DNA of 64,000 nucleotides from contig CM102290.1 in assembly GCA_046563655.1 (NCBI GenBank), positions 3,844,001 through 3,908,000 of the forward strand. Reading direction: 5' to 3'. Origin of the DNA: Yuukianura sp. NJ FZ-2021 (lineage: Eukaryota). The position numbers and the translations under genes were made by a program. Below the pieces are notes generated by a model. That model saw only the letters and a list, made by a program, of their open reading frames with translations. It ran no database searches and had not been told where the DNA came from. How positions within the stretch are numbered: position 1 is the stretch's first letter; every line of letters begins with the position of its first letter. Of this stretch, positions 1 through 64,000 are shown one piece after another.

Positions 1-3000
1 CATTATTCCACCGCTTACATTACAAATACCAAAGTAATTCCATTACTCAAAATTTGCCTTAATACCTGGCGTGCCAATTCATCAGCAAAAGCATCCAAAT
101 CCAAATCCTTCAATCTCTCCGGTGAAAGTAAAATCTCTTCCAGCGCCGTCGCTGGATTCGTATCTTCATCGTCTAAATCCAAAGCATCCACTGCCATTTT
201 GCGAGCCCATTCATACGTTTCTGGATGGACGCGAGAACTATCCAAAGCCTCAACATAGGCGTCCGTGCTGAAATAGATTAAAGCATCTCCATTTATAAAG
301 TTTTTCTAAACAATATTTTTCAAACTGAGATAAAAAAAAACATACCTATCGCCCAAAGCATTTGTGTCTATCTTGATAAATCCTGAACAATTGATAAATA
401 CTTTCGGCCCCATGTGACACAGTGTAATAAGTTGTGTTCTGTTTTCCAAGCGATGATTGTTTTGTTTCAATACCTGCCAAGTATTGCAAGTTATGATACA
501 AGTCTTGTGCTAAATACCAAAATATGCTTGTATTACTTTGAGTAGTTGCGTCGCTTTCCTTGGTCCAAGTCCACAAACAAATTGAAGAATATTGGCAGTA
601 TGAGGAAGAGCAATACAACGGTTGACATCCACTCCAACTTCGTTTACTCGATTGACAAATTCCAGTTGAAGGTATTCCAACAATTCTTCTCTTGGAACTT
701 GATCCTGAAAATGATTTCATAATTTCAGGAATTTCAAAAAAAAATTGCACTTGAAATTTTTTTGTGAAAATTTTTTGTCATACCTGTAGAGGATGATAGC
801 GGAGACACAGAATTTCGTCGTCGGCAGTGCATAGTTGAGAAAACTCGATCATAGCATCCTGTAACTTCCTTCCCAATGAAATCGCTTCTCGTAGTAAACT
901 AGGATATTCTCGAAAATCGTTCTAGAAAAAGTAATTAAACACCAATTAAATTAGCATTTAATAGTTCATAATGCAGTTTCAAAAAGCTTACCATTCCTTT
1001 GATTGAATTTGAATACACTTTGGATAACTGGTTGTCCAGAATTTCAACATTAATTATTGGAACTTTGTCTTCTTTGGCAATGTCCAGACATACAAACTTC
1101 ACATCATTTTGAATCATAATGGCATCCCGAGACTCTCCTCCAATCACAACTACATGCGGTTTCTTGAGCCGAATAAAATTCTTCAGTGCCACAAGGTCAG
1201 CCTCCTGAAAAACAAAAACAAAATCTTTAAGACTTTGATTAGAAAAACTCAAAAATTTAAAACTGCTCAGTTATATTACCTTTTCTATTCTATCCGATTC
1301 CCTGCCTGATTTGGTACTCTTTGTTATATTGGATAGACGTAAGTAATCAGACGGCTCTCCATCAACTCCAACAAAACATGCAAACGCAACTTGAGTCAAA
1401 TCCGGAACATAAGCAATTGCCAAGACCTTGATTCCTTTGGAAGTAATCCAATCTCCCTCTTCATCGTCTTCTGGAAGATCTGAAAATTCTGGATCATAAG
1501 GCTTAACCTATGGAAAAACCACATGTTATAAATTTCCGAACATTTCTTTATCAAATAACAAAATACCTCAAGCCATCCCCTTAGTTTAGCTGCCGCTGCT
1601 TCAAGAATATGATTTTTCGCTTGGGTCATTAATTTGACACGGAGTTCTTTCCTTAACGCTGGAAAAACATGTGTCTCCAGTGCTAATTCTATTGTTTCCC
1701 CACGGAGTTCATTCCAGAGTTGAACATTGGTCGTAAATTCATCCTAATAAGCATCGATCACAAACAAAAATAACGTTTATAACAATGAAAAGCAATTAAA
1801 CTTATGGACTTACCTTGTAATAAAGCTGCTTCACTTCATCAATATAGTTTCCCTGAGTTATGCCTTTGATAAACTCTGCAATTTTAACGTTGACAAGTCC
1901 ATCCTCCTCTGCAGTCGTAATTCGAAGAAACATGTCTCCACTGACCTCTCGCACCGGTTTTCCTTTTAGATATTTGACCCTGTCAAGGGCGAAATTCGGA
2001 TTTGAAAAAAAAATCTTTGTAAAAATTGATTTGATTTTGATAACATACGGATACAAAGGATGATTTTCATCAATTTCCTTGAGGCCTTTCTTAGTTGGCG
2101 TAACACTGATAGTAGCACGGTCAAACACCACTTCTCGAACTGCTTTTCTTAGTATTGGCTCTCGAGAAATTTGCATAGCCACCATATACTTCCCGGCCTT
2201 TATTACATCAGCGGCTGTCGGCAAACGTCTGTATCAGATTACAAAAATTAAACAAAAATCTGTCGATTTAGTCTTCTTTTTAAGAATTTATACTTACTTT
2301 GAGCAATAATCAGCGGCAGCTTCCAAAGGCTCAGCAGGATCCTGATCAACATCATTCTTCTGATAATTATCTCTTACATTTTCAGCAAACTTCTCTGGAG
2401 CTAGACCAAACTTTCTAGCAAATGAAGAAATTCCAATTCTCAAGCAAAGACCGTAGGTTCCACCCGTAACTTTTCGTTTCACGGCATTTGCTGGATCAGT
2501 CTCGTCGTCTCCATCGAGCAGTTCCGGATCCTCTTCCAGTGTAGTATCCAGCGTCGGATTCTCTGGATCCACTTCAGTCTGACGTGCTGTCCGAACACGT
2601 TCCTTTCGTTTCTTCACTTGATATTCACGCATGAGCGGTACATCTTTGTAATAGTACAAACTAAATTGCATGTAGGCGTCCTTAAGCTCCTCAGGAGTCT
2701 GAATCGTCTTGAGGTGTTCCATGTCTTTATCACTGATGATCCGCATGGTTTCTGGAATCGGGGCATTAGGATTACTCAAAATCAGGTTTGCCTGATACTC
2801 CCGCATCTTCTCAAAGAGAGCAGTGAGGTTGAGTTTCCTGGCTTTCAATTGACAGAATCTGCCATCCTCCCTGTAGATCGTCCAAAGATCATTGATGCTC
2901 AGTTCTGGCAGAACATACTCCTTGCGGTAGAAGGCGATGAATGGTACTTCAAGATTTTGATTTCGCATGAACTCCAGAGCTTTCCGTATCTTAGGGATGT

Positions 3001-5056
3001 ATCTGCTCTTGATTTCTTCAGCCGTTTGGTGCTGGAGAACTGGATTCGGGTGAAGTGAAGCAGGAACTACCGAGGTGCTCTTGTCCCAGTTATCATCGTC
3101 GAAGTTTGCAGTGCCAGCGGGTGGAGGAACAGTGGCTGGGGCTGCAGTAGGTGAACCTGGTTCGGGTTCTGGAGCATCCCAATCATCTGGATCATGAACC
3201 GCTGGAGCCTTCTTTTTGGCCGGAGCAGGAGGTGCTGGTGGTGGCATTGGTTGTGTGGCCATTGGCTGTGTCGGCGGGAGGTCCCAGTCCTCTTCATCGT
3301 CTGCTGCTGCTGGACGTGCGGCGGGTGCAGCAGCAGCAGGTTTTGGTGCTACGGGCTGCGGACGCGGAGGTGACGGAGCGGGAGCATCCCAATCATCTTC
3401 GTCAGCAGCCGCCGCCGGTTTGCTTGCGGTTGCAGTCGTTGTAGTTGGCGCCGGAGGATTGCGAGAGACTGGTTGTGTTGCATCTGCATCCCAATCGTCA
3501 CCGTCAGCGTCCCAGTTAGGCTCGGCTGCTGGTGCTGCAGTAGTAGAAGAAAAGTATTAGATTCAATTTCAACTTTTCTTACAAAAGACGAATTGAAAAA
3601 AAAAGTCTGACCTGACATCTCGACCGGTTCATGGTCATCTGAATTCCCATGCACATGTTCATGTTCAATAGGGTTTTGAAGAGTTTCTGGGCGATTCTTG
3701 AAGACTGTATCATAAATCCATTCCGCTTCTTCGTCCAATTCTTCGTCAGTAGCTGGCACAAGCGGAACAGTACGAAGTTGCATCCGTTCTGGTACATCTT
3801 GACTTCGAATTTTACTGTCTTCATCTGTAAACCCCGCTCTTTCCAACTCACTTGGCTCGTAAATTTCGTAAATTGATTTTGGTTTTCTTCTCTTCTTTGA
3901 AACCTTTTTAGTCGCCCTACGTTATTCAGTGGGAAAAGTTACAATGCTCTGAAACGACAAATTAAAGTTGATTAGCACTCACTTCTGATTCCGTTGATCC
4001 TCGTCCTCATATTCGTCCTCCTCTTCTTCTTCTTCTTCATCGTACTGGTCCTCATACTTTTCAAACTCATCATAATCAAAATCTACTCCAAATATATCTT
4101 GTGCTTCCTGTAACGTATGATCTGCGAAAATGGGTTTCCTCTTCTTTCGTTTATCTTTGAGAGGACGATCTTCGTCGTCAACAATGAAGCCGCCTTCTGA
4201 ATCGTCTCCTTCGGAATCCTCCGAAGCATCTTCCCTGTCAACTCGCCCGGAAGGTTGCTCCTCCTATTTAAGCATGTGTAAAGTTGAATATTAAGCTTAA
4301 CTACTATACAGTAAGTAAACCGACTTACGTTGTCGGAACCTTCGAATAGCTGACTAGGAGCAGCTTCACGGTCGTCTCCTCCATCTTGAGTTCCTTCATC
4401 GTCGGAATCTTCACCTTGGATGATTCGCCGTCGTTTCTAATTACCAAGTAATCAAAAGTTGAAAATCACTATAGAAAGTTTCACTATGAGTCAAACACTG
4501 AATCTACTAGTAGTTAACCTTTTGTATTTTCACTCCAAGATTTTCCTCAAGGAGGTCATAGTCTTCATCTTCCAGACGATCATCAAAATCTTCGTCATCT
4601 TCATCGTCACTTTTCTTTCTTTTTCTTGAACGATCTGATTCATTGTCACTATCTTCTTCAATTGGATTATCATCAATGAGGTCATTTACTTCCTCCCCAT
4701 CATCTGCAATCGAACATAAATAATTTCTAATCTCTCAGTAGACAAATATCACAAATACTATTCATGCAAGCATTAGCTATGGTACACCACTGGTATGTCC
4801 GATTTATGTGCTTAAATTAACAATCAAGTTTTAGCACTAAGGTAATCAATATTTCAATTCATACCTTCCTCCTCATCTTCATCACTCTCTACAATCTTCT
4901 TGACGTTTCTATGATGTGCAACAGGGACATCGTCCTACAAATGTTAACGACGCAATTACAATTAAGTACATGTACACCTTGACCTTATCCGGTTCAACTT
5001 ACATCCATTTGTTCGTCATCTGACTCCTCTGCTTCCGACTCCAGGAAGTCCGCCAT
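1..5056 (-). CDS. Spt6: Transcription elongation factor / histone chaperone Spt6, multi-exon, 3' part runs off the window
   Basis: ATG at 5056 gives [18 protein letters not shown] followed by a GTAAGT donor at 5002. Later exons give [74 protein letters not shown] and [20 protein letters not shown], all Spt6 signatures. Short GT-AG introns. Confidence 0.97.
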
Positions 5057-5704
5057 TACTACTGCCTACAAAGAGCCGAAGAACGATAACTAACCACCAC
5101 TAGTAACACTTAATGACGATCATCAATTAGTTATTTGGGCCAATGACCTCTCGTATTGAAAATCCTGCTAGGACATAGGAGGACTGTTTTCCAAATGTGG
5201 TGAATTCGGTTTTTTTTTTGTAACACCCGCGGCCGGACACAAGACTTCAAATTTAAAACTTTTTTGACTTTGACTTTGTTTCAAAATTATAAAACAGCGC
5301 CGTGAAATCAAATCCACAATTTGAAATTCCCGCTCTCTCAAAAGATCGTACCACTTTCCCCAAGTTAAAAAGAAATGCAGCAGAGGGGAGTGAGGAGATG
5401 GAGATGTTTTTTTTTCATTACTTTACGTGCTAATTAAATTACCTAACTATATTATATTAAATTTCGAATAACACATGTAACGTTATACAAGTTATGGTGT
5501 ATTTAATTAATTCTAATGCTTTTAATTACTTATCTACTAGTTTCGATAGTTGATTTTAGAGAACAAACCGCATAACACAAAGGTGTTGCTTTCTTCGGGC
5601 GTTTTTTCTATTTTTTTAAGTAAAAGTTTGTTTAGGTTTATTTTAGTTTCACAGTCACCTGCCAAAGGCAGGTTGAGAAAAGAAGAAGTAGGATTTATGT
5701 TAGA

Positions 5705-8700
5705 TTATAGTATGAATAACTCGTAGAGATCTTTTGCTGAGGGCAGGCTTCCCAAGATTGAGCAGGCGTTTCCGCGTTGAACAGCAAGGCTTATCCGTTG
5801 TAGCAAAAACGTTGTGGCTCGTTTATCGCCAGAGGCTTCTGACAGCCGATGTCCAATTTGTTTTAGTAGACGAAGGCCTTCGGATCCGAATACACCTGTA
5901 GTTTCGACTGCAATGATGGATACAATGAAGCGAGATTCTAGGTCCCGATAGAGTTGATGTTTGTGTGTCTCTGCCAATTCGGCTGCATGACCATAGTGGG
6001 ATGACGACGTCGTAAGGTAGGAATTTGCAAAGGTGTCACGGCAAGTAAAATCCCATGTGAGGCAGCGTCCAGAGCTCCAAGGAATGAGAGTTACACCGTC
6101 TGGCCGTTTACCATCTGATCTACAGCAACCGGCAGGTTCTTTAATTGATGGAAAGCCAGCGGTTTGCAATGATCTGAAGATTATGTCGTTGACAGAGTTG
6201 TGACGAGAGTGTCTTCCGGCGCTACGCTTACAGCTTAAGCCGTGGAGGCCGTTGCTTGACACCAGAGCACCACACGAGCATGTATGAGGTTGGCATATAT
6301 CAGCTCCTAGGCGAAGAGCACTAGAGATCCTAAAAGATTCGTCCGAAAGTAGAGTTCCAAGTTGTCCGGAGGGAATTGCGTGTAGCCAATCTCCTGAATG
6401 TGGTGCCGCGGCAGCCAGCAGTCTTGCTTTGTCGATAAGAGTTGAAGAGTTCTGAAGGAGAGAAGAAGAAATTTGCTTGAAGACTTGAATTTCCCAGAGG
6501 TTTTGTGATTTTACGTCCTGTGGAACAACGTAGCCCAATTGAGACCAGTTGAGCAACGCCAAATCCATTGAATTGTCGAATGGTGACAGGGAAGACGGAA
6601 GAAATGTAGAAATTAGCTCCGCACAGCTATGAACTGATGCCAAAAATGAGAATGTAGCGCAGTCCTTAGCGTGGCGAACTCCTAATCCGCCCAAGTTCAC
6701 CGGGAGACTTGACTGAGACCAAGCGTGTGAAGACAAAGTAGAGTTGAGAATCGATTCCATCACTGCACGTAGCGCACAATCGTATGCATCGAGAAGATCG
6801 GTTTCCAAGAACGAAGGAGCACATCGGAGGAAATATAGAAGTCTTGGGGTGGAAATTGAAGCTCGAAGTAGGTAGAACGCGATGTGGGCTGGTACATCCG
6901 ACAACTTGGATGAGAGTGACTTGAAACTCTCTGTTTTGCATTTGAGAATTCGACGAGACGATTCTTTGAAAAGAGGCGCTCCTAAAAGTTCAGCTTGATC
7001 AGGTTCAGGAAAGATGATGTCTGGAGAAACAGATTGGAATGATTGGACGATTGAGCGGGATTCATCTGCGTCTGCGCTTAGAATGATGACTTCACATTTC
7101 TTCGGGTTGAGTTCTAGTCCAAACGAAGAGGCTTCTCTTTGGATGTACTTGAGATTTTCGAGAACGACATCCGGAGTATCGGCAATCGTTGCGTCGTCCA
7201 AATACCAGATGTTGAAATCAGTGGTTAATGAAGAGGCCAATTGGTGAATGGTTAAAGCGAAAAGAGCAGGACCAAGGGGATCCCCCTGTTGCACTCCTAG
7301 TTTCGATTTGATGCAAGCAGAGTCGTAGTAGAGATCTGAATCGTGCGAATAAGCTTCAGAGACGAATTTGTAGAAGTCTGGAAGTATGGTCTTCACAATG
7401 TCCAGCATACGGTCTCTTCTAATTAAGTTGAAGGCATTGCGAAAGTCCATCTTGAGTAGAACCTTGGCAGAACCATGGTTGGCATTACAGAAGATTCTGG
7501 CAGCGTGGGCGACGGCTTCAGCACCATTCTTGATTCCAACGCCAACTTGGATCGGGCTTAAGGTTGAAGTAATGACATTCAACGAGTGAGATAGGATAAG
7601 TTTAGACACGAGGCGTCTCCAAGTAAGGCCGATTGCGATAGGACGAATACCTCCTTTCTTCTTTTGGATTGCTAATAGAGTTGCGCCAAAAAAAATTCGT
7701 CTCACTTCATCGGGAAGAGAACCATTTGTAATGAAGTTACACAATCCAGAAACTGATGCTAGAAGAGCTTCTCCTTCATCGCCTGAGGACTTTGAAGTTA
7801 GTTCCTTTAGAATCTGTGGACGAAAAGAGTCCAGGCCTCCGGCGGATCCATTTTGGAATGACGAGATGGCTTTGATGACGTGACAGTTTTCAAAGATAAC
7901 CTCAGATCTCGGAGGTGCGGCAGGAAACGAGGTTGGTAGTGGATGATCGGGATGCAATTGGTGGAGAATGTTCAAAGTATCAGAGTCTTTGGAGGCTATG
8001 CAATCTTCGGAGACCAGGATTCGAACTGCACCGCGTATATCCCCGTCGGCTAGTTTAGATTGAATGACCTTTGAGGAGTTACAGTGATGTGAGGACGGAT
8101 GATGGCCACGAGAGAATTGCTTGAATTGATGATGGGAGATGTTTGCAGGCGCCTCAGAAGTGATACGGCTAGCGTTTGTCTTCACCCATTTGGTTAGATT
8201 TGTGACAGCATCGTCTTTTGACGGAATGGGAAAAACTTGGTAGGGGAAGTAGAATAACTTTGCCCAAGAATCTGTAGAGTTGTGCTCGATTGCTTGGTCG
8301 ATGATGGTGGACAGGGCAGAGGCGGTCGTTCTTCTTGCTCCTTTTGGAATGTGTTTGAGTGTGGACGTAGATTTTCTTAAGTCAGCAAGCTTTAGCCCAA
8401 GAGAAGTTGTAGAGATATCTTCATTGGAAGGAGCGGACCAAGTGATGTCGAAGTAAGATTGTTGAGAATGTTTGCGTCCGCCGGCTCGTGTTTTGGTAAT
8501 GTTTGGAAAAGCTTTTAATAGTTTCAATCCAATTGTCGCGTCGGCTAAAGGTTTGATCTTCACATCAGAGCAAAAAGAATGGTATTTATCTTTTAGATCT
8601 TGTTTCTTGATCAAAGCTCCAGAAGCCTCCTGAATGTTGTTCTTGATCCAGTCGTCAGTTAGTTTAGAAATTTGTGATTTTGTTAAACACTTGGATGAGA

Positions 8701-9796
8701 AGCTGGAATCTGCTTCATTGGTAGCACGAACTGGTGAAAAGTTGGAAGCGTCATCATTAGTAGCACGAACTGATGAAAAGTTGGGAGCAGCTTCATTGGT
8801 AGCACGAGCTGATGAAAAGTTGGAAGAGTCTTCGTTGGCAGCGGTATCTGATGAAAAGTTGGAAGCGTCTTCATTTGTAGCACGAACTGATGAAAAGTTG
8901 GAAGCAGCTTCGTTGGTAGCACGAACTGATGGAAGTTTGGAAGCATCTTCATTGGTAGCACGAGCTGATGAAAAGTTGGAAGCGTTTTCATTTGTAGCAC
9001 GAACTGATGAAAAGTTGGAAGCAGCTTCGTTGGTAGCACGAACTGATGAAAAGTTACAAGAGTCTTCGTTGGCAGCAGTATCTGATGAAAAGTTGGAAGC
9101 GTCTTCATTTGTAGCACGAACTGATGAAAAGTTGGAAGCAGCTTCGTTGGTGGCACGAACTGATGAAAGTTTGGAAGCATCTTCATTGGTAGCACGAACT
9201 GATGAAAAGTTGGAAGCAGTTTCTTTGGTAGCACGAACTGATGAAAAGTTGGAAGCGTCTTCATTGATAGCAGGGACTGATGAAAAGTTGGGAGCGGCTT
9301 CATTGGTAACACGAACTGATGAAAAGTTGGAAGAGTCTTCGTTGGCAGCAGTATCTGATGAAAAGTTGGAAGCGTCTTCATTTGTAGCACGAACTGATGA
9401 AAAGTTGGAGGCAGCTTCGTTGGTGGCACGAACTGATGAAAGTTTGGAAGCATCTTCATTGGTAGCACGAACTGATGAAAAGTTGGAAGCAGTTTCTTTG
9501 GTAGCACGAACTGATGAAAAGTTGGAAGCGTCTTCATTGATAGCAGGGACTGATGAAAAGTTGGGAGCGGCTTCATTGGTAACACGAACTGATGAAAAGT
9601 CGGAAGAGGTTTTGCTGGCAGCAGGAACTGATGAAAGTTTGGAAGCATCTTCATTGGTAGCACGAACTGCTGAAAAGTGGGAAGCGTCTTTGTTGTTTGT
9701 TGAAGCAGAAGCACCGGAATCGAAGTGATTTGATGTAGTAGGAGTTGCCATGGAAATTGATTTCATTTTACTTCGATTTCTTAATTTTCGCTGCAT
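5705..9796 (-). CDS. Retrotransposon ORF (~1363 aa from first ATG): 13-aa repeats, RFX-like winged helix, reverse transcriptase, Zn knuckle, PD-(D/E)xK endonuclease
   Basis: RT motifs AGGLD, KKKGGIRPIAIG, QVGVG, DFRNAFN, GVQQGDPLGP, WYLDD, GLELNPKKC, LLGAP. C-terminal CSCG..HGLSC, RHSRHN, KRPDG..WDFT..E.HK and LQRISLAVQRGNA are typical of CRE-clade RLE elements. The reading frame stays open up to 9988 (TTG). Confidence 0.93.
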   Translation of the reverse strand: MQRKLRNRSKMKSISMATPTTSNHFDSGASASTNNKDASHFSAVRATNEDASKLSSVPAASKTSSDFSSVRVTNEAAPNFSSVPAINEDASNFSSVRATKETASNFSSVRATNEDASKLSSVRATNEAASNFSSVRATNEDASNFSSDTAANEDSSNFSSVRVTNEAAPNFSSVPAINEDASNFSSVRATKETASNFSSVRATNEDASKLSSVRATNEAASNFSSVRATNEDASNFSSDTAANEDSCNFSSVRATNEAASNFSSVRATNENASNFSSARATNEDASKLPSVRATNEAASNFSSVRATNEDASNFSSDTAANEDSSNFSSARATNEAAPNFSSVRATNDDASNFSPVRATNEADSSFSSKCLTKSQISKLTDDWIKNNIQEASGALIKKQDLKDKYHSFCSDVKIKPLADATIGLKLLKAFPNITKTRAGGRKHSQQSYFDITWSAPSNEDISTTSLGLKLADLRKSTSTLKHIPKGARRTTASALSTIIDQAIEHNSTDSWAKLFYFPYQVFPIPSKDDAVTNLTKWVKTNASRITSEAPANISHHQFKQFSRGHHPSSHHCNSSKVIQSKLADGDIRGAVRILVSEDCIASKDSDTLNILHQLHPDHPLPTSFPAAPPRSEVIFENCHVIKAISSFQNGSAGGLDSFRPQILKELTSKSSGDEGEALLASVSGLCNFITNGSLPDEVRRIFFGATLLAIQKKKGGIRPIAIGLTWRRLVSKLILSHSLNVITSTLSPIQVGVGIKNGAEAVAHAARIFCNANHGSAKVLLKMDFRNAFNLIRRDRMLDIVKTILPDFYKFVSEAYSHDSDLYYDSACIKSKLGVQQGDPLGPALFALTIHQLASSLTTDFNIWYLDDATIADTPDVVLENLKYIQREASSFGLELNPKKCEVIILSADADESRSIVQSFQSVSPDIIFPEPDQAELLGAPLFKESSRRILKCKTESFKSLSSKLSDVPAHIAFYLLRASISTPRLLYFLRCAPSFLETDLLDAYDCALRAVMESILNSTLSSHAWSQSSLPVNLGGLGVRHAKDCATFSFLASVHSCAELISTFLPSSLSPFDNSMDLALLNWSQLGYVVPQDVKSQNLWEIQVFKQISSSLLQNSSTLIDKARLLAAAAPHSGDWLHAIPSGQLGTLLSDESFRISSALRLGADICQPHTCSCGALVSSNGLHGLSCKRSAGRHSRHNSVNDIIFRSLQTAGFPSIKEPAGCCRSDGKRPDGVTLIPWSSGRCLTWDFTCRDTFANSYLTTSSSHYGHAAELAETHKHQLYRDLESRFIVSIIAVETTGVFGSEGLRLLKQIGHRLSEASGDKRATTFLLQRISLAVQRGNACSILGSLPSAKDLYELFIL
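8705..9679 (-). repeat. Coding minisatellite, 25 x 39 bp (consensus peptide NFSSVRATNEDAS)
   Basis: 25 units counted in the translation. Units 3-9 and 10-16 are near-identical, a 273-bp higher-order duplication. Confidence 0.97.
9744..9757. promoter_or_regulatory. RFX X-box-like motif 1 (ATTTCCATGGCAAC on minus strand)
   Basis: GTTGCCATGGAAAT on +. Its reverse complement fits the X-box consensus RYYNYY-WW-RRNRAC. Confidence 0.55.
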
Positions 9797-9803
9797 CGTA
9801 ATT

Positions 9804-9817
9804 GTTGCTATGGAGAT
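9804..9817. promoter_or_regulatory. RFX X-box-like motif 2 (ATCTCCATAGCAAC on minus strand)
   Basis: GTTGCTATGGAGAT on +. Fits the same consensus, 7 nt upstream of the ORF's first ATG and exactly 60 bp from motif 1. Confidence 0.55.
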
Positions 9818-11137
9818 GAAGTGAAGGTTGAATGTAGTTGTTGAAAACTTTGTAACTGTTGAAGGAGCGAATGTGACTGGGTGTCCAAGTGACGAAACAG
9901 GTCCGCTAAGGCCGGATTGGTCACGTAATTTTGTGAAACTTATCACAAGTTGACCAGCACAACTAGCTCTGCCAGATGATATGAGCAAAAGGAGGATAGT
10001 TCACTAAGTAAAGCCTAAAAAAAACTGAAAAATGTGGAGCGAATTTTTCGTGACTTTCTGTTGTTGTGTTAAAAAAGTTTGTTGTTTTTTGCTATTTTTT
10101 TTAAATTCGTTTTTAATTCCACACTTTAGAGACTAATTAACTAACATCATCTGGATTTTTTTTTTGTTAAATGTGTGGATTTTAAAATTCTACGAAAAGG
10201 AAGTAAATCTCAATTCTACTGTGTACTAGAGGAGAGGCGATACTACCAAATTCCTTGGATAGAAAATGCTACCTACGTATTAACTATTAAGTCTACAGGC
10301 TGGAATTTTTAGAAATAAATTGAGCAGGGTGAAAAACGATAATCAAAATAGCTGCTTTCGTGACCTTCATTTTTTGCGCTTTGATTTCTAGGTAATTACT
10401 AATTAATGTTAATGTTTTCTTTGATTATCGTCACCCACCAACACTTCAGTCCACCATGAGCTGTTGCCAACGTCATCCGCTGTGGGAGGTGCCTGAACTC
10501 GAACAGGAGCCAATCAAGAAGTGCCAACTCTACTTTAGGCAAGTTCCTGTCTAGATTGCATAAGGAATCCATAAGTTTCTCTCTTCAAGTAGTCAATTCA
10601 CAATGTACATACTGAAGGTAGTTTAGGTAAACTAGCGAGTGACTCACAGTCACTGATCACACGATTTTCACGAAAGACCATTGTAGGGTCAGTTCATATC
10701 CTGATGTTGCAGTTTATACGCAAGGATCCACTTTCTTTTGCGTCAGTATCTAAGTGCCAGGCACTCAGCCAACAGTAGCTAGCGGCTAGCCGTACTCGAT
10801 GTTATTAAAAGTCTCAAACTTGTCACATTCAGCAACAGTTTCCTTCTGGCACATCCCAACACTACTGGGTTAGCCTAACCATCTCTGAGAGGTCAACGAA
10901 ACAAAGACACCGCTTGTTTTCCAGGTAAACTTAACACTATTTGGATAACTGTCGTTTGTGCTTGCCTTTTAACACGAATGTTATATTGATCGTTTGCTGT
11001 TGTAAAATTCATAAGCAGAAGGACCAAAGGGAAACATGTATCTGATTCAGCAAGGTGGGCGGAATAGGAAGGAATCGCTGATTCCACTCAGAAGCAATCT
11101 GGAAGATCTCAAGATTGAAATTCTGGATGTCAATACG

Positions 11138-12313
11138 ATGAGCGGTTTCACAGTGATTGACAGCGGATATGAAGAAGTAGTTGAAGTTGTCACATCGGAT
11201 TCTCCTTCAGAAGATGGAAGCAGTAGACCAAGGAAGCGAGCTAAACTAGATCACCTTACTGCTGAACAGAAAGCCCAACACAGAAAAATGATGAATCGAA
11301 TTTCAGCTCAGAGTGCAAGAGACAGACAAAGAGCCCTTATGATTCAGCAAGAAGACAACCTCAAAAAATTATCTACTTCAGTAAGTTTAACATTAACTTT
11401 ACTTGTTTTTATGATTTGGGGTACGAATGTGCCAATTCATTTGTTTCTTTGTTTTCAGTTTGAGCAAATCAAGGAGGAGAACAAATCACTGAAAAAGAAA
11501 AACGAGAGTTTGGTTTCAGAAAATTCCTCGTTGAAGTCTCTGGCTGCTGAAAACGAAAAGCTGAAGAGTTACATCAAAGACTTGGAGTCTAAACTGAAGA
11601 CTGTCACGGAGTCCCATGAGAAATGTACGGACGTTTCACGTAGTGTATCAATTGAGAGCAGTTGCACTCCTTCGGAGCCTGCTGTGCCCATTTCTGTTCC
11701 TCTGCCGAAGGGACTGGAGATGCAACTGATTTTGATTTTCACTCTACTGATATGGAAGTACTCGAATGGGATCTTGACGCTCCAGAAATTCTCAGAGCTT
11801 TGGAAGACTTTTCGCAGACAATCCTCAGTCAGGACACGAAGCTCACAACTTTTGAGGAAGTAAGTACAAAATCAATTTGACAACCAAAATAACACCAATT
11901 GCATCATAACTAATCCCTTCCTTGTCTTTTAGATTATCGACACAGAAAAGCATGGAGGACTTTGTGTTGAAATGGTTCCAGGAGTATCAGCGTCAGAAAC
12001 CGCCGGACTTATTCCCGAAACAGTCCAGCCCCTGATGCCGCCTGAAACATTAACAAACAACGTTAAAGCAGAGGAGAGGTCAACTGACCCTGACACCAAA
12101 GATTTGTTACCCACCGATGAACCAGACTTCTACTACAGTTTCTCTCCGTCTGCCCTTGCCACATCCCCCTCTTCTTACTCTGACACCATGACACCACCCC
12201 ATTTGACCGAAGCAATCACCCTCATGGACAAGCAACACAGCTTCCATGATGCCTATGACGCCCTCGCATGGGAGTCACCCTATTCGGAAGAACTGTTTCC
12301 CGAGTTGAATTAA
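11138..12313 (+). CDS. Xbp1: X-box binding protein 1 (bZIP UPR factor); spliced form join(11138..11380,11459..11681,11705..11859,11933..12313), 333 aa
   Basis: bZIP RKRAKLDHLTAEQKAQHRKMMNRISAQSARDRQR. GT-AG introns at 11381-11458 and 11860-11932. Removing 23 nt shifts into an acidic frame ending WESPYSEELFPELN, like the XBP1s C-terminus. An upstream in-frame ATG at 11036 is also possible. Confidence 0.93.
11682..11704 (+). other. IRE1-type unconventional 23-nt intron
   Basis: Two 7-nt CNGCNGN loops: CTG|CTGT (11679-11685, bulged stem GGAGC/GCCC) and CTG|CCGA (11702-11708, stem GTTCCT/AGGGAC). Excision joins the frames correctly. Confidence 0.92.
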
Positions 12314-12632
12314 TTTATTTTCACTCTTTCTCTAAATTAACTTTCGTTCTAAGAAGATCATTCCTTTTCAATTTACTTTGTTATAACGTCTTAAAGAGAA
12401 ACTTAATTTTCAAATACTAAATATTTAGTCCAGAAAGATACGTACGTTATCTAAAAAAAAAAGCGTTTGAAATCTGGTTTTCAATTGGTAGAAACTACCA
12501 AACACAAATTCGGCTCATTGCTTTCCCTGGTTTAAAAAATAAAGGAAGCACTGCAGCTAAAAACTAAGTTTCAGATTAATATGAATTTTTTTTTAATTAA
12601 TGTTTTATTTTTTTTAGGTTCCACGTCAGTAG

Positions 12633-12838
12633 GGTTGAGGTAGTGATTAACGACTGTCATTGTCGCCGCATGGTGTAGCCAATTTACGGCTACAATGGGT
12701 GGCTACGCTGTTCAGCTACTTGTGTTGCCAGTTTAGGTTGAAGTGGCTACAAATGTCGCCACTAGGTGTAGCCCCTATTGTAGCCGGAGTGGCTGCAACT
12801 TGCGGCTACAATGACGATCGTTAAACCTTATCTCGACC
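12633..12838. mobile_element. MITE, family A (GGTYGAG.. termini, internal TGTAGCC/GGCTACA sub-repeats)
   Basis: 38-bp imperfect terminal inverted repeats (30/38 by eye); no TSD visible; related copy at 31804. Confidence 0.75.
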
Positions 12839-13008
12839 GAACCTAAGCTTTGATCCCAATGTTCTTTAGTCCCATTCTTACCAACTTGTAGAATTCACGC
12901 TTATGGTTTTCGCATTAGTGACCTGCTACGTTTTCAATCATTTCCGTAAAGTAACAGTTTATTTTTCATAAAAAATTAAGGTATTAATTAACGTTGTCAT
13001 CTGTAGAC

Positions 13009-14827
13009 TTAGGTATTAGTAGCTTCAGTGACGTTCTGTCGTTTCCGCATCATCTTCAGTGCTTCCTTCTTGCGTTTCCCACGACTCTCCATCATCCTCT
13101 TGTACATACGTTTATGCTTGTTCCGGATCATCATCACCCTTAAACGATACTCCTCCTTCGTCTCCTCTTCTTTCTGCTTCAATTCATCAACATCCTCCGG
13201 TTGTGCTCTTTCCACAGCCATAGCAACTGGTTCATCCGATCCATCTTCCTTAACCTTTGACTTCTTCTTCGTCTTCTTCACAACTGCAGGCAAAGTAGTT
13301 TCCAGTTCACCAGCACTCTTCTTCCCCTCAGTCGAAAACACTTCATCCGTAGTTATAATGCCCTTCTCCATGTCCAAGAACTTCCGCTTCTCAGCTGGTA
13401 CGTAGTCTCCCTCTCGTTCAACTGCAAATGGAGATACATGTGGTGGTAGAATGGCTCCCTGGAAGTACTTGTCTACTGGCAATAGCGTAGTGGCATTGAT
13501 AGAGTCAAAGACCCATTGTGGCTGGATGTAATATCTGGACAAGTATGTCTTCCCTCCAGTTCCTGATGGGTCTCGATCAACAATTTGATGTGTAATGGTC
13601 TCATCACTTTCGTCAAAGCTGGCTCCAGGAAATACTTCCTTGTCCCAAGATACTTGAGCACCAAAGGCACGGAGACAAAGTGTAAGGGACTCCCTGGGTA
13701 CTTCACGATTCAGAAAGACCTTGAGGCCATTGAATAGGCTCTTGAGTCGCTTGATTCTCTCGGCTTCCTTCTTCAATTCGGCAATCTTTTCATTGTTTCC
13801 TTCCTCCAGTGTAAATTCGTCCATTTCTGTCCCAGTTGCATCTTGACTCTGATCTTCAATGTGAATGATGGACTGATTGAGAGAAGCAATACGTTCACCT
13901 AACATTTCCTCTTCAGTTGTATCTTCTGTAACCTTTAGGGTGGATGTGAGTTTCGGAGGGTAGCAAATGTTGGCGCCATTGTAAAGTCGAAAATTGATAA
14001 ATCCAAGTAACGTACTGTAGAATTCCACGAAAGTGGCCATGATCCTAAAATCAACGGCTTCTGGAGATTGGGGCAAAAATCCAAACGTGTGAGGCATGAT
14101 CCATGTGACAGTTTGTCCTTTGATGTCCGCTTGGTAGTAGTAGCCTTTAATTGATACAAAGACTTTACGAAGAGATCGAGTCTCAATGAGGTAATGTAGA
14201 AATTCAAGGGAGAGACGACGACAAAGGGCTGAAACTCCACCCGGAACGAATCTCATACTTGGAAATGTTGAAAACAGGAAGCAGAGGGTGAGACAGTCAT
14301 CAAGATCTCGAATAGCGTCGATGAACGTTGGATATCTCTCTTTGACGATATGATCCAACGAGTAGGTTGGCTTTGCTTCTGCAATTCGTTTCATACCTTC
14401 ATAGTCACGGGTAGCCCGAGCTCTGGCTTTCTTGCGCAAGTAGACTTTATGTTCCCGGAGTTTCCAGACAATTGGTTCATGGAGGAGGAATTGTATGTCT
14501 TTCTTCAAGTACAAAGTTTTCTTGTCCGTTGATCCTTGTTGCGCTCGTCGACGATTTTTCGGTTCACGGGGATAGATGCCTTTGAGAATACAAAGTCGTC
14601 GAAACATCTTGAGACTCAGCTGAAGTTTCCGAAGGGCCTGCTTCCTTGTAAGGTACAAAGCTCCTTCCCCCGATTCATACTGCAAATTTCAATCATCAAT
14701 TATTAATTGAACATTTATCATCAAAGCTTCGCCGACCGGTCAGGCTAGAAATTTTAGAACTCTATAAGTGATTTAACATTTAAAGTGTTTGTAGAACACC
14801 ACTTACCTTCTTTTTCATTTTCCCCAT
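13009..14827 (-). CDS. PES1: Pescadillo homolog (PeBoW ribosome biogenesis, BRCT); join(14807..14827,13009..14679), 563 aa
   Basis: MGKMKKK|YESGEG...KLQLSLKMFRRLCILKGIYPREPK, LDHIVKERYPTFIDAIRDLDDCL, BRCT-like FLNREVPRESL...ITHQIVDR...YIQPQWVFDSIN. Confidence 0.97.
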
Positions 14828-17631
14828 CGTGGATCTTGAGTATCAACTAATTAATTATGCCAGTCAACAATTACTCCCAGTCGATTAATTCTGAATGAAA
14901 ACAATTTATGCTCTTTTTAGAGCTAGACAAAGATAGAACTGAAAAGCTCAAAATAAAATTCGGTCTTTCTTCGGGATCGCGATGTTGAACACATGCTGGA
15001 ATTCAAAGCCAAAAATTTCGCGGGTTCAGAAAAAATTTTCAAAAACTTTTACGCGCCAATTCTGCAAAATTTGAAATCCGCGTCCCAACACTCTTACAGA
15101 CATGACTTTTTTTTTCAATTTTAGAAAAATGTTGTAACTCTAGCTAGGTCAACTTTTTTAAAATCTAATTAATTTAAATTAAATTAAAATTTAAACTAAT
15201 TAATGAAGCAGTTCAGCTCTGGCCACTTTAAAATTACATTTAAAATATACCGTAAGTAACACAAAGCGCCACGAAAAACTGTCGGAAATTTTCCGGATCA
15301 TGACACGTTCAATCTTTTGTTTCAGTTTGTCTTTCTTTTTGTCGTTTTCAAACACCATTTTAATCAAGATTTTAATCACAAAAGCACTGCTACGGTTAAT
15401 TTAAAATCCAAAAAAGGTTGAACTACATCACAGTCATTGTCTTCCGCTGTACTAAAACTTCTACTCAAAAACTAAACTCACACAACAACATCAACAACAA
15501 CAATTGACAATCATAACAACTTTCAACAATAGAATAGGATTTATACAGTATACAGCACAATTACCGTAGCTTTCCTTGTTCTCACCCAGTTTCTTTATTT
15601 TATTTTTTTTTCAAATGGATGTCACACGTAAGAAATAAAAACGGGACACGAAGTGCCAAATTTAGTCAACGCCATTTCATTTCCCCTCAGAATAAAATCC
15701 AACCATCGTCATTTCCTAGTTTTTTAACAAGAAAAATGTAAAAAGTTAGACTTTTAAGGCTTCAATTTTTGTCTGATTTTCGTAATAAGTACTCTCTGCC
15801 ATTTTAGTTGTGCAGATCAGAAAAAAGAGAGGCAGCAACAGCCATCATCATTACATCATTTCTGCAAAACTCTCCTTCAAAAACCTTCGTGACTAATTCC
15901 AATTGTTCGTAAATGATCAAGATGAAGATGATGGCCGTGACAAGGCAGCGCGCATGCGCAAACCAGAAAAAAATGTTTTTAGTCACCTCAAGTCCTTTTT
16001 GGCTCCAAGTCTACCAAAAATAGGAATTTAACGGATGATTTTGCAACGAAATTTTGCGTTATACAGTTTTTATCGACTAACTTTTTACCGTAATTTTGCG
16101 ACTGTGGACTGTATGATTTAGAGTCGCCTAAGGTTTACCAATTAGTAATTGATCGTGATCGACTCTCTTAGTGAGACAGAAGAATAGGAAATGTACAATT
16201 AGTAATTAAGTTAACAATGGTTGTGTCTCATGGTCTCCTTGCCCAGACACATCAAGTACACTCCGTACACGATCAAATAAGCTTCAAGTTCTCTTGTCAG
16301 AAGATGATGTTAATTGATCCCATTGTAACTGTTACCATCAAAGTCTTAATAATTTTCTAATCATACTTAACAATCGCTTCAGGATACGGAAGGTTAGTCT
16401 AACTCATAGCACGTACCTTGACACGTACACGTACACGTTCACGTACACGTACAATGACTAACGTAACCGTGTAATGTTTAAGGTCGAGGATACAAACGTT
16501 GACACCTTTCTCAAGATCATCATCATCTTCTTCACTTGGACTACTTTTTTCTTTATATGGAATTGCATGTACTAACATCAATTCTCCTCGCAGCTTGTTT
16601 GATACAAACGGACATTTAAAGTAACGGAGTCTCCTGCTAATTGAATTTTTTTTTATTCAAAATTAGTAATAGTCAAAATCAGATTCATTTTTATACTAAA
16701 AGCGTAGTACTGAGCAAGTCCAAGTCCGCGTTTACCTTCATCTTCCCCTCGTCTCACTTTCATGTTCACGTCATTTCTCAAAATAAATTTTGCAATTCAT
16801 CTTCATTTTTTTACAGTTCAAAAAATTGGTAGGTCGTCCACTTGCAATTTTGCAATGCAAAAATGTGTTTTCATTTTGAACAAAAAATGTTTTGTGGTTA
16901 GAAGGTGATGGTTCTATACTTTGAAGTAGGAAAAAAATGGAAAAATTTGACGTGGATTACCTTCAATTTGAAAAACAGAACTTGTTTTTTTTTCTTCAAG
17001 TTTTGAAATTTTAGGTTTAGATGAATTACTGATTCAGGAACTAAAAAACAACTTAATAAGGAAAACAAAATTAGTTAACACCTTCACTCATTTTTTGAAT
17101 GTTAAGAACTTTTGATTTCTATTTTTTTTTTATAAACGCAAAACAAAATAACCAGTTTTGGCTTTAAGCGGTTTTTGAACAAAAAGTGTTAAAAGTTGAT
17201 CTGCGATTGCAAAAGGAGGTGATGATGATGATGATTTTTTGGGAATCAATTACTTTTAGCCACAAAGTGTTCAATTACAGCCTGAATTTAATGACTATTA
17301 ACTTTAATTTTAAAATTTTAAAAGTCAATGAACCGCGTCACACTTTTTCCTTGTTTCCAACGTTAAAATCCAACTTTTACACTCGAATTGCTCACTAAAA
17401 CGAATTTTATTACAAAAAATTAAATTTTATGTTTACAAAACGTTTGAATTTTTTTTTAATTTGGAAAAAAAATAGAGGCCAATGACCGTAGATCGTTTAT
17501 GGAGAGAATAATAACGAAAGAATTTCCCGCGCGTGCTTCCCTTATACACAACCAGCATCCGCCTCTTCCCATTCATTTCGTTTTTGAATAATAGTGTATT
17601 GTCCAATGTACGGACTTTGTTAGGTTATGAT

Positions 17632-17831
17632 CAGACTTGCCAAAAATATTCAGCTCCCATGCCTGCAATGATAACAAAAATCCATATTTCGGTTTTCTTT
17701 TGTTATTAAATATCTAGTTATATACACATGCCCTTCATGTTAATTTCCTTAAATATTTCTAGCTTTTTTAGTAAATATTGTATTTATTTAAATATTTCGC
17801 CGGTTTTTAGTAAATATTTTTGGCATGTCTG
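17632..17831. mobile_element. hAT-like MITE (200 bp)
   Basis: 19-bp TIRs CAGAC(T/A)TGCCAAAAATATT. Flanks GTTATGAT / GTTATTAT form a 7/8 match 8-bp TSD. Internal TAAATATTT sub-repeats. Confidence 0.8.
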
Positions 17832-20800
17832 GTTATTATCATATACGTGGTTAAACTAGGTTCATACCTAGCACAATGTTAAGGTTTTAGGCTGTGCTTG
17901 AAGTAGGTTTATAACCTAACATTCCTCCTCGTGTTGTTAGTATTAGGTTAGGCATAATGTTGATTTCGAACTTTCACCAAAGGAAGAAAGTTAGTGTCTG
18001 AATGTTTGGTTTGTTTCTGGACTTTTTATTGATCAGCGTCTGGAATTGAGGTTTTTGTCCTAATCAGTACTATATGCACCTCTACTCACCTGTCCACTCT
18101 TTATGTTGTTGGAGTGATATAAGCCACTTTTGATCCACTTTGACTCCTACATGCCCAGTACTAATCTATAGGCTTAGCCTAATCCATACGAAACATTGAT
18201 CAAGGTAAGCCCCTCTCCGTATCTGATTCTATCACCACTGGCTACTCCAATGGCAACTGGCAAAACTCATACTTCAATTAATCCACACAAACCAGAAGCA
18301 ACAATAGCATCAAATGGGGAAGTTTAGTCAGTTCAAAACAAGCCAGTTAGGGTATGCACCTAACCTTTACTTCACACTCCAAACAATACCATGGTTTAAA
18401 TCAGGCCCAATTATTCACGTGTAAACTTCGATTACTTTCACCTACCTTATACAAAGCACATTTCTCAAAAATAAAAGAAGAAAGCAGAATTTTTGTTAAA
18501 TTAACTTGCCGCAAAGTAAAACAAAGTAACAAAAAATTTTAGTTATCGTTAGCCTAGGTAAAAATTTGACTCTAAAAAGTACTAGATGTAAAGTATCTTA
18601 CGTATTTACCGTCATTTTTGTTAAGTTTGCTTTTGGTGAGTACAGAAAAACAAACATTCTATTTTTCCAGTATAAAAAAAATCTATTCAAAGGAGTAATA
18701 CATATTTTAATACAGGTTTTCTTTTTAATATTTTTTACAATTTCTGGTGGTGATTAATACTAAACTGATTAAAATCATGATGTAAATTGAGTCCCTTGTT
18801 GGCTTGAGCTTATGCTTATGGTTGTTGTGAGGTGGTGGTGGGTTAGGTGGTGTAGGTGTGTGGACTACAATGGGAAGATTAGGTGTTCAGTTGGTTTGGA
18901 ACTTTTGGCAGGGAATGCCGAGTTACCTTTGCAACGAATCCAATTGTCTAAATGATTTCTCCCAGGCTCTGAGTCATTCCAACCAAACTGCTGCAACGGC
19001 GTCACTTGCCCAATACAAGTCAATTCCACTCTGCATTCATAATTTTCAATCCAACTCGTGTCAATTCAATTCTCAAGTCCTCTTAAAACACTTTCTTAAG
19101 TGAAGTGCTACAATTCCCCCTCTCACTTTCATTTCAATTTGGATCTGAACAATAAAAGTCCATATACATACCAATTCAATTGGATTTCATCATAAGGCCT
19201 AAAAACCTAAGGTAATTTCATTTTCAACCTAATCTAAATCACTCACTTTATTATCATCAGTTACATGCGTCAAAAGTGCAACTATCAGTTTCCAAATGTT
19301 CAAAATTTAAAGCGTTTTATAGTTTGTAAACTCGGTTTTAAAAATTTCCAACTAAATTTCAATTCCAAATTGCAAATCCAACAAAATTTTCACTGGGAAC
19401 ACATGAGCAGTAAAATAGAAAAAAGAAGAAGCTGTAAACAAATTGAAGTGAAAAAGAGTTATGAGGATTTTGAAATTTAGAAGTAAAGTATTGCGGATTT
19501 AAATTTAAGCTGTTAGTAAATTTGGGTTTGATAATTATTGATCTGGGTCTGGAAAAATTTTGAAATTTGATGTGCTAAAAAGAGGAGTGACGTAGTAGAT
19601 GGAATTACACTTGCATCACATGTAATTGGTTTGTGTAATTGTGTCGTTGGATATTAGGTTTTGACCTTCCAGTGACAGTGTATAGACTCAATTACAATAT
19701 GTTATTGTGCTGAGTCATGTATCTAGGTTACATTTCGATTTCAGGTTACACGTAATATGTCAATTTGGCCCAATATATTTTCCCCAAAAAGTTCTTTTCA
19801 AACAAATTAGTTTTCGAAATTTCCGATATTTTTAGGCAAACAACCATCCACCTACAAAATGTGCACAAAAAACGTTAGAAAATGTGTCACGTTGGAAATG
19901 TACAAGGTTTCTCTAAAGTTGTGGTAGCTTGGACTGCGTAACCTAATGCGTAACTTGTCATACTATTTTTATATGTACACATTATATACTGTGTTTGTAT
20001 TATATTGATTATATACTATGTATTTGTTGTATTTGTTAAAGTGTACTATGTATATATTGTAAATATTAATATACTATGTAATTGAGAGCATAAGTTATGG
20101 AGGCTATGCCAAATTTAACAAAGTTTGAAGTGGAAGTTGCGAAAGAAGTTCAAAATTGTTGATGTCCTGATGTTCGTAGCCTAGGTAACCCTAGGGACTA
20201 CAGACTTTGAGCCTCTGAAGTGTGACCAAGTTAACTTCCTTTTGTTGATTCTGAAGTAATTCAACTGTGTGTGTTGAAGTTGGTGCTTATGATGTTTGGA
20301 CGAACAGTTAGTGCAATAAATCCCTTCCAAGATCCATCTTGATGTGTCAGGGTTTTAGAGATGAAGACTTGGGGCGGAAGTAAGCTTCTCTGATTTTTAC
20401 ACGCTAAAATGCGTTGGTTTCAAGGAAAACCGACAGCCAAACACATAACATCATCCCCGTAACCCTTAACATTTTCTTAGGTTCGAAGTCCCGAAAACTG
20501 CTTGACCTCAGTTTTGAAACCGTTGCAAAGTCTCAAAAACTAAAAACAAAATTCAGATTTTCAATAAAAATTGTAACGTATTTTTAACAGATTAAGCACA
20601 AGTTCGGCTAAAGTGGCGACTGTTTTTTTTAAACCGGAAAAAAACCTGCAACTTTCACTCCATTTCAAAAAATTTCTCCAACCATAGAATTCTCACAGCA
20701 AGGAGAATTCCAGCTCACGTTTAAGAAAAATTAGAAAATTTTGGTTACGTTTTTTTTTTTTCAAAAAGTGACAAATCAAGTGAAATTTTCAAAGTTTTAG

Positions 20801-21687
20801 CTAAATTAAAGCCTAAACTAAAATGACTAAAATAAAGTACAGTATGTGAAGTGAAACTGTGGCAAAATTAATTTGGACGATGAAACTTTATAACATTCTG
20901 AGATCGTGAGGAAGCATAGCACCCGAAAGGAAGACGAAAAAGTGAAACGGCGTGAAAACTCAAAACACTTTTATACTTAAACGACCGCTTTAAAAGCTCT
21001 ACGTTTAAAATTTAGTCAAAGTAAAAGTCTTTAGTAAATTATTTGGGGCATAGTCAGTATTATACTAAATAGTCATCATGAAAATGGAAACAGAAATTTA
21101 ACTTTTTCCGCCCTAACTATCGCTTACCCTACATCCTTCGACTAAATAAAAACCTAACTTATGTTTTTCTTTTGAAGAATTTTGGGTGTAGGCCTAGTAG
21201 GTTAATGACTGATTCACATGACATAATTTAACATTCAAATTTACTTTTTCTGTGTAAGCATGTTTTAGACTAAACTTTAGTAGTCTTCTGAAGGTTAGGT
21301 TCTAAAATTCGGTTCACTAAAAAATTAGGCATTCTCTCTGTACTCTTTTGTAATGACAAAATTCATTGTTTAAATTAGTTTAAGTTAGGCGGGGACTAGA
21401 ACTGTTCCAGATTTGGACTCAATTTGGCCAGAATCATTTGGTGTGCCATTAAGTCTTGTCGTGCATAAAAGTAGTTTAAATCAAGTCAAAGGAATAGTAC
21501 ATAGAACCCATTATTTCATCATTTCTATTATCTTTAGTATACGCGAGATGTTGAAATTGGCGCGTCTTCTTCATCTTCTCACTTTGCAATCATCTATGAC
21601 TCGTCGGCATTTCACATAACTTATCATCTGATGTACTCTCTCACTCAAGTAACTTTTCACTTTAACTAATTGTTAACGCCTGTTATC

Positions 21688-21921
21688 CAAGGTTTCTTGA
21701 CAACCGAATTGTATTTCCTACAACAGGTTGTCCAATACTCAGGGTTTTCAAAAATCTTGCTTCAAACAACTTTTAGCACCAATTTAGCACCAATCCCATT
21801 TAGATTACATGCAAAAATTACCATAGAAAAGCAGACTTGCTACTTTCAAACAAATTTCACAACTTCCAGTTATTGGACAACCTGGTGTAAAAAAAAGTTT
21901 TCGTTTTGTTTACGAACCTTG
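21688..21921. mobile_element. MITE, family B (CAAGG...CCTTG termini)
   Basis: ~50-bp imperfect TIRs containing CAGGTTGTCCAATA. Perfect direct repeat CCTGTTATC at 21679-21687 and 21922-21930. Confidence 0.85.
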
Positions 21922-22699
21922 CCTGTTATCAGTCCACATAGAAAGCAGTTCGACAGTTAAATTATGGCAATGTTAAGTTATGGTTAATTAGATTTCTTAG
22001 CTGTTAATGTTTAATTAGCAAATGTTAAAGGTTAGACTTTGTGTAACTATGTGTAAGACAGGAAAAGTGTTAAGTAAGCACACTTTTGTGGACTGTTCAA
22101 ACATGGACTACTGGTGATACACAAAGCAATGAATATCAAAATTTTCAGACTTTTACACTTGGGATTTTGCGTTTTCGTTCTTTAGCTTTCAGTCTGTTTT
22201 TTCAAAATTTCAATTTATTTTGAACCATTTTTTTGTGAGGCTCTTAAAAGTCTACCTCCTGTAATTTCCTTTTTGCTGCACAATTTTCATAACGCTTGGC
22301 TCCAAACTTTAAAACAAAACGTAACGAACTGTGAAGTGAAAACGTTTCTTTTTTTTTGTGCGTTTAGCGCTAACTCCTAACACTAACTGCACCTAAGAGT
22401 AGCATTTTCCTATTTGCTTACACAGTTGGATGGATTGAGGTGACCTCGTCTGAAGTCTCGTATTTTAAAGGTTCATAGTTGAGTACAATTATGATTATTT
22501 CTTACAGTCTCCTCAAACGTTGAAGGACAATTTGTTGCATTTTCATCTGCCAACAAAAAGGCACCCCCCTTACTTCATTTTTTTAAAAGTCTTTTACATT
22601 TTACGTGTTGGGCGCAGACGCCTTCGTGCACCAAAATGACATTCTCTCATACCTCCTTCAAACTCGTAAACGATTTACGCGGAAAATCAAAAAAAAACT

Positions 22700-22872
22700 G
22701 TCCCCCGTCACAATCCCCCCCCCCCATCCGGCGTAGAGATAGTAGAGAAGGAGGGGGGGAGTTTTTTACGGAAGAGATGGGGTGGGGAGGGGGTGCGTTT
22801 TTACGGAGAGGGGGGGGGGGGTGGGGGTGAGTTTTTTACGGGTAGGGGGTGTGGGGTGAAAGGTGCGTGGAG
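22700..22872. repeat. G-rich degenerate tandem repeat (3 x GTTTTTTACGG-like core between G runs), potential G-quadruplex
   Basis: Many G>=4 runs, including a long homopolymer near 22810, preceded by a C-run near 22714, in otherwise AT-rich DNA. Confidence 0.6.
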
Positions 22873-24974
22873 GTGGTGGCTTTTGGGAGTCAGTTACATT
22901 AAGCATTATGTTACACTTAAGAACTTGAATCCGAAGGACACTGTGAAGTGTCCACACAAAAAAAAAAGACAACAGACAATGGAGATTATTATAAGAAAGT
23001 GTGGTTGGTTTTTGTTTAAAAAAAATTAAAGTGGGTGGGCAAAGATTAATGTGCTTCACAATTTAAAATTCAGTTCCAAGTCACGCTTCGTTGGAAAAAA
23101 AACTTAGGAAAAAAAACTTTTCTTCTTCTATGTGTAGCTTTTCGTTTCTTTTGTTTTTCAAAAACAAAAAAACAAAAGAGGAACCTGAAGAACCTCCATT
23201 TTCAATAAAAATGGAGAGTTTACAATAATTAACAAGAATTTTAAAAAGTTAAAAACGAATTTACGCATTTTTGGGTAGTTTCTTCTTGAAATTGTAAATT
23301 GTAATTTTTGAATTGTACATCTAAAAAACTGCGGGGTAAATGAGAGAGGGCTCTTCGCCTAACTATAATTTCCGCATCATTCATGACTGCTCACGAACAA
23401 TGAGTGTAACTCATAGTGATAATAACTTTTAGGAATTGAATTAAATGTTGCACCATAACTTTTTAAGACGTTAGTTGTTAAAAAATAACGAACTTTCTGA
23501 AGAGGTTTGAAGGATGTGAAGGAGGTGCTAAGAGACATTTTACTAAATTAATGGCCATGGTCTAGTACCCTTGCTACTTTTTAACTTCAAATTAACTAAC
23601 TCTTACAACTCCTAAGTGTTAACTATACTTAACGCATATCATCTTTTCTTTTCTTTTCCAAAATTGATTTTCTGTTGCTTTACAGATGCGAGAAATTGAA
23701 TTTTTATGAACCTGACAGAAATATTTTGATGATGCAAACTGTTGAAAACGATAAACTTTTCTGCTTCATGCACTGCTACGTTCGAAAAAAAAATAAAAAG
23801 TTTCTAAGAAATCTACTTTTGAAAAGCAACTCTAATTTTGAAACTAACTTTTAACATAGTTAGTTTTCAGACAAGTGAATACTTTATGTTAGCAAACCTG
23901 TGAAAAAGAGGAAACAAGGAAAATGTTATTCCCTTTCGAGTTTTTAGTTTATTCGACATTTCTAATTCTGAAATTTCAGTTTTTTTTCGAGCATAGTTTT
24001 TCGGATTTCATTTTATTTCTGGGTTTGACCCGGAGTGACAATTTTTCTAAAACTCAGCTTTCTTGACGAAGCTGTATTTTTTGAATTTCAGAAGTTTGAA
24101 ATTTTGAAATACGTTGTAAAATAGGTTTGATGAAATGAAGAACTTGATTGTTTGAAATGTTTATTAAATTGTATTTAACTTTTATATATTTTTCTAGGTT
24201 TTCCAGGAACTTTTTTGGTTTACACTTACAACATCAAAGGAAAACGAACATTCCTTTTCTAAGAAAACGACAAAAAAAAAGTCCTGAAGCCACAAACGTG
24301 TTTCCTAAGTTGTGCATAAATTATTCATCAATCAGAAAGGACATTTGAAGGAAAATCGATTGGATACGACACGGGAATGAATAGGCAGAAAACGAATTTT
24401 TTGTGCTGTCCAAGTTCCTGCAAGACAACAATTGAACAGCAAGTGAATTGAAGTGCCTTTTTGTCAACCTGAAGAATTGCCCAACAACAAATTTCAAATT
24501 TTCCCTCCTCCGCCCAATTCAAATAAGTTCGGGAGCCCTTCAAATTGAATTTTGTGTAATAAGTGTCCAAGTACTACAATAGACATGAGTCTGTCCAAGA
24601 AGTAATGAACAAAGTGTTCCCTTGAGTGCTCTCCATTTTCACTAATACTGATGACGTAATTTGTGAACAATCCCTTTGCACACTACTACCTTCCAGAAAT
24701 CCATTAATAAACAGTCCCACAATTTCTTTTTATGGACAACATGAGGCGTTGGCTCTCAAAAGTCAAGAATATTCATCTATTATTTTTAAAAAAGTTTTAG
24801 TGCACAAAAGTGACAACTAAAGCCTGGTTCACACCATAGTAAAAAAAAAAACTTTTCGCGTTCCAAGTTTTTTCCCGCGCGAACTTATTTTAGACTATAA
24901 AATTTTTAAGAAAAGAATTCCCTAGCCTATTTTTAAATGAAATCGACAGTGAAGTGGCTCGTAGCCTCTTTGCC

Positions 24975-27900
24975 ATGGTCTCGACAATGAAACGATTGGA
25001 GGACTATGTAAAAGAAATGGCAAATCGACCTGAACCTACCCTGGACAACATGGACGTTACGCAACAACTATTGCAGAAAGAACGTGATCTCATTTTGGCA
25101 GCAGAGTTGGGCAAAGCCCTGCTAGACAAAAATGAGGAACTGTCGCGTCAAAATGAGCGAATCACGGAGGACTACACGCAGAAACTTGAGGTAAATTAAT
25201 AAATTTTGTAATTTAAAAATCATTTATTTTTGTGTTTTGCTATTTTGGCGGCGAAATTTACGTGAGTTGGTTCGCGGCTTTAGAAAAAATTTTTGACAGG
25301 GTTATAGTCACTCTAAAACAAAAGTCATTTTTGTAAACAATGGGATTTTGCAGTTTAAAATTCGCACGTTCAAATTTGCAAATTTGGAAATGATTAAAAA
25401 CATATTGTGCGAAGTGTGTGATGACTCATGAAGCCTCCAAATCATTCACAGTCACGTTAGTTACTTTTTTGATCAATTACTAATTTGTGAAGGTTATTAC
25501 GTAAATTGCTTGTCATGGACAGAAATTGCAAAATTTACGTTTTACGTCACCCATTGTACGCATCACGCGCCATAAATTTTTTTGGACATCTTGTGCCACC
25601 ATATTAGGAAAATCTTTGAAAGTAGAGATTAAAAGAACGAAAAATGGAGCATCGTGACCTTTGACCTTTGACAAATGTGGTTGACACACATTTTGGATTG
25701 TAGTAGAAGTTTCCGGAAGTTTATCAGTATGTTTGGTCCCATTAGTGAGTAAGGTGTTGACTATGTTATGAGGCCTACTATGTTAATACTGTTAGATAGA
25801 AAGAGAAAATGACCTGAAATTTCCCATAGTCAAAAACAAGGTCAACACTTTTGTGAGATATGATTTGTGGTTACGTTGTAAGTATTACATTTGTGATGAG
25901 ATGACTGATTCCCCGTCATGCGCATGAGCAGGATCGATTCTATGCTACGATTAGATTACTTTAGAATTAGGTGACTATTGAAAAATAATTAGTTCAAATG
26001 TAATCGATTAATTAGGTTAGGAAAACTGTGAACTTGGGAAATTACTCTAACACATAGTTCGGTTACACAATTCTTCGAGTCTATTCCAGTTAACAAAAAT
26101 TATACTAAATATTAAATTGTTTTTGGAGTTGATTTAGTTGTTTTGATGGATTATAACCATCAAGGAATTTAAACTTTTCTGATTTCTAAAGTTGACTGAT
26201 TGACTTAAATTGTTAAATTTGCTAACGTAAAGTTAAGTTATTCCAATGCGATTATCCAGGAAGTGGATCGTGGTGGATAGAACAAATGTTAGGAAGTTTG
26301 CATGTCAACCAATCCTAAAACAGAAAAATATGCTAAGGTTGTAAATATTTATTCTCTGCACTTTTCCAGCAAATAATCAATAGCCATCAACAAAACGAGT
26401 TTTGAAAGTTCATATGCAAACACGTTACCCTTCCTTTCTCTTTTCTTTTGTTCAAAAAATGCTGAAAAAGTGTGTTTGAACAAGCTTCATTGTAAGATAA
26501 AGAGGGATTTGGAGGTCACTGAAAAGTCAAAAACTTTTTTTTACAAAAAAAATGATTCACGAAATACAAAATATAAAATGAAAAAAAGCGATAATGTGCC
26601 TGAAAGTTTTTTTTTGTTCGAATTTTTGAAAGTTGCAGCTAAAATTACAATGTAAAAGTACGAAAATCGACATTTAAAATTAACAATTAGTCTTGAACGT
26701 TAGTTTTTTGTACAGCAATTTTATTTATATACATGTAAAACTAACAAAAAATCATTCGAATTCAAGCACTCACGATCAATGATAGTTTATTTAGTTATGT
26801 TATGTTATGTATTATATACATTTAATGTATATATTACACCGTGTAATAGGCTTAATATCTATTAGGTAAATATCAATAATGCCTCTAACCATGCTTCAGA
26901 ATCTATGTCCAATAATTATGCATTAGGGTTTGTTCATGTCCATAACGAAGAAATTTATTGCGGAATGTGCAGATTAACCTGATAATTTCCATTTGCTCAA
27001 GTTCGTTTCCATAAGGGCGTTTCCTCAAATTCCACTTAAGACAGGACCGTTATTTAAAAAAAAAATTCATCGGTTGCACTCAAGTCGAAGACGCTAGTAC
27101 TACAGTCAATCTTGTTTTTTTTTGGTTACACTGCTTTGAAAAGTTCACTCCTATCAAATATGTTGAACCAGAAAATAATTAACCAAAAAACCACAATAGT
27201 TAATTTTCGTCTTGATTTGTCTTATTTCTTCTCCAGGTTCTGGAACAGGAAAAGTACTTACTTCGTCGCAAGTTGCAAGCTGCTCTGTCAGACTACGATA
27301 TTCGCGTAACAGAACTACAAGGAGATGTTAGCGAATTGAAACGAGCACTGGAAGATCAGCAACGCCTGTTTCGGCAATCAGAAAAAGAAAAATCGGGTAT
27401 CATTACAGAACTGACGGATCAAAATCAACGACTAACTACTCAATTGGCAAAGGCCGTCAAGAGTGAAGATTCACTCAATCATCAACTACAAACACTCAGA
27501 GATCAATTCTCACTTAGGAAAGTGGCTCTGTCGGATCATGTCAATCATCTAGAAAACCTCAGAGAAGAGGTCAGTATAAGGTCAAACATAGCCTCAATCC
27601 ATTCGTTTTTGAAAGTTTTACTTTCTAAGGTCCTTTTTAAGTTTAATTACCTCTAATTTTTTAAATTAAGTTTGATTTTTGATATTTTTGAATAGATTGC
27701 CATCATATCTGCTGAGAAAGTGGAATTGGAGAGGAAGATCCATTTACTTTTGGCAGAAAAAGATGGAATATCTTCAAACCTAGAAGATTCAAGTGATCGA
27801 ATCTCGTATTTAGAGAGACATACAAGGGAACAAGAGCTACAAATTATGGGAAGTAGACATGAACTAGAGGAAATGAGAATAGCTAATCAAGCTCTCTCTG

Positions 27901-29962
27901 CAAGGTAATTTAAACTTAATTGAAAATAATTAAGTTAATTACACCTTGTACAACAAGGATAATCAACGTAAAGAGATCAGATTCCGTCCACGTTTGGATT
28001 TGAGTTAAAACGATCCAGTTTCTCTGTATTTGGGCTTGACTTGATTTTGATCAAGGTCAATTGAATCGCCATACGTAGAAATTGAGACGTTTTTTAATTA
28101 GTTAAACATTTTGATTAATCAAGAGTTCAAATTGAGTAGTTACAATTATAATATTTCTTATTGATTCAAAAAAAATTACTATTGTTTTAAAAATATTTTC
28201 AACGTTTTCTACTCAAGACTTTTAAAGCGACGCCACGCTTTGGCTCAGTAAAAGGCGGGCACATTTGAATTTTGAATTTTTCTTTGTTGTGCATTTTTTG
28301 TAAAAAAAAAATCAAAAGTTATTTTACAAATTGGAGCAATTTGCTAACTTAAATTAAGCCACAATTAAATCAATTTGTTGTACAAAAAGTATCAATTAAA
28401 CGATTAACTCAGTAAACGAGAAGCAATAAGCAACTAAACGTCAATAATGTTGGACAAACTGAAGTGTTATGTGTCAGTATAAGTATAACTAAACAGTCAA
28501 GCAAAGTATAGTTAATTAGCATTCAATGTTTTAATTAATTTTGTTTATTTCTAGACTCGACCTTCTAAATCGTTCCACAACCGTGAATCGCTCTCTCCTT
28601 ACTGAACTGGAACTGTCCACTGATTTCAGGACTACCTCTGGTCTTTCCGCTGCATCTTCGGGTATAGGAGTCGAAGAAGATGACCTCGACAATGATGATG
28701 GTCTCAATCCCGATATGAAGCAGGTCAAATTCAGTTTCATGTCGTTAACTAAGCGTTTTAATTGTTAAGACAGAAGTTGTAAGTTCATTTTCATTGGATG
28801 TTTAGCTGAAAGAGGAGGTTTGGTTGGCTTACTGTTCAATCCTAGCAATGTGTCAACAACTGAAAGCGATGAAAGCAAAGTCACAGGACAGTTTCACGCT
28901 AGATTCATCTGTAAATGGTTCAACACCATTCCAGTTCAAGGTTCGCAATGTATAATCAGTTTACGAACTTATATTGTTAAGAACTGAAAAGTTAAATTAA
29001 GATCTGGATTGGATTGATTTATCAAGTTTTACGTGTTTATTCCAGCCTGGTCTTCTCCGTTCAACGCTCGAGGAGCTCAAGTCCCTTCTTCGGAACTTAT
29101 CTACTGTGGAGGGTATGGAAGAGCCCGGGGCATTCAAATCACAAATCGAGCTAGAGATGCGACTGCATTCCGTTGAAGAGAGTCTCGACAAAGCTGAGAA
29201 AACGTTAACGGACAAATCAGAAGAGAATAAACGTCTGAAGGAAACTGTTAATCAGCTTACTAGTAAGCCTGGAATTCAGTACTTTTAACTGCTGAAGGGT
29301 ATGTTCAATTGTAATCAATATTTTTCAATACCTTTAGGTCAACTGACCATACGAGAAGCCGAGCTAGCTGCAGTTACTGAAGAGCGGGACAATTCAAGAC
29401 GAGATCTCAACGAGACGCATCTTGCCAAAGATGAAATCGTCAAAAAAGCTTGGGAACTGCGTGATAAGGCTGTCGAACGTAAAAATAAAGCGGAAATTGA
29501 TGTCGCACGAACCAGAATCGATATGATGCAGGTTAGTAGTAGCTGAAACGCTAGAAATTCAAAACCCAAACGAACTTATGAAGCTTCATGGGTTCATTTT
29601 TCTATTCGAACAGGTCAACAGTCAACTCATGGAAGCAGTCCAGCAGAAGATTCAATTGAGTCAACAACTGGAGCAGTGGCAGGTTAGCAAACCATAAGCG
29701 ATTGATGTAATCTTTGCCTATCTTTATGAATTGCTAGGAGAGGGATCATTCACTCGCTGATTTTTAAAGCAATTTGTCAAACACGGTTTGTTACTTTCAG
29801 GTTGATATGCAGCAGCTTTTGGACGAACAAATGAGGACCAAGTTATCCAACCAGGAAGTCAAAGAAAAGCCAGTTGTCGTACCAGATCCATCCGTCACTA
29901 GTTCGCAGTTCGAAAGAAAGCGAAATCGGTTGTTCGCGGTGTTTCGCAATTTCAACTCTTGA
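24975..29962 (+). CDS. BICDL1: Bicaudal-D-related protein (dynein adaptor, coiled coil), ~9 coding exons
   Basis: [25 protein letters not shown] (CC1 box AAxxG), [12 protein letters not shown] and C-terminal [27 protein letters not shown]. Approximate exons: 24975-25190, 27237-27569, 27696-27904, 28555-28723, 28806-28940, 29046-29262, 29339-29531, 29614-29682, 29801-29962. Confidence 0.88.
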
Positions 29963-30444
29963 AAAGCGAACCAACCTCGAATAGTCGAATAAGCATACCA
30001 AAAAGTATCCTGTATACCCTCAACCCAAAGTATTTTAGTCAGCAAGTGACGCCTTTCAATTTGTCCAACATCGTTAGTGACTTCTCTTCCGCCCAATTCT
30101 ACTAACCAAACAAAAGTTCGTTTTCCTCGTTGCCTTTGCATGAAAATCTTCAACTCAAAGGTGCTAAGAAACTATTATTACACTACAATTTAAAGTGCAT
30201 TAAAATAAAAATGAGTTAAGTAACGGTTAACACACACCTTCCTTTTGTGATATACTGACTGGAACAATAAAAACAAAATATTTATCTGACCTTGCAATTA
30301 AAATTAATAAATGTGTGATTTGACTAGGTTGTTCAGCATTTACTCTCCGAGTTTGCGCGCGTAATTTAATACAAAAATGATTTTATATCGTTTCTACTTA
30401 CATAATTCAGGAGCCTAAATTGTCGTTCTAGAAGTTGGATAACT

Positions 30445-31351
30445 TCATCTGTCTCTATCCCTGGAGTTGGATGGTGAATCGTACCGCCGCGACTGAAAAT
30501 TCATCACGGAAACACCGAATGCTAACGAAAGCAAGCTTGCCAGAAGGATCATCTCTAATCTACTCCGCCGTCCTTGCGTATGAGCAAATTCTCGATGTAC
30601 ATGGATTTTGTGTTTAAGTTTTTCTTGGCGTGCGAAAACTCGGCCATAGTGTGCTTTAGACCTGTGGGTATTAACGCAGAACATGTTTAGTACTTTTTTT
30701 TTAAAAAGGAAAGTTTAGACTAGAATTTTTAGCCAATTCGAGAGAATGTGGGATAAACGTCGAATTGAGAGGACTCACCAGTCGTCATAATTGAATTCTG
30801 CTGTTCGCCCAGTACTTGGAGACTTAGTCCTTTTTGGCTAAAACGAATTCAAAACTGTGAAAGTTTTCCACATAACCCAGCAATAAAGTAGAAGAAAACT
30901 AACATCAAAGTTATCCAAGTTGACTCGACCGGTGGTGTGATGGGACGGTTCTGGAGGGGCAGGATGGTGGTCACCATGTAAAGCTCCACGATCGTACAGC
31001 CTTCTTAACTTTAGATTTCCAAGGACTTCATAAGCCGCTGTAATTTCTCGAAACTTATCACCTTGACCCTGTAAACACCCAAAAATGAGATAGTTTAAGA
31101 CAGCGGCTAAAGTTTATATATAGTTTATAGACAGCCATTATCCATTTCATTACCGTTGTAACATCGGGATGGTACTTGAGTGACAGCTTGTAATAAGCCT
31201 GCTTGATGTCGCCTTGCGATGCCTTTGGCGTAATTTCCAAGGAATCATAGTAGTTTTTCTGAGTACTGCGACTAGAAGAGTAGTTTCTGAGCCAAGTTCT
31301 ATTACAAATCGTAAATGACACCCAGCAGCACCTCCGATGAATACATGACAT
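30445..31351 (-). CDS. Mitochondrial-type J-domain protein, DNAJC30-like, 4 exons
   Basis: Arg-rich leader; J domain NYYDSLEI..IKQAYYKLSLKYHPD..KFREITAAYEVLGN..RRLYD; then FNYDDWSKAHYG and a C-terminal hydrophobic segment MILLASLLSLAFGVSV. Confidence 0.82.
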
Positions 31352-31803
31352 GCTAATGTTATAGCACGCCGGCTACTGAAATTAACAAAAAATATATCGT
31401 CAATCACCGTGTCTTGTCTTGCTTATGTTACGCTTAAATCCTACCACTTAATTACCGTACTACTAAAACACCGGTTTTTCTTACAAATGTGAAACTTTAG
31501 AATAAAACAAAAGTTTACCGTAACCGATTTGTCAACTTTTCATCCCCAGCCACGTGTATTCGGTTTTACATAACTCCAGATCTAGTTACTTCAAAATACT
31601 AATTAGAAACCAAAATTATCAAAAAAAAAACTGATAAAGAAAAGACAAAAACCATGGCAGGCACGGCCAAAAAAAAACTCAATTTTTTTTTCAAAATCAT
31701 ATGATTCTCCCTCATTCCAAAATTCCCACGCTGGTAATAAATTTTTCTGCCCACACTTTGGAGTGGAAGATAACGGTTTTTGTTTAGTAGCTTCGCTCAC
31801 GTC

Positions 31804-32040
31804 GGTCGAGGTAACGATTGACGACCGTCACTGTAGCCGCACAATGTAGCCACTTCGCCATTTTGAATGGCTACACTAGGTGGCAACTCGAGTAGCCACT
31901 TTAGGGGCTAAAGTTTAGCCCAAAATAGCGCAAAGTGGGGGAAACACAAGTAACCTCACAGTGTAGCCACCCATTTGAGTCCCAAAAATGGCCGGAGGGG
32001 TTACACTGTTCTGTGTGGCTACATGGCTACAATCACGCCT
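31804..32040. mobile_element. Degenerate MITE, family A
   Basis: Left end GGTCGAGGTAACGATTGACGACCGTCACTGTAGCCGCA matches the TIR of the 12633 element, with the same TGTAGCC/GGCTAC sub-repeats. Right end decayed. Confidence 0.7.
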
Positions 32041-32241
32041 ACCCTGAGCTCAAAGTTAATTAAATCTAGTCAATTACACTTTCAAAATGTTAGGTAAGTT
32101 TTAATGATGCAAAAGCCAAAAATTAGAACAAGGTGTGTGTGGTAATGAGTAACGTAACCAAAGAAAGTAAAGAAGATTTGGTGAGTTTCAATCTGTAGGA
32201 AATTATGCTCTTAGGAATTAGCTCATTCTTCGTGAATTCCT

Positions 32242-34438
32242 TCAGCCTTTGAGGGACGATAAGCCAGCACGCATGATTTCATCACACAACAGAAGATTTG
32301 TAGCCACCACAATACTAGACATAACGCAACAGAATTATTATAGTACCAACATGCATGTACTGGAAATGGTAAAGATTTGAGAGAGATTCTACCTGGCATC
32401 GATTATCTGTCTCTTGACACAGTAGTTGTCCACAATTCCTTCAGCTGATGGAAACATAACGCCACCAGACTCCAAGTCCAGTCCCAGCACTTGGTCACCG
32501 GCGCCATGGTTTTGTGTTGCCTTTATGATCATGTCTTGACCATCGTAACCTGCATTTGTGGCCAATACTTTCGGAATCACCAAAACAGCTCGGGAAAACA
32601 ACTTCACCCCAAGAATTGCTCGACCTTGGACCTAAATCATAACCAACGTTATTTTTACGTTTCTAACCACAAAATTAAAAGAAAATCATTGGAAAACTTA
32701 CTCGAAGTGTTTTCAATTTCTTGCTCAAAAGCATTTCATAAGCTCCAGCACCTGGAACTAGACGACTATCTTGATAGGCGTTGAATAGGGACCGAAGTCC
32801 ATCTCGAACAGCATCCTACCAAGGAACATTAAAAATTAGAATGTACAAAATTCAAGAAATATTGGATAACCTTAACCTACCTTCATTTGTGCCATTCCGT
32901 GTTTCGTTGGGCTCTTGAGTAGAATTGTAACACTCTTTGGATTTCTACAATCCTCGACAAAAGTGTATTTTTCTTCACCCTATGAAGCAAAAAATCTTAT
33001 CTTCTTCATTTTCTGGAAAAAGTAAAGTAAGTAGCTTTAGAAACTTACAATGACATGTTCGTAGACACTTCCAGCATAACCGAGGCACTCTGGTGTCAAG
33101 TCATCAAATGAATTCATCGCCGTTCCACCGCAAGCCAAGCTAAGACGTTCCATATTCCTTCGTTTTGCTCGACGGAGAGCCAGGATTCCCTCCTTTGCGA
33201 GAACGTCTAAGCTCAGTGGATCAATTCCCTTCTGATTGATGACCACAAGAGTCTTGTCACTTCCTGCTGGACATACTTCTTTTTTGAGAGCAATGATTTT
33301 CTGGACTCGCTGGTCAATGAATTTACGCTCAGATGCCAGAAGTTTCTCCCGATCCTCCGCAGTGTTGTAAAAGAAACCAGAGTTGACCTCGCTGTAATCC
33401 ACAAACATGGATTGGGAAAATGTTACTGACAACAACTGAAGTACTGTTTGTGCAGTAAAAAAAGTCAAACTTACGTTTTCTCATACTCCAAAGAAACATT
33501 GCATGTTAGAATGTAGCAATTCTCTAAACCCTTGGGCATATCCGGATGTCGTCCACCATGGTCAAGCACAATACCCCTAACGAGCGTAGTTTGCAGTTCG
33601 TTTCGATGTTGCATCTCCATCATTTCAACCATGTGAAGATCAATTGGTTGTCCTTTTTCATAAATACAGAAGATAGCATCTTCACAGATCTGGAATTGAG
33701 AATGAATATCATCAAGACATTTAGAACATAGTACTAAATACGGTGAGAATTATAAAAAAAAATGCTAATTGTAAGTACTCACCTGAGCAAGTTTATCTGC
33801 CAGCTTTCGATGTACCTTGGTTCCCAGCGAAGTACGGGCCACGGAGAGGAGAACGTCTCGATCGTTGAGGTTAAGTGGCATAGCTATAGAATCCAGTACA
33901 TTCATTGCCTCTTCTCGTGCAATTTCCAAACCATCAGCGATGACACGTGGATGAACTCCTTCTCCAATCAAACTGTCAGCCTGTTTCATAATTTCTCCGA
34001 TAAGTAGAACGATTGACGTAGTTCCATCCCCGACAATGTCATCATGCGCAGTGGAAGCTTTTGCAATCAACGATGCTGTGGGATGTTGGATTTGCTGTTC
34101 CATAAAATAAAACACACTGTAAGTATACTTCAGAAGAAATGAATATACATAAAACGTTACCATTTCGTGCAGAAGCACATTTCCGTCCTTCGTCACTTTG
34201 ATATCCCCTGCTCCGGAGACCAACCTGTAATCAATGATAGAAGCTTCAGTAAGTGACATCTTAACTTCGACACTCAATACAATTAGAACCAATTGACTCA
34301 CATTTTCATTGTTCCCTTCGGACCGAGATTTGACTTCATAACTTCTGAGATTCCACGGGCAGCGGAGATGTTGATCGCTAGAGCTTGAGCTGCCCGGGCA
34401 AACTCTGCCTTTGGATTAAGAATGTTGATGGCTGCCAT
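32242..34438 (-). CDS. CCT6: T-complex protein 1 subunit zeta, multi-exon
   Basis: [88 protein letters not shown]-terminal [12 protein letters not shown]. Confidence 0.97.
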
Positions 34439-35674
34439 TGGACGGTATTGATGTAATTGTTTTCAAGAACTGAAGTTATTCAATTACTTTTAGTAAATCG
34501 AAGTTGTTCAACCCACCGGTTCTCCGTAAAAGGTAAAAGAAAGGCAAGGCTTGGAGGTACTTACTACTGTGGTTTTTCTTACTGAAAAATGAATCACATC
34601 TCCTCTGTTTTCGCCAAAAGACACCGCCACACACCCCCACCCTCCTACTCCCAGTATGGCATTTAAATGTAATATCGTTAATTCATAACATACTAAAACA
34701 TAATAATTAATATTCCAATTAATAAATTTAGGTAAAAATTTGTCATCATTTATGATTTGTTGGGTATTATTGGCAGTAGAGTTAACAATTTCATTCAGAA
34801 GCCGATCAATGACTCTGGTGGTGTTCTGGATGATTCTACCAAAATTCAGACTAATTGCACGCCTCTTTGGCGCCGAAACGGCATTTAAATTTCTTGTAAC
34901 AATAAGACGCACCTAAAAACACAAACATTTTCTTGTGACAATAGAAATTTCACAAAATAATTGTTTGCAAATTATAATTTGCAAAATAAGTGGCAAAAGA
35001 AAATTTTGATCGGACTGGCTTTTACTCCTCACACGGTAATAAATTGTTTGTTTTGTTTTAGTAGTGTAAACTTAAATGATAAGTTAACTTAAACATTATA
35101 AATGAAAATGATAACAATTAATTTAAATTACAAATAATTAACAAAGAACAGAGTGAGATCAGTTCCTAAAAAAAACAATAGTAACATACTACACAAAAAT
35201 TATTATTTATGAGCACATTATAAATTACTCTCCCAATTTTTTCTCTTCAAAATTAATTACTTTTTCGTTTTTTAGGTGGGTACGGGTGTGGGGTCAGATT
35301 AGGTCAGCATGGTTCCAGGCCATTATCACGAAAACAATAAGTGCGAATTCCACAAGTTGGCAACACTGGAACTACATTACTAATGAAATTAAACCCACCC
35401 TTTTAAAAAAACCCAACCATCACCCACCCCATTTAGGTTCAGTTCCACTGTTGCCAATTTGCTCAATTCGCGCTTATTGTTTTAGTGCTAATGACCTGCT
35501 CCGGGTCAGCATACCCAACCGACTAAAGCTTACTCGACTAACTTTTGGATTAGTATGTTAATTAACATTGACGCTGAACTCACTTAAATTAAGTTAGTAA
35601 TTAAACCTTGTTTGTACAAATGAATTTCGGCAGAGAACAAAACTAGAATTAACAACAATTCAATAAATTAACTG

Positions 35675-38600
35675 TTATGACATATAATCAGGTAGGGGTT
35701 CTGTAATTAACTCTGTTGAGGTAAACAATGGATTTGGAAATTCTGGAGGATGTGGAAGGGGTCCAACGTCCCGTTTCCGGCGTTTGTAAGCCAAAATCCA
35801 ACAGGAAATGGCTACCGCCAGAGCCACAAGCGATAGAACTGAGGTAACGATTAGGGACAAGATGAACCCTGTAGTGGAAATGCATACTTCCTCTTTCAGG
35901 GTTTGTGGAGCTGAAATTTTACAAAATTTCAAAATTTTAAAACACAATTGTTAAAAAACGTTTCGGTTTTATGAAATTTACATTCTGTGGGATCTTGGTA
36001 TCGATCTTCACGGCGCTCAATGGCCAAAATTGGATTTGACTCAATTTGGACTTCTTCGCGAAGTTGGCCTTCGTAGCCCACTTGACTCAAAAGATTTTGG
36101 TCTGTGCTTCGGCGCCGTCGTCCAAACGCTTCTTGACCTCGACAGTCGACCTGAATCAAAATTTCGAAAAATAAAAAAAAAATAAAAAATTGAAAAAAAA
36201 AGTTGAAAAAAAAAATTTATGTTTGTTACTTACCGGTGGGCATGTGCCGAAACAGACTCTAACGTTGCACTGGAACTTAATACTGGAACTACTTGGGAAT
36301 TTGAATGCATTGAAATGTGCCATCAGGATTTGTGTTTCGTGTTCAAATTCCCAGTCACCAAAAACTGACGGGTCAGAGGCACATCCATCTTCATCTGTGA
36401 CTGGATACTCGTTTTCACCGTCTCCCTCCATAGTTTTGGCCACACATCGCCTTGCAAATCCACCGTAAATCGACGACGGTTGAACATCAATTCGGAGAAC
36501 AAGCGACTCTCCGATTTCAGCCGAAGTGATTTCACTGCCCGTTGCCGTGGCTATTCTCATGCTGCATGTTGGCGGTGGACCAGTATTGGCAATTGTTCCA
36601 GAAGTTGTTAGCATGGATACGTTAAAACCTAAGGTAATCGTCTTTTCTCCAGTCATGTACACGCATTTGATGTCATACGCCTGCGCATTGTACGTCACGA
36701 GTCTTGGATGCTTTTGAATCACCATTACAAAACTGGCTTCTCCCTAAACAGAAAATTTAGAACAAAACTTACACAATTCTCGCAAAAATGTAAGGTAATT
36801 TTTTTTTTTTTTGAAAGTTGAAATTTTTTGGATTACATCGTTATGAATAAGTCCGCAACTCCCAAATTTGACTTCGAAATCGACTGTTTCCAAGTACGGT
36901 TGAACTGATTTGCGACACTGCGGATCTTTGGAATGACCTTTGACATACAAAAGGCCATTGAACTCTGACCCGTTCGACCTGAAGTCAGTTCCGAACGGCC
37001 CAGTGAGTATGTCCACTTGGATTCCATCTGCTAAGCAATTGACAGTCATTTCTGGTCGAGGGAAATCTGTTCGAAATCCTGTTGAAACGAATTTTGGAAA
37101 ATTTGAAATAAAAAATTCAAAAAAACGGAGATACATTTTCATAGTACAGTTTTTTTTCATAAAAATGGAAACGTACGTCTGATGCAGTTGCCTTCATGTT
37201 CTAGGCCACCTTCAAGACAGTAGCATTTGGCAACTTGATTTTCTACGAAAAAAAATATGTTTTAAATAATTTTTGAATAAATTTAATAAATTAACTTTGA
37301 AATTAGTATAAAAAATTTCATTTAATTAGGCCTTACCAACGACACAGTAAGACGTAGGTCCACATTTTTTCGTTGTACAAGGATTCTCACAAATATTTGT
37401 CAGTGGACTGCAGTGTAAATTTGATGGACATTGGCTGTGGGTTGTACAACTGACGAGAATTTGTGGTGGAGCTAAAATAAAATTCACACATGAAAATTTA
37501 AAAAAAAAGAGTTGAAATTTTGATTTTTTATAAAATCATGATGTGCAAAATCTTACGAATTTGACAACTGATAGTTTGATTGACGACTCTGCAGGTCTCA
37601 TCTCCTGAACACGGATTTTCCGTGAGACAGGGGTCAACGCAGAGGTCATTGACACAAAGCAGATTATCGTCACAGTCAGAACTATACCGACAACTGACTA
37701 CTTCAGAAGGAACTGCAAACAATTTCAAATTTCAAATCACTCAAAATTTTACAAAACCCAGAAATTGTCAAAAAGAGGACACCAGAAGTGGAAATATAGA
37801 GAGAAAGAGGGAAATAAGCCAGTGTTTAATAAAGGTCACAAAGGTCAAGTTCACCAAATTAATTTTCAAAGGTCATTACATCCATCTTCACTCAGATCAT
37901 GTTTTGCCTTGAAAAAAGCAAATTCAAAATTTCCGCCAAAAAAAGCAAAACATTCAGACACAATCCGACTCCGTCAGTCAGTGATTCCCTTGATCATTGG
38001 ACGACTTAATGCAGTTTTAAACGGAGAGAAGAAGGTGACCTTTGACCTTGAAATGTGGTAGACGTTGATTACCTGGATACAAGTCAAGTACTTCACTGCA
38101 GTCAGTCGTTGTAGAAGACAAGTTACAGACCTGACACAATGGTTGGTGATTTCGGACAACACAAAAGTGTCCCACTGGACATGCGCTGTCCTTGTCACAC
38201 GGACTCTTACAACTGTAGTTGATACATGACAAGTTGGCAGGACATGCGGAGTCTTTCATACAAAGTTCTACCGTTGGAGAGCATTCGGCTCCTGCACAGA
38301 CGCAGTACGGCACATGATGAACTGCTTGACATGTCTTTCCTTCTGCGCAGTTTCTAAAAGCACAAGGATCTTGACAAGTGCCGAACACGCATGTTTCCGC
38401 CTGAGGGCAGTCTCCGTTGACAGAGCACGGGACAGGACTAAGTTCTGGACATGTCAACTCCATACGCTGGTTGATGACGAATCTTTTACAGAGACACTTG
38501 ACCTTGTGACCTTGAACTTGACAATTTTGATTCCCTGAACAAGGGGTCCCATATTTACAAGGGTCTTGACATATTCCTGACTTCAAGTCACAGCTACGGT

Positions 38601-41600
38601 CGTCCGAACAGTTTTGATCTGAGCTACACGTCTGCGCAGTGCTTACTGATTCTGGTCTTGACTCCTCCCCGCCCTCATCATTCTTAATACACTCACTTCC
38701 CACAAGAATGCATTGACTTTGGACTATATACAACAAGGGTCAAAAGGTTAAGAAGAAACAAGGAGGAATTATTCAATTAAAAAAAGAAAGAGCCCCCAGT
38801 GGGATTCGAACACGGAACTGTATCAGAAGAGAAAGAGAGAAACGCCAGAGCGCTACTTTCCACAAAAATTTTTTTTTGTTACCTCGTAGACATTCGACTT
38901 CAGGGTTACCAAATGGTACCCCTTCTGGGCAGACACAAGTGTATTGACCTTTGACCTTGGAACAAAGAGCGTTGACCCCGCATGACCTCACTCTGCAGTC
39001 ATCAATTCTATCAACAATTGGAGCTGTGCAACCAATCATGGGATCGCCTTCTGGAAATTCCTTTGGACAAATACACCGCTTCTGATTGTTGTCCTCGATT
39101 TTACAAAATGCTAAAGCGCCACATTTCAAATCGCAATTTGGCGCCGACAATTGATTCTCAGTTGGACATTTACAACCGCCTTCAGGAGCGCCTGGAACTT
39201 TTGGTACTGGAAACAACATGGGTCAAAAGTTAAAGGTCAAAGGTCAATTCAAAGGTAAAATATTTTCAATTGTTATCGTAGTTTCAACTTACCGCAAGTT
39301 GGATGACAGGCACACCGAAATCCAATTTCAGTATAAGAACAAGTGGAATTGACCCCGCAACCTTTCCCACGACAATCGTCTTTACCAACTACAAAGTTGA
39401 TTACAATTAAACTTAATTTGTAGTTAATTTTTTTAATTTTGCTTTTCCTTTTTTAAATTTTAGTTTACCTTGGACACATTCTGTCGTTGGAGAACCTGTC
39501 CACCCCAATGGACATGTACAAAGTGGTTTGCGATGAATAACGCGACAAGATGCTCCTTGTCCACAAACGCCATTTTGAAAACAAGGATTTCTGCAATTTC
39601 CATCCGCGCATGCGTAGTTTTCATCTGTACAGTCGGAGTCCTTCGAACAAACTCCTTCGCCACACTGACCATTTATCTCTGGCAACCCGTTTTCACATAC
39701 ACAAATTGCATTGTGTTGTGAAACCTAACATAAACAAATTTTTTTCAGAGTTTTCTTTTGAAAAATTAAAAAATAATTTTTTAAAGCAAACCTTGCAATG
39801 GGTGGGGCCAAGGGAACAGGATTTCAGAAGGCACGGATCCGCACACTCTCCATCGACACAGACTTCGTACTGAGCACAATCCGAATTCAAGCGACATTTT
39901 GGCACGCAGTGACCAGCTTCACAAGATTCTCCGCTTGAACAGTCGTGGTCACCAGTACAAATATTGAGACAGTGACCTCGCTGACATGACTGAAGACATT
40001 GACACTCCTTGTCACTTTGGCACTTCTGCGCACAACTTCCAAGGAGACAACTTTGGCCAGCAGGACAAGTCCCAGATTGACACGGCGCATGCGGTTTTCT
40101 ACACTGGCCTTGTGCATTGCCCAACCACTCCAGGGGACAGGAACAGAATGGCCTGTGGTCAACCGTTTCTGAAACAAAAATAAAAATTGTGAAAAATTAA
40201 ATTAATGAAAACTAAGGAAATAAAAGGATAATGAACTTTTGAAAAAAAAACATGTTTTGACATGGACATAGTCCATGGTTTTTTCCAAAATTTAACGAAA
40301 AACTTGATGTTCGATTTTGGAGTTTTCAAAATTCCTAAGAATTCTTTATATTTTTGAAAATATCTCGCGAATAAATTAGGTCTCTATCACCTTCCGTTCC
40401 CGAGATATCAATTTTCAAAATTTTATTATATATTTTTATGTCTGTTTATGTGCGTACAAACTGCGCATAAACTGCGCACAAACTGCGCACAAACTGCGCA
40501 CAAACTGCGCACACACTGCGCATAAACTGCACAAACTACGCATAAACTGCGCACAAACTGCGCACAAACTGCGTACAAACTGCGCATAAACTGCGCATTA
40601 ACTGCGCACAAAATGTGCACAAAATGCGCATAAACTGCGCACAAACTGTGCATAAACTGCGCACAAACTGCGCATAAACTGCGCACAAACTGCGCATAAA
40701 CTGCGCACAAACTGCGCCCAAACTGCGCATAAACTGGTGACTACCACTAGAGAATACTCTAAACGGCAAAAGTTAGTCCGTTCCAATATTTTTCGAAAAT
40801 TTCTGGCGAAGAGATTAGGCCTCTATTGCTGTCCGTTCCCGAGATAAGCTTTCAAAATTTTTTTTAATTTTCAAGTTGGACTGAAAAAAGGTTGGAATGG
40901 GATAGAAACTTACCACAAATGGCGCAAGTACCACAAGCAGAAGCCGCTTGGCACGGATCTAAAGGAATTAAAATAAGTATTGAATAATTAAATTAAAAAA
41001 GTCCTTGAGGTCAAAGGTCATACCAACACATTGATGACCGATACAAGTGAGGTTAGACGGACATTGGGCATCATGCCGACATCCTGATACACAAATCCGA
41101 CCTTGGCAAATTTCCGCCTCTGGGCACTGACTGTCTTGGCTACAAACTGGACGACAGACGCTTTGAACACAACTTTCGTCATTTTGACACTTTTCGTTAC
41201 TAAACACAAAAAACATAAAATCAAAATATTTTTTCGAAATTTTGAAAATTGTGACTAACCTTGTACAACTGACTCGACATAGGTCACCAAGGCAAGTCAT
41301 GCCCGGAGGGCAATGACCTTCCGTCTCGCATTTAATCTCTGGAACAGTACATGCGTCGTATGGATTTCCGACATATGGACTTTCGCAACGACATGTCACG
41401 TGATGTCGTTCGACGCTACATAAGCTTTTCGTTCCGCATGGACTGTTTGACTTCAGTTGCAAAGCTGTGCAGTTTCCTGTTTTAGCAAAAGTAGAACATA
41501 ACCTTTGACCTTGAGCTGACCTCGTGACCTTCAACTTACCAGAAGTACATTGGTTGTTGCAGGGGTCCAAACATTTTTGATTCACACAAGATTCGAATCC

Positions 41601-44600
41601 TTTACAGTCTTCATTTTTACGACATCCTCCGACACAGACTGAATTTTGACAAATGTCGCTTTCAGGGCAATCGCCGTCTGAGCGACACGAAGCACTGCAA
41701 AATCCTGCATGACAGATTTCACTTGCAAGGCAGTTGGATGTCGCTGCACAGCTCTGGCGACAACTTCCAGCGACACAAAGCAGTGTATCTGCGCAGTCCC
41801 TGTTTTCGTCACACCCTACTGGTTCCCTAATGCATCCGACAAGGGCTGTTGGTTTTGGTAGCATTCCGGCTGGACAGGAACACTTTGGTTGATGGTCAAC
41901 TGTGAAAGGCAAAATTGAAATTTTCAAATTTTTGTTTTAAAAATTCAAAATTAGCGGTTCACCTGTTCGACATAAGGCATTAGGTCCACAAGCATCTACT
42001 CTGCAGAGGTCAATACACTTTTGATGCTGGCAAGATTCTTCAGAGGGACAATCATTGTTGGATCGACATCCACTGACACACATTCCGCTTAGGCAGACAT
42101 GGTTCAGGAAACAGTCGTTGTCCAGGCGGCAAGTCACTGAGGCGGGAAATTCAAAATTTAAAATTTAAAATTTTGAAATAGAATATTTTGAAAAAAAATT
42201 CTTACACATGCAGTGATCTTCAACGCAACGTTCATTTGAAGCACAACCACGATCCGATGTGCACTTAGGAAAACAAATTCCGCTGCTACAAGTTTGATTT
42301 GGTGAGCAATCCTTGGTCTCGTGACACGGTGACGCAACTGAAGAGAAAAGTAACACAAATTTTCAAATTTTGGTAACTTTGTCAAAGAAAGGCATGATTT
42401 TGAAAATTTCAAAATTTTGAGCTGACCTCTGACACATTCTACTTCTGGAATTCCTGTGAAATCCTGAATACAGTGACAAGATTTCTGGTGGTTTGCTACA
42501 GTACAGATGGCATTGAGGCCACATGCATTGACTACGTCACAAGGATTGACGCATTGCGCAAACTCGCAAGTTTGTGTTGCGCTGCAGTCGGAATTGGTGT
42601 GACACGGCCCTGTACATTCTGTTCCATTGCAGTAAGCCGTTTTCTTATCGGCCAATAGGAGGGAGCATCCGGCCGAGGGGTCATTGACCTTTGTGTATCC
42701 ATAGCCCAGGTCACACTCACACCGTGCTTCAGAGGTCACACATTTTGAGTTTGGGCCACAAGTGACATTGTCACAACTTTGACTTCCATTCGAACTAGAG
42801 CAAATTCCAGCTGAAGTACAAGTGAACTGATCTGGACATTCACTATCCGATGAACAATTTTTGTGACCTTGACCTTTGCATTTTCCAGAACTTTGACCTT
42901 CTGCGCAGACGCACTTGAATGAATTTGGAGTCGACTCACAGCGTTCATCCGGGTCGCATGGATTGTCAGCGCAGAAGTCAGTTGGAAGCGGAACACATTG
43001 AAACTCAGTTTCTGAAAAAAACATTAAAATTTGAAATTTTGTAATTTAATTTTTCTTTTTAAACTTTACCGTTTAGCCCTGAACTAGCAGATTGAAATCC
43101 AGGTCCACAAGTACATTTCGGCTCATGATTTTCTGCAGTACAAATGGAATTTTTTGGACAGCTACCCGGGAGTTTACAGGTCACGAGACATTGAAACTCT
43201 ACACAAGATTTGTCATCAGGACAATCCGAATTGACTTGACATTCTGGATTAACACAGTGTTCACCGCTGTCCAATTTAAATCCTTCATCACATTCACAAA
43301 TCCCGGTGTGATTTTGAGCCAAACAGTGAGCATTTCTTGGACAAATCGTCTCGAGACCACAAACGGATTCGCATGTATGGACCCCATGCAAATTTGTTTT
43401 GCAAACTTTGTCCGTTGGACAGTTTGAATTTTCGCGACATGTGCCAAAATCCTTGCAAAAACCGTTTTCGCAAATCTGTGATGTAGAGCAGTCAGAGTCG
43501 AATGAACAAGGAGACTGGCAAATTCCGTGGACACAAGACTGGATAGAAGCACAGTCTCGATGGGCTTGGCACATTTGACGACAGAATCCAGTCAGGCAGA
43601 GGGATGACGATGGACACGGAGTCTGCGTGTCGCAAGTCAAGACACGAATGCAGCCAAGGACCGGATCTGACGAGAAAAAAACGAAATAACATCTTTTAAA
43701 AAAATCTTGAAATAATGTCAATTTTTTAAATTTTGTTCAAAATAAAGGTCAAGAGGTCAGTGACCTTTACCTCCAGTGTATCCATCCAAACACAGGCATA
43801 AAGCCTTGTGACTAATGACGGAACAATTGGAATTTTGACCACAAATGTGCGGAATGTCACACGGATTCAAGCACTCATTTTTGTAGCAAGTTTCGAGCGG
43901 CCCACAGTCACTTTCTTCTTGGCATTTGACCTCGATGCATCTCACGCTAGGATCTAAGAAATTTCAAAAAAAAATGAAATTTTGATTTATTTTTTTTTGA
44001 ATTTTGCATTACCTCCAACAAAATTCGGCAAACACGAACAAACCGCCTTGTGCTCAACAGCTTCACACTTTGTTCCCGAACCACACGTATTTTGGTCACA
44101 AACGGCTTGACATTTTCCATTAACACAGTGGGCACTAGCTGGACAGTCGTTGGCTTCTGCGCACTCGTGAGTCGGTTGACAACCTCTACTGCGCAGTTCT
44201 GGTTCTCCGACTGTCCCTTCAGGACATTCACACCGAAATTCTCCAATCGTATTGGAGCAATTGGCAGTCACATGACATGGTCCAGGTTTTTGTTCACACT
44301 CGTTTACATCTTGACAAGATCCATTTGTTAAACTAAATCCTTCTACGCATGAGCAAGTGCCTTGGTGACCTTCGACCTCACAGACAGCATGATCTCCACA
44401 ACTACTCACATCACATGGATTCAAACACCTTCCAGAAGAGTCATCACAGTACTTGTCATCTGGACAGTCTAAGTCCCTTAGACACTCGACCGACTCACAT
44501 CCCTTATCAAGTGAATAAGGGTCCCCTAGGGTCTTCTCTGGACAAAAACATTCGGCTTTGTGTTGTTTCGAGCGACATCCAGCTCTCAGGCCACATTTTT

Positions 44601-47600
44601 GGACTCTACAAGGGTCCAGACATTCCCTAACTCCGGTGGCATTCACGTGACAAGTCAGCTGATCGCTACAGTCTGCGTCGGTCGCACATTGCTGCGGTGG
44701 GACACAAGCGGATTGTAGCGGATTCTCACTAAAGTATCCCTGTGGACACAAGCAACTGAAAGATCCAGGAGTGTTGACGCAAGTAGCAGAAGCATGACAA
44801 ACGGCGACATTTGCTTTGCATTCGTCTATGTCACGACATCCAGTCCCCTCTGACGTAAATCCAGCTGCGCAGCGACATTTACTGGCGACACAAGTTTGGG
44901 AAAGGCCGCAGTCGGAGTTGGAGCGACATCCAGCAGTACAAACTCCGTCGGAGCAAATTTCTCCTAGGTGACAGTTGGCATCGGTGTAGCAAACCTTGAC
45001 GCAGACGTTGTGCTGACATTGTTCTCCTGTTGCGCATCTCACTGAATTGTCGCAAGACAGAAAACAGGATCCATCGATACAAACGTGACCACTGGAACAG
45101 TCTTGGACAGTTGAGCAGGAGGTGCTGTTTCTATAGCAACCGTCGGACGAGCCAAGCAAAAATCCGTCTGGACAGTAGCACTGTGGTGAGTGGGATACGG
45201 GACGACAAAGGGAATTTTGACCACAAGCTCCTTCGTAGTTACAAGGATCTAAATTTTTAACAAAAGAATGTGAAACATTACAAAAAAAAAAATTTTTTTT
45301 AAGTTTTTTTTTTTTAAATTGTTCAAAAACGTAGGTACATACTCGAACATTGTTGATTTAGACATGCCTCTTCTTTTGAACAATCTTGGTTACTTCTACA
45401 TCCGATGACACAGTACCCTCCAGCACATGCATGGCCAGTAGGACACTGCGCATGTGCAATGCATGGAAGCATGCACATTCCAAATAGACAAACTTCGTCT
45501 GATCCACAGTCCGATTTCGTAGTGCAAATGACTTTACATTGTTTGTCCACGCATATTCCGTCCACGCACTCGTTGTCCGCGGAACATTTTGTCGTGAGGC
45601 GCATACACGTCGTTTGATTATGTCTCATCATCGGTTCAAATCCTTCTCGACAGGAACAAGTAGCCACGTTATCCACGACATTACAAATTGCATGTTTTCC
45701 AACGCAGTGGCCTGGACAAAGATCCACACAGTTGCCCTCTCGACATGAAAAGCCGTCCGGACACTCGTTATCCGCCGTACAAATGTTTGCGACGTCGTCA
45801 TTTTGACCTTGACCTTTGACCTCGCATCCCCCTACATAAGGATCACCTTCCCCTTCTGGACAAACGCATTTGACTTCATTTGATTCTTGAATACAAATAG
45901 CTGAAGAATGACATGGGTTTTGGTTTGTGCAGTCTCTGATTGGCTGACAGGAACTTTCTGGCTCCGCCCCTGTAAATCCTGGTGCACATGCGCATCGATA
46001 AGTATGTTTTTCCGGAATACAAAGTGCATTGATTCCACAACTGTCGTTGGTACAGACGTCGTGACATGCCGATTGTAGCCGATTGCACGTTTGGTGCGGT
46101 TGACAATCCGAATTGTAGATACAAGGAACCGGGGAGCAACCTTTCGAGAGATCGTATGGGTCCCCTTTGAATTTTCCGGGTAAACATTGACATTGAGCAG
46201 CATGGTTGTCTACAATTTTCAAAAAAAAATCAAAATTTCGAAAACTTTTTTAACTTTTCGAATAAAATTCAAATTACTTGAGATACAAACGGCATTTGGA
46301 CCGCATTTGACCTCTTCACAAACAAGTTGACATTTTGTTCCTTCCTTTGTTCTGGAGCAAACGTGATTCTCAGAACAGTCGACATCTTCAGTACATTCAT
46401 TTTTAAATACTTCCACACAACCAAGTCGATCATCAGGATTTCCTTTTTCAAAAGAAAAAAAAAATTCAACAAATTATTTTGTTAACATTTTTTTTAAATT
46501 GAGTTGCAACCAGTAAATCCAGGTTTGCAATGACAAGAAGCTCGTCGTATGGCGCCAGGTTTAGTTTTGTCCGGTACGCAAACAGCATTGGGAGCACATG
46601 TGATTCCTGCACAGAGCGACGTACAGTGACCAATTCCACGCCCATCTTGGACGCATCCAGACTCAGTTGGGCATTCGTCGTCAATTGAACATTGGGATAG
46701 AGCAGGTAACTCACAAAGTCCCGTGTCTGTGCCAAGTTTTAAAAAAAGTTATTTTTTTGAAATTAAAAGAAATTAGCAACTTGTCTAACCTTGTGAAACC
46801 GTGAAACCCGGTTTGCATTTGCAAATTGCTCTCCCACGCTCTCTAGCACACATTTGATTAGGCCCCATACAGGTTGTTGTTGCACAAGGATCAACGCATT
46901 TGCGCACACCGTTCGACGCAAAGGAACAAACGAAGTTGTCAAAACATTCCACTGTACTGCCACACTCGTCAACACGTTCAGAAATTTTGACTGGAGAACA
47001 TTCATGCCCATTGCCCTCAAACAGTTCTTTGCAAACACAAGAAGAGCGGTGATTTTCTGAAAAAAAAAAGGTTTGTTGGCTTTGATTTTCTTTAACAGGT
47101 TGAGTAATACCTCAAGTTTTTTTTCGATTTTGCAAAAAAAAAAAGAAATAGTGTCTCTCATTTTATGGTATCGTAGTCATGACAGTCGAATTTTTAAAAT
47201 TTTAATTACAAATTACTGCGACCAATTTTTTTTTTTAATTTTTTGTCAACATGCGAGGTAGTACTCAACCTGTTAAAGAAAATTCATTTTTCGTTGTCAA
47301 GGAACCTTGGGGATCAGAGGCTAATCAAACTACTTCATAAAATGGTAGAAACGAATGGTTGTTGAAAGTAAAAAATTCGAGGTCAAAGGTGAAAATTTGT
47401 GTCTTACCGGTAAAACAGACCGAGTTTGGACCACATTCCATTCTGGAGCATCCGTCTACACAAATCCGATTGGTTGATTCACCATAACAAATTTCATGAG
47501 CAGAACACGCCAAGTCGTTTTCACACGTTCGAAATTCACATCCAACCTGAGGACTTTCTCCAGAAAATCCAGCGACGCAGACGCATTTGCCACCGGAGCA

Positions 47601-50600
47601 AACAGAGTTTGCACCGCAACTGACTCCTGCGCATTCGTCTACGCAGAGGCCACTTTTACATGCAAATCCTTCAGGACATGATTTTCCACTTTCACCGCCA
47701 CAACTACATCGACTCCGCCCACAGTCAACGAGATTTTGTGACTCCGAGAAGCACTCTACAAATGGATTCCCCAGTGGGAGGGTCAAAGGGCAACGACAGT
47801 CGTATGTTCCTGGCATGTTGATGCAGTGTGCATGTACACCACAAACATCTTCCTCGCACTCGTTCATGTCCTCACACTTGGAATATGGATCGCCTTCTAC
47901 AATTTTCAAAATTTCAAAGAATTACGAAAAAAATATTAAAAAAAAAAAACTTAAAACTTACCAAATCCCAATTTACAAACGCATGCTCCATCGATACATT
48001 GCGCATTCTTGCCACAGTTTCCATCGACGCATGATCTTTTCTGTGCAGAGCTACAAAGAAGATTGGGATCTGAAAAAAAAAATCAAACTTTTGAAACTGA
48101 AGATTCAAATTTGAGGTTTAAAATTTTGAATTTATGTTGCAACTTACTTTCACCAGTGGTGTCACACTGAAGATGACATCCGCTGTCGTCTTTTTTGTAC
48201 GGAGGTGAGCAGACACACACGCCCGGTTCTATGCATTTTTCATTTGCAGCACAATCGTTTGACGTTTGACACTTCAGTAGCGGATTTGAGCATCCCTCTT
48301 TGTACGGGTCACCTGAAACAGATCAAGCAGCAATGTTGAAACATTCGAAATTTGAGATTTTTGATTTTTTTTTTATTTTAACCAAGATTCCTCTAGCAAC
48401 AAAATAGTTTTTCTTTAACAGGTTAGGCAATAAGTACGTTTTTCTAAAAATCCGGCTGCCAACACTTTTTTCCACCAATCCCATAAATTAAGGTTTATCC
48501 CATAAAATAAATTAAAAAAGGTGAATCAAGTTTTGCTCATTTTTTTTAAAAAAATTTAAAAAAAAGTTGCCTAACCTGTTGAAGAGAAAACTATTTCGTT
48601 GTTTAAGAACCTTGGTTTTAACAGATTTCGCTGTCATTGACCCCCCAACTAACCTTGGCGCCCAATTGGACAAACACATTTATAAGATCCCTGTTTGTTG
48701 ATACATTCTGCTCCTGGCCCACAAACACCGACTTTGAGGCATTCGTCCGTATCTTGACAGGATCCGTCCGGACCGTTCGAGTAGCCTTTTGGACATGCGC
48801 AGAAGTTGATTCCACCAGTGACAGACACGCATTCTCCACCATTTGAACAAGGAAGTTCGGGTGAGCAGTAGTCCATCAGACATGAAGTGTTGATAAGTCT
48901 ATAGGGTGATGGGCATGGACACCGTGTCGCAGTGCATTCTGAACAACAAGATTTTGGAAAAAAAAATTTCTCAAAATTTTCACAATTTCAAAAAAAAATT
49001 ATTGTAAATAAGTTACCTTCACATTTCTGGTATGGATTTCCCACTGGGTACTTATGTGGACAAGTACATTCGTAACTCCCTTGAACATTTCTGCAAATAG
49101 CATTGACTCCGCATGGCGCCAATTCCAATTCCAAGCATTCATTCACATCTCGGCATTCCCCCAACGCAAAATCCCGCGTAAATCCGCGTGGGCAGACACA
49201 AACCTTCTGATTGGCTGTGTGGTCCACACACTCTTCTCCTATTGGACAATCCGTCCCTCTTCGACATGATCTCGGAGAAACACTTCGGCAACTCTCGGGA
49301 TAACCCGAGCTGTTGTGTACCCTTAAGGGCTCGAATCCCAGCGGGCATTCGCAGCGATACCGCCCAGGTTCGTTTCGACAAATTCCTTCGCCGCAGGGCT
49401 GGAACAAGCATTCGTCAATGTCCAAGCATCCTTCGCTGGTTGACGGTGAGCCGTGAAATCCCGTTGGACAGACGCAATTTGCTTGGTCATTGACCAGGAC
49501 GCACTCGGCTCTTGGTCCACAACTTATTTTTTCACATGGATCTAAATATTTAAACATATTTTAATTCAACAATTTATTAAAATTGATTTAGTTTTCAATT
49601 TTATGTTTTCAGAAAACTTACGTCTACAATCGTCGCCTACGTTAGGTTCTGGACAGACGCAAAAGCCTTTGAGGGGGTCACAGACGCCGTTACCCGGACA
49701 GTCCTTCTCTTCTTGACATTTGGTCACCCGGGTACATGCGACTCTTGGATCACCGATCATGTCCACTGGACAGGTACAGTCATAAGCACCAATCAGATTC
49801 ACGCAAAGGGCGTTCACTCCGCAGTGATGAGTCTCCTCCTCACATTCGTTTATATCTGCAACCACAAGTTCAAATTCAAATTTTAGTTGCCGCCATTTAC
49901 ATTTTTTTTAAAAACAAAGGTAATAACTATTGCTTTTAACAGTTAATCTAGGGCAAATTCCTGTTTTGAAAGATTTTGTTTTCATTTTTTCAAAATTTTG
50001 ACTTCCACTCACCCTGACATCCATGTTGACCTTTGCCCTCTTTTCGAAATCCATTTTGACAAGAACAGGAAAAACTGCCTTCAGTGTTATGACAAACGGA
50101 ATGGTTTCCACAGGGGTCAAACTCTCCAAGGTCACATTCATTGATATCTGACGACATTGGAATTAAATATTACATGTTAATTACTAAAACTAATTAATTA
50201 TTGTTAAAACTAATTGGTATCAATTGATTAATATTTAAAAAATTGGATTTTACCGATACAACCAGCAGAAACATTCTTTGGATCATACGTCCAGCCATCT
50301 TCACAAACGCAGTAGGCTTCACTTGATTCTGAATGAAGTTCTACAAAATTTAGAAAAAAAATGTTCAAAATTTTGAAATCCGCTTTTAAAAAAATTCAAA
50401 GTAAAAATTACCATTTGCAGAGCAGTGGGCATGTGGACCACAGTTAATGTCTTCACAAGAAGCTACACCATGAGGCAATTATATCATTAAAAAAAAGAAC
50501 CCACAATTTTAGTTTGTGAACAGGAAATGTACCCAGCAATTACGTAAATACTTTTACGTATACACCAAACACGACAATTACATAAACAGCGTTTAGATAA

Positions 50601-53600
50601 ACTCAAGTTTACATAAACTCCGTTTACATAAAAACATAAAATTCTCTAAAAACTCTTGCCTCGATATTACAGTTTTTTTTTCTCAATGAATCTTTTTTTC
50701 GTTTCAGTAAAGTCTGAAGGGCTCATAAGTGCTTCAGGTGTTGATGTTTACGTCTTTTAGTAAATCTTCGTAAATCGTAAATAATTTACGTAAATGAGTA
50801 CTTATAAGTCCTCGAAATTACCTTTGCACTGAACGAAGGGGTCCCCCACTGGGTACTTCCCTTGACACTCACAGCGGAACCCTCCAGGAACATTTCCACA
50901 GACAGCTTGGACGCCGCAGGGGTCATTTTCACACTCGTCAACGTCAGAACACGACGCTCCCTGGGAGGCAAACCCTGGACGACAGGCGCACACTCCGTTC
51001 ATACACTCCGCATTGTTCACGCAGTCAAAGTTAGACTTGCAATTCGTGTCGACATTGACCTTGGAAAAAGTAATTTCAAGTTTTGATTTCTTTTAATTTT
51101 GAAATTTCAATTTTCATTTTTACTTGTTTGCATTGAACAGCCTTGGGATCTGTGGCGTTTGTGGAAGACACAAAACCGCGTGGGCAGACACATTCGAAGG
51201 CTCCTGGAATGTTACGACACTCGGCACCGTTGCTACATGCACTCTCACCTTGACTGCACTCATCTACGTCTGTGTACATAGTATTATACTGATTATTTGT
51301 AATAATTATATATTAATTAAATAAATTATATTAATCAAAATACCTTGACATCCGTTTGGTTTTGTGGGATTTCCGCTGTAGCCGGGATTGCAGAGACAAG
51401 TGTAACCACCACCAACTTTTTGTTGACAAGTTGCCAAGTCTCCACAAGGACTGCTCAGGCACTCATCAATGTCTGGACAAATTTAAAAAAAAAAAATGTT
51501 GATGTGTGAAAAAACATGTTGCTGCTTTTTTGAAAATTTTGAATTTTACCTCGACACTCTACTTTTCCATCCCCTTCAAATCCTGGAAGGCAACGACATG
51601 CGTAGTGGCCCGGTAAGTTCCAACATTCTGCATTCTCAACGCAAGTGGACCGATAAGACGGAATTTTACATTCGTCAATGTCTGTTTTATAAAATTTCGA
51701 AAATTTAACACACAAAAACCCTAAGGTTTCAAATTTTTTGAATGTTGTGACCTCTGACCTTTGCATCGAAATCCATCTCCTTCATAGCCGCTGTAGCAGG
51801 AGCACAAAAACCCTCCCAGTGTATTTGTACATTGTGCAAAAATATCACATGGACGAAATTTGCACTCATTCTCGTCAGGCATTTCACACCCTTCAAGAAC
51901 ATTCAAAAATTTAACCCACACTTTTTAAACTGTAATTTTTTTTTTCAAATTCAAAATTTTGAAAACCTTTTCCCCCGAATCCATCGTTGCAGTGACATTG
52001 AGAACTTAGACAAGCTCCATTTTCACACTTCCGCCCAGTCTTTTCAGTACAGTCATCTTCAAAAGTTAAAGACATTATTATAAATTAAGGATTTCAATTA
52101 GCCTTAAAGTTTTGAAGGTCAAGGACAAACAATTTGCACGAAACAGTGACATTAGAAATAGAAAAACGTTGAATGCTAAAGTGATTTTGTTTGATTCAAA
52201 ACGTGCAAACAAGTTGCGCAATCCAAAGGATTGGACGATTTTGAAGGTGTTAGATATTAAATGGTTAACCTTCAACGAAGATGATCCAAATAGTTACATA
52301 TAAGAAAAAATTAAATTAAGTAAGAAATAAAACAAATAATCAAAGTGATGGAAGGATTTGCAATTTTTAAATTTTGGCGCGCGGATTAAAAACCAAATTT
52401 TGACTCGAATCTACCAAAGGTTCATTAGCTAACGACTACTAATCATGCGCATCAAAAGCCTCAAATTTCCTTTGTCGAATGTCCATAACTAACCTTTCTA
52501 TTTCGAATTTCAACTTTTTTTTTTTTTTGAAAAACGTGATTTGATGAAATTTTGCAATTTTTTGTCCAGACAAACCGCCGTGTTTCCTAAATTGTAAAAA
52601 CTTATTTAATAAGAAATGAAATTCAAAAGTTAGAACTCAATTGGAGCCAATTTGCTTGAATTTAAAAGTTTATCAAACTTTCTTTCGTATGATGTTTCTA
52701 TTTTCAATTTCAAAACTGTTTTTTTTTTCGAACTTTATACCAAAATCGTGATTTGATGAAATTTTCTACAAAATTTTCCTAAAAACTTCCTTTTCTTGTC
52801 GAGTCGAATGAAATTCTGTTCACTTTCGTTATGTATACGGATTAATCGAAAATCGTGATTTACGCAAGATCTAAAACACACCTATTGCCTAACAGAAGGA
52901 TGAAACCCAAAAAAAAAAAAAGGCAGAAGCAATTTTCATTTAAAAAATGAATAGGAAAACAGTTAAGTTTAGCCCATCTCTATTTTAGCGTTAAAATATT
53001 TCAAATTAAGTTATGATTTATTACCGTAAAACATTCCCATTTCCATTTTTCTCAGCTTCTTTCATCAAAATGGCATTGAGAAAATTATTTCATTACTTTT
53101 CCAAATTGCTTTGCTGTTAACGAAAAACGTTAAGTCACATGTGTGAATCCTCACGTTTTTCATCTAAATTTACTGATCACTTTTCTTCGCCTTATGAAGC
53201 ATGCAATTGAAAATTTCGAAATTGAGTACAAAACCAAAACTTGAAAAAAAAACGAGTAAATTTTTGTTTTCTGTCGTTTGTAAAACTGCGATTAAAATTT
53301 TTATCAAAAACGTCAAAATAGACAAAACATAAATTGAAATTTCGGTTTTCAAAAACTGAAAAAAGGTATTGTGTCTTACCGCTACATTTCAAATCTTCGT
53401 GGAGTTCGTCTGAACCAAGGAAGCACTGTGGTGAACCGTCGCAGAGTTTGGAGAGTTCAAAGACCTTCAGAACGTCCACGGACTCATTCACTTGACATCC
53501 GAAAAAGCCGTCTTCCAAATTCAAAAAGAAAACTTCCCGCTTCAGCCCCCCAGCCCCCTTGGACCCACTTGTGACCTGGATTCAGTGCCAAGGTCAAACG

Positions 53601-53828
53601 AGGTTCAAACGTTAATTCAAAATTAGAAACAGTAATGTGCTCAGAAGCGGAAGGTCAACGACCTTCTTAGTCCTCTCTACGCATTCTAATTCTCATCAAT
53701 TAGCACGTAAGTGGTTACGTAAACCATAACAGGATTTATGGTTTTTTGCTTACCGTAAGACTATGGAGGAGGATTGTAATCCAAATGGTCCAGCAAAGTC
53801 TTTTTGACGATTCATTCCATGGTACAAC
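35675..53828 (-). CDS. dpy: dumpy-family apical ECM protein (signal peptide, Ca-EGF and DPY modules, ZP domain, furin site, TM); ~40+ exons, roughly 3800-3900 aa; start codon unresolved
   Basis: N-terminal [35 protein letters not shown] and [21 protein letters not shown] match recalled Drosophila Dumpy. Many EGF/DPY Cys modules. ZP region [22 protein letters not shown]...[15 protein letters not shown], a TM segment and tail [13 protein letters not shown]. Could be a paralog rather than the ortholog. Confidence 0.88.
40262..40862 (+). mobile_element. Helentron/DINE-like non-autonomous repeat enclosing a minisatellite, in a dumpy intron
   Basis: ATTAGG(T/C)CTCTAT..TCCGTTCCCGAGATA..TTTCAAAATTT occurs on both sides of the array (~40375-40425 and ~40815-40862). 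Homologous copies at 58460-58887. The class is inferred from motif resemblance. Confidence 0.55.
40451..40736. repeat. 11-bp minisatellite (AAACTGCGCAY)n, ~26 units
   Basis: Directly visible tandem array; it accounts for the three repetitive ORFs listed here. Confidence 0.97.
43754..43766. promoter_or_regulatory. Perfect IR1 nuclear-receptor palindrome AGGTCA-g-TGACCT (EcR/USP-type element)
   Basis: Lies a few nt inside a dumpy intron donor, with an extra AGGTCA at 43746-43751. Confidence 0.5.
47068..47309. mobile_element. MITE, family B, left end decayed (dumpy intron)
   Basis: 28/29 inverted repeat ATTTTCTTTAACAGGTTGAGTA(A/C)TACCTC at 47085-47113 and 47255-47283. The right end ..GTTGTCAAGGAACCTTG matches the family terminus. 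Confidence 0.75.
48383..48614. mobile_element. MITE, family B (dumpy intron)
   Basis: ~50-bp TIRs CAAG(A/G)TTC...AACAGGTTAGGCAA. Flanks ATTTTAAC / GTTTTAAC form a 7/8 match 8-bp TSD. Confidence 0.82.
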
Positions 53829-56800
53829 TTCCAAAAAAAATATTTCAAAAAATTAAAATACGAATTTTCACCCTTTGATTAACAAAGGAAGCGCCTTATT
53901 TTGAAGTTTCCTTTTTTGGTTTTAGAGTGATACTTGACAAAATTTTAAAAAAATTTGCAGCATCACACAATTGTAATTACACAGATTAAGTTTTTCTCAA
54001 AGTATTTTTTTGTATAGTAAACTACTTGAAAATTATGAACTCCCATCTTGAGTCTGCCTCTGTTCTTGTTGAAAAACTTTAAAAAGAAGATGAAATTTCG
54101 GAAAAAACGCAACCGTCCATAAAGTCTAATCTCATAAAATAGTCATTGGTAATGCTCATGCCCATAGGCCCCCTTCTAAACAAAACAACAATAGGATGAG
54201 CACTGACCAATCATAGTAATTTGCATTTTCTTGTTCGAAGGGAGAGCAACTGCAAATTGCAATTTTGAATTTGAGTAATTTGAAGTTCGCCAATTTTGAA
54301 TTAATTACTGGCACAACTTTTGCTCTGTCTTGCTTACAGCGAATGAACAAGGATTAATGATGGATGATGTACGGAGAGCTTCGGGTAACATAAAAACAGG
54401 AACAGGATTAGAACAACATGCAATTTAGTCAACAAACAACTTGCTCAACAATCAATCCGTCCAAACAACTCCAAACTTTTATGTACAAAAAGATTAGTAT
54501 CAAATTTTCAAATTCTCGGAAATTTCGTTGCCTATTGCAATCGATACGAAACAAGTTTTTTCCATTTGAAGTAAAATTTGAACTTTTCTGAATTCAATAT
54601 TAATTCAATCTGTTTAAAAAGTAGTTTAGGAGAAACTTTTTTTTTTTCAAAATGAAGTTTTTGAAGAAGAAATGAATTGGAGTTACGCTTTTTTTTTTAA
54701 TTTTCCGACAATTTCAGACTTGTAATACATTCCGTACACAAATTCGTCTTGACTGGTAAATCAAGTTTTGAATTTTTGACTTTTTTTGCAGTTTGCATTT
54801 TTGGTTTGTTTGTGTAGAAAATGAAAGGAGAAAGGAATCTTTACACCTAAAAACGCAACGAAGCCCAAAGCAAAAAGCAAAAAAAAAAGTTAGAAAAAAC
54901 GATTTTAACCAAAATTAACTTTCGATTTTTCAAAAAATCGACACAGACATTAACCACTGGTTTTTTTCGTTTGCAAAAAAAAAATGTGTATTTTTTCCCG
55001 AAAATTTTTGACAATGAAAAACGTTACTCCTCCCTTGGGAAAACTTGTGTTAAAGGAAATGCTCAAATGTTTTTTTCTTCTTTCATTTTGTTTTGCTTCC
55101 TACGTTGCATTTCTTTTACCCAAGTTTATTTTATGGTACATTACAAGCTTCAGTGCATTCTCATTCCGTTTTTTTTTGTTCATCTCCAAATTTTTTCAAG
55201 ATTGTGCACAAGCAAATTCAGTGCACGGCGGCTGAGAAAAAGGCATTTTTTATGTTCAACATACCTAAGTTTTTAAGATCCAAAAGTGAATTTCAATTTT
55301 ACAATTATTTCCGGACTTTTGGACTTTATGAGTTTGAAAAAATTAAATTTGGGATGAGAGGCGTGCAGAACGTTTTCGGATTTTTGAATTTCAAATTGTA
55401 GCGCCGTCAAAGAAATTTACGTCGTCGCTCTCCGGGGAGGAAAAAACGAAATTCAATTATCATTTTTTACATATTAGTAATTTGCCACTTCCAAAAAAAT
55501 TGTTAAAAACACATTTCGAAAAGTACATTTTTTATCCTGAATTTTGGAGCGCGGGGGGATTGTAATATTTTAATGGTAAATTCCACTTCAAAAATGCAGG
55601 GATTTTGTTTGTCCATTAGCACTTAAGTGTCTAACAATCTAAGTGACGACAAAAATCTACTGTGTGTTTTTTTTAACTCATAAACCGTAAATGTAAATTT
55701 TTGAATTCCGAAGCTCCATGTTGAAAAGTCAAAATATGAAAGTATTATACAAACAGGTCCATCAATTACTGTTAAAGTCACTTTCATTGTTTCATTGTTA
55801 AGTTTTAAGAGTTGACTTTGCAATTCCGGAAGAGAGTTGACAACAAATGTCTTTGTTGTTTTTTTCTTTTTCAGCTATGAATTTATACTATGATAAAATA
55901 TTATTTTATATGATATTTTTAAACATGACATTTATAATTGTGTTTGATAAAGGAATGCGTGAGGATAAGAGAAGAAGATGACAATTCGGACACCAAAGGA
56001 TCCCAAAAGAACAACAACCCCAGAAAATACTTTTTCGAAGAGCTCACAGCGCAGTCTCCCAGGATGTGAATAACCTTTTGACAATTATTTAGCATAGTTT
56101 CAACAAAAAAGAAAGCCCCACCGACGTTTCATGGTGGGTCGAACCCACCTTGCGGGCCCACCACAAAATTGGTAAATTACTTTCCTCGGGGCTGGAAATT
56201 TTACAAACTTGTTCCATATTTTTGGTTCGAATTTGAGCATTTTCATATAATTCTATTGAAATTGGGCAACAAAAAATGTAAAAAAAAAACCAAACTTTAA
56301 AAAAAAGTCTTTTATAAAAATTGTGTAATTTTTTTTTTACCCAAAGCGCTCCGTCGTCCCATTTTTTTTTCTTACAACTTTAGTCACTGATCCATGTAAC
56401 GAAGCACACGTCGCTAAAAATTGTTCACTTGTTGCAAAAATTGGAAAAATGCGGAACAAAATTCCTGACTGATGCACACAAATTGCACAACTTTTGTTTT
56501 TGTGCCAAGCTCAATTTTGTGTGACCTTTGGTGACCTTCACACTTAAGAAAACTTTACTATTCCGGATGTATCGGCTTTTTTAAAGTCCTCATGGTTTTA
56601 AATTCAAAAGTTGGAAATCTTTGTTTTTTTTTGTAGAATCTGAGAAATTTTAGCACTTAACGCATTTATGCTCCTGTGACACTTGACAAGTTTTTGACAA
56701 ATTTGAGTAGGGAAACAATTGTGTTGGAATTTGGTTTTAAAAACAAAAAATAGCACTGATCACAATGGAACGGAAGTTCACTTTCAGTTGTCTTCGTCCT

Positions 56801-58459
56801 TCTTGATTCTTCGAGCAGAGAGGAACGACTTTGAAAGATGCCCAAAAAAATTGAACCTTTCCGTAGTGTACAGACTGCGTTGACTTTGGAGTTAAGGTGG
56901 TGTTCAACCTAACAAAAATTGTTAAGATTTGTAATGCTTTTTGCTTTGGAAATTGGTCGGAGCATCTTCTGTGATGGAAGTTCTTAAGGTGGATCTGCCA
57001 GCAGCTCATCTGCTGAGCCTTCTTACTTCTTCTTCAGAACTAACTTTTTAAATCTTGATTTCCTCTTGTCTTGAGGATGTAATGGAAGTAAAATGTTCAG
57101 ATGAAATGGGATTTGAGACAACAATAGGATGGGTGGATACGTTCATCGGGCGAGAGTGCCAGGGTGCAGGAGTACCGTGGTGGACCGGGGATCTCAACAA
57201 TTTCAAAAAAGATCGGGGTTTAACCGGTTCAAAATTTCCCTCCGCAACATTAATTTTTACCCAGAATATTTAGAAAAAAAAACAATTTTTTTTTTATTAA
57301 TTTGGAATTTGCCTGTTCGGGGCACAATTCCAGTTTTCATTGCAGCATATCTACCCGAACAAAAATTTATGTAGTTAAAAAAAAATCAAGTTTTTCAAAA
57401 TTTTTGTTAAAAAATGCTGACAATTTAAAATTGTTTTTACAATTAAAGGTACAGTTGAGTTCTACGTTAGTTTTTCCCCGCCTTTATGGTGACCCGGGTA
57501 GGATCGGCGGGAAAAAAGTGGAGTTGTGAAACCCTGCTGGACAGAACGAGGGAGAGGGTGCAACGAATTCATTTCTCACAAAAGTCTATTCCTAATTGCA
57601 GGTGAACATTTTTTAAAAACAAGAATTTTTTTAATGTATTTGTTACATAAACTTTAAAAAAAGTGAATATAGAATTATATGCCTAAGGGCTACTGCCTCC
57701 CTGACACCAAAGTTTATACAAAATCCAAGTTACCGTAAAAGGGCTCATGGCCCTTCCTGTCCAACTTTCTATTGTTACCCGTAAAACCGCTTTTTTTCAA
57801 AATCCTCTGTATAAGGCGAATCCTCTTCTCTTCTTAATAAAACAATCCATTCTCCCATTGTTGTCTTTATCTTTTGTATTGTTGCATAAGGAGTACCGGT
57901 GGAAGTCTGGCAGGACGAAGACTTTTCCTAAGTTAGTTGCAGAAACCATTTTAGTGTAGTACTCGGGCTTCTTTTTTTATGCAATATTCCATTGTTGTAA
58001 TGTTTGTATGGATTGGTGGGTGGGGAGACTATACATTGGTAGTAGTGGGGCATACGGGGGATGGGGGTGGTGTTGTTTTGTTGTTAAAGAAAAACCGGAC
58101 TTGAACGCCAGCCACGACGGCCATTGGCACAAACGCGGTGTCTTCATCCCTAACTGCTTTCCTTGGCTACTGCCAAATGCCACGAAAGACTTGGAAGATT
58201 CTTTACAAGATTAACATCGTCTTTGAATACTTCTTCTGGCACTGCAAACAGTATTAAGTCAGCATTACTTTCCATGTACTTGGCCTCAACAATACCGTAA
58301 ATCTCCGCGTATAAACCCAACAACAGCATTCAAAAATGTAACAAATATCTTCCAAAAAACTTGGTCACACTGGGTAACCTAACGTGTAGGCAGAACAAAC
58401 CAACTTCGAACGTTTACAACAAAAAGAATTTAACGTTTTTTATGAAACATCCTTTCCAC

Positions 58460-58887
58460 CCAAAACCGAACATCAAGTTTTTCGTCACATTTAAAAAAAA
58501 TCGATGGACTTATAGCCCATGGTATTTTCAAAATTTGGTGAAAATCTGAGGGTACCTTTTGAAAATTTCTAAAAATAGTTCATATTTTTGTAAATTCAGG
58601 TTTACCTTTCTATCGCTTTCCATTCCTGAGATATTTTTCAAAATTTTAATTTAATTTTCAAAAACTTTAAAAATTACCTCTCTATCGCTTTCCATTCCCG
58701 AGATATGAATTTTTAAAGTGTTTGAAAATTAAAATAAAATTTTGAAAAATATCTCAGGAACGGAAAGGGATAGAGGCCTAATTTCTTCGCGAAAAACTTT
58801 CAATAAATATGAAGAATTTTTACAAATTTTAAAAACTCCAAAATCGAAGATGAAGTTTTTCGTCAAATTTTGAAAAAAAAAACTATG
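58460..58887. repeat. Cluster of direct and inverted copies of the ~160-bp repeat seen at 40262-40428
   Basis: The reverse complement of 58730-58887 aligns by eye with 40274-40428. TCTATCGCTTTCCATTCC(T/C)GAGATAT occurs twice in direct orientation (~58609, ~58681). Confidence 0.75.
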
Positions 58888-60735
58888 CAGCAGTGCAAAA
58901 AGCAAGAAACAACGTGAAAATAGGAACAAATGGAAAAGCATACGAGTGCATGCGTTTGGTTCACAGGTGAAAGGTGTGTAGCACGTTTGGAGTGTGCGGT
59001 GTGTGGGCTCTCCGTGGGCGTTTACGGTGCGGGACCTAACGTTAATTTGGTAGGTTTGCGTAGAATTGGCAAAGTATTCCACATTCCATGGGGAAAAGGA
59101 ACGGATGAGCGAAGAATGACTTTCCCACACGTACAGTTACTTTATTCCTCAACATCCGCATCTTCTATCTAACCATCATCTTCTTCCTCCTCAAAAAACA
59201 AAGGCACTTTGCTACCCCAGGGGGGAACGGGGAATTAAAACAGGAAATTAAACCACACACACAGTCCACATTCAATCAAAGTCCCACCTCCAATTAAACA
59301 TTCGGAGCAACCAAAATTCCACAGTCCACAAATTGACCAGTATTGCATGTTCCAAGAACTTTACAACAACTTACAAGAACTTCGACAAACTAATAAGTAC
59401 TTCCCAACCAATCATTTGAGGGGCAGGGATTTCGATCAATCCATGGATTTTGACCTTTGTTCTTATTCAAAATACCAACGAGAGGTCACAGATCTGTGTT
59501 CAAGAGGTCATGGATTCACTAATTTGCATTCTTACATCGAAAAGTGTACACTTTTACATCGAGTGGTTCATGGGCTTGGCCCTGATTCATTTTCCAAGAG
59601 ATCAGAGGCCAAAAATATATTTTTTCCTGTGTACAAAGTTGAATGAAACATTGAAAAGGTTAGGGACGCACCTTAACTTTTTAGATTTAAATTAAAACTT
59701 GAAACTTGCAAGTAATTACACCACACAATTTCTCGTGTTCATCATCCACTGCTTATTTTAGGTCACTCACGAACCTAACCAATGTTTCATCAAACACATT
59801 CATCTCAAGAACAAAAGAATAATTATAATTTAAGTACAAACTTATGCATTATACAATATTTTTGTACATGAACATTTTTCATGTAAAGGTAAGCAGTAAA
59901 TCTTGGAAATACTCAATTCTACACCTTGTTATTACCCAAAATCAATTGAAATTGACACTTCACAATAAAGAGTGTCACGTCCCTCATCAATTTAATTACA
60001 AAAACAACTAATCAACTGAAGCATTAAGGTGTAACTTTTCAAGGCGTTTTACAAAGATACGACGGTCAATACAACGTAATTGACCTTCTAATTAAGACAA
60101 GGTTCAGGATGGAGTAAAATTAATTACCAATACAATTGTTTTGTTGTTAATACATGAAAAGTTTACATTTTTGTTACTAATTAACACGTGTTATCTCATT
60201 ACCGCCATTTAAATGTTATATAAAACCGAATTACCGCCACAAATTATATATGAATCTTGGAACAATACGGAATTTTTGCCTCGGTATTGTTTCTGAAATT
60301 ATGGAGAGCAAATGGTTCTTAAAATTTTAGTCTCTCCATTACTGAATTATACCTATGGATTATGATTAAGTTCAATTTAAAGTAATACTAGTCGAAGGAT
60401 TAAGGTCATGTGCATGGTAATAGACAGTTAAAAGTTTGTATTTAATTAGTAATTAAAGGTACTAATAATCAAAGAATATTGGAATTAGATTTTGTGAAAC
60501 GTGGCTTTAGGAGAGAGGAGACGCCAGCGGCCTATTGCACCAAACATTTTAAACCGCGCCAAATTCAAAATGAATTTGAAATTGATAAGATGAGTATTTT
60601 AATTGTTTTATTTTATGTGTTCCAAATTGTCAGTTTCTAGACTGACAGACGACGACACCCATAATAACTTTGAAATTATTCAAAGAAAAAAGCATCCACA
60701 TGACCTGCCCCTGCGGCAGGCCCATATCTCTTTAG

Positions 60736-61304
60736 TGGAAATTATTATAGCTTTCTCCCATAGTTAACTATGGGACTTTCTCCCTATTTTCAGTTTACGT
60801 GATACCATAGAGCCGAAGTGATGCTAAATCGCATATGGGCATCAAAAGTAATTTCTAAATTATAAAATTTTAATTTTAACTAACCTTTAATTGTTAGAAG
60901 CATCAGGAATTTGTGCTGCTGGAAAATTGCTACATAATTTGCAGCGAACGACTGGAATTTAAAATAAAACATACCTCAAACGATTACAGATTACATAGAA
61001 TACGATTACAAGTTATTAAATCTGTAATCGTAATCGAAATAAATTAATTCCATTTTGTTAGTACTAGTTAATTATTAAATTAATTTTAACTAATTATTAA
61101 TTCGGATTAATTATTAAGTTTTATTATTCACAAAACTAATGTGAATTAATTTTTAACTAATTAGCCGTCAATTTATGTAATTTAGAAAATATTTCTGATG
61201 CCCATATGCGATTTAGCATTGCTTCGGCTCTGTGGTATCATGGAAAGCCAAAATATGGTGAAAGTCCCATTGTTAACTATTGGAGAAAGCCATAGTTATC
61301 TCCA
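60736..61304. mobile_element. Long-TIR MITE / foldback element (~570 bp, ~130-bp arms)
   Basis: Arms 60736-60870 and 61170-61304 are inverted copies (shared core AGAGCCGAAG..ATGCTAAATCGCATATGGGCATCA). AT-rich centre, no TSD seen. Confidence 0.85.
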
Positions 61305-61368
61305 AATGGACACCCATAAGGATCGAATGGAAGTTAAATCTTATTTCTAGGATTTCATTTCAATTTTT

Positions 61369-61904
61369 GGTTGAAGTAAACTTGGGCGGCCAGACTGTCC
61401 CCACCCGTTCAAATTTTCGCGCTGCTTCAATTGTACCCACCCAGTGTCCCCACCGGATGGATACATTTGTCCCCACCACAACCAAAAGCAGTACGTCCAC
61501 CTAGCGGCAATACAGTAACCTCTGAATTCAAGCTGGCAACGTTCCCTTCCTTTTTGATTTGATAAATCCTGTTATATTTTCCCGCGCCGAAGGCGCGGCG
61601 TTAGGTTTGGTTAAGCAAGCAATCGTGATTACGTCTGTAGCTTTGGCTGACTGAGTTTCGCTATATTGATTCCATGTGCCATTGGTGGGTACAATGGAGC
61701 AATGATACAACGTTGCCAGCTCGAATTCGCTAGTTCCATTTCAACCGCTAGGGGGACTCGGTGTCAGGCTGGTGGGTACAGATTTGTCCCCACCAAGTGG
61801 AGACATTTGTCCCCACCAGGTGGGGACAATGGGTGGGGACAATTGAAGCAGCGCGAAAATTTGAACGGGTGGGGACAGTCTGGCCGCTCAAGTTTACTTC
61901 GACC
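61369..61904. mobile_element. Young MITE with ~105-bp TIRs and perfect 8-bp TSD
   Basis: TIR GGT(T/C)GAAGTAAACTTG(G/A)GCGGCCAGACTGTCCCCACCCG...; TSD CAATTTTT at 61361-61368 and 61905-61912; internal TGTCCCCACC sub-repeats. Confidence 0.92.
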
Positions 61905-62031
61905 CAATTTTTCAATTTAAGTTTACAGACCTTCAATTCATAAAAAGCCTGTTGAGTGAGCTTCGAAGGAGGCGACATTGCAATAATCGAATTGATTATC
62001 ATTCAAGTGACAATTAATTGGAAGCCTCAAG

Positions 62032-64000
62032 ATGTCGATTGAAATCGAATCTGTAGAGTAAGTTAAATTTTGTAAATAAGAAGGCATGGGCCACATTTAA
62101 GAAAACTAAAATCTAAATAATCGAAAAGTAAACAACTCACTCATATCATGTGTTTGATTTCTAGTATCATTCGTCTTATTCAGCAATTTCTTAAAGAGGC
62201 GAATTTGCAACGAAGTCTTACAGCTCTTCAGGAAGAAACTGGAGTTTCGCTAAATACTGTGGACAGCGTTGAAAGTTTCTGTGCCGATATTGTCAATGGT
62301 CACTGGGACATTGTCCTCAAAGTCACGCAAAATCTTAAGCTTCCGGACAAAAAATTAATTGACTTATACGAGCAGGTATAATTTCACATTCCCACTGCTT
62401 TAGCATGTTCATGAATTATTCAATTCTTACAACGATTTACTATCCTTGATACTTCTAATTCGGGCACGTTATTTGTCATTTTTCTGTTAGGTTGTTCTTG
62501 AGCTAATCGAGTTACGTGAATTAGGAGCCGCTCGATCCCTCTTACGAAACACCGACCCGATGATAATGATGAAGCAAGTCGAGCCAGAACGTTATATGCA
62601 TTTGGGTATTTTTATATTTAACAGTACTAATACTTTAAAACAAGAATCGCCGCGACGTAAATAATTTTTGATTCCAGAAAATATTCTTGCTCGATCATAT
62701 TTCGATGCCAGAGAGGCTTATCCGGAAGGTGGAAGTAAAGAAAAAAGGAGAACGGCTATCGCTGCTGCATTATCAACTGAAGTTTCAGTTGTTCCACCTT
62801 CACGACTTTTGGCACTCATGGCTCAAGCACTCAAATGGCAGCAGCATCAGGGCCTTCTCCCACCGGGTACAACGATTGACTTATTCAGAGGCAAGGCGTC
62901 TATGAAGGAGCAAGAGGAGGAGAAATTCCCTACACAAATGGTAAAACAAATCAAGTTCGGCCAAAAGACACACGTGGAGTGCGCCAGGTTCTCACAGGAT
63001 GGACAATACTTGATTTCTGGATCTGTCGATGGCTTTATAGAAGTTTGGAATTTTACTACCGGAAAAATACGGAAAGATCTCAAATATCAAGCACAGGTAT
63101 CATATGATGTTGACAGTTACTTCACTTTTCAAGTTATTATACTTCTTCGATTCGATTCTGTAGATAAACTATTTCTGTGCGATGATGTAGGACAACTTCA
63201 TGATGATGGAAGAAGCAGTTCTCTGCCTCGCATTTAGTAGAGACTCGGAGATGTTGGCATCCGGTTCTCAAGCAGGAAAGATTAAAATTTGGAAAATTGG
63301 AACTGGTCAGTGTCTGAGACGTTATGAAAAAGCCCATTCGAAAGGTGTCACATGCATCCAATTCTCCAAAGACAATAGTCAGATCCTTAGCTCATCATTC
63401 GACACTACTATACGGTACGTTATTTCTCTAATTTACTGCACTTCAGATCTTATCCCACTGACGATTACGTTTGATAATTCTGTAGGCTCCATGGTCTCAA
63501 ATCCGGAAAATGCATCAAGGAATTCCGCGGGCACACTTCATTCGTCAACGACGTTACGTTCACTGTAGACCATCACAACGTGATTAGCGTAGCTTCGGAT
63601 GGTCTGATTAAGATTTGGAGCCTCAAAACTACTGAAGCTCTTCACACGTATAAATCCAACCTGGGTGGCAGTGGAGCTGTGGACATCCCTATTAGCTCTA
63701 TTATGATACTACCAAAACATCCAGACCACTTCATTGTTTGCAACAGAACAAATACAGTCGTCGTTATGAATATGTCGGGACAGGTAACCCTCAAAAACTC
63801 GTTAGTGAATGTTTCTATTTTCTAAATACAGACGATGCTAAAACATTTTCATATGTTGTACTTTCTCGTAGATTATCAAATCATTTACAAGTGGAAAGCG
63901 TGAGGGTGGCGACTTTGTTTGTGCGTGTCTCTCCCCGAGAGGGGAATGGGTTTACTGTGTCGGGGAAGACATGGTACTCTACTGTTTCTCACTAAATTCC
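62032..64000 (+). CDS. SMU1: WD40 repeat spliceosomal protein SMU1, 3' end runs off the window
   Basis: [98 protein letters not shown]. Confidence 0.97.

What the first reader, a model, noticed from the sequence alone, without database searches (positions are those of the whole stretch)
8432..8659. CRE-like retrotransposon with an RFX-type winged-helix domain in place of N-terminal zinc fingers
Seen: between the repeats and the RT the ORF reads TDDWIKNNIQEASGALIKKQDLKDKYHSFCSDVKIKPLADATIGLKLLKAFPNITKTRAGGRKHSQQSYFDITWSA. By eye this aligns without gaps over 76 aa to the human RFX1 DNA-binding domain as I recall it (about 19 identities), keeping the W..N...A.G, Y...C...P, G......F and R.G.R..S...Y pattern, including both wing arginines. 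No C2H2 finger is visible upstream of the RT. Known: RLE-clade elements (R2, NeSL, CRE) normally use N-terminal zinc fingers, with or without Myb, to bind DNA. Inference: the element captured a host or viral RFX-like domain as a new targeting or regulatory module. I know of no described RFX-RT-RLE architecture, though I cannot search to confirm.
Basis: partly seen in the sequence, partly recalled or inferred. Interest (0 to 1): 0.9.

Follow-up and report, generated by a model that had tools for sequence, protein, structure and literature searches.

The report
Active retrotransposon carrying an RFX domain
This is an intact, recently inserted jumping gene of the R2-like (restriction-endonuclease) LINE type whose DNA-binding front end is an RFX-type winged helix instead of the usual zinc fingers, a natural swap of the probable targeting module that I could not find described in print.

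Summary
Residues 448-520 of the minus-strand ORF (nt 8441-8659) match Pfam RFX_DNA_binding above the curated cut-off (45.9 bits, cut-off 27, E 9e-12). An AlphaFold model (pLDDT 88.8) superposes on RFX5 and RFX1 at TM 0.90, rmsd 1.2 A.

The ORF also has an RT and a C-terminal CCHC knuckle plus restriction-like endonuclease. That C-terminal part matches only R2 proteins at E <= 0.001 in the PDB fold search.

Public assemblies hold the empty site: contigs join 5621 to 10073 with 11 shared letters. This defines a 4,440-bp element (5633-10072) with an 11-bp target-site duplication. The insertion is polymorphic and the family is multicopy.

The RFX domain is not an accident of this copy. 15 of the 120 best relatives have it, including Folsomia candida proteins named 'RFX-like transcription factor daf-19'. 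All 15 lie in one 27-row clade, whose other full-length members carry a C2H2-like finger at that position.

The domain is closest to cellular RFX5/7-type domains, not to viral D5-type winged helices. No X-box lies near the insertion.

The clade (CRE, HERO or NeSL) could not be tested. No paper found describes the architecture. Verdict: new variant of a known kind.

The parts
5633..10072 (-). Whole retrotransposon copy, 4,440 bp, with no LTRs
   Evidence: Empty-site contigs in runs X2 and X3 join 5621 to 10073. They skip 4,451 nt, and 11 letters fit either side. Summed contig depth inside is roughly 10-70 times that of the flanks.
5622..5632 (.). Target-site duplication, copy at the element's 3' side (AAAAGTTTGTT on the + strand)
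   Evidence: Identical 11-mer at 10073-10083. The empty-site joint has 'both = 11'.
10073..10083 (.). Target-site duplication, copy at the element's 5' side
9797..10072 (-). 5' UTR, 276 nt, from the element's 5' end to the first ATG
   Evidence: Element end. First ATG at 9796-9794.
5705..9796 (-). Single ORF, 1,363 codons from the first ATG, plus the stop codon
   Evidence: There are no internal stops.
8694..9690 (-). 39-nt x 25.6 tandem array, translated as 13-aa Ser/Asn/Ala-rich repeats in the N-terminal extension
   Evidence: TRF score 1318, 81% matches, no indels. Contigs of all four laid runs leave this copy at 8690 with one shared different sequence, so the array is not shared by most copies.
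8441..8659 (-). RFX-type winged-helix DNA-binding domain (ORF-frame residues 448-520)
   Evidence: Pfam PF02257, 45.9 bits against a cut-off of 27. PDB RFX5 and RFX1 sequence hits. AF2 model with Foldseek TM 0.90 to both. High-depth contigs cover 8122-8690 with 1-4 differences in organisms A and B.
7049..7669 (-). Reverse transcriptase domain (residues 778-984), with a YLDD active-site motif
   Evidence: Pfam RVT_1, E 6.5e-19. D-D is nearly invariant in 54 rows.
6230..6280 (-). CCHC zinc knuckle (C1241, C1243, H1253, C1257)
   Evidence: C, H and C are invariant and C1243 is at least 90% conserved in the 54-row alignment.
5948..6205 (-). Restriction-like (PD-(D/E)xK) endonuclease core: RH..N, E1288-P, P-D1301-G, W-D1317, K1347
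   Evidence: Invariant columns. AF2 pLDDT 95.0. The seven Foldseek PDB hits at E <= 0.001 are all R2 retrotransposon proteins, E 5e-6 to 1e-4.
5633..5704 (-). 3' UTR, 72 nt, with a 7-bp hairpin at 5657-5673 and a short A-rich tail. There is no long poly(A).
   Evidence: RNA fold -13.4 kcal/mol, z -4.16, and 0 of 200 shuffles fold as well. Other copies leave this one at 5647-5649, just past the hairpin (table 7).

Best explanation
The locus is a full-length, coding-intact, recently inserted copy of a multicopy non-LTR retrotransposon of the RLE type. It has one ORF. Its layout is: disordered repeat extension, RFX winged helix, linker, RT, CCHC knuckle, PD-(D/E)xK endonuclease.

It presumably moves by target-primed reverse transcription, as R2 does. 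The protein binds its own RNA, probably through the conserved 3'-UTR hairpin. It nicks the target, primes cDNA synthesis from the nick, and leaves an 11-bp duplication.

In R2, N-terminal zinc fingers and Myb hold the complex on target DNA. This lineage has an RFX5/7-like winged helix instead. My reading is that the RFX domain is the element's double-stranded-DNA anchor during integration.

The domain was acquired once from a cellular RFX gene near the base of a clade found in springtail-like hexapods, and in some descendants it was later exchanged for a C2H2-like finger. This copy landed in an AT-rich gap between the divergent SPT6 and bZIP genes, with no X-box nearby. So the domain does not impose canonical X-box targeting here.

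Shown: the domain identities, element boundaries, duplication, polymorphism, multicopy state and clade distribution. Inferred: the TPRT steps, the RNA-hairpin role and the DNA-anchoring role of the RFX domain.
For: - Domains: Pfam RVT_1 and RFX_DNA_binding sit in one ORF. The RFX fold has TM 0.90 to RFX5 and RFX1. The RLE fold matches only R2 proteins at E <= 0.001, 7 of 7. The CCHC and E/D/D/K columns are invariant in 54 rows.
- Mobility: empty-site contigs in 2 of the 4 laid runs (X2, X3) join 5621 to 10073 with an 11-nt overlap. A second empty haplotype joins 5606 to 10097 in X2. Depth inside the element is far above the flanks. The ORF is intact.
- RFX is part of the element: it lies inside the TSD-bounded unit. 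High-depth contigs with 1-4 differences cover 8122-8690 in runs of two coded organisms.
- Distribution: 11 of the 120 listed relatives carry PF02257 in the precomputed Pfam column. 15 of 120 match my own profile, 12 of them being training rows. 11 of the 26 clade relatives reach the Pfam cut-off and 2 more fall below it. All 16 RFX rows, the query included, fall in one 27-row group (support 98, 96).
- Constraint: W16 and F63 are 16 of 16, Y38 and P64 are 15 of 16, and wing R70 is 13 of 16, at only 19-39% identity over the aligned 100-aa RFX piece.
- DNA-binding mode: RFX1 binds the major groove mainly with wing W1 (PMC6212790, passages read). The wing here carries K68, R70, R74, K75 and H76.
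- Cellular source: the best PDB sequence hit is RFX5. Of 72 representative hits scanned, 25 carry RFX5_N, 4 carry BCD_RFX and none carries RVT_1. Viral D5/primase winged helices match less well, with TM 0.47-0.73 and 6-22% identity.
Against: - No experiment or DNA-docking test shows that the domain binds DNA or steers integration.
- No canonical X-box lies within 300 bp of the empty site. There is only one half-site, 276 bp away (the X-box consensus is recalled). A targeting role would therefore need a different specificity.
- The recognition-helix Lys after the conserved Gly (K in 12 of 16 rows) is Leu in this copy. The second wing Arg is kept in only 8 of 16 rows, with Lys in one more.
- Three 3'-junction loose ends carry different AT-rich flanks, which suggests weak or no site specificity.
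- The RFX label needs at least 4 changes of state on the tree, so the history is not a clean single gain.
- Depth figures are summed contig depths, not copy numbers.
Confidence: 0.62

Rival explanations
1. The RFX domain is real and selected, but it is not the target-DNA anchor. It could bind the element's own promoter or 5' region. It could compete with or mimic host RFX5/7 factors, tether the RNP to chromatin or nucleosomes, or bind RNA. On this view target choice is left to the endonuclease and the linker.
For: - No X-box lies at or near the insertion.
- The different AT-rich flanks suggest low site specificity.
- The closest solved relative, RFX5, was solved bound to a nucleosome (title of 8zjr).
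- Many RFX-bearing relatives also carry a PHD finger, and one a SAP domain, upstream. As recalled knowledge, these are chromatin- or DNA-tethering modules.
Against: - The domain occupies exactly the slot of the C2H2-like finger in sister elements.
- In R2, the only RLE element with structures, the N-terminal fingers and Myb contact target DNA (PMC13580325 passages; titles of the R2 entries).
- Only 8 X-box half-sites occur inside the element, against about 17 expected from length, and there is no full X-box. Self-promoter binding through an X-box is therefore not supported.
Confidence: 0.25
2. The fusion is accidental: a retrotransposon landed in or next to a host RFX gene, or an assembly or gene model joined the two. 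On this view the RFX segment is host sequence, not part of the mobile unit.
For: NCBI and UniRef name Folsomia relatives 'RFX-like transcription factor daf-19' and 'RFX-type winged-helix domain-containing protein'. This is what one would see if they were host genes.
Against: - The empty allele lacks the whole 4,440 bp, the RFX part included. The 11-bp duplication brackets it.
- The RFX region has the high depth of the RT region, not the flank depth, in runs of two organisms.
- RFX and RT lie in one frame without stops.
- The same order recurs in 15 relatives at 41-52% identity.
- No RFX5_N or BCD_RFX host-type companion domain is present.
Confidence: 0.03
3. The RFX domain is a decaying relic in this copy. 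It would be inherited but no longer functional, with activity depending only on the RT and RLE domains.
For: - This copy has Leu where most relatives have the helix-3 Lys.
- P0003, one of the two nearest relatives in the trees, has lost part of the wing and scores below the Pfam cut-off at 18.9 bits.
- The upstream repeat array is copy-specific.
Against: - This copy scores 45.9 bits, among the higher scores in the clade (range 29.5-79.6 for those above the cut-off).
- The model is confident, with pLDDT 95-96 across the core.
- Copies in two organisms differ by only 1-4 letters over 345-758 nt there.
- The insertion is recent and the ORF is intact.
Confidence: 0.1

Closest known systems
R2 elements (R2Bm, R2Tg and others; PDB 8gh6, 9dou, 9nl2)
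   Same: - Single ORF with a central RT, a C-terminal CCHC knuckle and an RLE. The C-terminal fold matches R2 proteins at E 5e-6 to 1e-4.
- An N-terminal nucleic-acid-binding module sits ahead of the RT.
- No long poly(A) tail.
   Different: - The RT sequence similarity is marginal (phmmer E 0.0027 to 9nl2_A).
- Pfam finds no Myb or C2H2 finger; an RFX winged helix is present instead.
- The insertion is in an AT-rich intergenic spacer, not 28S rDNA.
HERO, NeSL/Utopia and CRE clades of RLE non-LTR retrotransposons (Repbase classification, as summarised in PMC4640811)
   Same: - RLE architecture.
- HERO is described as holding many non-site-specific families (PMC4640811 passages), which fits the varied AT-rich flanks here.
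- Variable accessory domains are known in NeSL/Utopia: 1-3 zinc fingers, a Ulp1 protease and RNase H.
- One relative in the wider family bears the automatic NCBI name 'SLACS protein' (P0048).
   Different: - No reference sequences of these clades were available, so the RT phylogeny, which is the defining criterion, was not run.
- CRE, SLACS and NeSL target spliced-leader genes and Utopia targets U2 genes. This copy does neither.
- None of the passages I read mentions an RFX or winged-helix module.
Cellular RFX transcription factors, RFX5/RFX7 group
   Same: The DNA-binding domain matches in sequence and in fold. Among the library's closest domains, many carry RFX5_N: 25 of the 72 scanned.
   Different: There is no RFX5_N or BCD_RFX dimerisation domain. 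The domain is fused to RT and RLE and lies in a mobile, multicopy, polymorphic unit.
[quoted passage not shown]
   Same: Arthropod RLE elements without Myb. They insert at dispersed sites, and N-terminal finger number is changed by recombination (section 3.4 read).
   Different: - BLAG proteins carry 1-2 CCHH fingers and a 'Blag' bipartite motif between finger and RT.
- By eye I saw no match to that motif in this ORF's linker; this was not scored.
- BLAG was placed next to the R2 superclade, whereas this RT is only marginally similar to R2.

Membership tests
RLE-type non-LTR retrotransposons (R2 group: CRE, R2, R4, NeSL, HERO) | Single ORF with a central LINE-type reverse transcriptase | tested here: met
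   RVT_1 at E 6.5e-19, residues 778-984. One stop-free frame.
RLE-type non-LTR retrotransposons (R2 group: CRE, R2, R4, NeSL, HERO) | C-terminal CCHC knuckle followed by a PD-(D/E)xK restriction-like endonuclease, with no APE domain | tested here: met
   C1241, H1253 and C1257 are invariant and C1243 is at least 90% conserved; E1288, D1301, D1317 and K1347 are invariant in 54 rows. AF2 pLDDT is 95 and the top 7 PDB fold hits are R2 proteins. Pfam reports no APE domain.
RLE-type non-LTR retrotransposons (R2 group: CRE, R2, R4, NeSL, HERO) | Insertion footprint of target-primed reverse transcription: no LTRs, a target-site duplication, and an empty site recoverable | tested here: met
   Empty-site contigs and an 11-bp duplication.
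CRE clade (CRE1/2, SLACS, CZAR) | RT groups with CRE references in a phylogeny | not testable with these tools
   No named CRE, NeSL, R4 or HERO sequences could be fetched. The only hint is an automatic NCBI name, 'SLACS protein', on a distant relative (P0048).
CRE clade (CRE1/2, SLACS, CZAR) | Site-specific insertion into spliced-leader genes | tested here: not met
   This copy lies in an AT-rich spacer between SPT6 and a bZIP gene. Other copies show different flanks.
R2 clade | N-terminal zinc finger(s) plus Myb, with a 28S rDNA target | tested here: not met
   Pfam finds neither domain. The RT matches R2 at only E 0.0027. The target is not rDNA.
HERO clade | RT groups with HERO references; mostly non-specific insertion | tested here: inconclusive
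   The phylogeny was not possible. Dispersed AT-rich flanks fit the description of HERO in PMC4640811, but they are not diagnostic.
RFX DNA-binding domain (Pfam PF02257) | Profile match above the curated gathering score | tested here: met
   45.9 bits for the piece and 39.5 bits in the whole ORF, against a cut-off of 27.
RFX DNA-binding domain (Pfam PF02257) | RFX-type winged-helix fold with a basic wing W1 | tested here: met
   TM 0.90 and rmsd 1.2 A to 8zjr_M and 1dp7_P. The wing carries K68, R70, R74, K75 and H76.
RFX DNA-binding domain (Pfam PF02257) | Binds X-box DNA | not testable with these tools
   No DNA-binding assay or protein-DNA predictor was available. No X-box lies near the insertion.
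RFX transcription factors (cellular) | Companion domains (RFX5_N, or the BCD_RFX dimerisation region) in a single-copy host gene | tested here: not met
   Pfam reports neither domain. The segment is multicopy and lies inside a TSD-bounded mobile unit.

The most novel reading that the evidence does not exclude
RLE retrotransposons retarget themselves in nature by swapping whole DNA-binding modules. In this lineage the RFX winged helix sets where the element lands: for example promoter-proximal, nucleosome-linked or AT-rich sites such as the SPT6/bZIP spacer here, rather than a repeated gene.

A corollary follows. Retrotransposon-borne RFX domains may circulate between genomes and seed host genes. 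That would explain both the proteins with 3-5 tandem RFX domains that are the closest library matches and the scattered RFX hits outside opisthokonts and amoebozoans noted by Coyle et al. (PMC10530576).
Probability: 0.15. Interest if true: 0.85.

Novelty: new variant of a known kind. Interest (0 to 1): 0.62.

Why it matters
- **Engineering precedent.** RLE elements such as R2 are being engineered for gene insertion by changing what holds them on DNA. This is a natural, apparently active lineage in which the zinc-finger slot is filled by an unrelated fold. It shows the scaffold tolerates such swaps and offers a ready-made alternative module to test.
- **Annotation trap.** Retrotransposon ORFs in Folsomia candida are named as RFX/daf-19 transcription factors. 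This can inflate or distort censuses of the RFX family.
- **Traffic between host and element.** A cellular transcription-factor DNA-binding domain has been taken into a mobile element. Such elements could in principle also hand domains back to host genes.
- **A usable experimental start.** The copy is intact, bounded, polymorphic and multicopy. That makes it unusually suitable for retrotransposition and DNA-binding assays.

Tried and rejected
- **Whole-genome search.** No genome is held for this window, so copies and insertion sites could not be catalogued. Only one copy lies in the window.
- **Word-index search with the RFX part alone** (residues 440-530). 36 candidates were found and none scored, so it was uninformative.
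- **ESM Atlas look-up.** It returned only unnamed RVT_1 or PHD clusters at scores of 0.90 or below. It gave no clade name.
- **Earlier scan notes.** Nothing was found for this genome, this sequence or these words.
- **Clade assignment.** The literature passages read gave descriptions but no sequences I could use. BLAG was considered and set aside.
- **X-box targeting.** The window holds one full match to the recalled consensus, at 20176, 10 kb from the element. There is none in the element or within 300 bp of the empty site.
- **Viral origin of the domain.** D5/primase-type winged helices match less well than cellular RFX. Pox_D5 Pfam overlaps are seen on cellular-type RFX proteins too.
- **Expression.** No RNA holder was listed among the runs, which is no evidence either way.
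- **Cluster look-up of ten RFX-bearing relatives.** It gave no organism names.
- **Fell et al. 2025.** The paper is not held, and its supplementary inventory was not seen.
- **Complex prediction.** Not used, because no protein-protein claim is made.
Full report
**1. What is at the coordinates**

The stretch lies in a single stop-free frame, 5705-10000. The first ATG is at 9796, giving a 1,363-codon ORF.

Pfam finds two domains in this ORF:
- RVT_1 at residues 778-984, E 6.5e-19.
- RFX_DNA_binding (PF02257) at residues 448-520, E 8.6e-10. The 76-aa piece alone scores 45.9 bits against a curated cut-off of 27, E 9.2e-12.

Pfam reports no C2H2, Myb, PHD or APE domain for this ORF.

phmmer against PDB sequences gives RFX5 (8zjr_M) at E 7.5e-8 and the RFX1 DNA-binding domain (1dp7_P) at E 1.5e-3.

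I modelled 100 residues around the domain with a 16-row alignment. The model has mean pLDDT 88.8, and 95-96 across the core. In Foldseek against the PDB only two chains pass E 0.001: RFX5 (TM 0.90, rmsd 1.2 A, 28% identity) and RFX1 (TM 0.90, rmsd 1.2 A, 23% identity). The next hit is a PadR-like regulator at E 0.05.

**2. The rest of the protein**

The last 252 residues were aligned with 53 relatives. I picked these 53 by hand, to span the trees, from the 120 listed.
- Invariant columns include C1241, H1253 and C1257. C1243 is at least 90% conserved. Together these form a CCHC knuckle.
- Further invariant columns are H1267 and N1271 (with R1266 at least 90% conserved), E1288-P, D1301-G, W-D1317 and K1347.
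- The AlphaFold model has pLDDT 95.0.
- All seven PDB fold hits at E <= 0.001 are R2 retrotransposon proteins, E 5e-6 to 1e-4. Cap-snatching endonucleases and Prp8 follow at E > 0.01.

This is a restriction-like-endonuclease (RLE) LINE. In sequence, however, the RT is only marginally like R2 (E 0.0027 to 9nl2_A).

Upstream of the RFX domain lies a 39-nt x 25.6 tandem array (8694-9690). It is translated as 13-aa Ser/Asn/Ala-rich repeats.

**3. Boundaries, mobility and copy number**

No genome is held for this window, and the window has only this one copy.

I laid Logan contigs of four public DNA runs on 5300-10400. Runs X1-X3 are one sample of coded organism A. Run X5 is coded organism B, from another study.

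*Empty site.* One contig in X2 and one in X3 join 5621 directly to 10073. They skip 4,451 nt, and 11 letters fit either side. This is the empty site. It matches the 11-mer AAAAGTTTGTT that I had found at 5622-5632 and 10073-10083.
- The element is therefore 5633-10072, 4,440 bp, with an 11-bp target-site duplication.
- The 5' UTR is 276 nt and the 3' UTR is 72 nt.
- The insertion is polymorphic in the sampled material.
- A second, diverged empty haplotype joins 5606 to 10097 with 39 other letters between (X2).

*Depth.* Summed contig depth is 29-62 (X1) or 206-344 (X2) in the flanks. Over most of the RT-RLE-RFX part it is 470-1,550 (X1) or 2,500-15,000 (X2), with many variant letters. The tool warns that this is not a copy number. 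It does show a family of diverged copies.

*The RFX region in other copies.* Contigs with 1-4 differences cover the RFX region in both organisms:
- X1: 8122-8690.
- X2: 8337-8681.
- X5: 7933-8690.

*The repeat array in other copies.* All four runs have contigs that leave this copy at 8690 with one and the same different sequence. Most copies therefore keep the RFX domain but not the 39-nt array.

*The 3' end.* At the 3' end, other copies leave this one at 5647-5649 and continue into at least three different AT-rich sequences.

*3'-UTR hairpin.* The 3' UTR folds into a 7-bp hairpin at 5657-5673. Its energy is -13.4 kcal/mol, z -4.16, and 0 of 200 shuffles fold as well. It lies just inside the part that copies share.

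*Expression.* No RNA run was listed, which says nothing about expression.

**4. Where it landed**

- Downstream on the same strand are SPT6 exons. HTH_44 of SPT6 scores E 2.4e-15, and an HHH_9 match lies further on.
- Upstream on the other strand is an ORF with a weak bZIP match (E 9.8e-4, below the cut-off). I take it to be XBP1-like, from recall.
- Beyond that lies a single-ORF pescadillo gene (E 7.7e-111).
- The element thus sits in the spacer between two divergently oriented genes, about 0.55 kb upstream of what I read as the SPT6 start.
- The reconstructed empty site is 73% A+T over 100 bp, against 61% for the window.
- Using the recalled X-box consensus (GTNRCC, 0-3 N, RGYAAC), there is no full match within 300 bp and only one half-site, 276 bp away.
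- The element holds 8 half-sites, against about 17 expected from its length, and no full site.

Canonical X-box targeting is not supported for this copy.

**5. Relatives**

A search with residues 440-1431 found 605 proteins at E <= 0.001 among 7,999 scored candidates. The best 120 are listed, at 38-52% identity.

*How many carry RFX.*
- Eleven of the 120 carry PF02257 plus PF00078 in the precomputed Pfam column.
- Three of these are from the springtail Folsomia candida. Their automatic names are 'R2DM pol polyprotein', 'RFX-like transcription factor daf-19' and 'RFX-type winged-helix domain-containing protein'.
- My own phmmer search found 12 of 120.
- A profile built from those 12 plus the query found 15 of 120. 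The three additions are P0008 (E 4.7e-12), P0026 (2.3e-7) and P0019 (1.9e-4). The other 12 are training rows.
- A fresh Pfam scan of the 26 relatives in the clade described below gave 11 at or above the cut-off (29.5-79.6 bits). Two fell below it (P0003 at 18.9 bits, P0026 at 20.6 bits). Thirteen had no RFX hit.

*Where they sit in the tree.*
- In a FastTree of all 121 RT-RLE cores, all 16 RFX rows, the query included, lie in one 27-row group with support 98.
- An IQ-TREE quick run used 46 rows: the 37-row neighbourhood plus 9 outgroup rows that I picked. The other 75 rows were left out. It gave the same 27-row group at SH-aLRT 96.

*The 11 rows of that group without RFX.*
- Five are N-terminally cut gene models: P0013, P0016, P0017, P0021 and P0029.
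- Six are full-length. Five of them (P0010, P0022, P0020, P0023, P0011) have a C2H2-like Cys/His motif where the RFX domain would be; P0012 shows only a partial Cys/His remnant there. Pfam did not call these fingers, apart from a sub-threshold zf-Di19 match in P0020.
- With the five cut rows set aside, the tree needs at least 4 changes of the RFX state. This fits one gain near the base plus about three later replacements, but the direction is not shown.

*Other N-terminal modules.*
- Six RFX-bearing relatives also have a PHD finger upstream, and P0027 has a SAP domain as well.
- Elsewhere in the wider family the precomputed Pfam column lists PHD, OTU, UCH, C2H2 and SAP.

The N-terminus of this family is modular.

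**6. Is the domain under constraint, and where did it come from**

*Constraint.* Across the 16 RFX rows, identity to the query over the aligned 100-aa piece is 19-39%. Conservation at key positions is as follows:

| Position | Conservation |
|---|---|
| W16 | 16 of 16 |
| F63 | 16 of 16 |
| Y38 | 15 of 16 |
| P64 | 15 of 16 |
| Wing R70 | 13 of 16 |
| Wing R74 | 8 of 16, plus one Lys |
| Helix-3 G56 | 12 of 16 |
| Helix-3 Lys at position 57 | 12 of 16; this copy has Leu |

RFX1 reads the major groove mainly with wing W1, helped by helix 3 in the minor groove (PMC6212790, passages read). The wing here is basic: K68, R70, R74, K75 and H76.

*Source.* A phmmer pass of the 100-aa piece over 1.84 billion representatives gave 81 hits at E <= 0.001. 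I scanned 72 of the 80 new ones with Pfam; the last 8 were not scanned.
- 69 of 72 have PF02257.
- 25 also have RFX5_N.
- 4 have BCD_RFX.
- None has RVT_1.
- The three without PF02257 are low-complexity or bacterial surface proteins.
- The very best hits are proteins with 3-5 tandem RFX domains and no RT.

Against predicted viral structures, the model matches D5/primase-type winged helices at TM 0.47-0.73 and 6-22% identity. This is clearly weaker than the match to cellular RFX5 and RFX1. The most likely donor is a cellular RFX5/7-type gene.

**7. Host**

The flanking pescadillo protein is closest, among named proteins, to the springtails Orchesella dallaii (61%), O. cincta (60%) and Allacma fusca (59%). 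Insects follow at 49-55% over the full length. The only named hosts of RFX-bearing relatives are also springtails (Folsomia candida). I infer a springtail-like hexapod host and take it no further.

**8. Mechanism**

*Shown:*
- the domain set;
- the TSD-bounded unit;
- the empty allele;
- the multicopy family;
- retention of the RFX domain across copies and across a clade.

*Inferred from what is established for R2* (structure titles; review passages):
- The protein binds its own RNA. I propose this happens through the conserved 3' hairpin.
- It nicks the target with the RLE.
- It primes cDNA synthesis from the nick.
- It is held on flanking DNA by its N-terminal module, which here is the RFX winged helix.

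I put 0.62 on this reading. The main rival (0.25) is that the domain serves chromatin tethering, host-factor mimicry or self-regulation rather than target anchoring. A relic domain (0.10) and an accidental fusion (0.03) are much less likely; the empty allele and the depth profile contradict the accidental fusion.

**9. Comparison with the known, and novelty**

This is a member of the RLE LINEs. Every defining feature I could test was met.
- It is not R2: no Myb or finger, not in rDNA, and only a marginal RT match.
- It does not behave like CRE, SLACS or NeSL, which target spliced-leader genes.
- Its dispersed AT-rich insertion fits the description of HERO.
- The defining test, an RT tree with Repbase references, could not be run. 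The 'CRE-like' label stays open.

I searched the full-text library for these combinations:
- RFX with 'non-LTR retrotransposon': 7 papers, none relevant by title and abstract.
- RFX with 'restriction-like endonuclease' and 'retrotransposon': 0 papers.
- RFX with 'R2 retrotransposon': 1 paper, a CRISPR review.
- 'winged helix' with 'restriction-like endonuclease' and 'non-LTR': 0 papers.
- 'RFX DNA-binding domain' with 'reverse transcriptase': 5 papers, none relevant by title and abstract; passages of one (PMC10530576) were read and are unrelated.

Hassan et al. 2026 (PMC13188248) contains none of the terms RFX, winged or PHD. Fell et al. 2025 is not held. I saw neither its supplements nor Repbase.

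On this evidence the architecture is undescribed in print, though it is present in databases and misnamed there. I rate it a new variant of a known kind, with interest 0.62.

Noticed in passing
P0123-P0131 (not in the window): The closest library matches to the element's RFX domain are proteins of about 870-1,090 aa with 3-5 tandem RFX_DNA_binding domains and no RT (Pfam totals of 243-293 bits). What they are, and whether they relate to the retrotransposon lineage, is unknown.
   Followed up: partly
P0006, P0014, P0018 (Folsomia candida): Retrotransposon ORFs with RFX, RT and RLE carry automatic names such as 'RFX-like transcription factor daf-19' and 'RFX-type winged-helix domain-containing protein'. 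These are probably misannotations and could distort RFX-family counts.
   Followed up: partly
window 8694-9690: A 39-nt x 25.6 tandem array is translated as 13-aa repeats. It is specific to this copy or subfamily: contigs of all four runs diverge at 8690 into one shared different sequence. Joints inside the array suggest length variants. The Folsomia relative P0018 also has an unrelated N-terminal repeat array ahead of its RFX domain.
   Followed up: partly
window 5606-5632 and 10073-10107: The target is itself a short imperfect repeat: a T-rich block, the 11-mer, then the T-rich block again. A second empty-site haplotype with 39 different letters exists in run X2.
   Followed up: partly
window 5657-5673: A 7-bp hairpin in the 72-nt 3' UTR (z -4.16) lies just inside the point where other copies diverge (5647-5649). 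It is a candidate RNA recognition element.
   Followed up: partly
window 5680: A 3-nt deletion in the 3' UTR is carried by a large share of the family's contigs in all four runs (table 4). This suggests subfamilies.
   Followed up: no
window 1-5080 (-), 11015-12313 (+), 13009-14688 (-): The flanking host genes are SPT6 (spliced), a bZIP ORF that looks XBP1-like (weak Pfam match, label recalled) and a pescadillo gene in a single 559-codon ORF.
   Followed up: partly
window 10470-10560: The spacer upstream of the bZIP gene holds a CCAAT box and a TGACGT-like motif, seen by eye. If the gene is XBP1-like, this could be an ER-stress-type promoter element. The element's 5' end lies about 400 bp from it. 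It was not scored.
   Followed up: no
window 20176: This is the only full match to the recalled X-box consensus in the 64-kb window (GTAGCCTAGGTAAC). It is 10 kb from the element.
   Followed up: no
relatives listed: The wider family shows many different N-terminal additions in the precomputed Pfam column: PHD, PHD_Pygo, SAP, OTU, UCH, otubain-like and C2H2. This is an unusually modular front end for one LINE family.
   Followed up: partly
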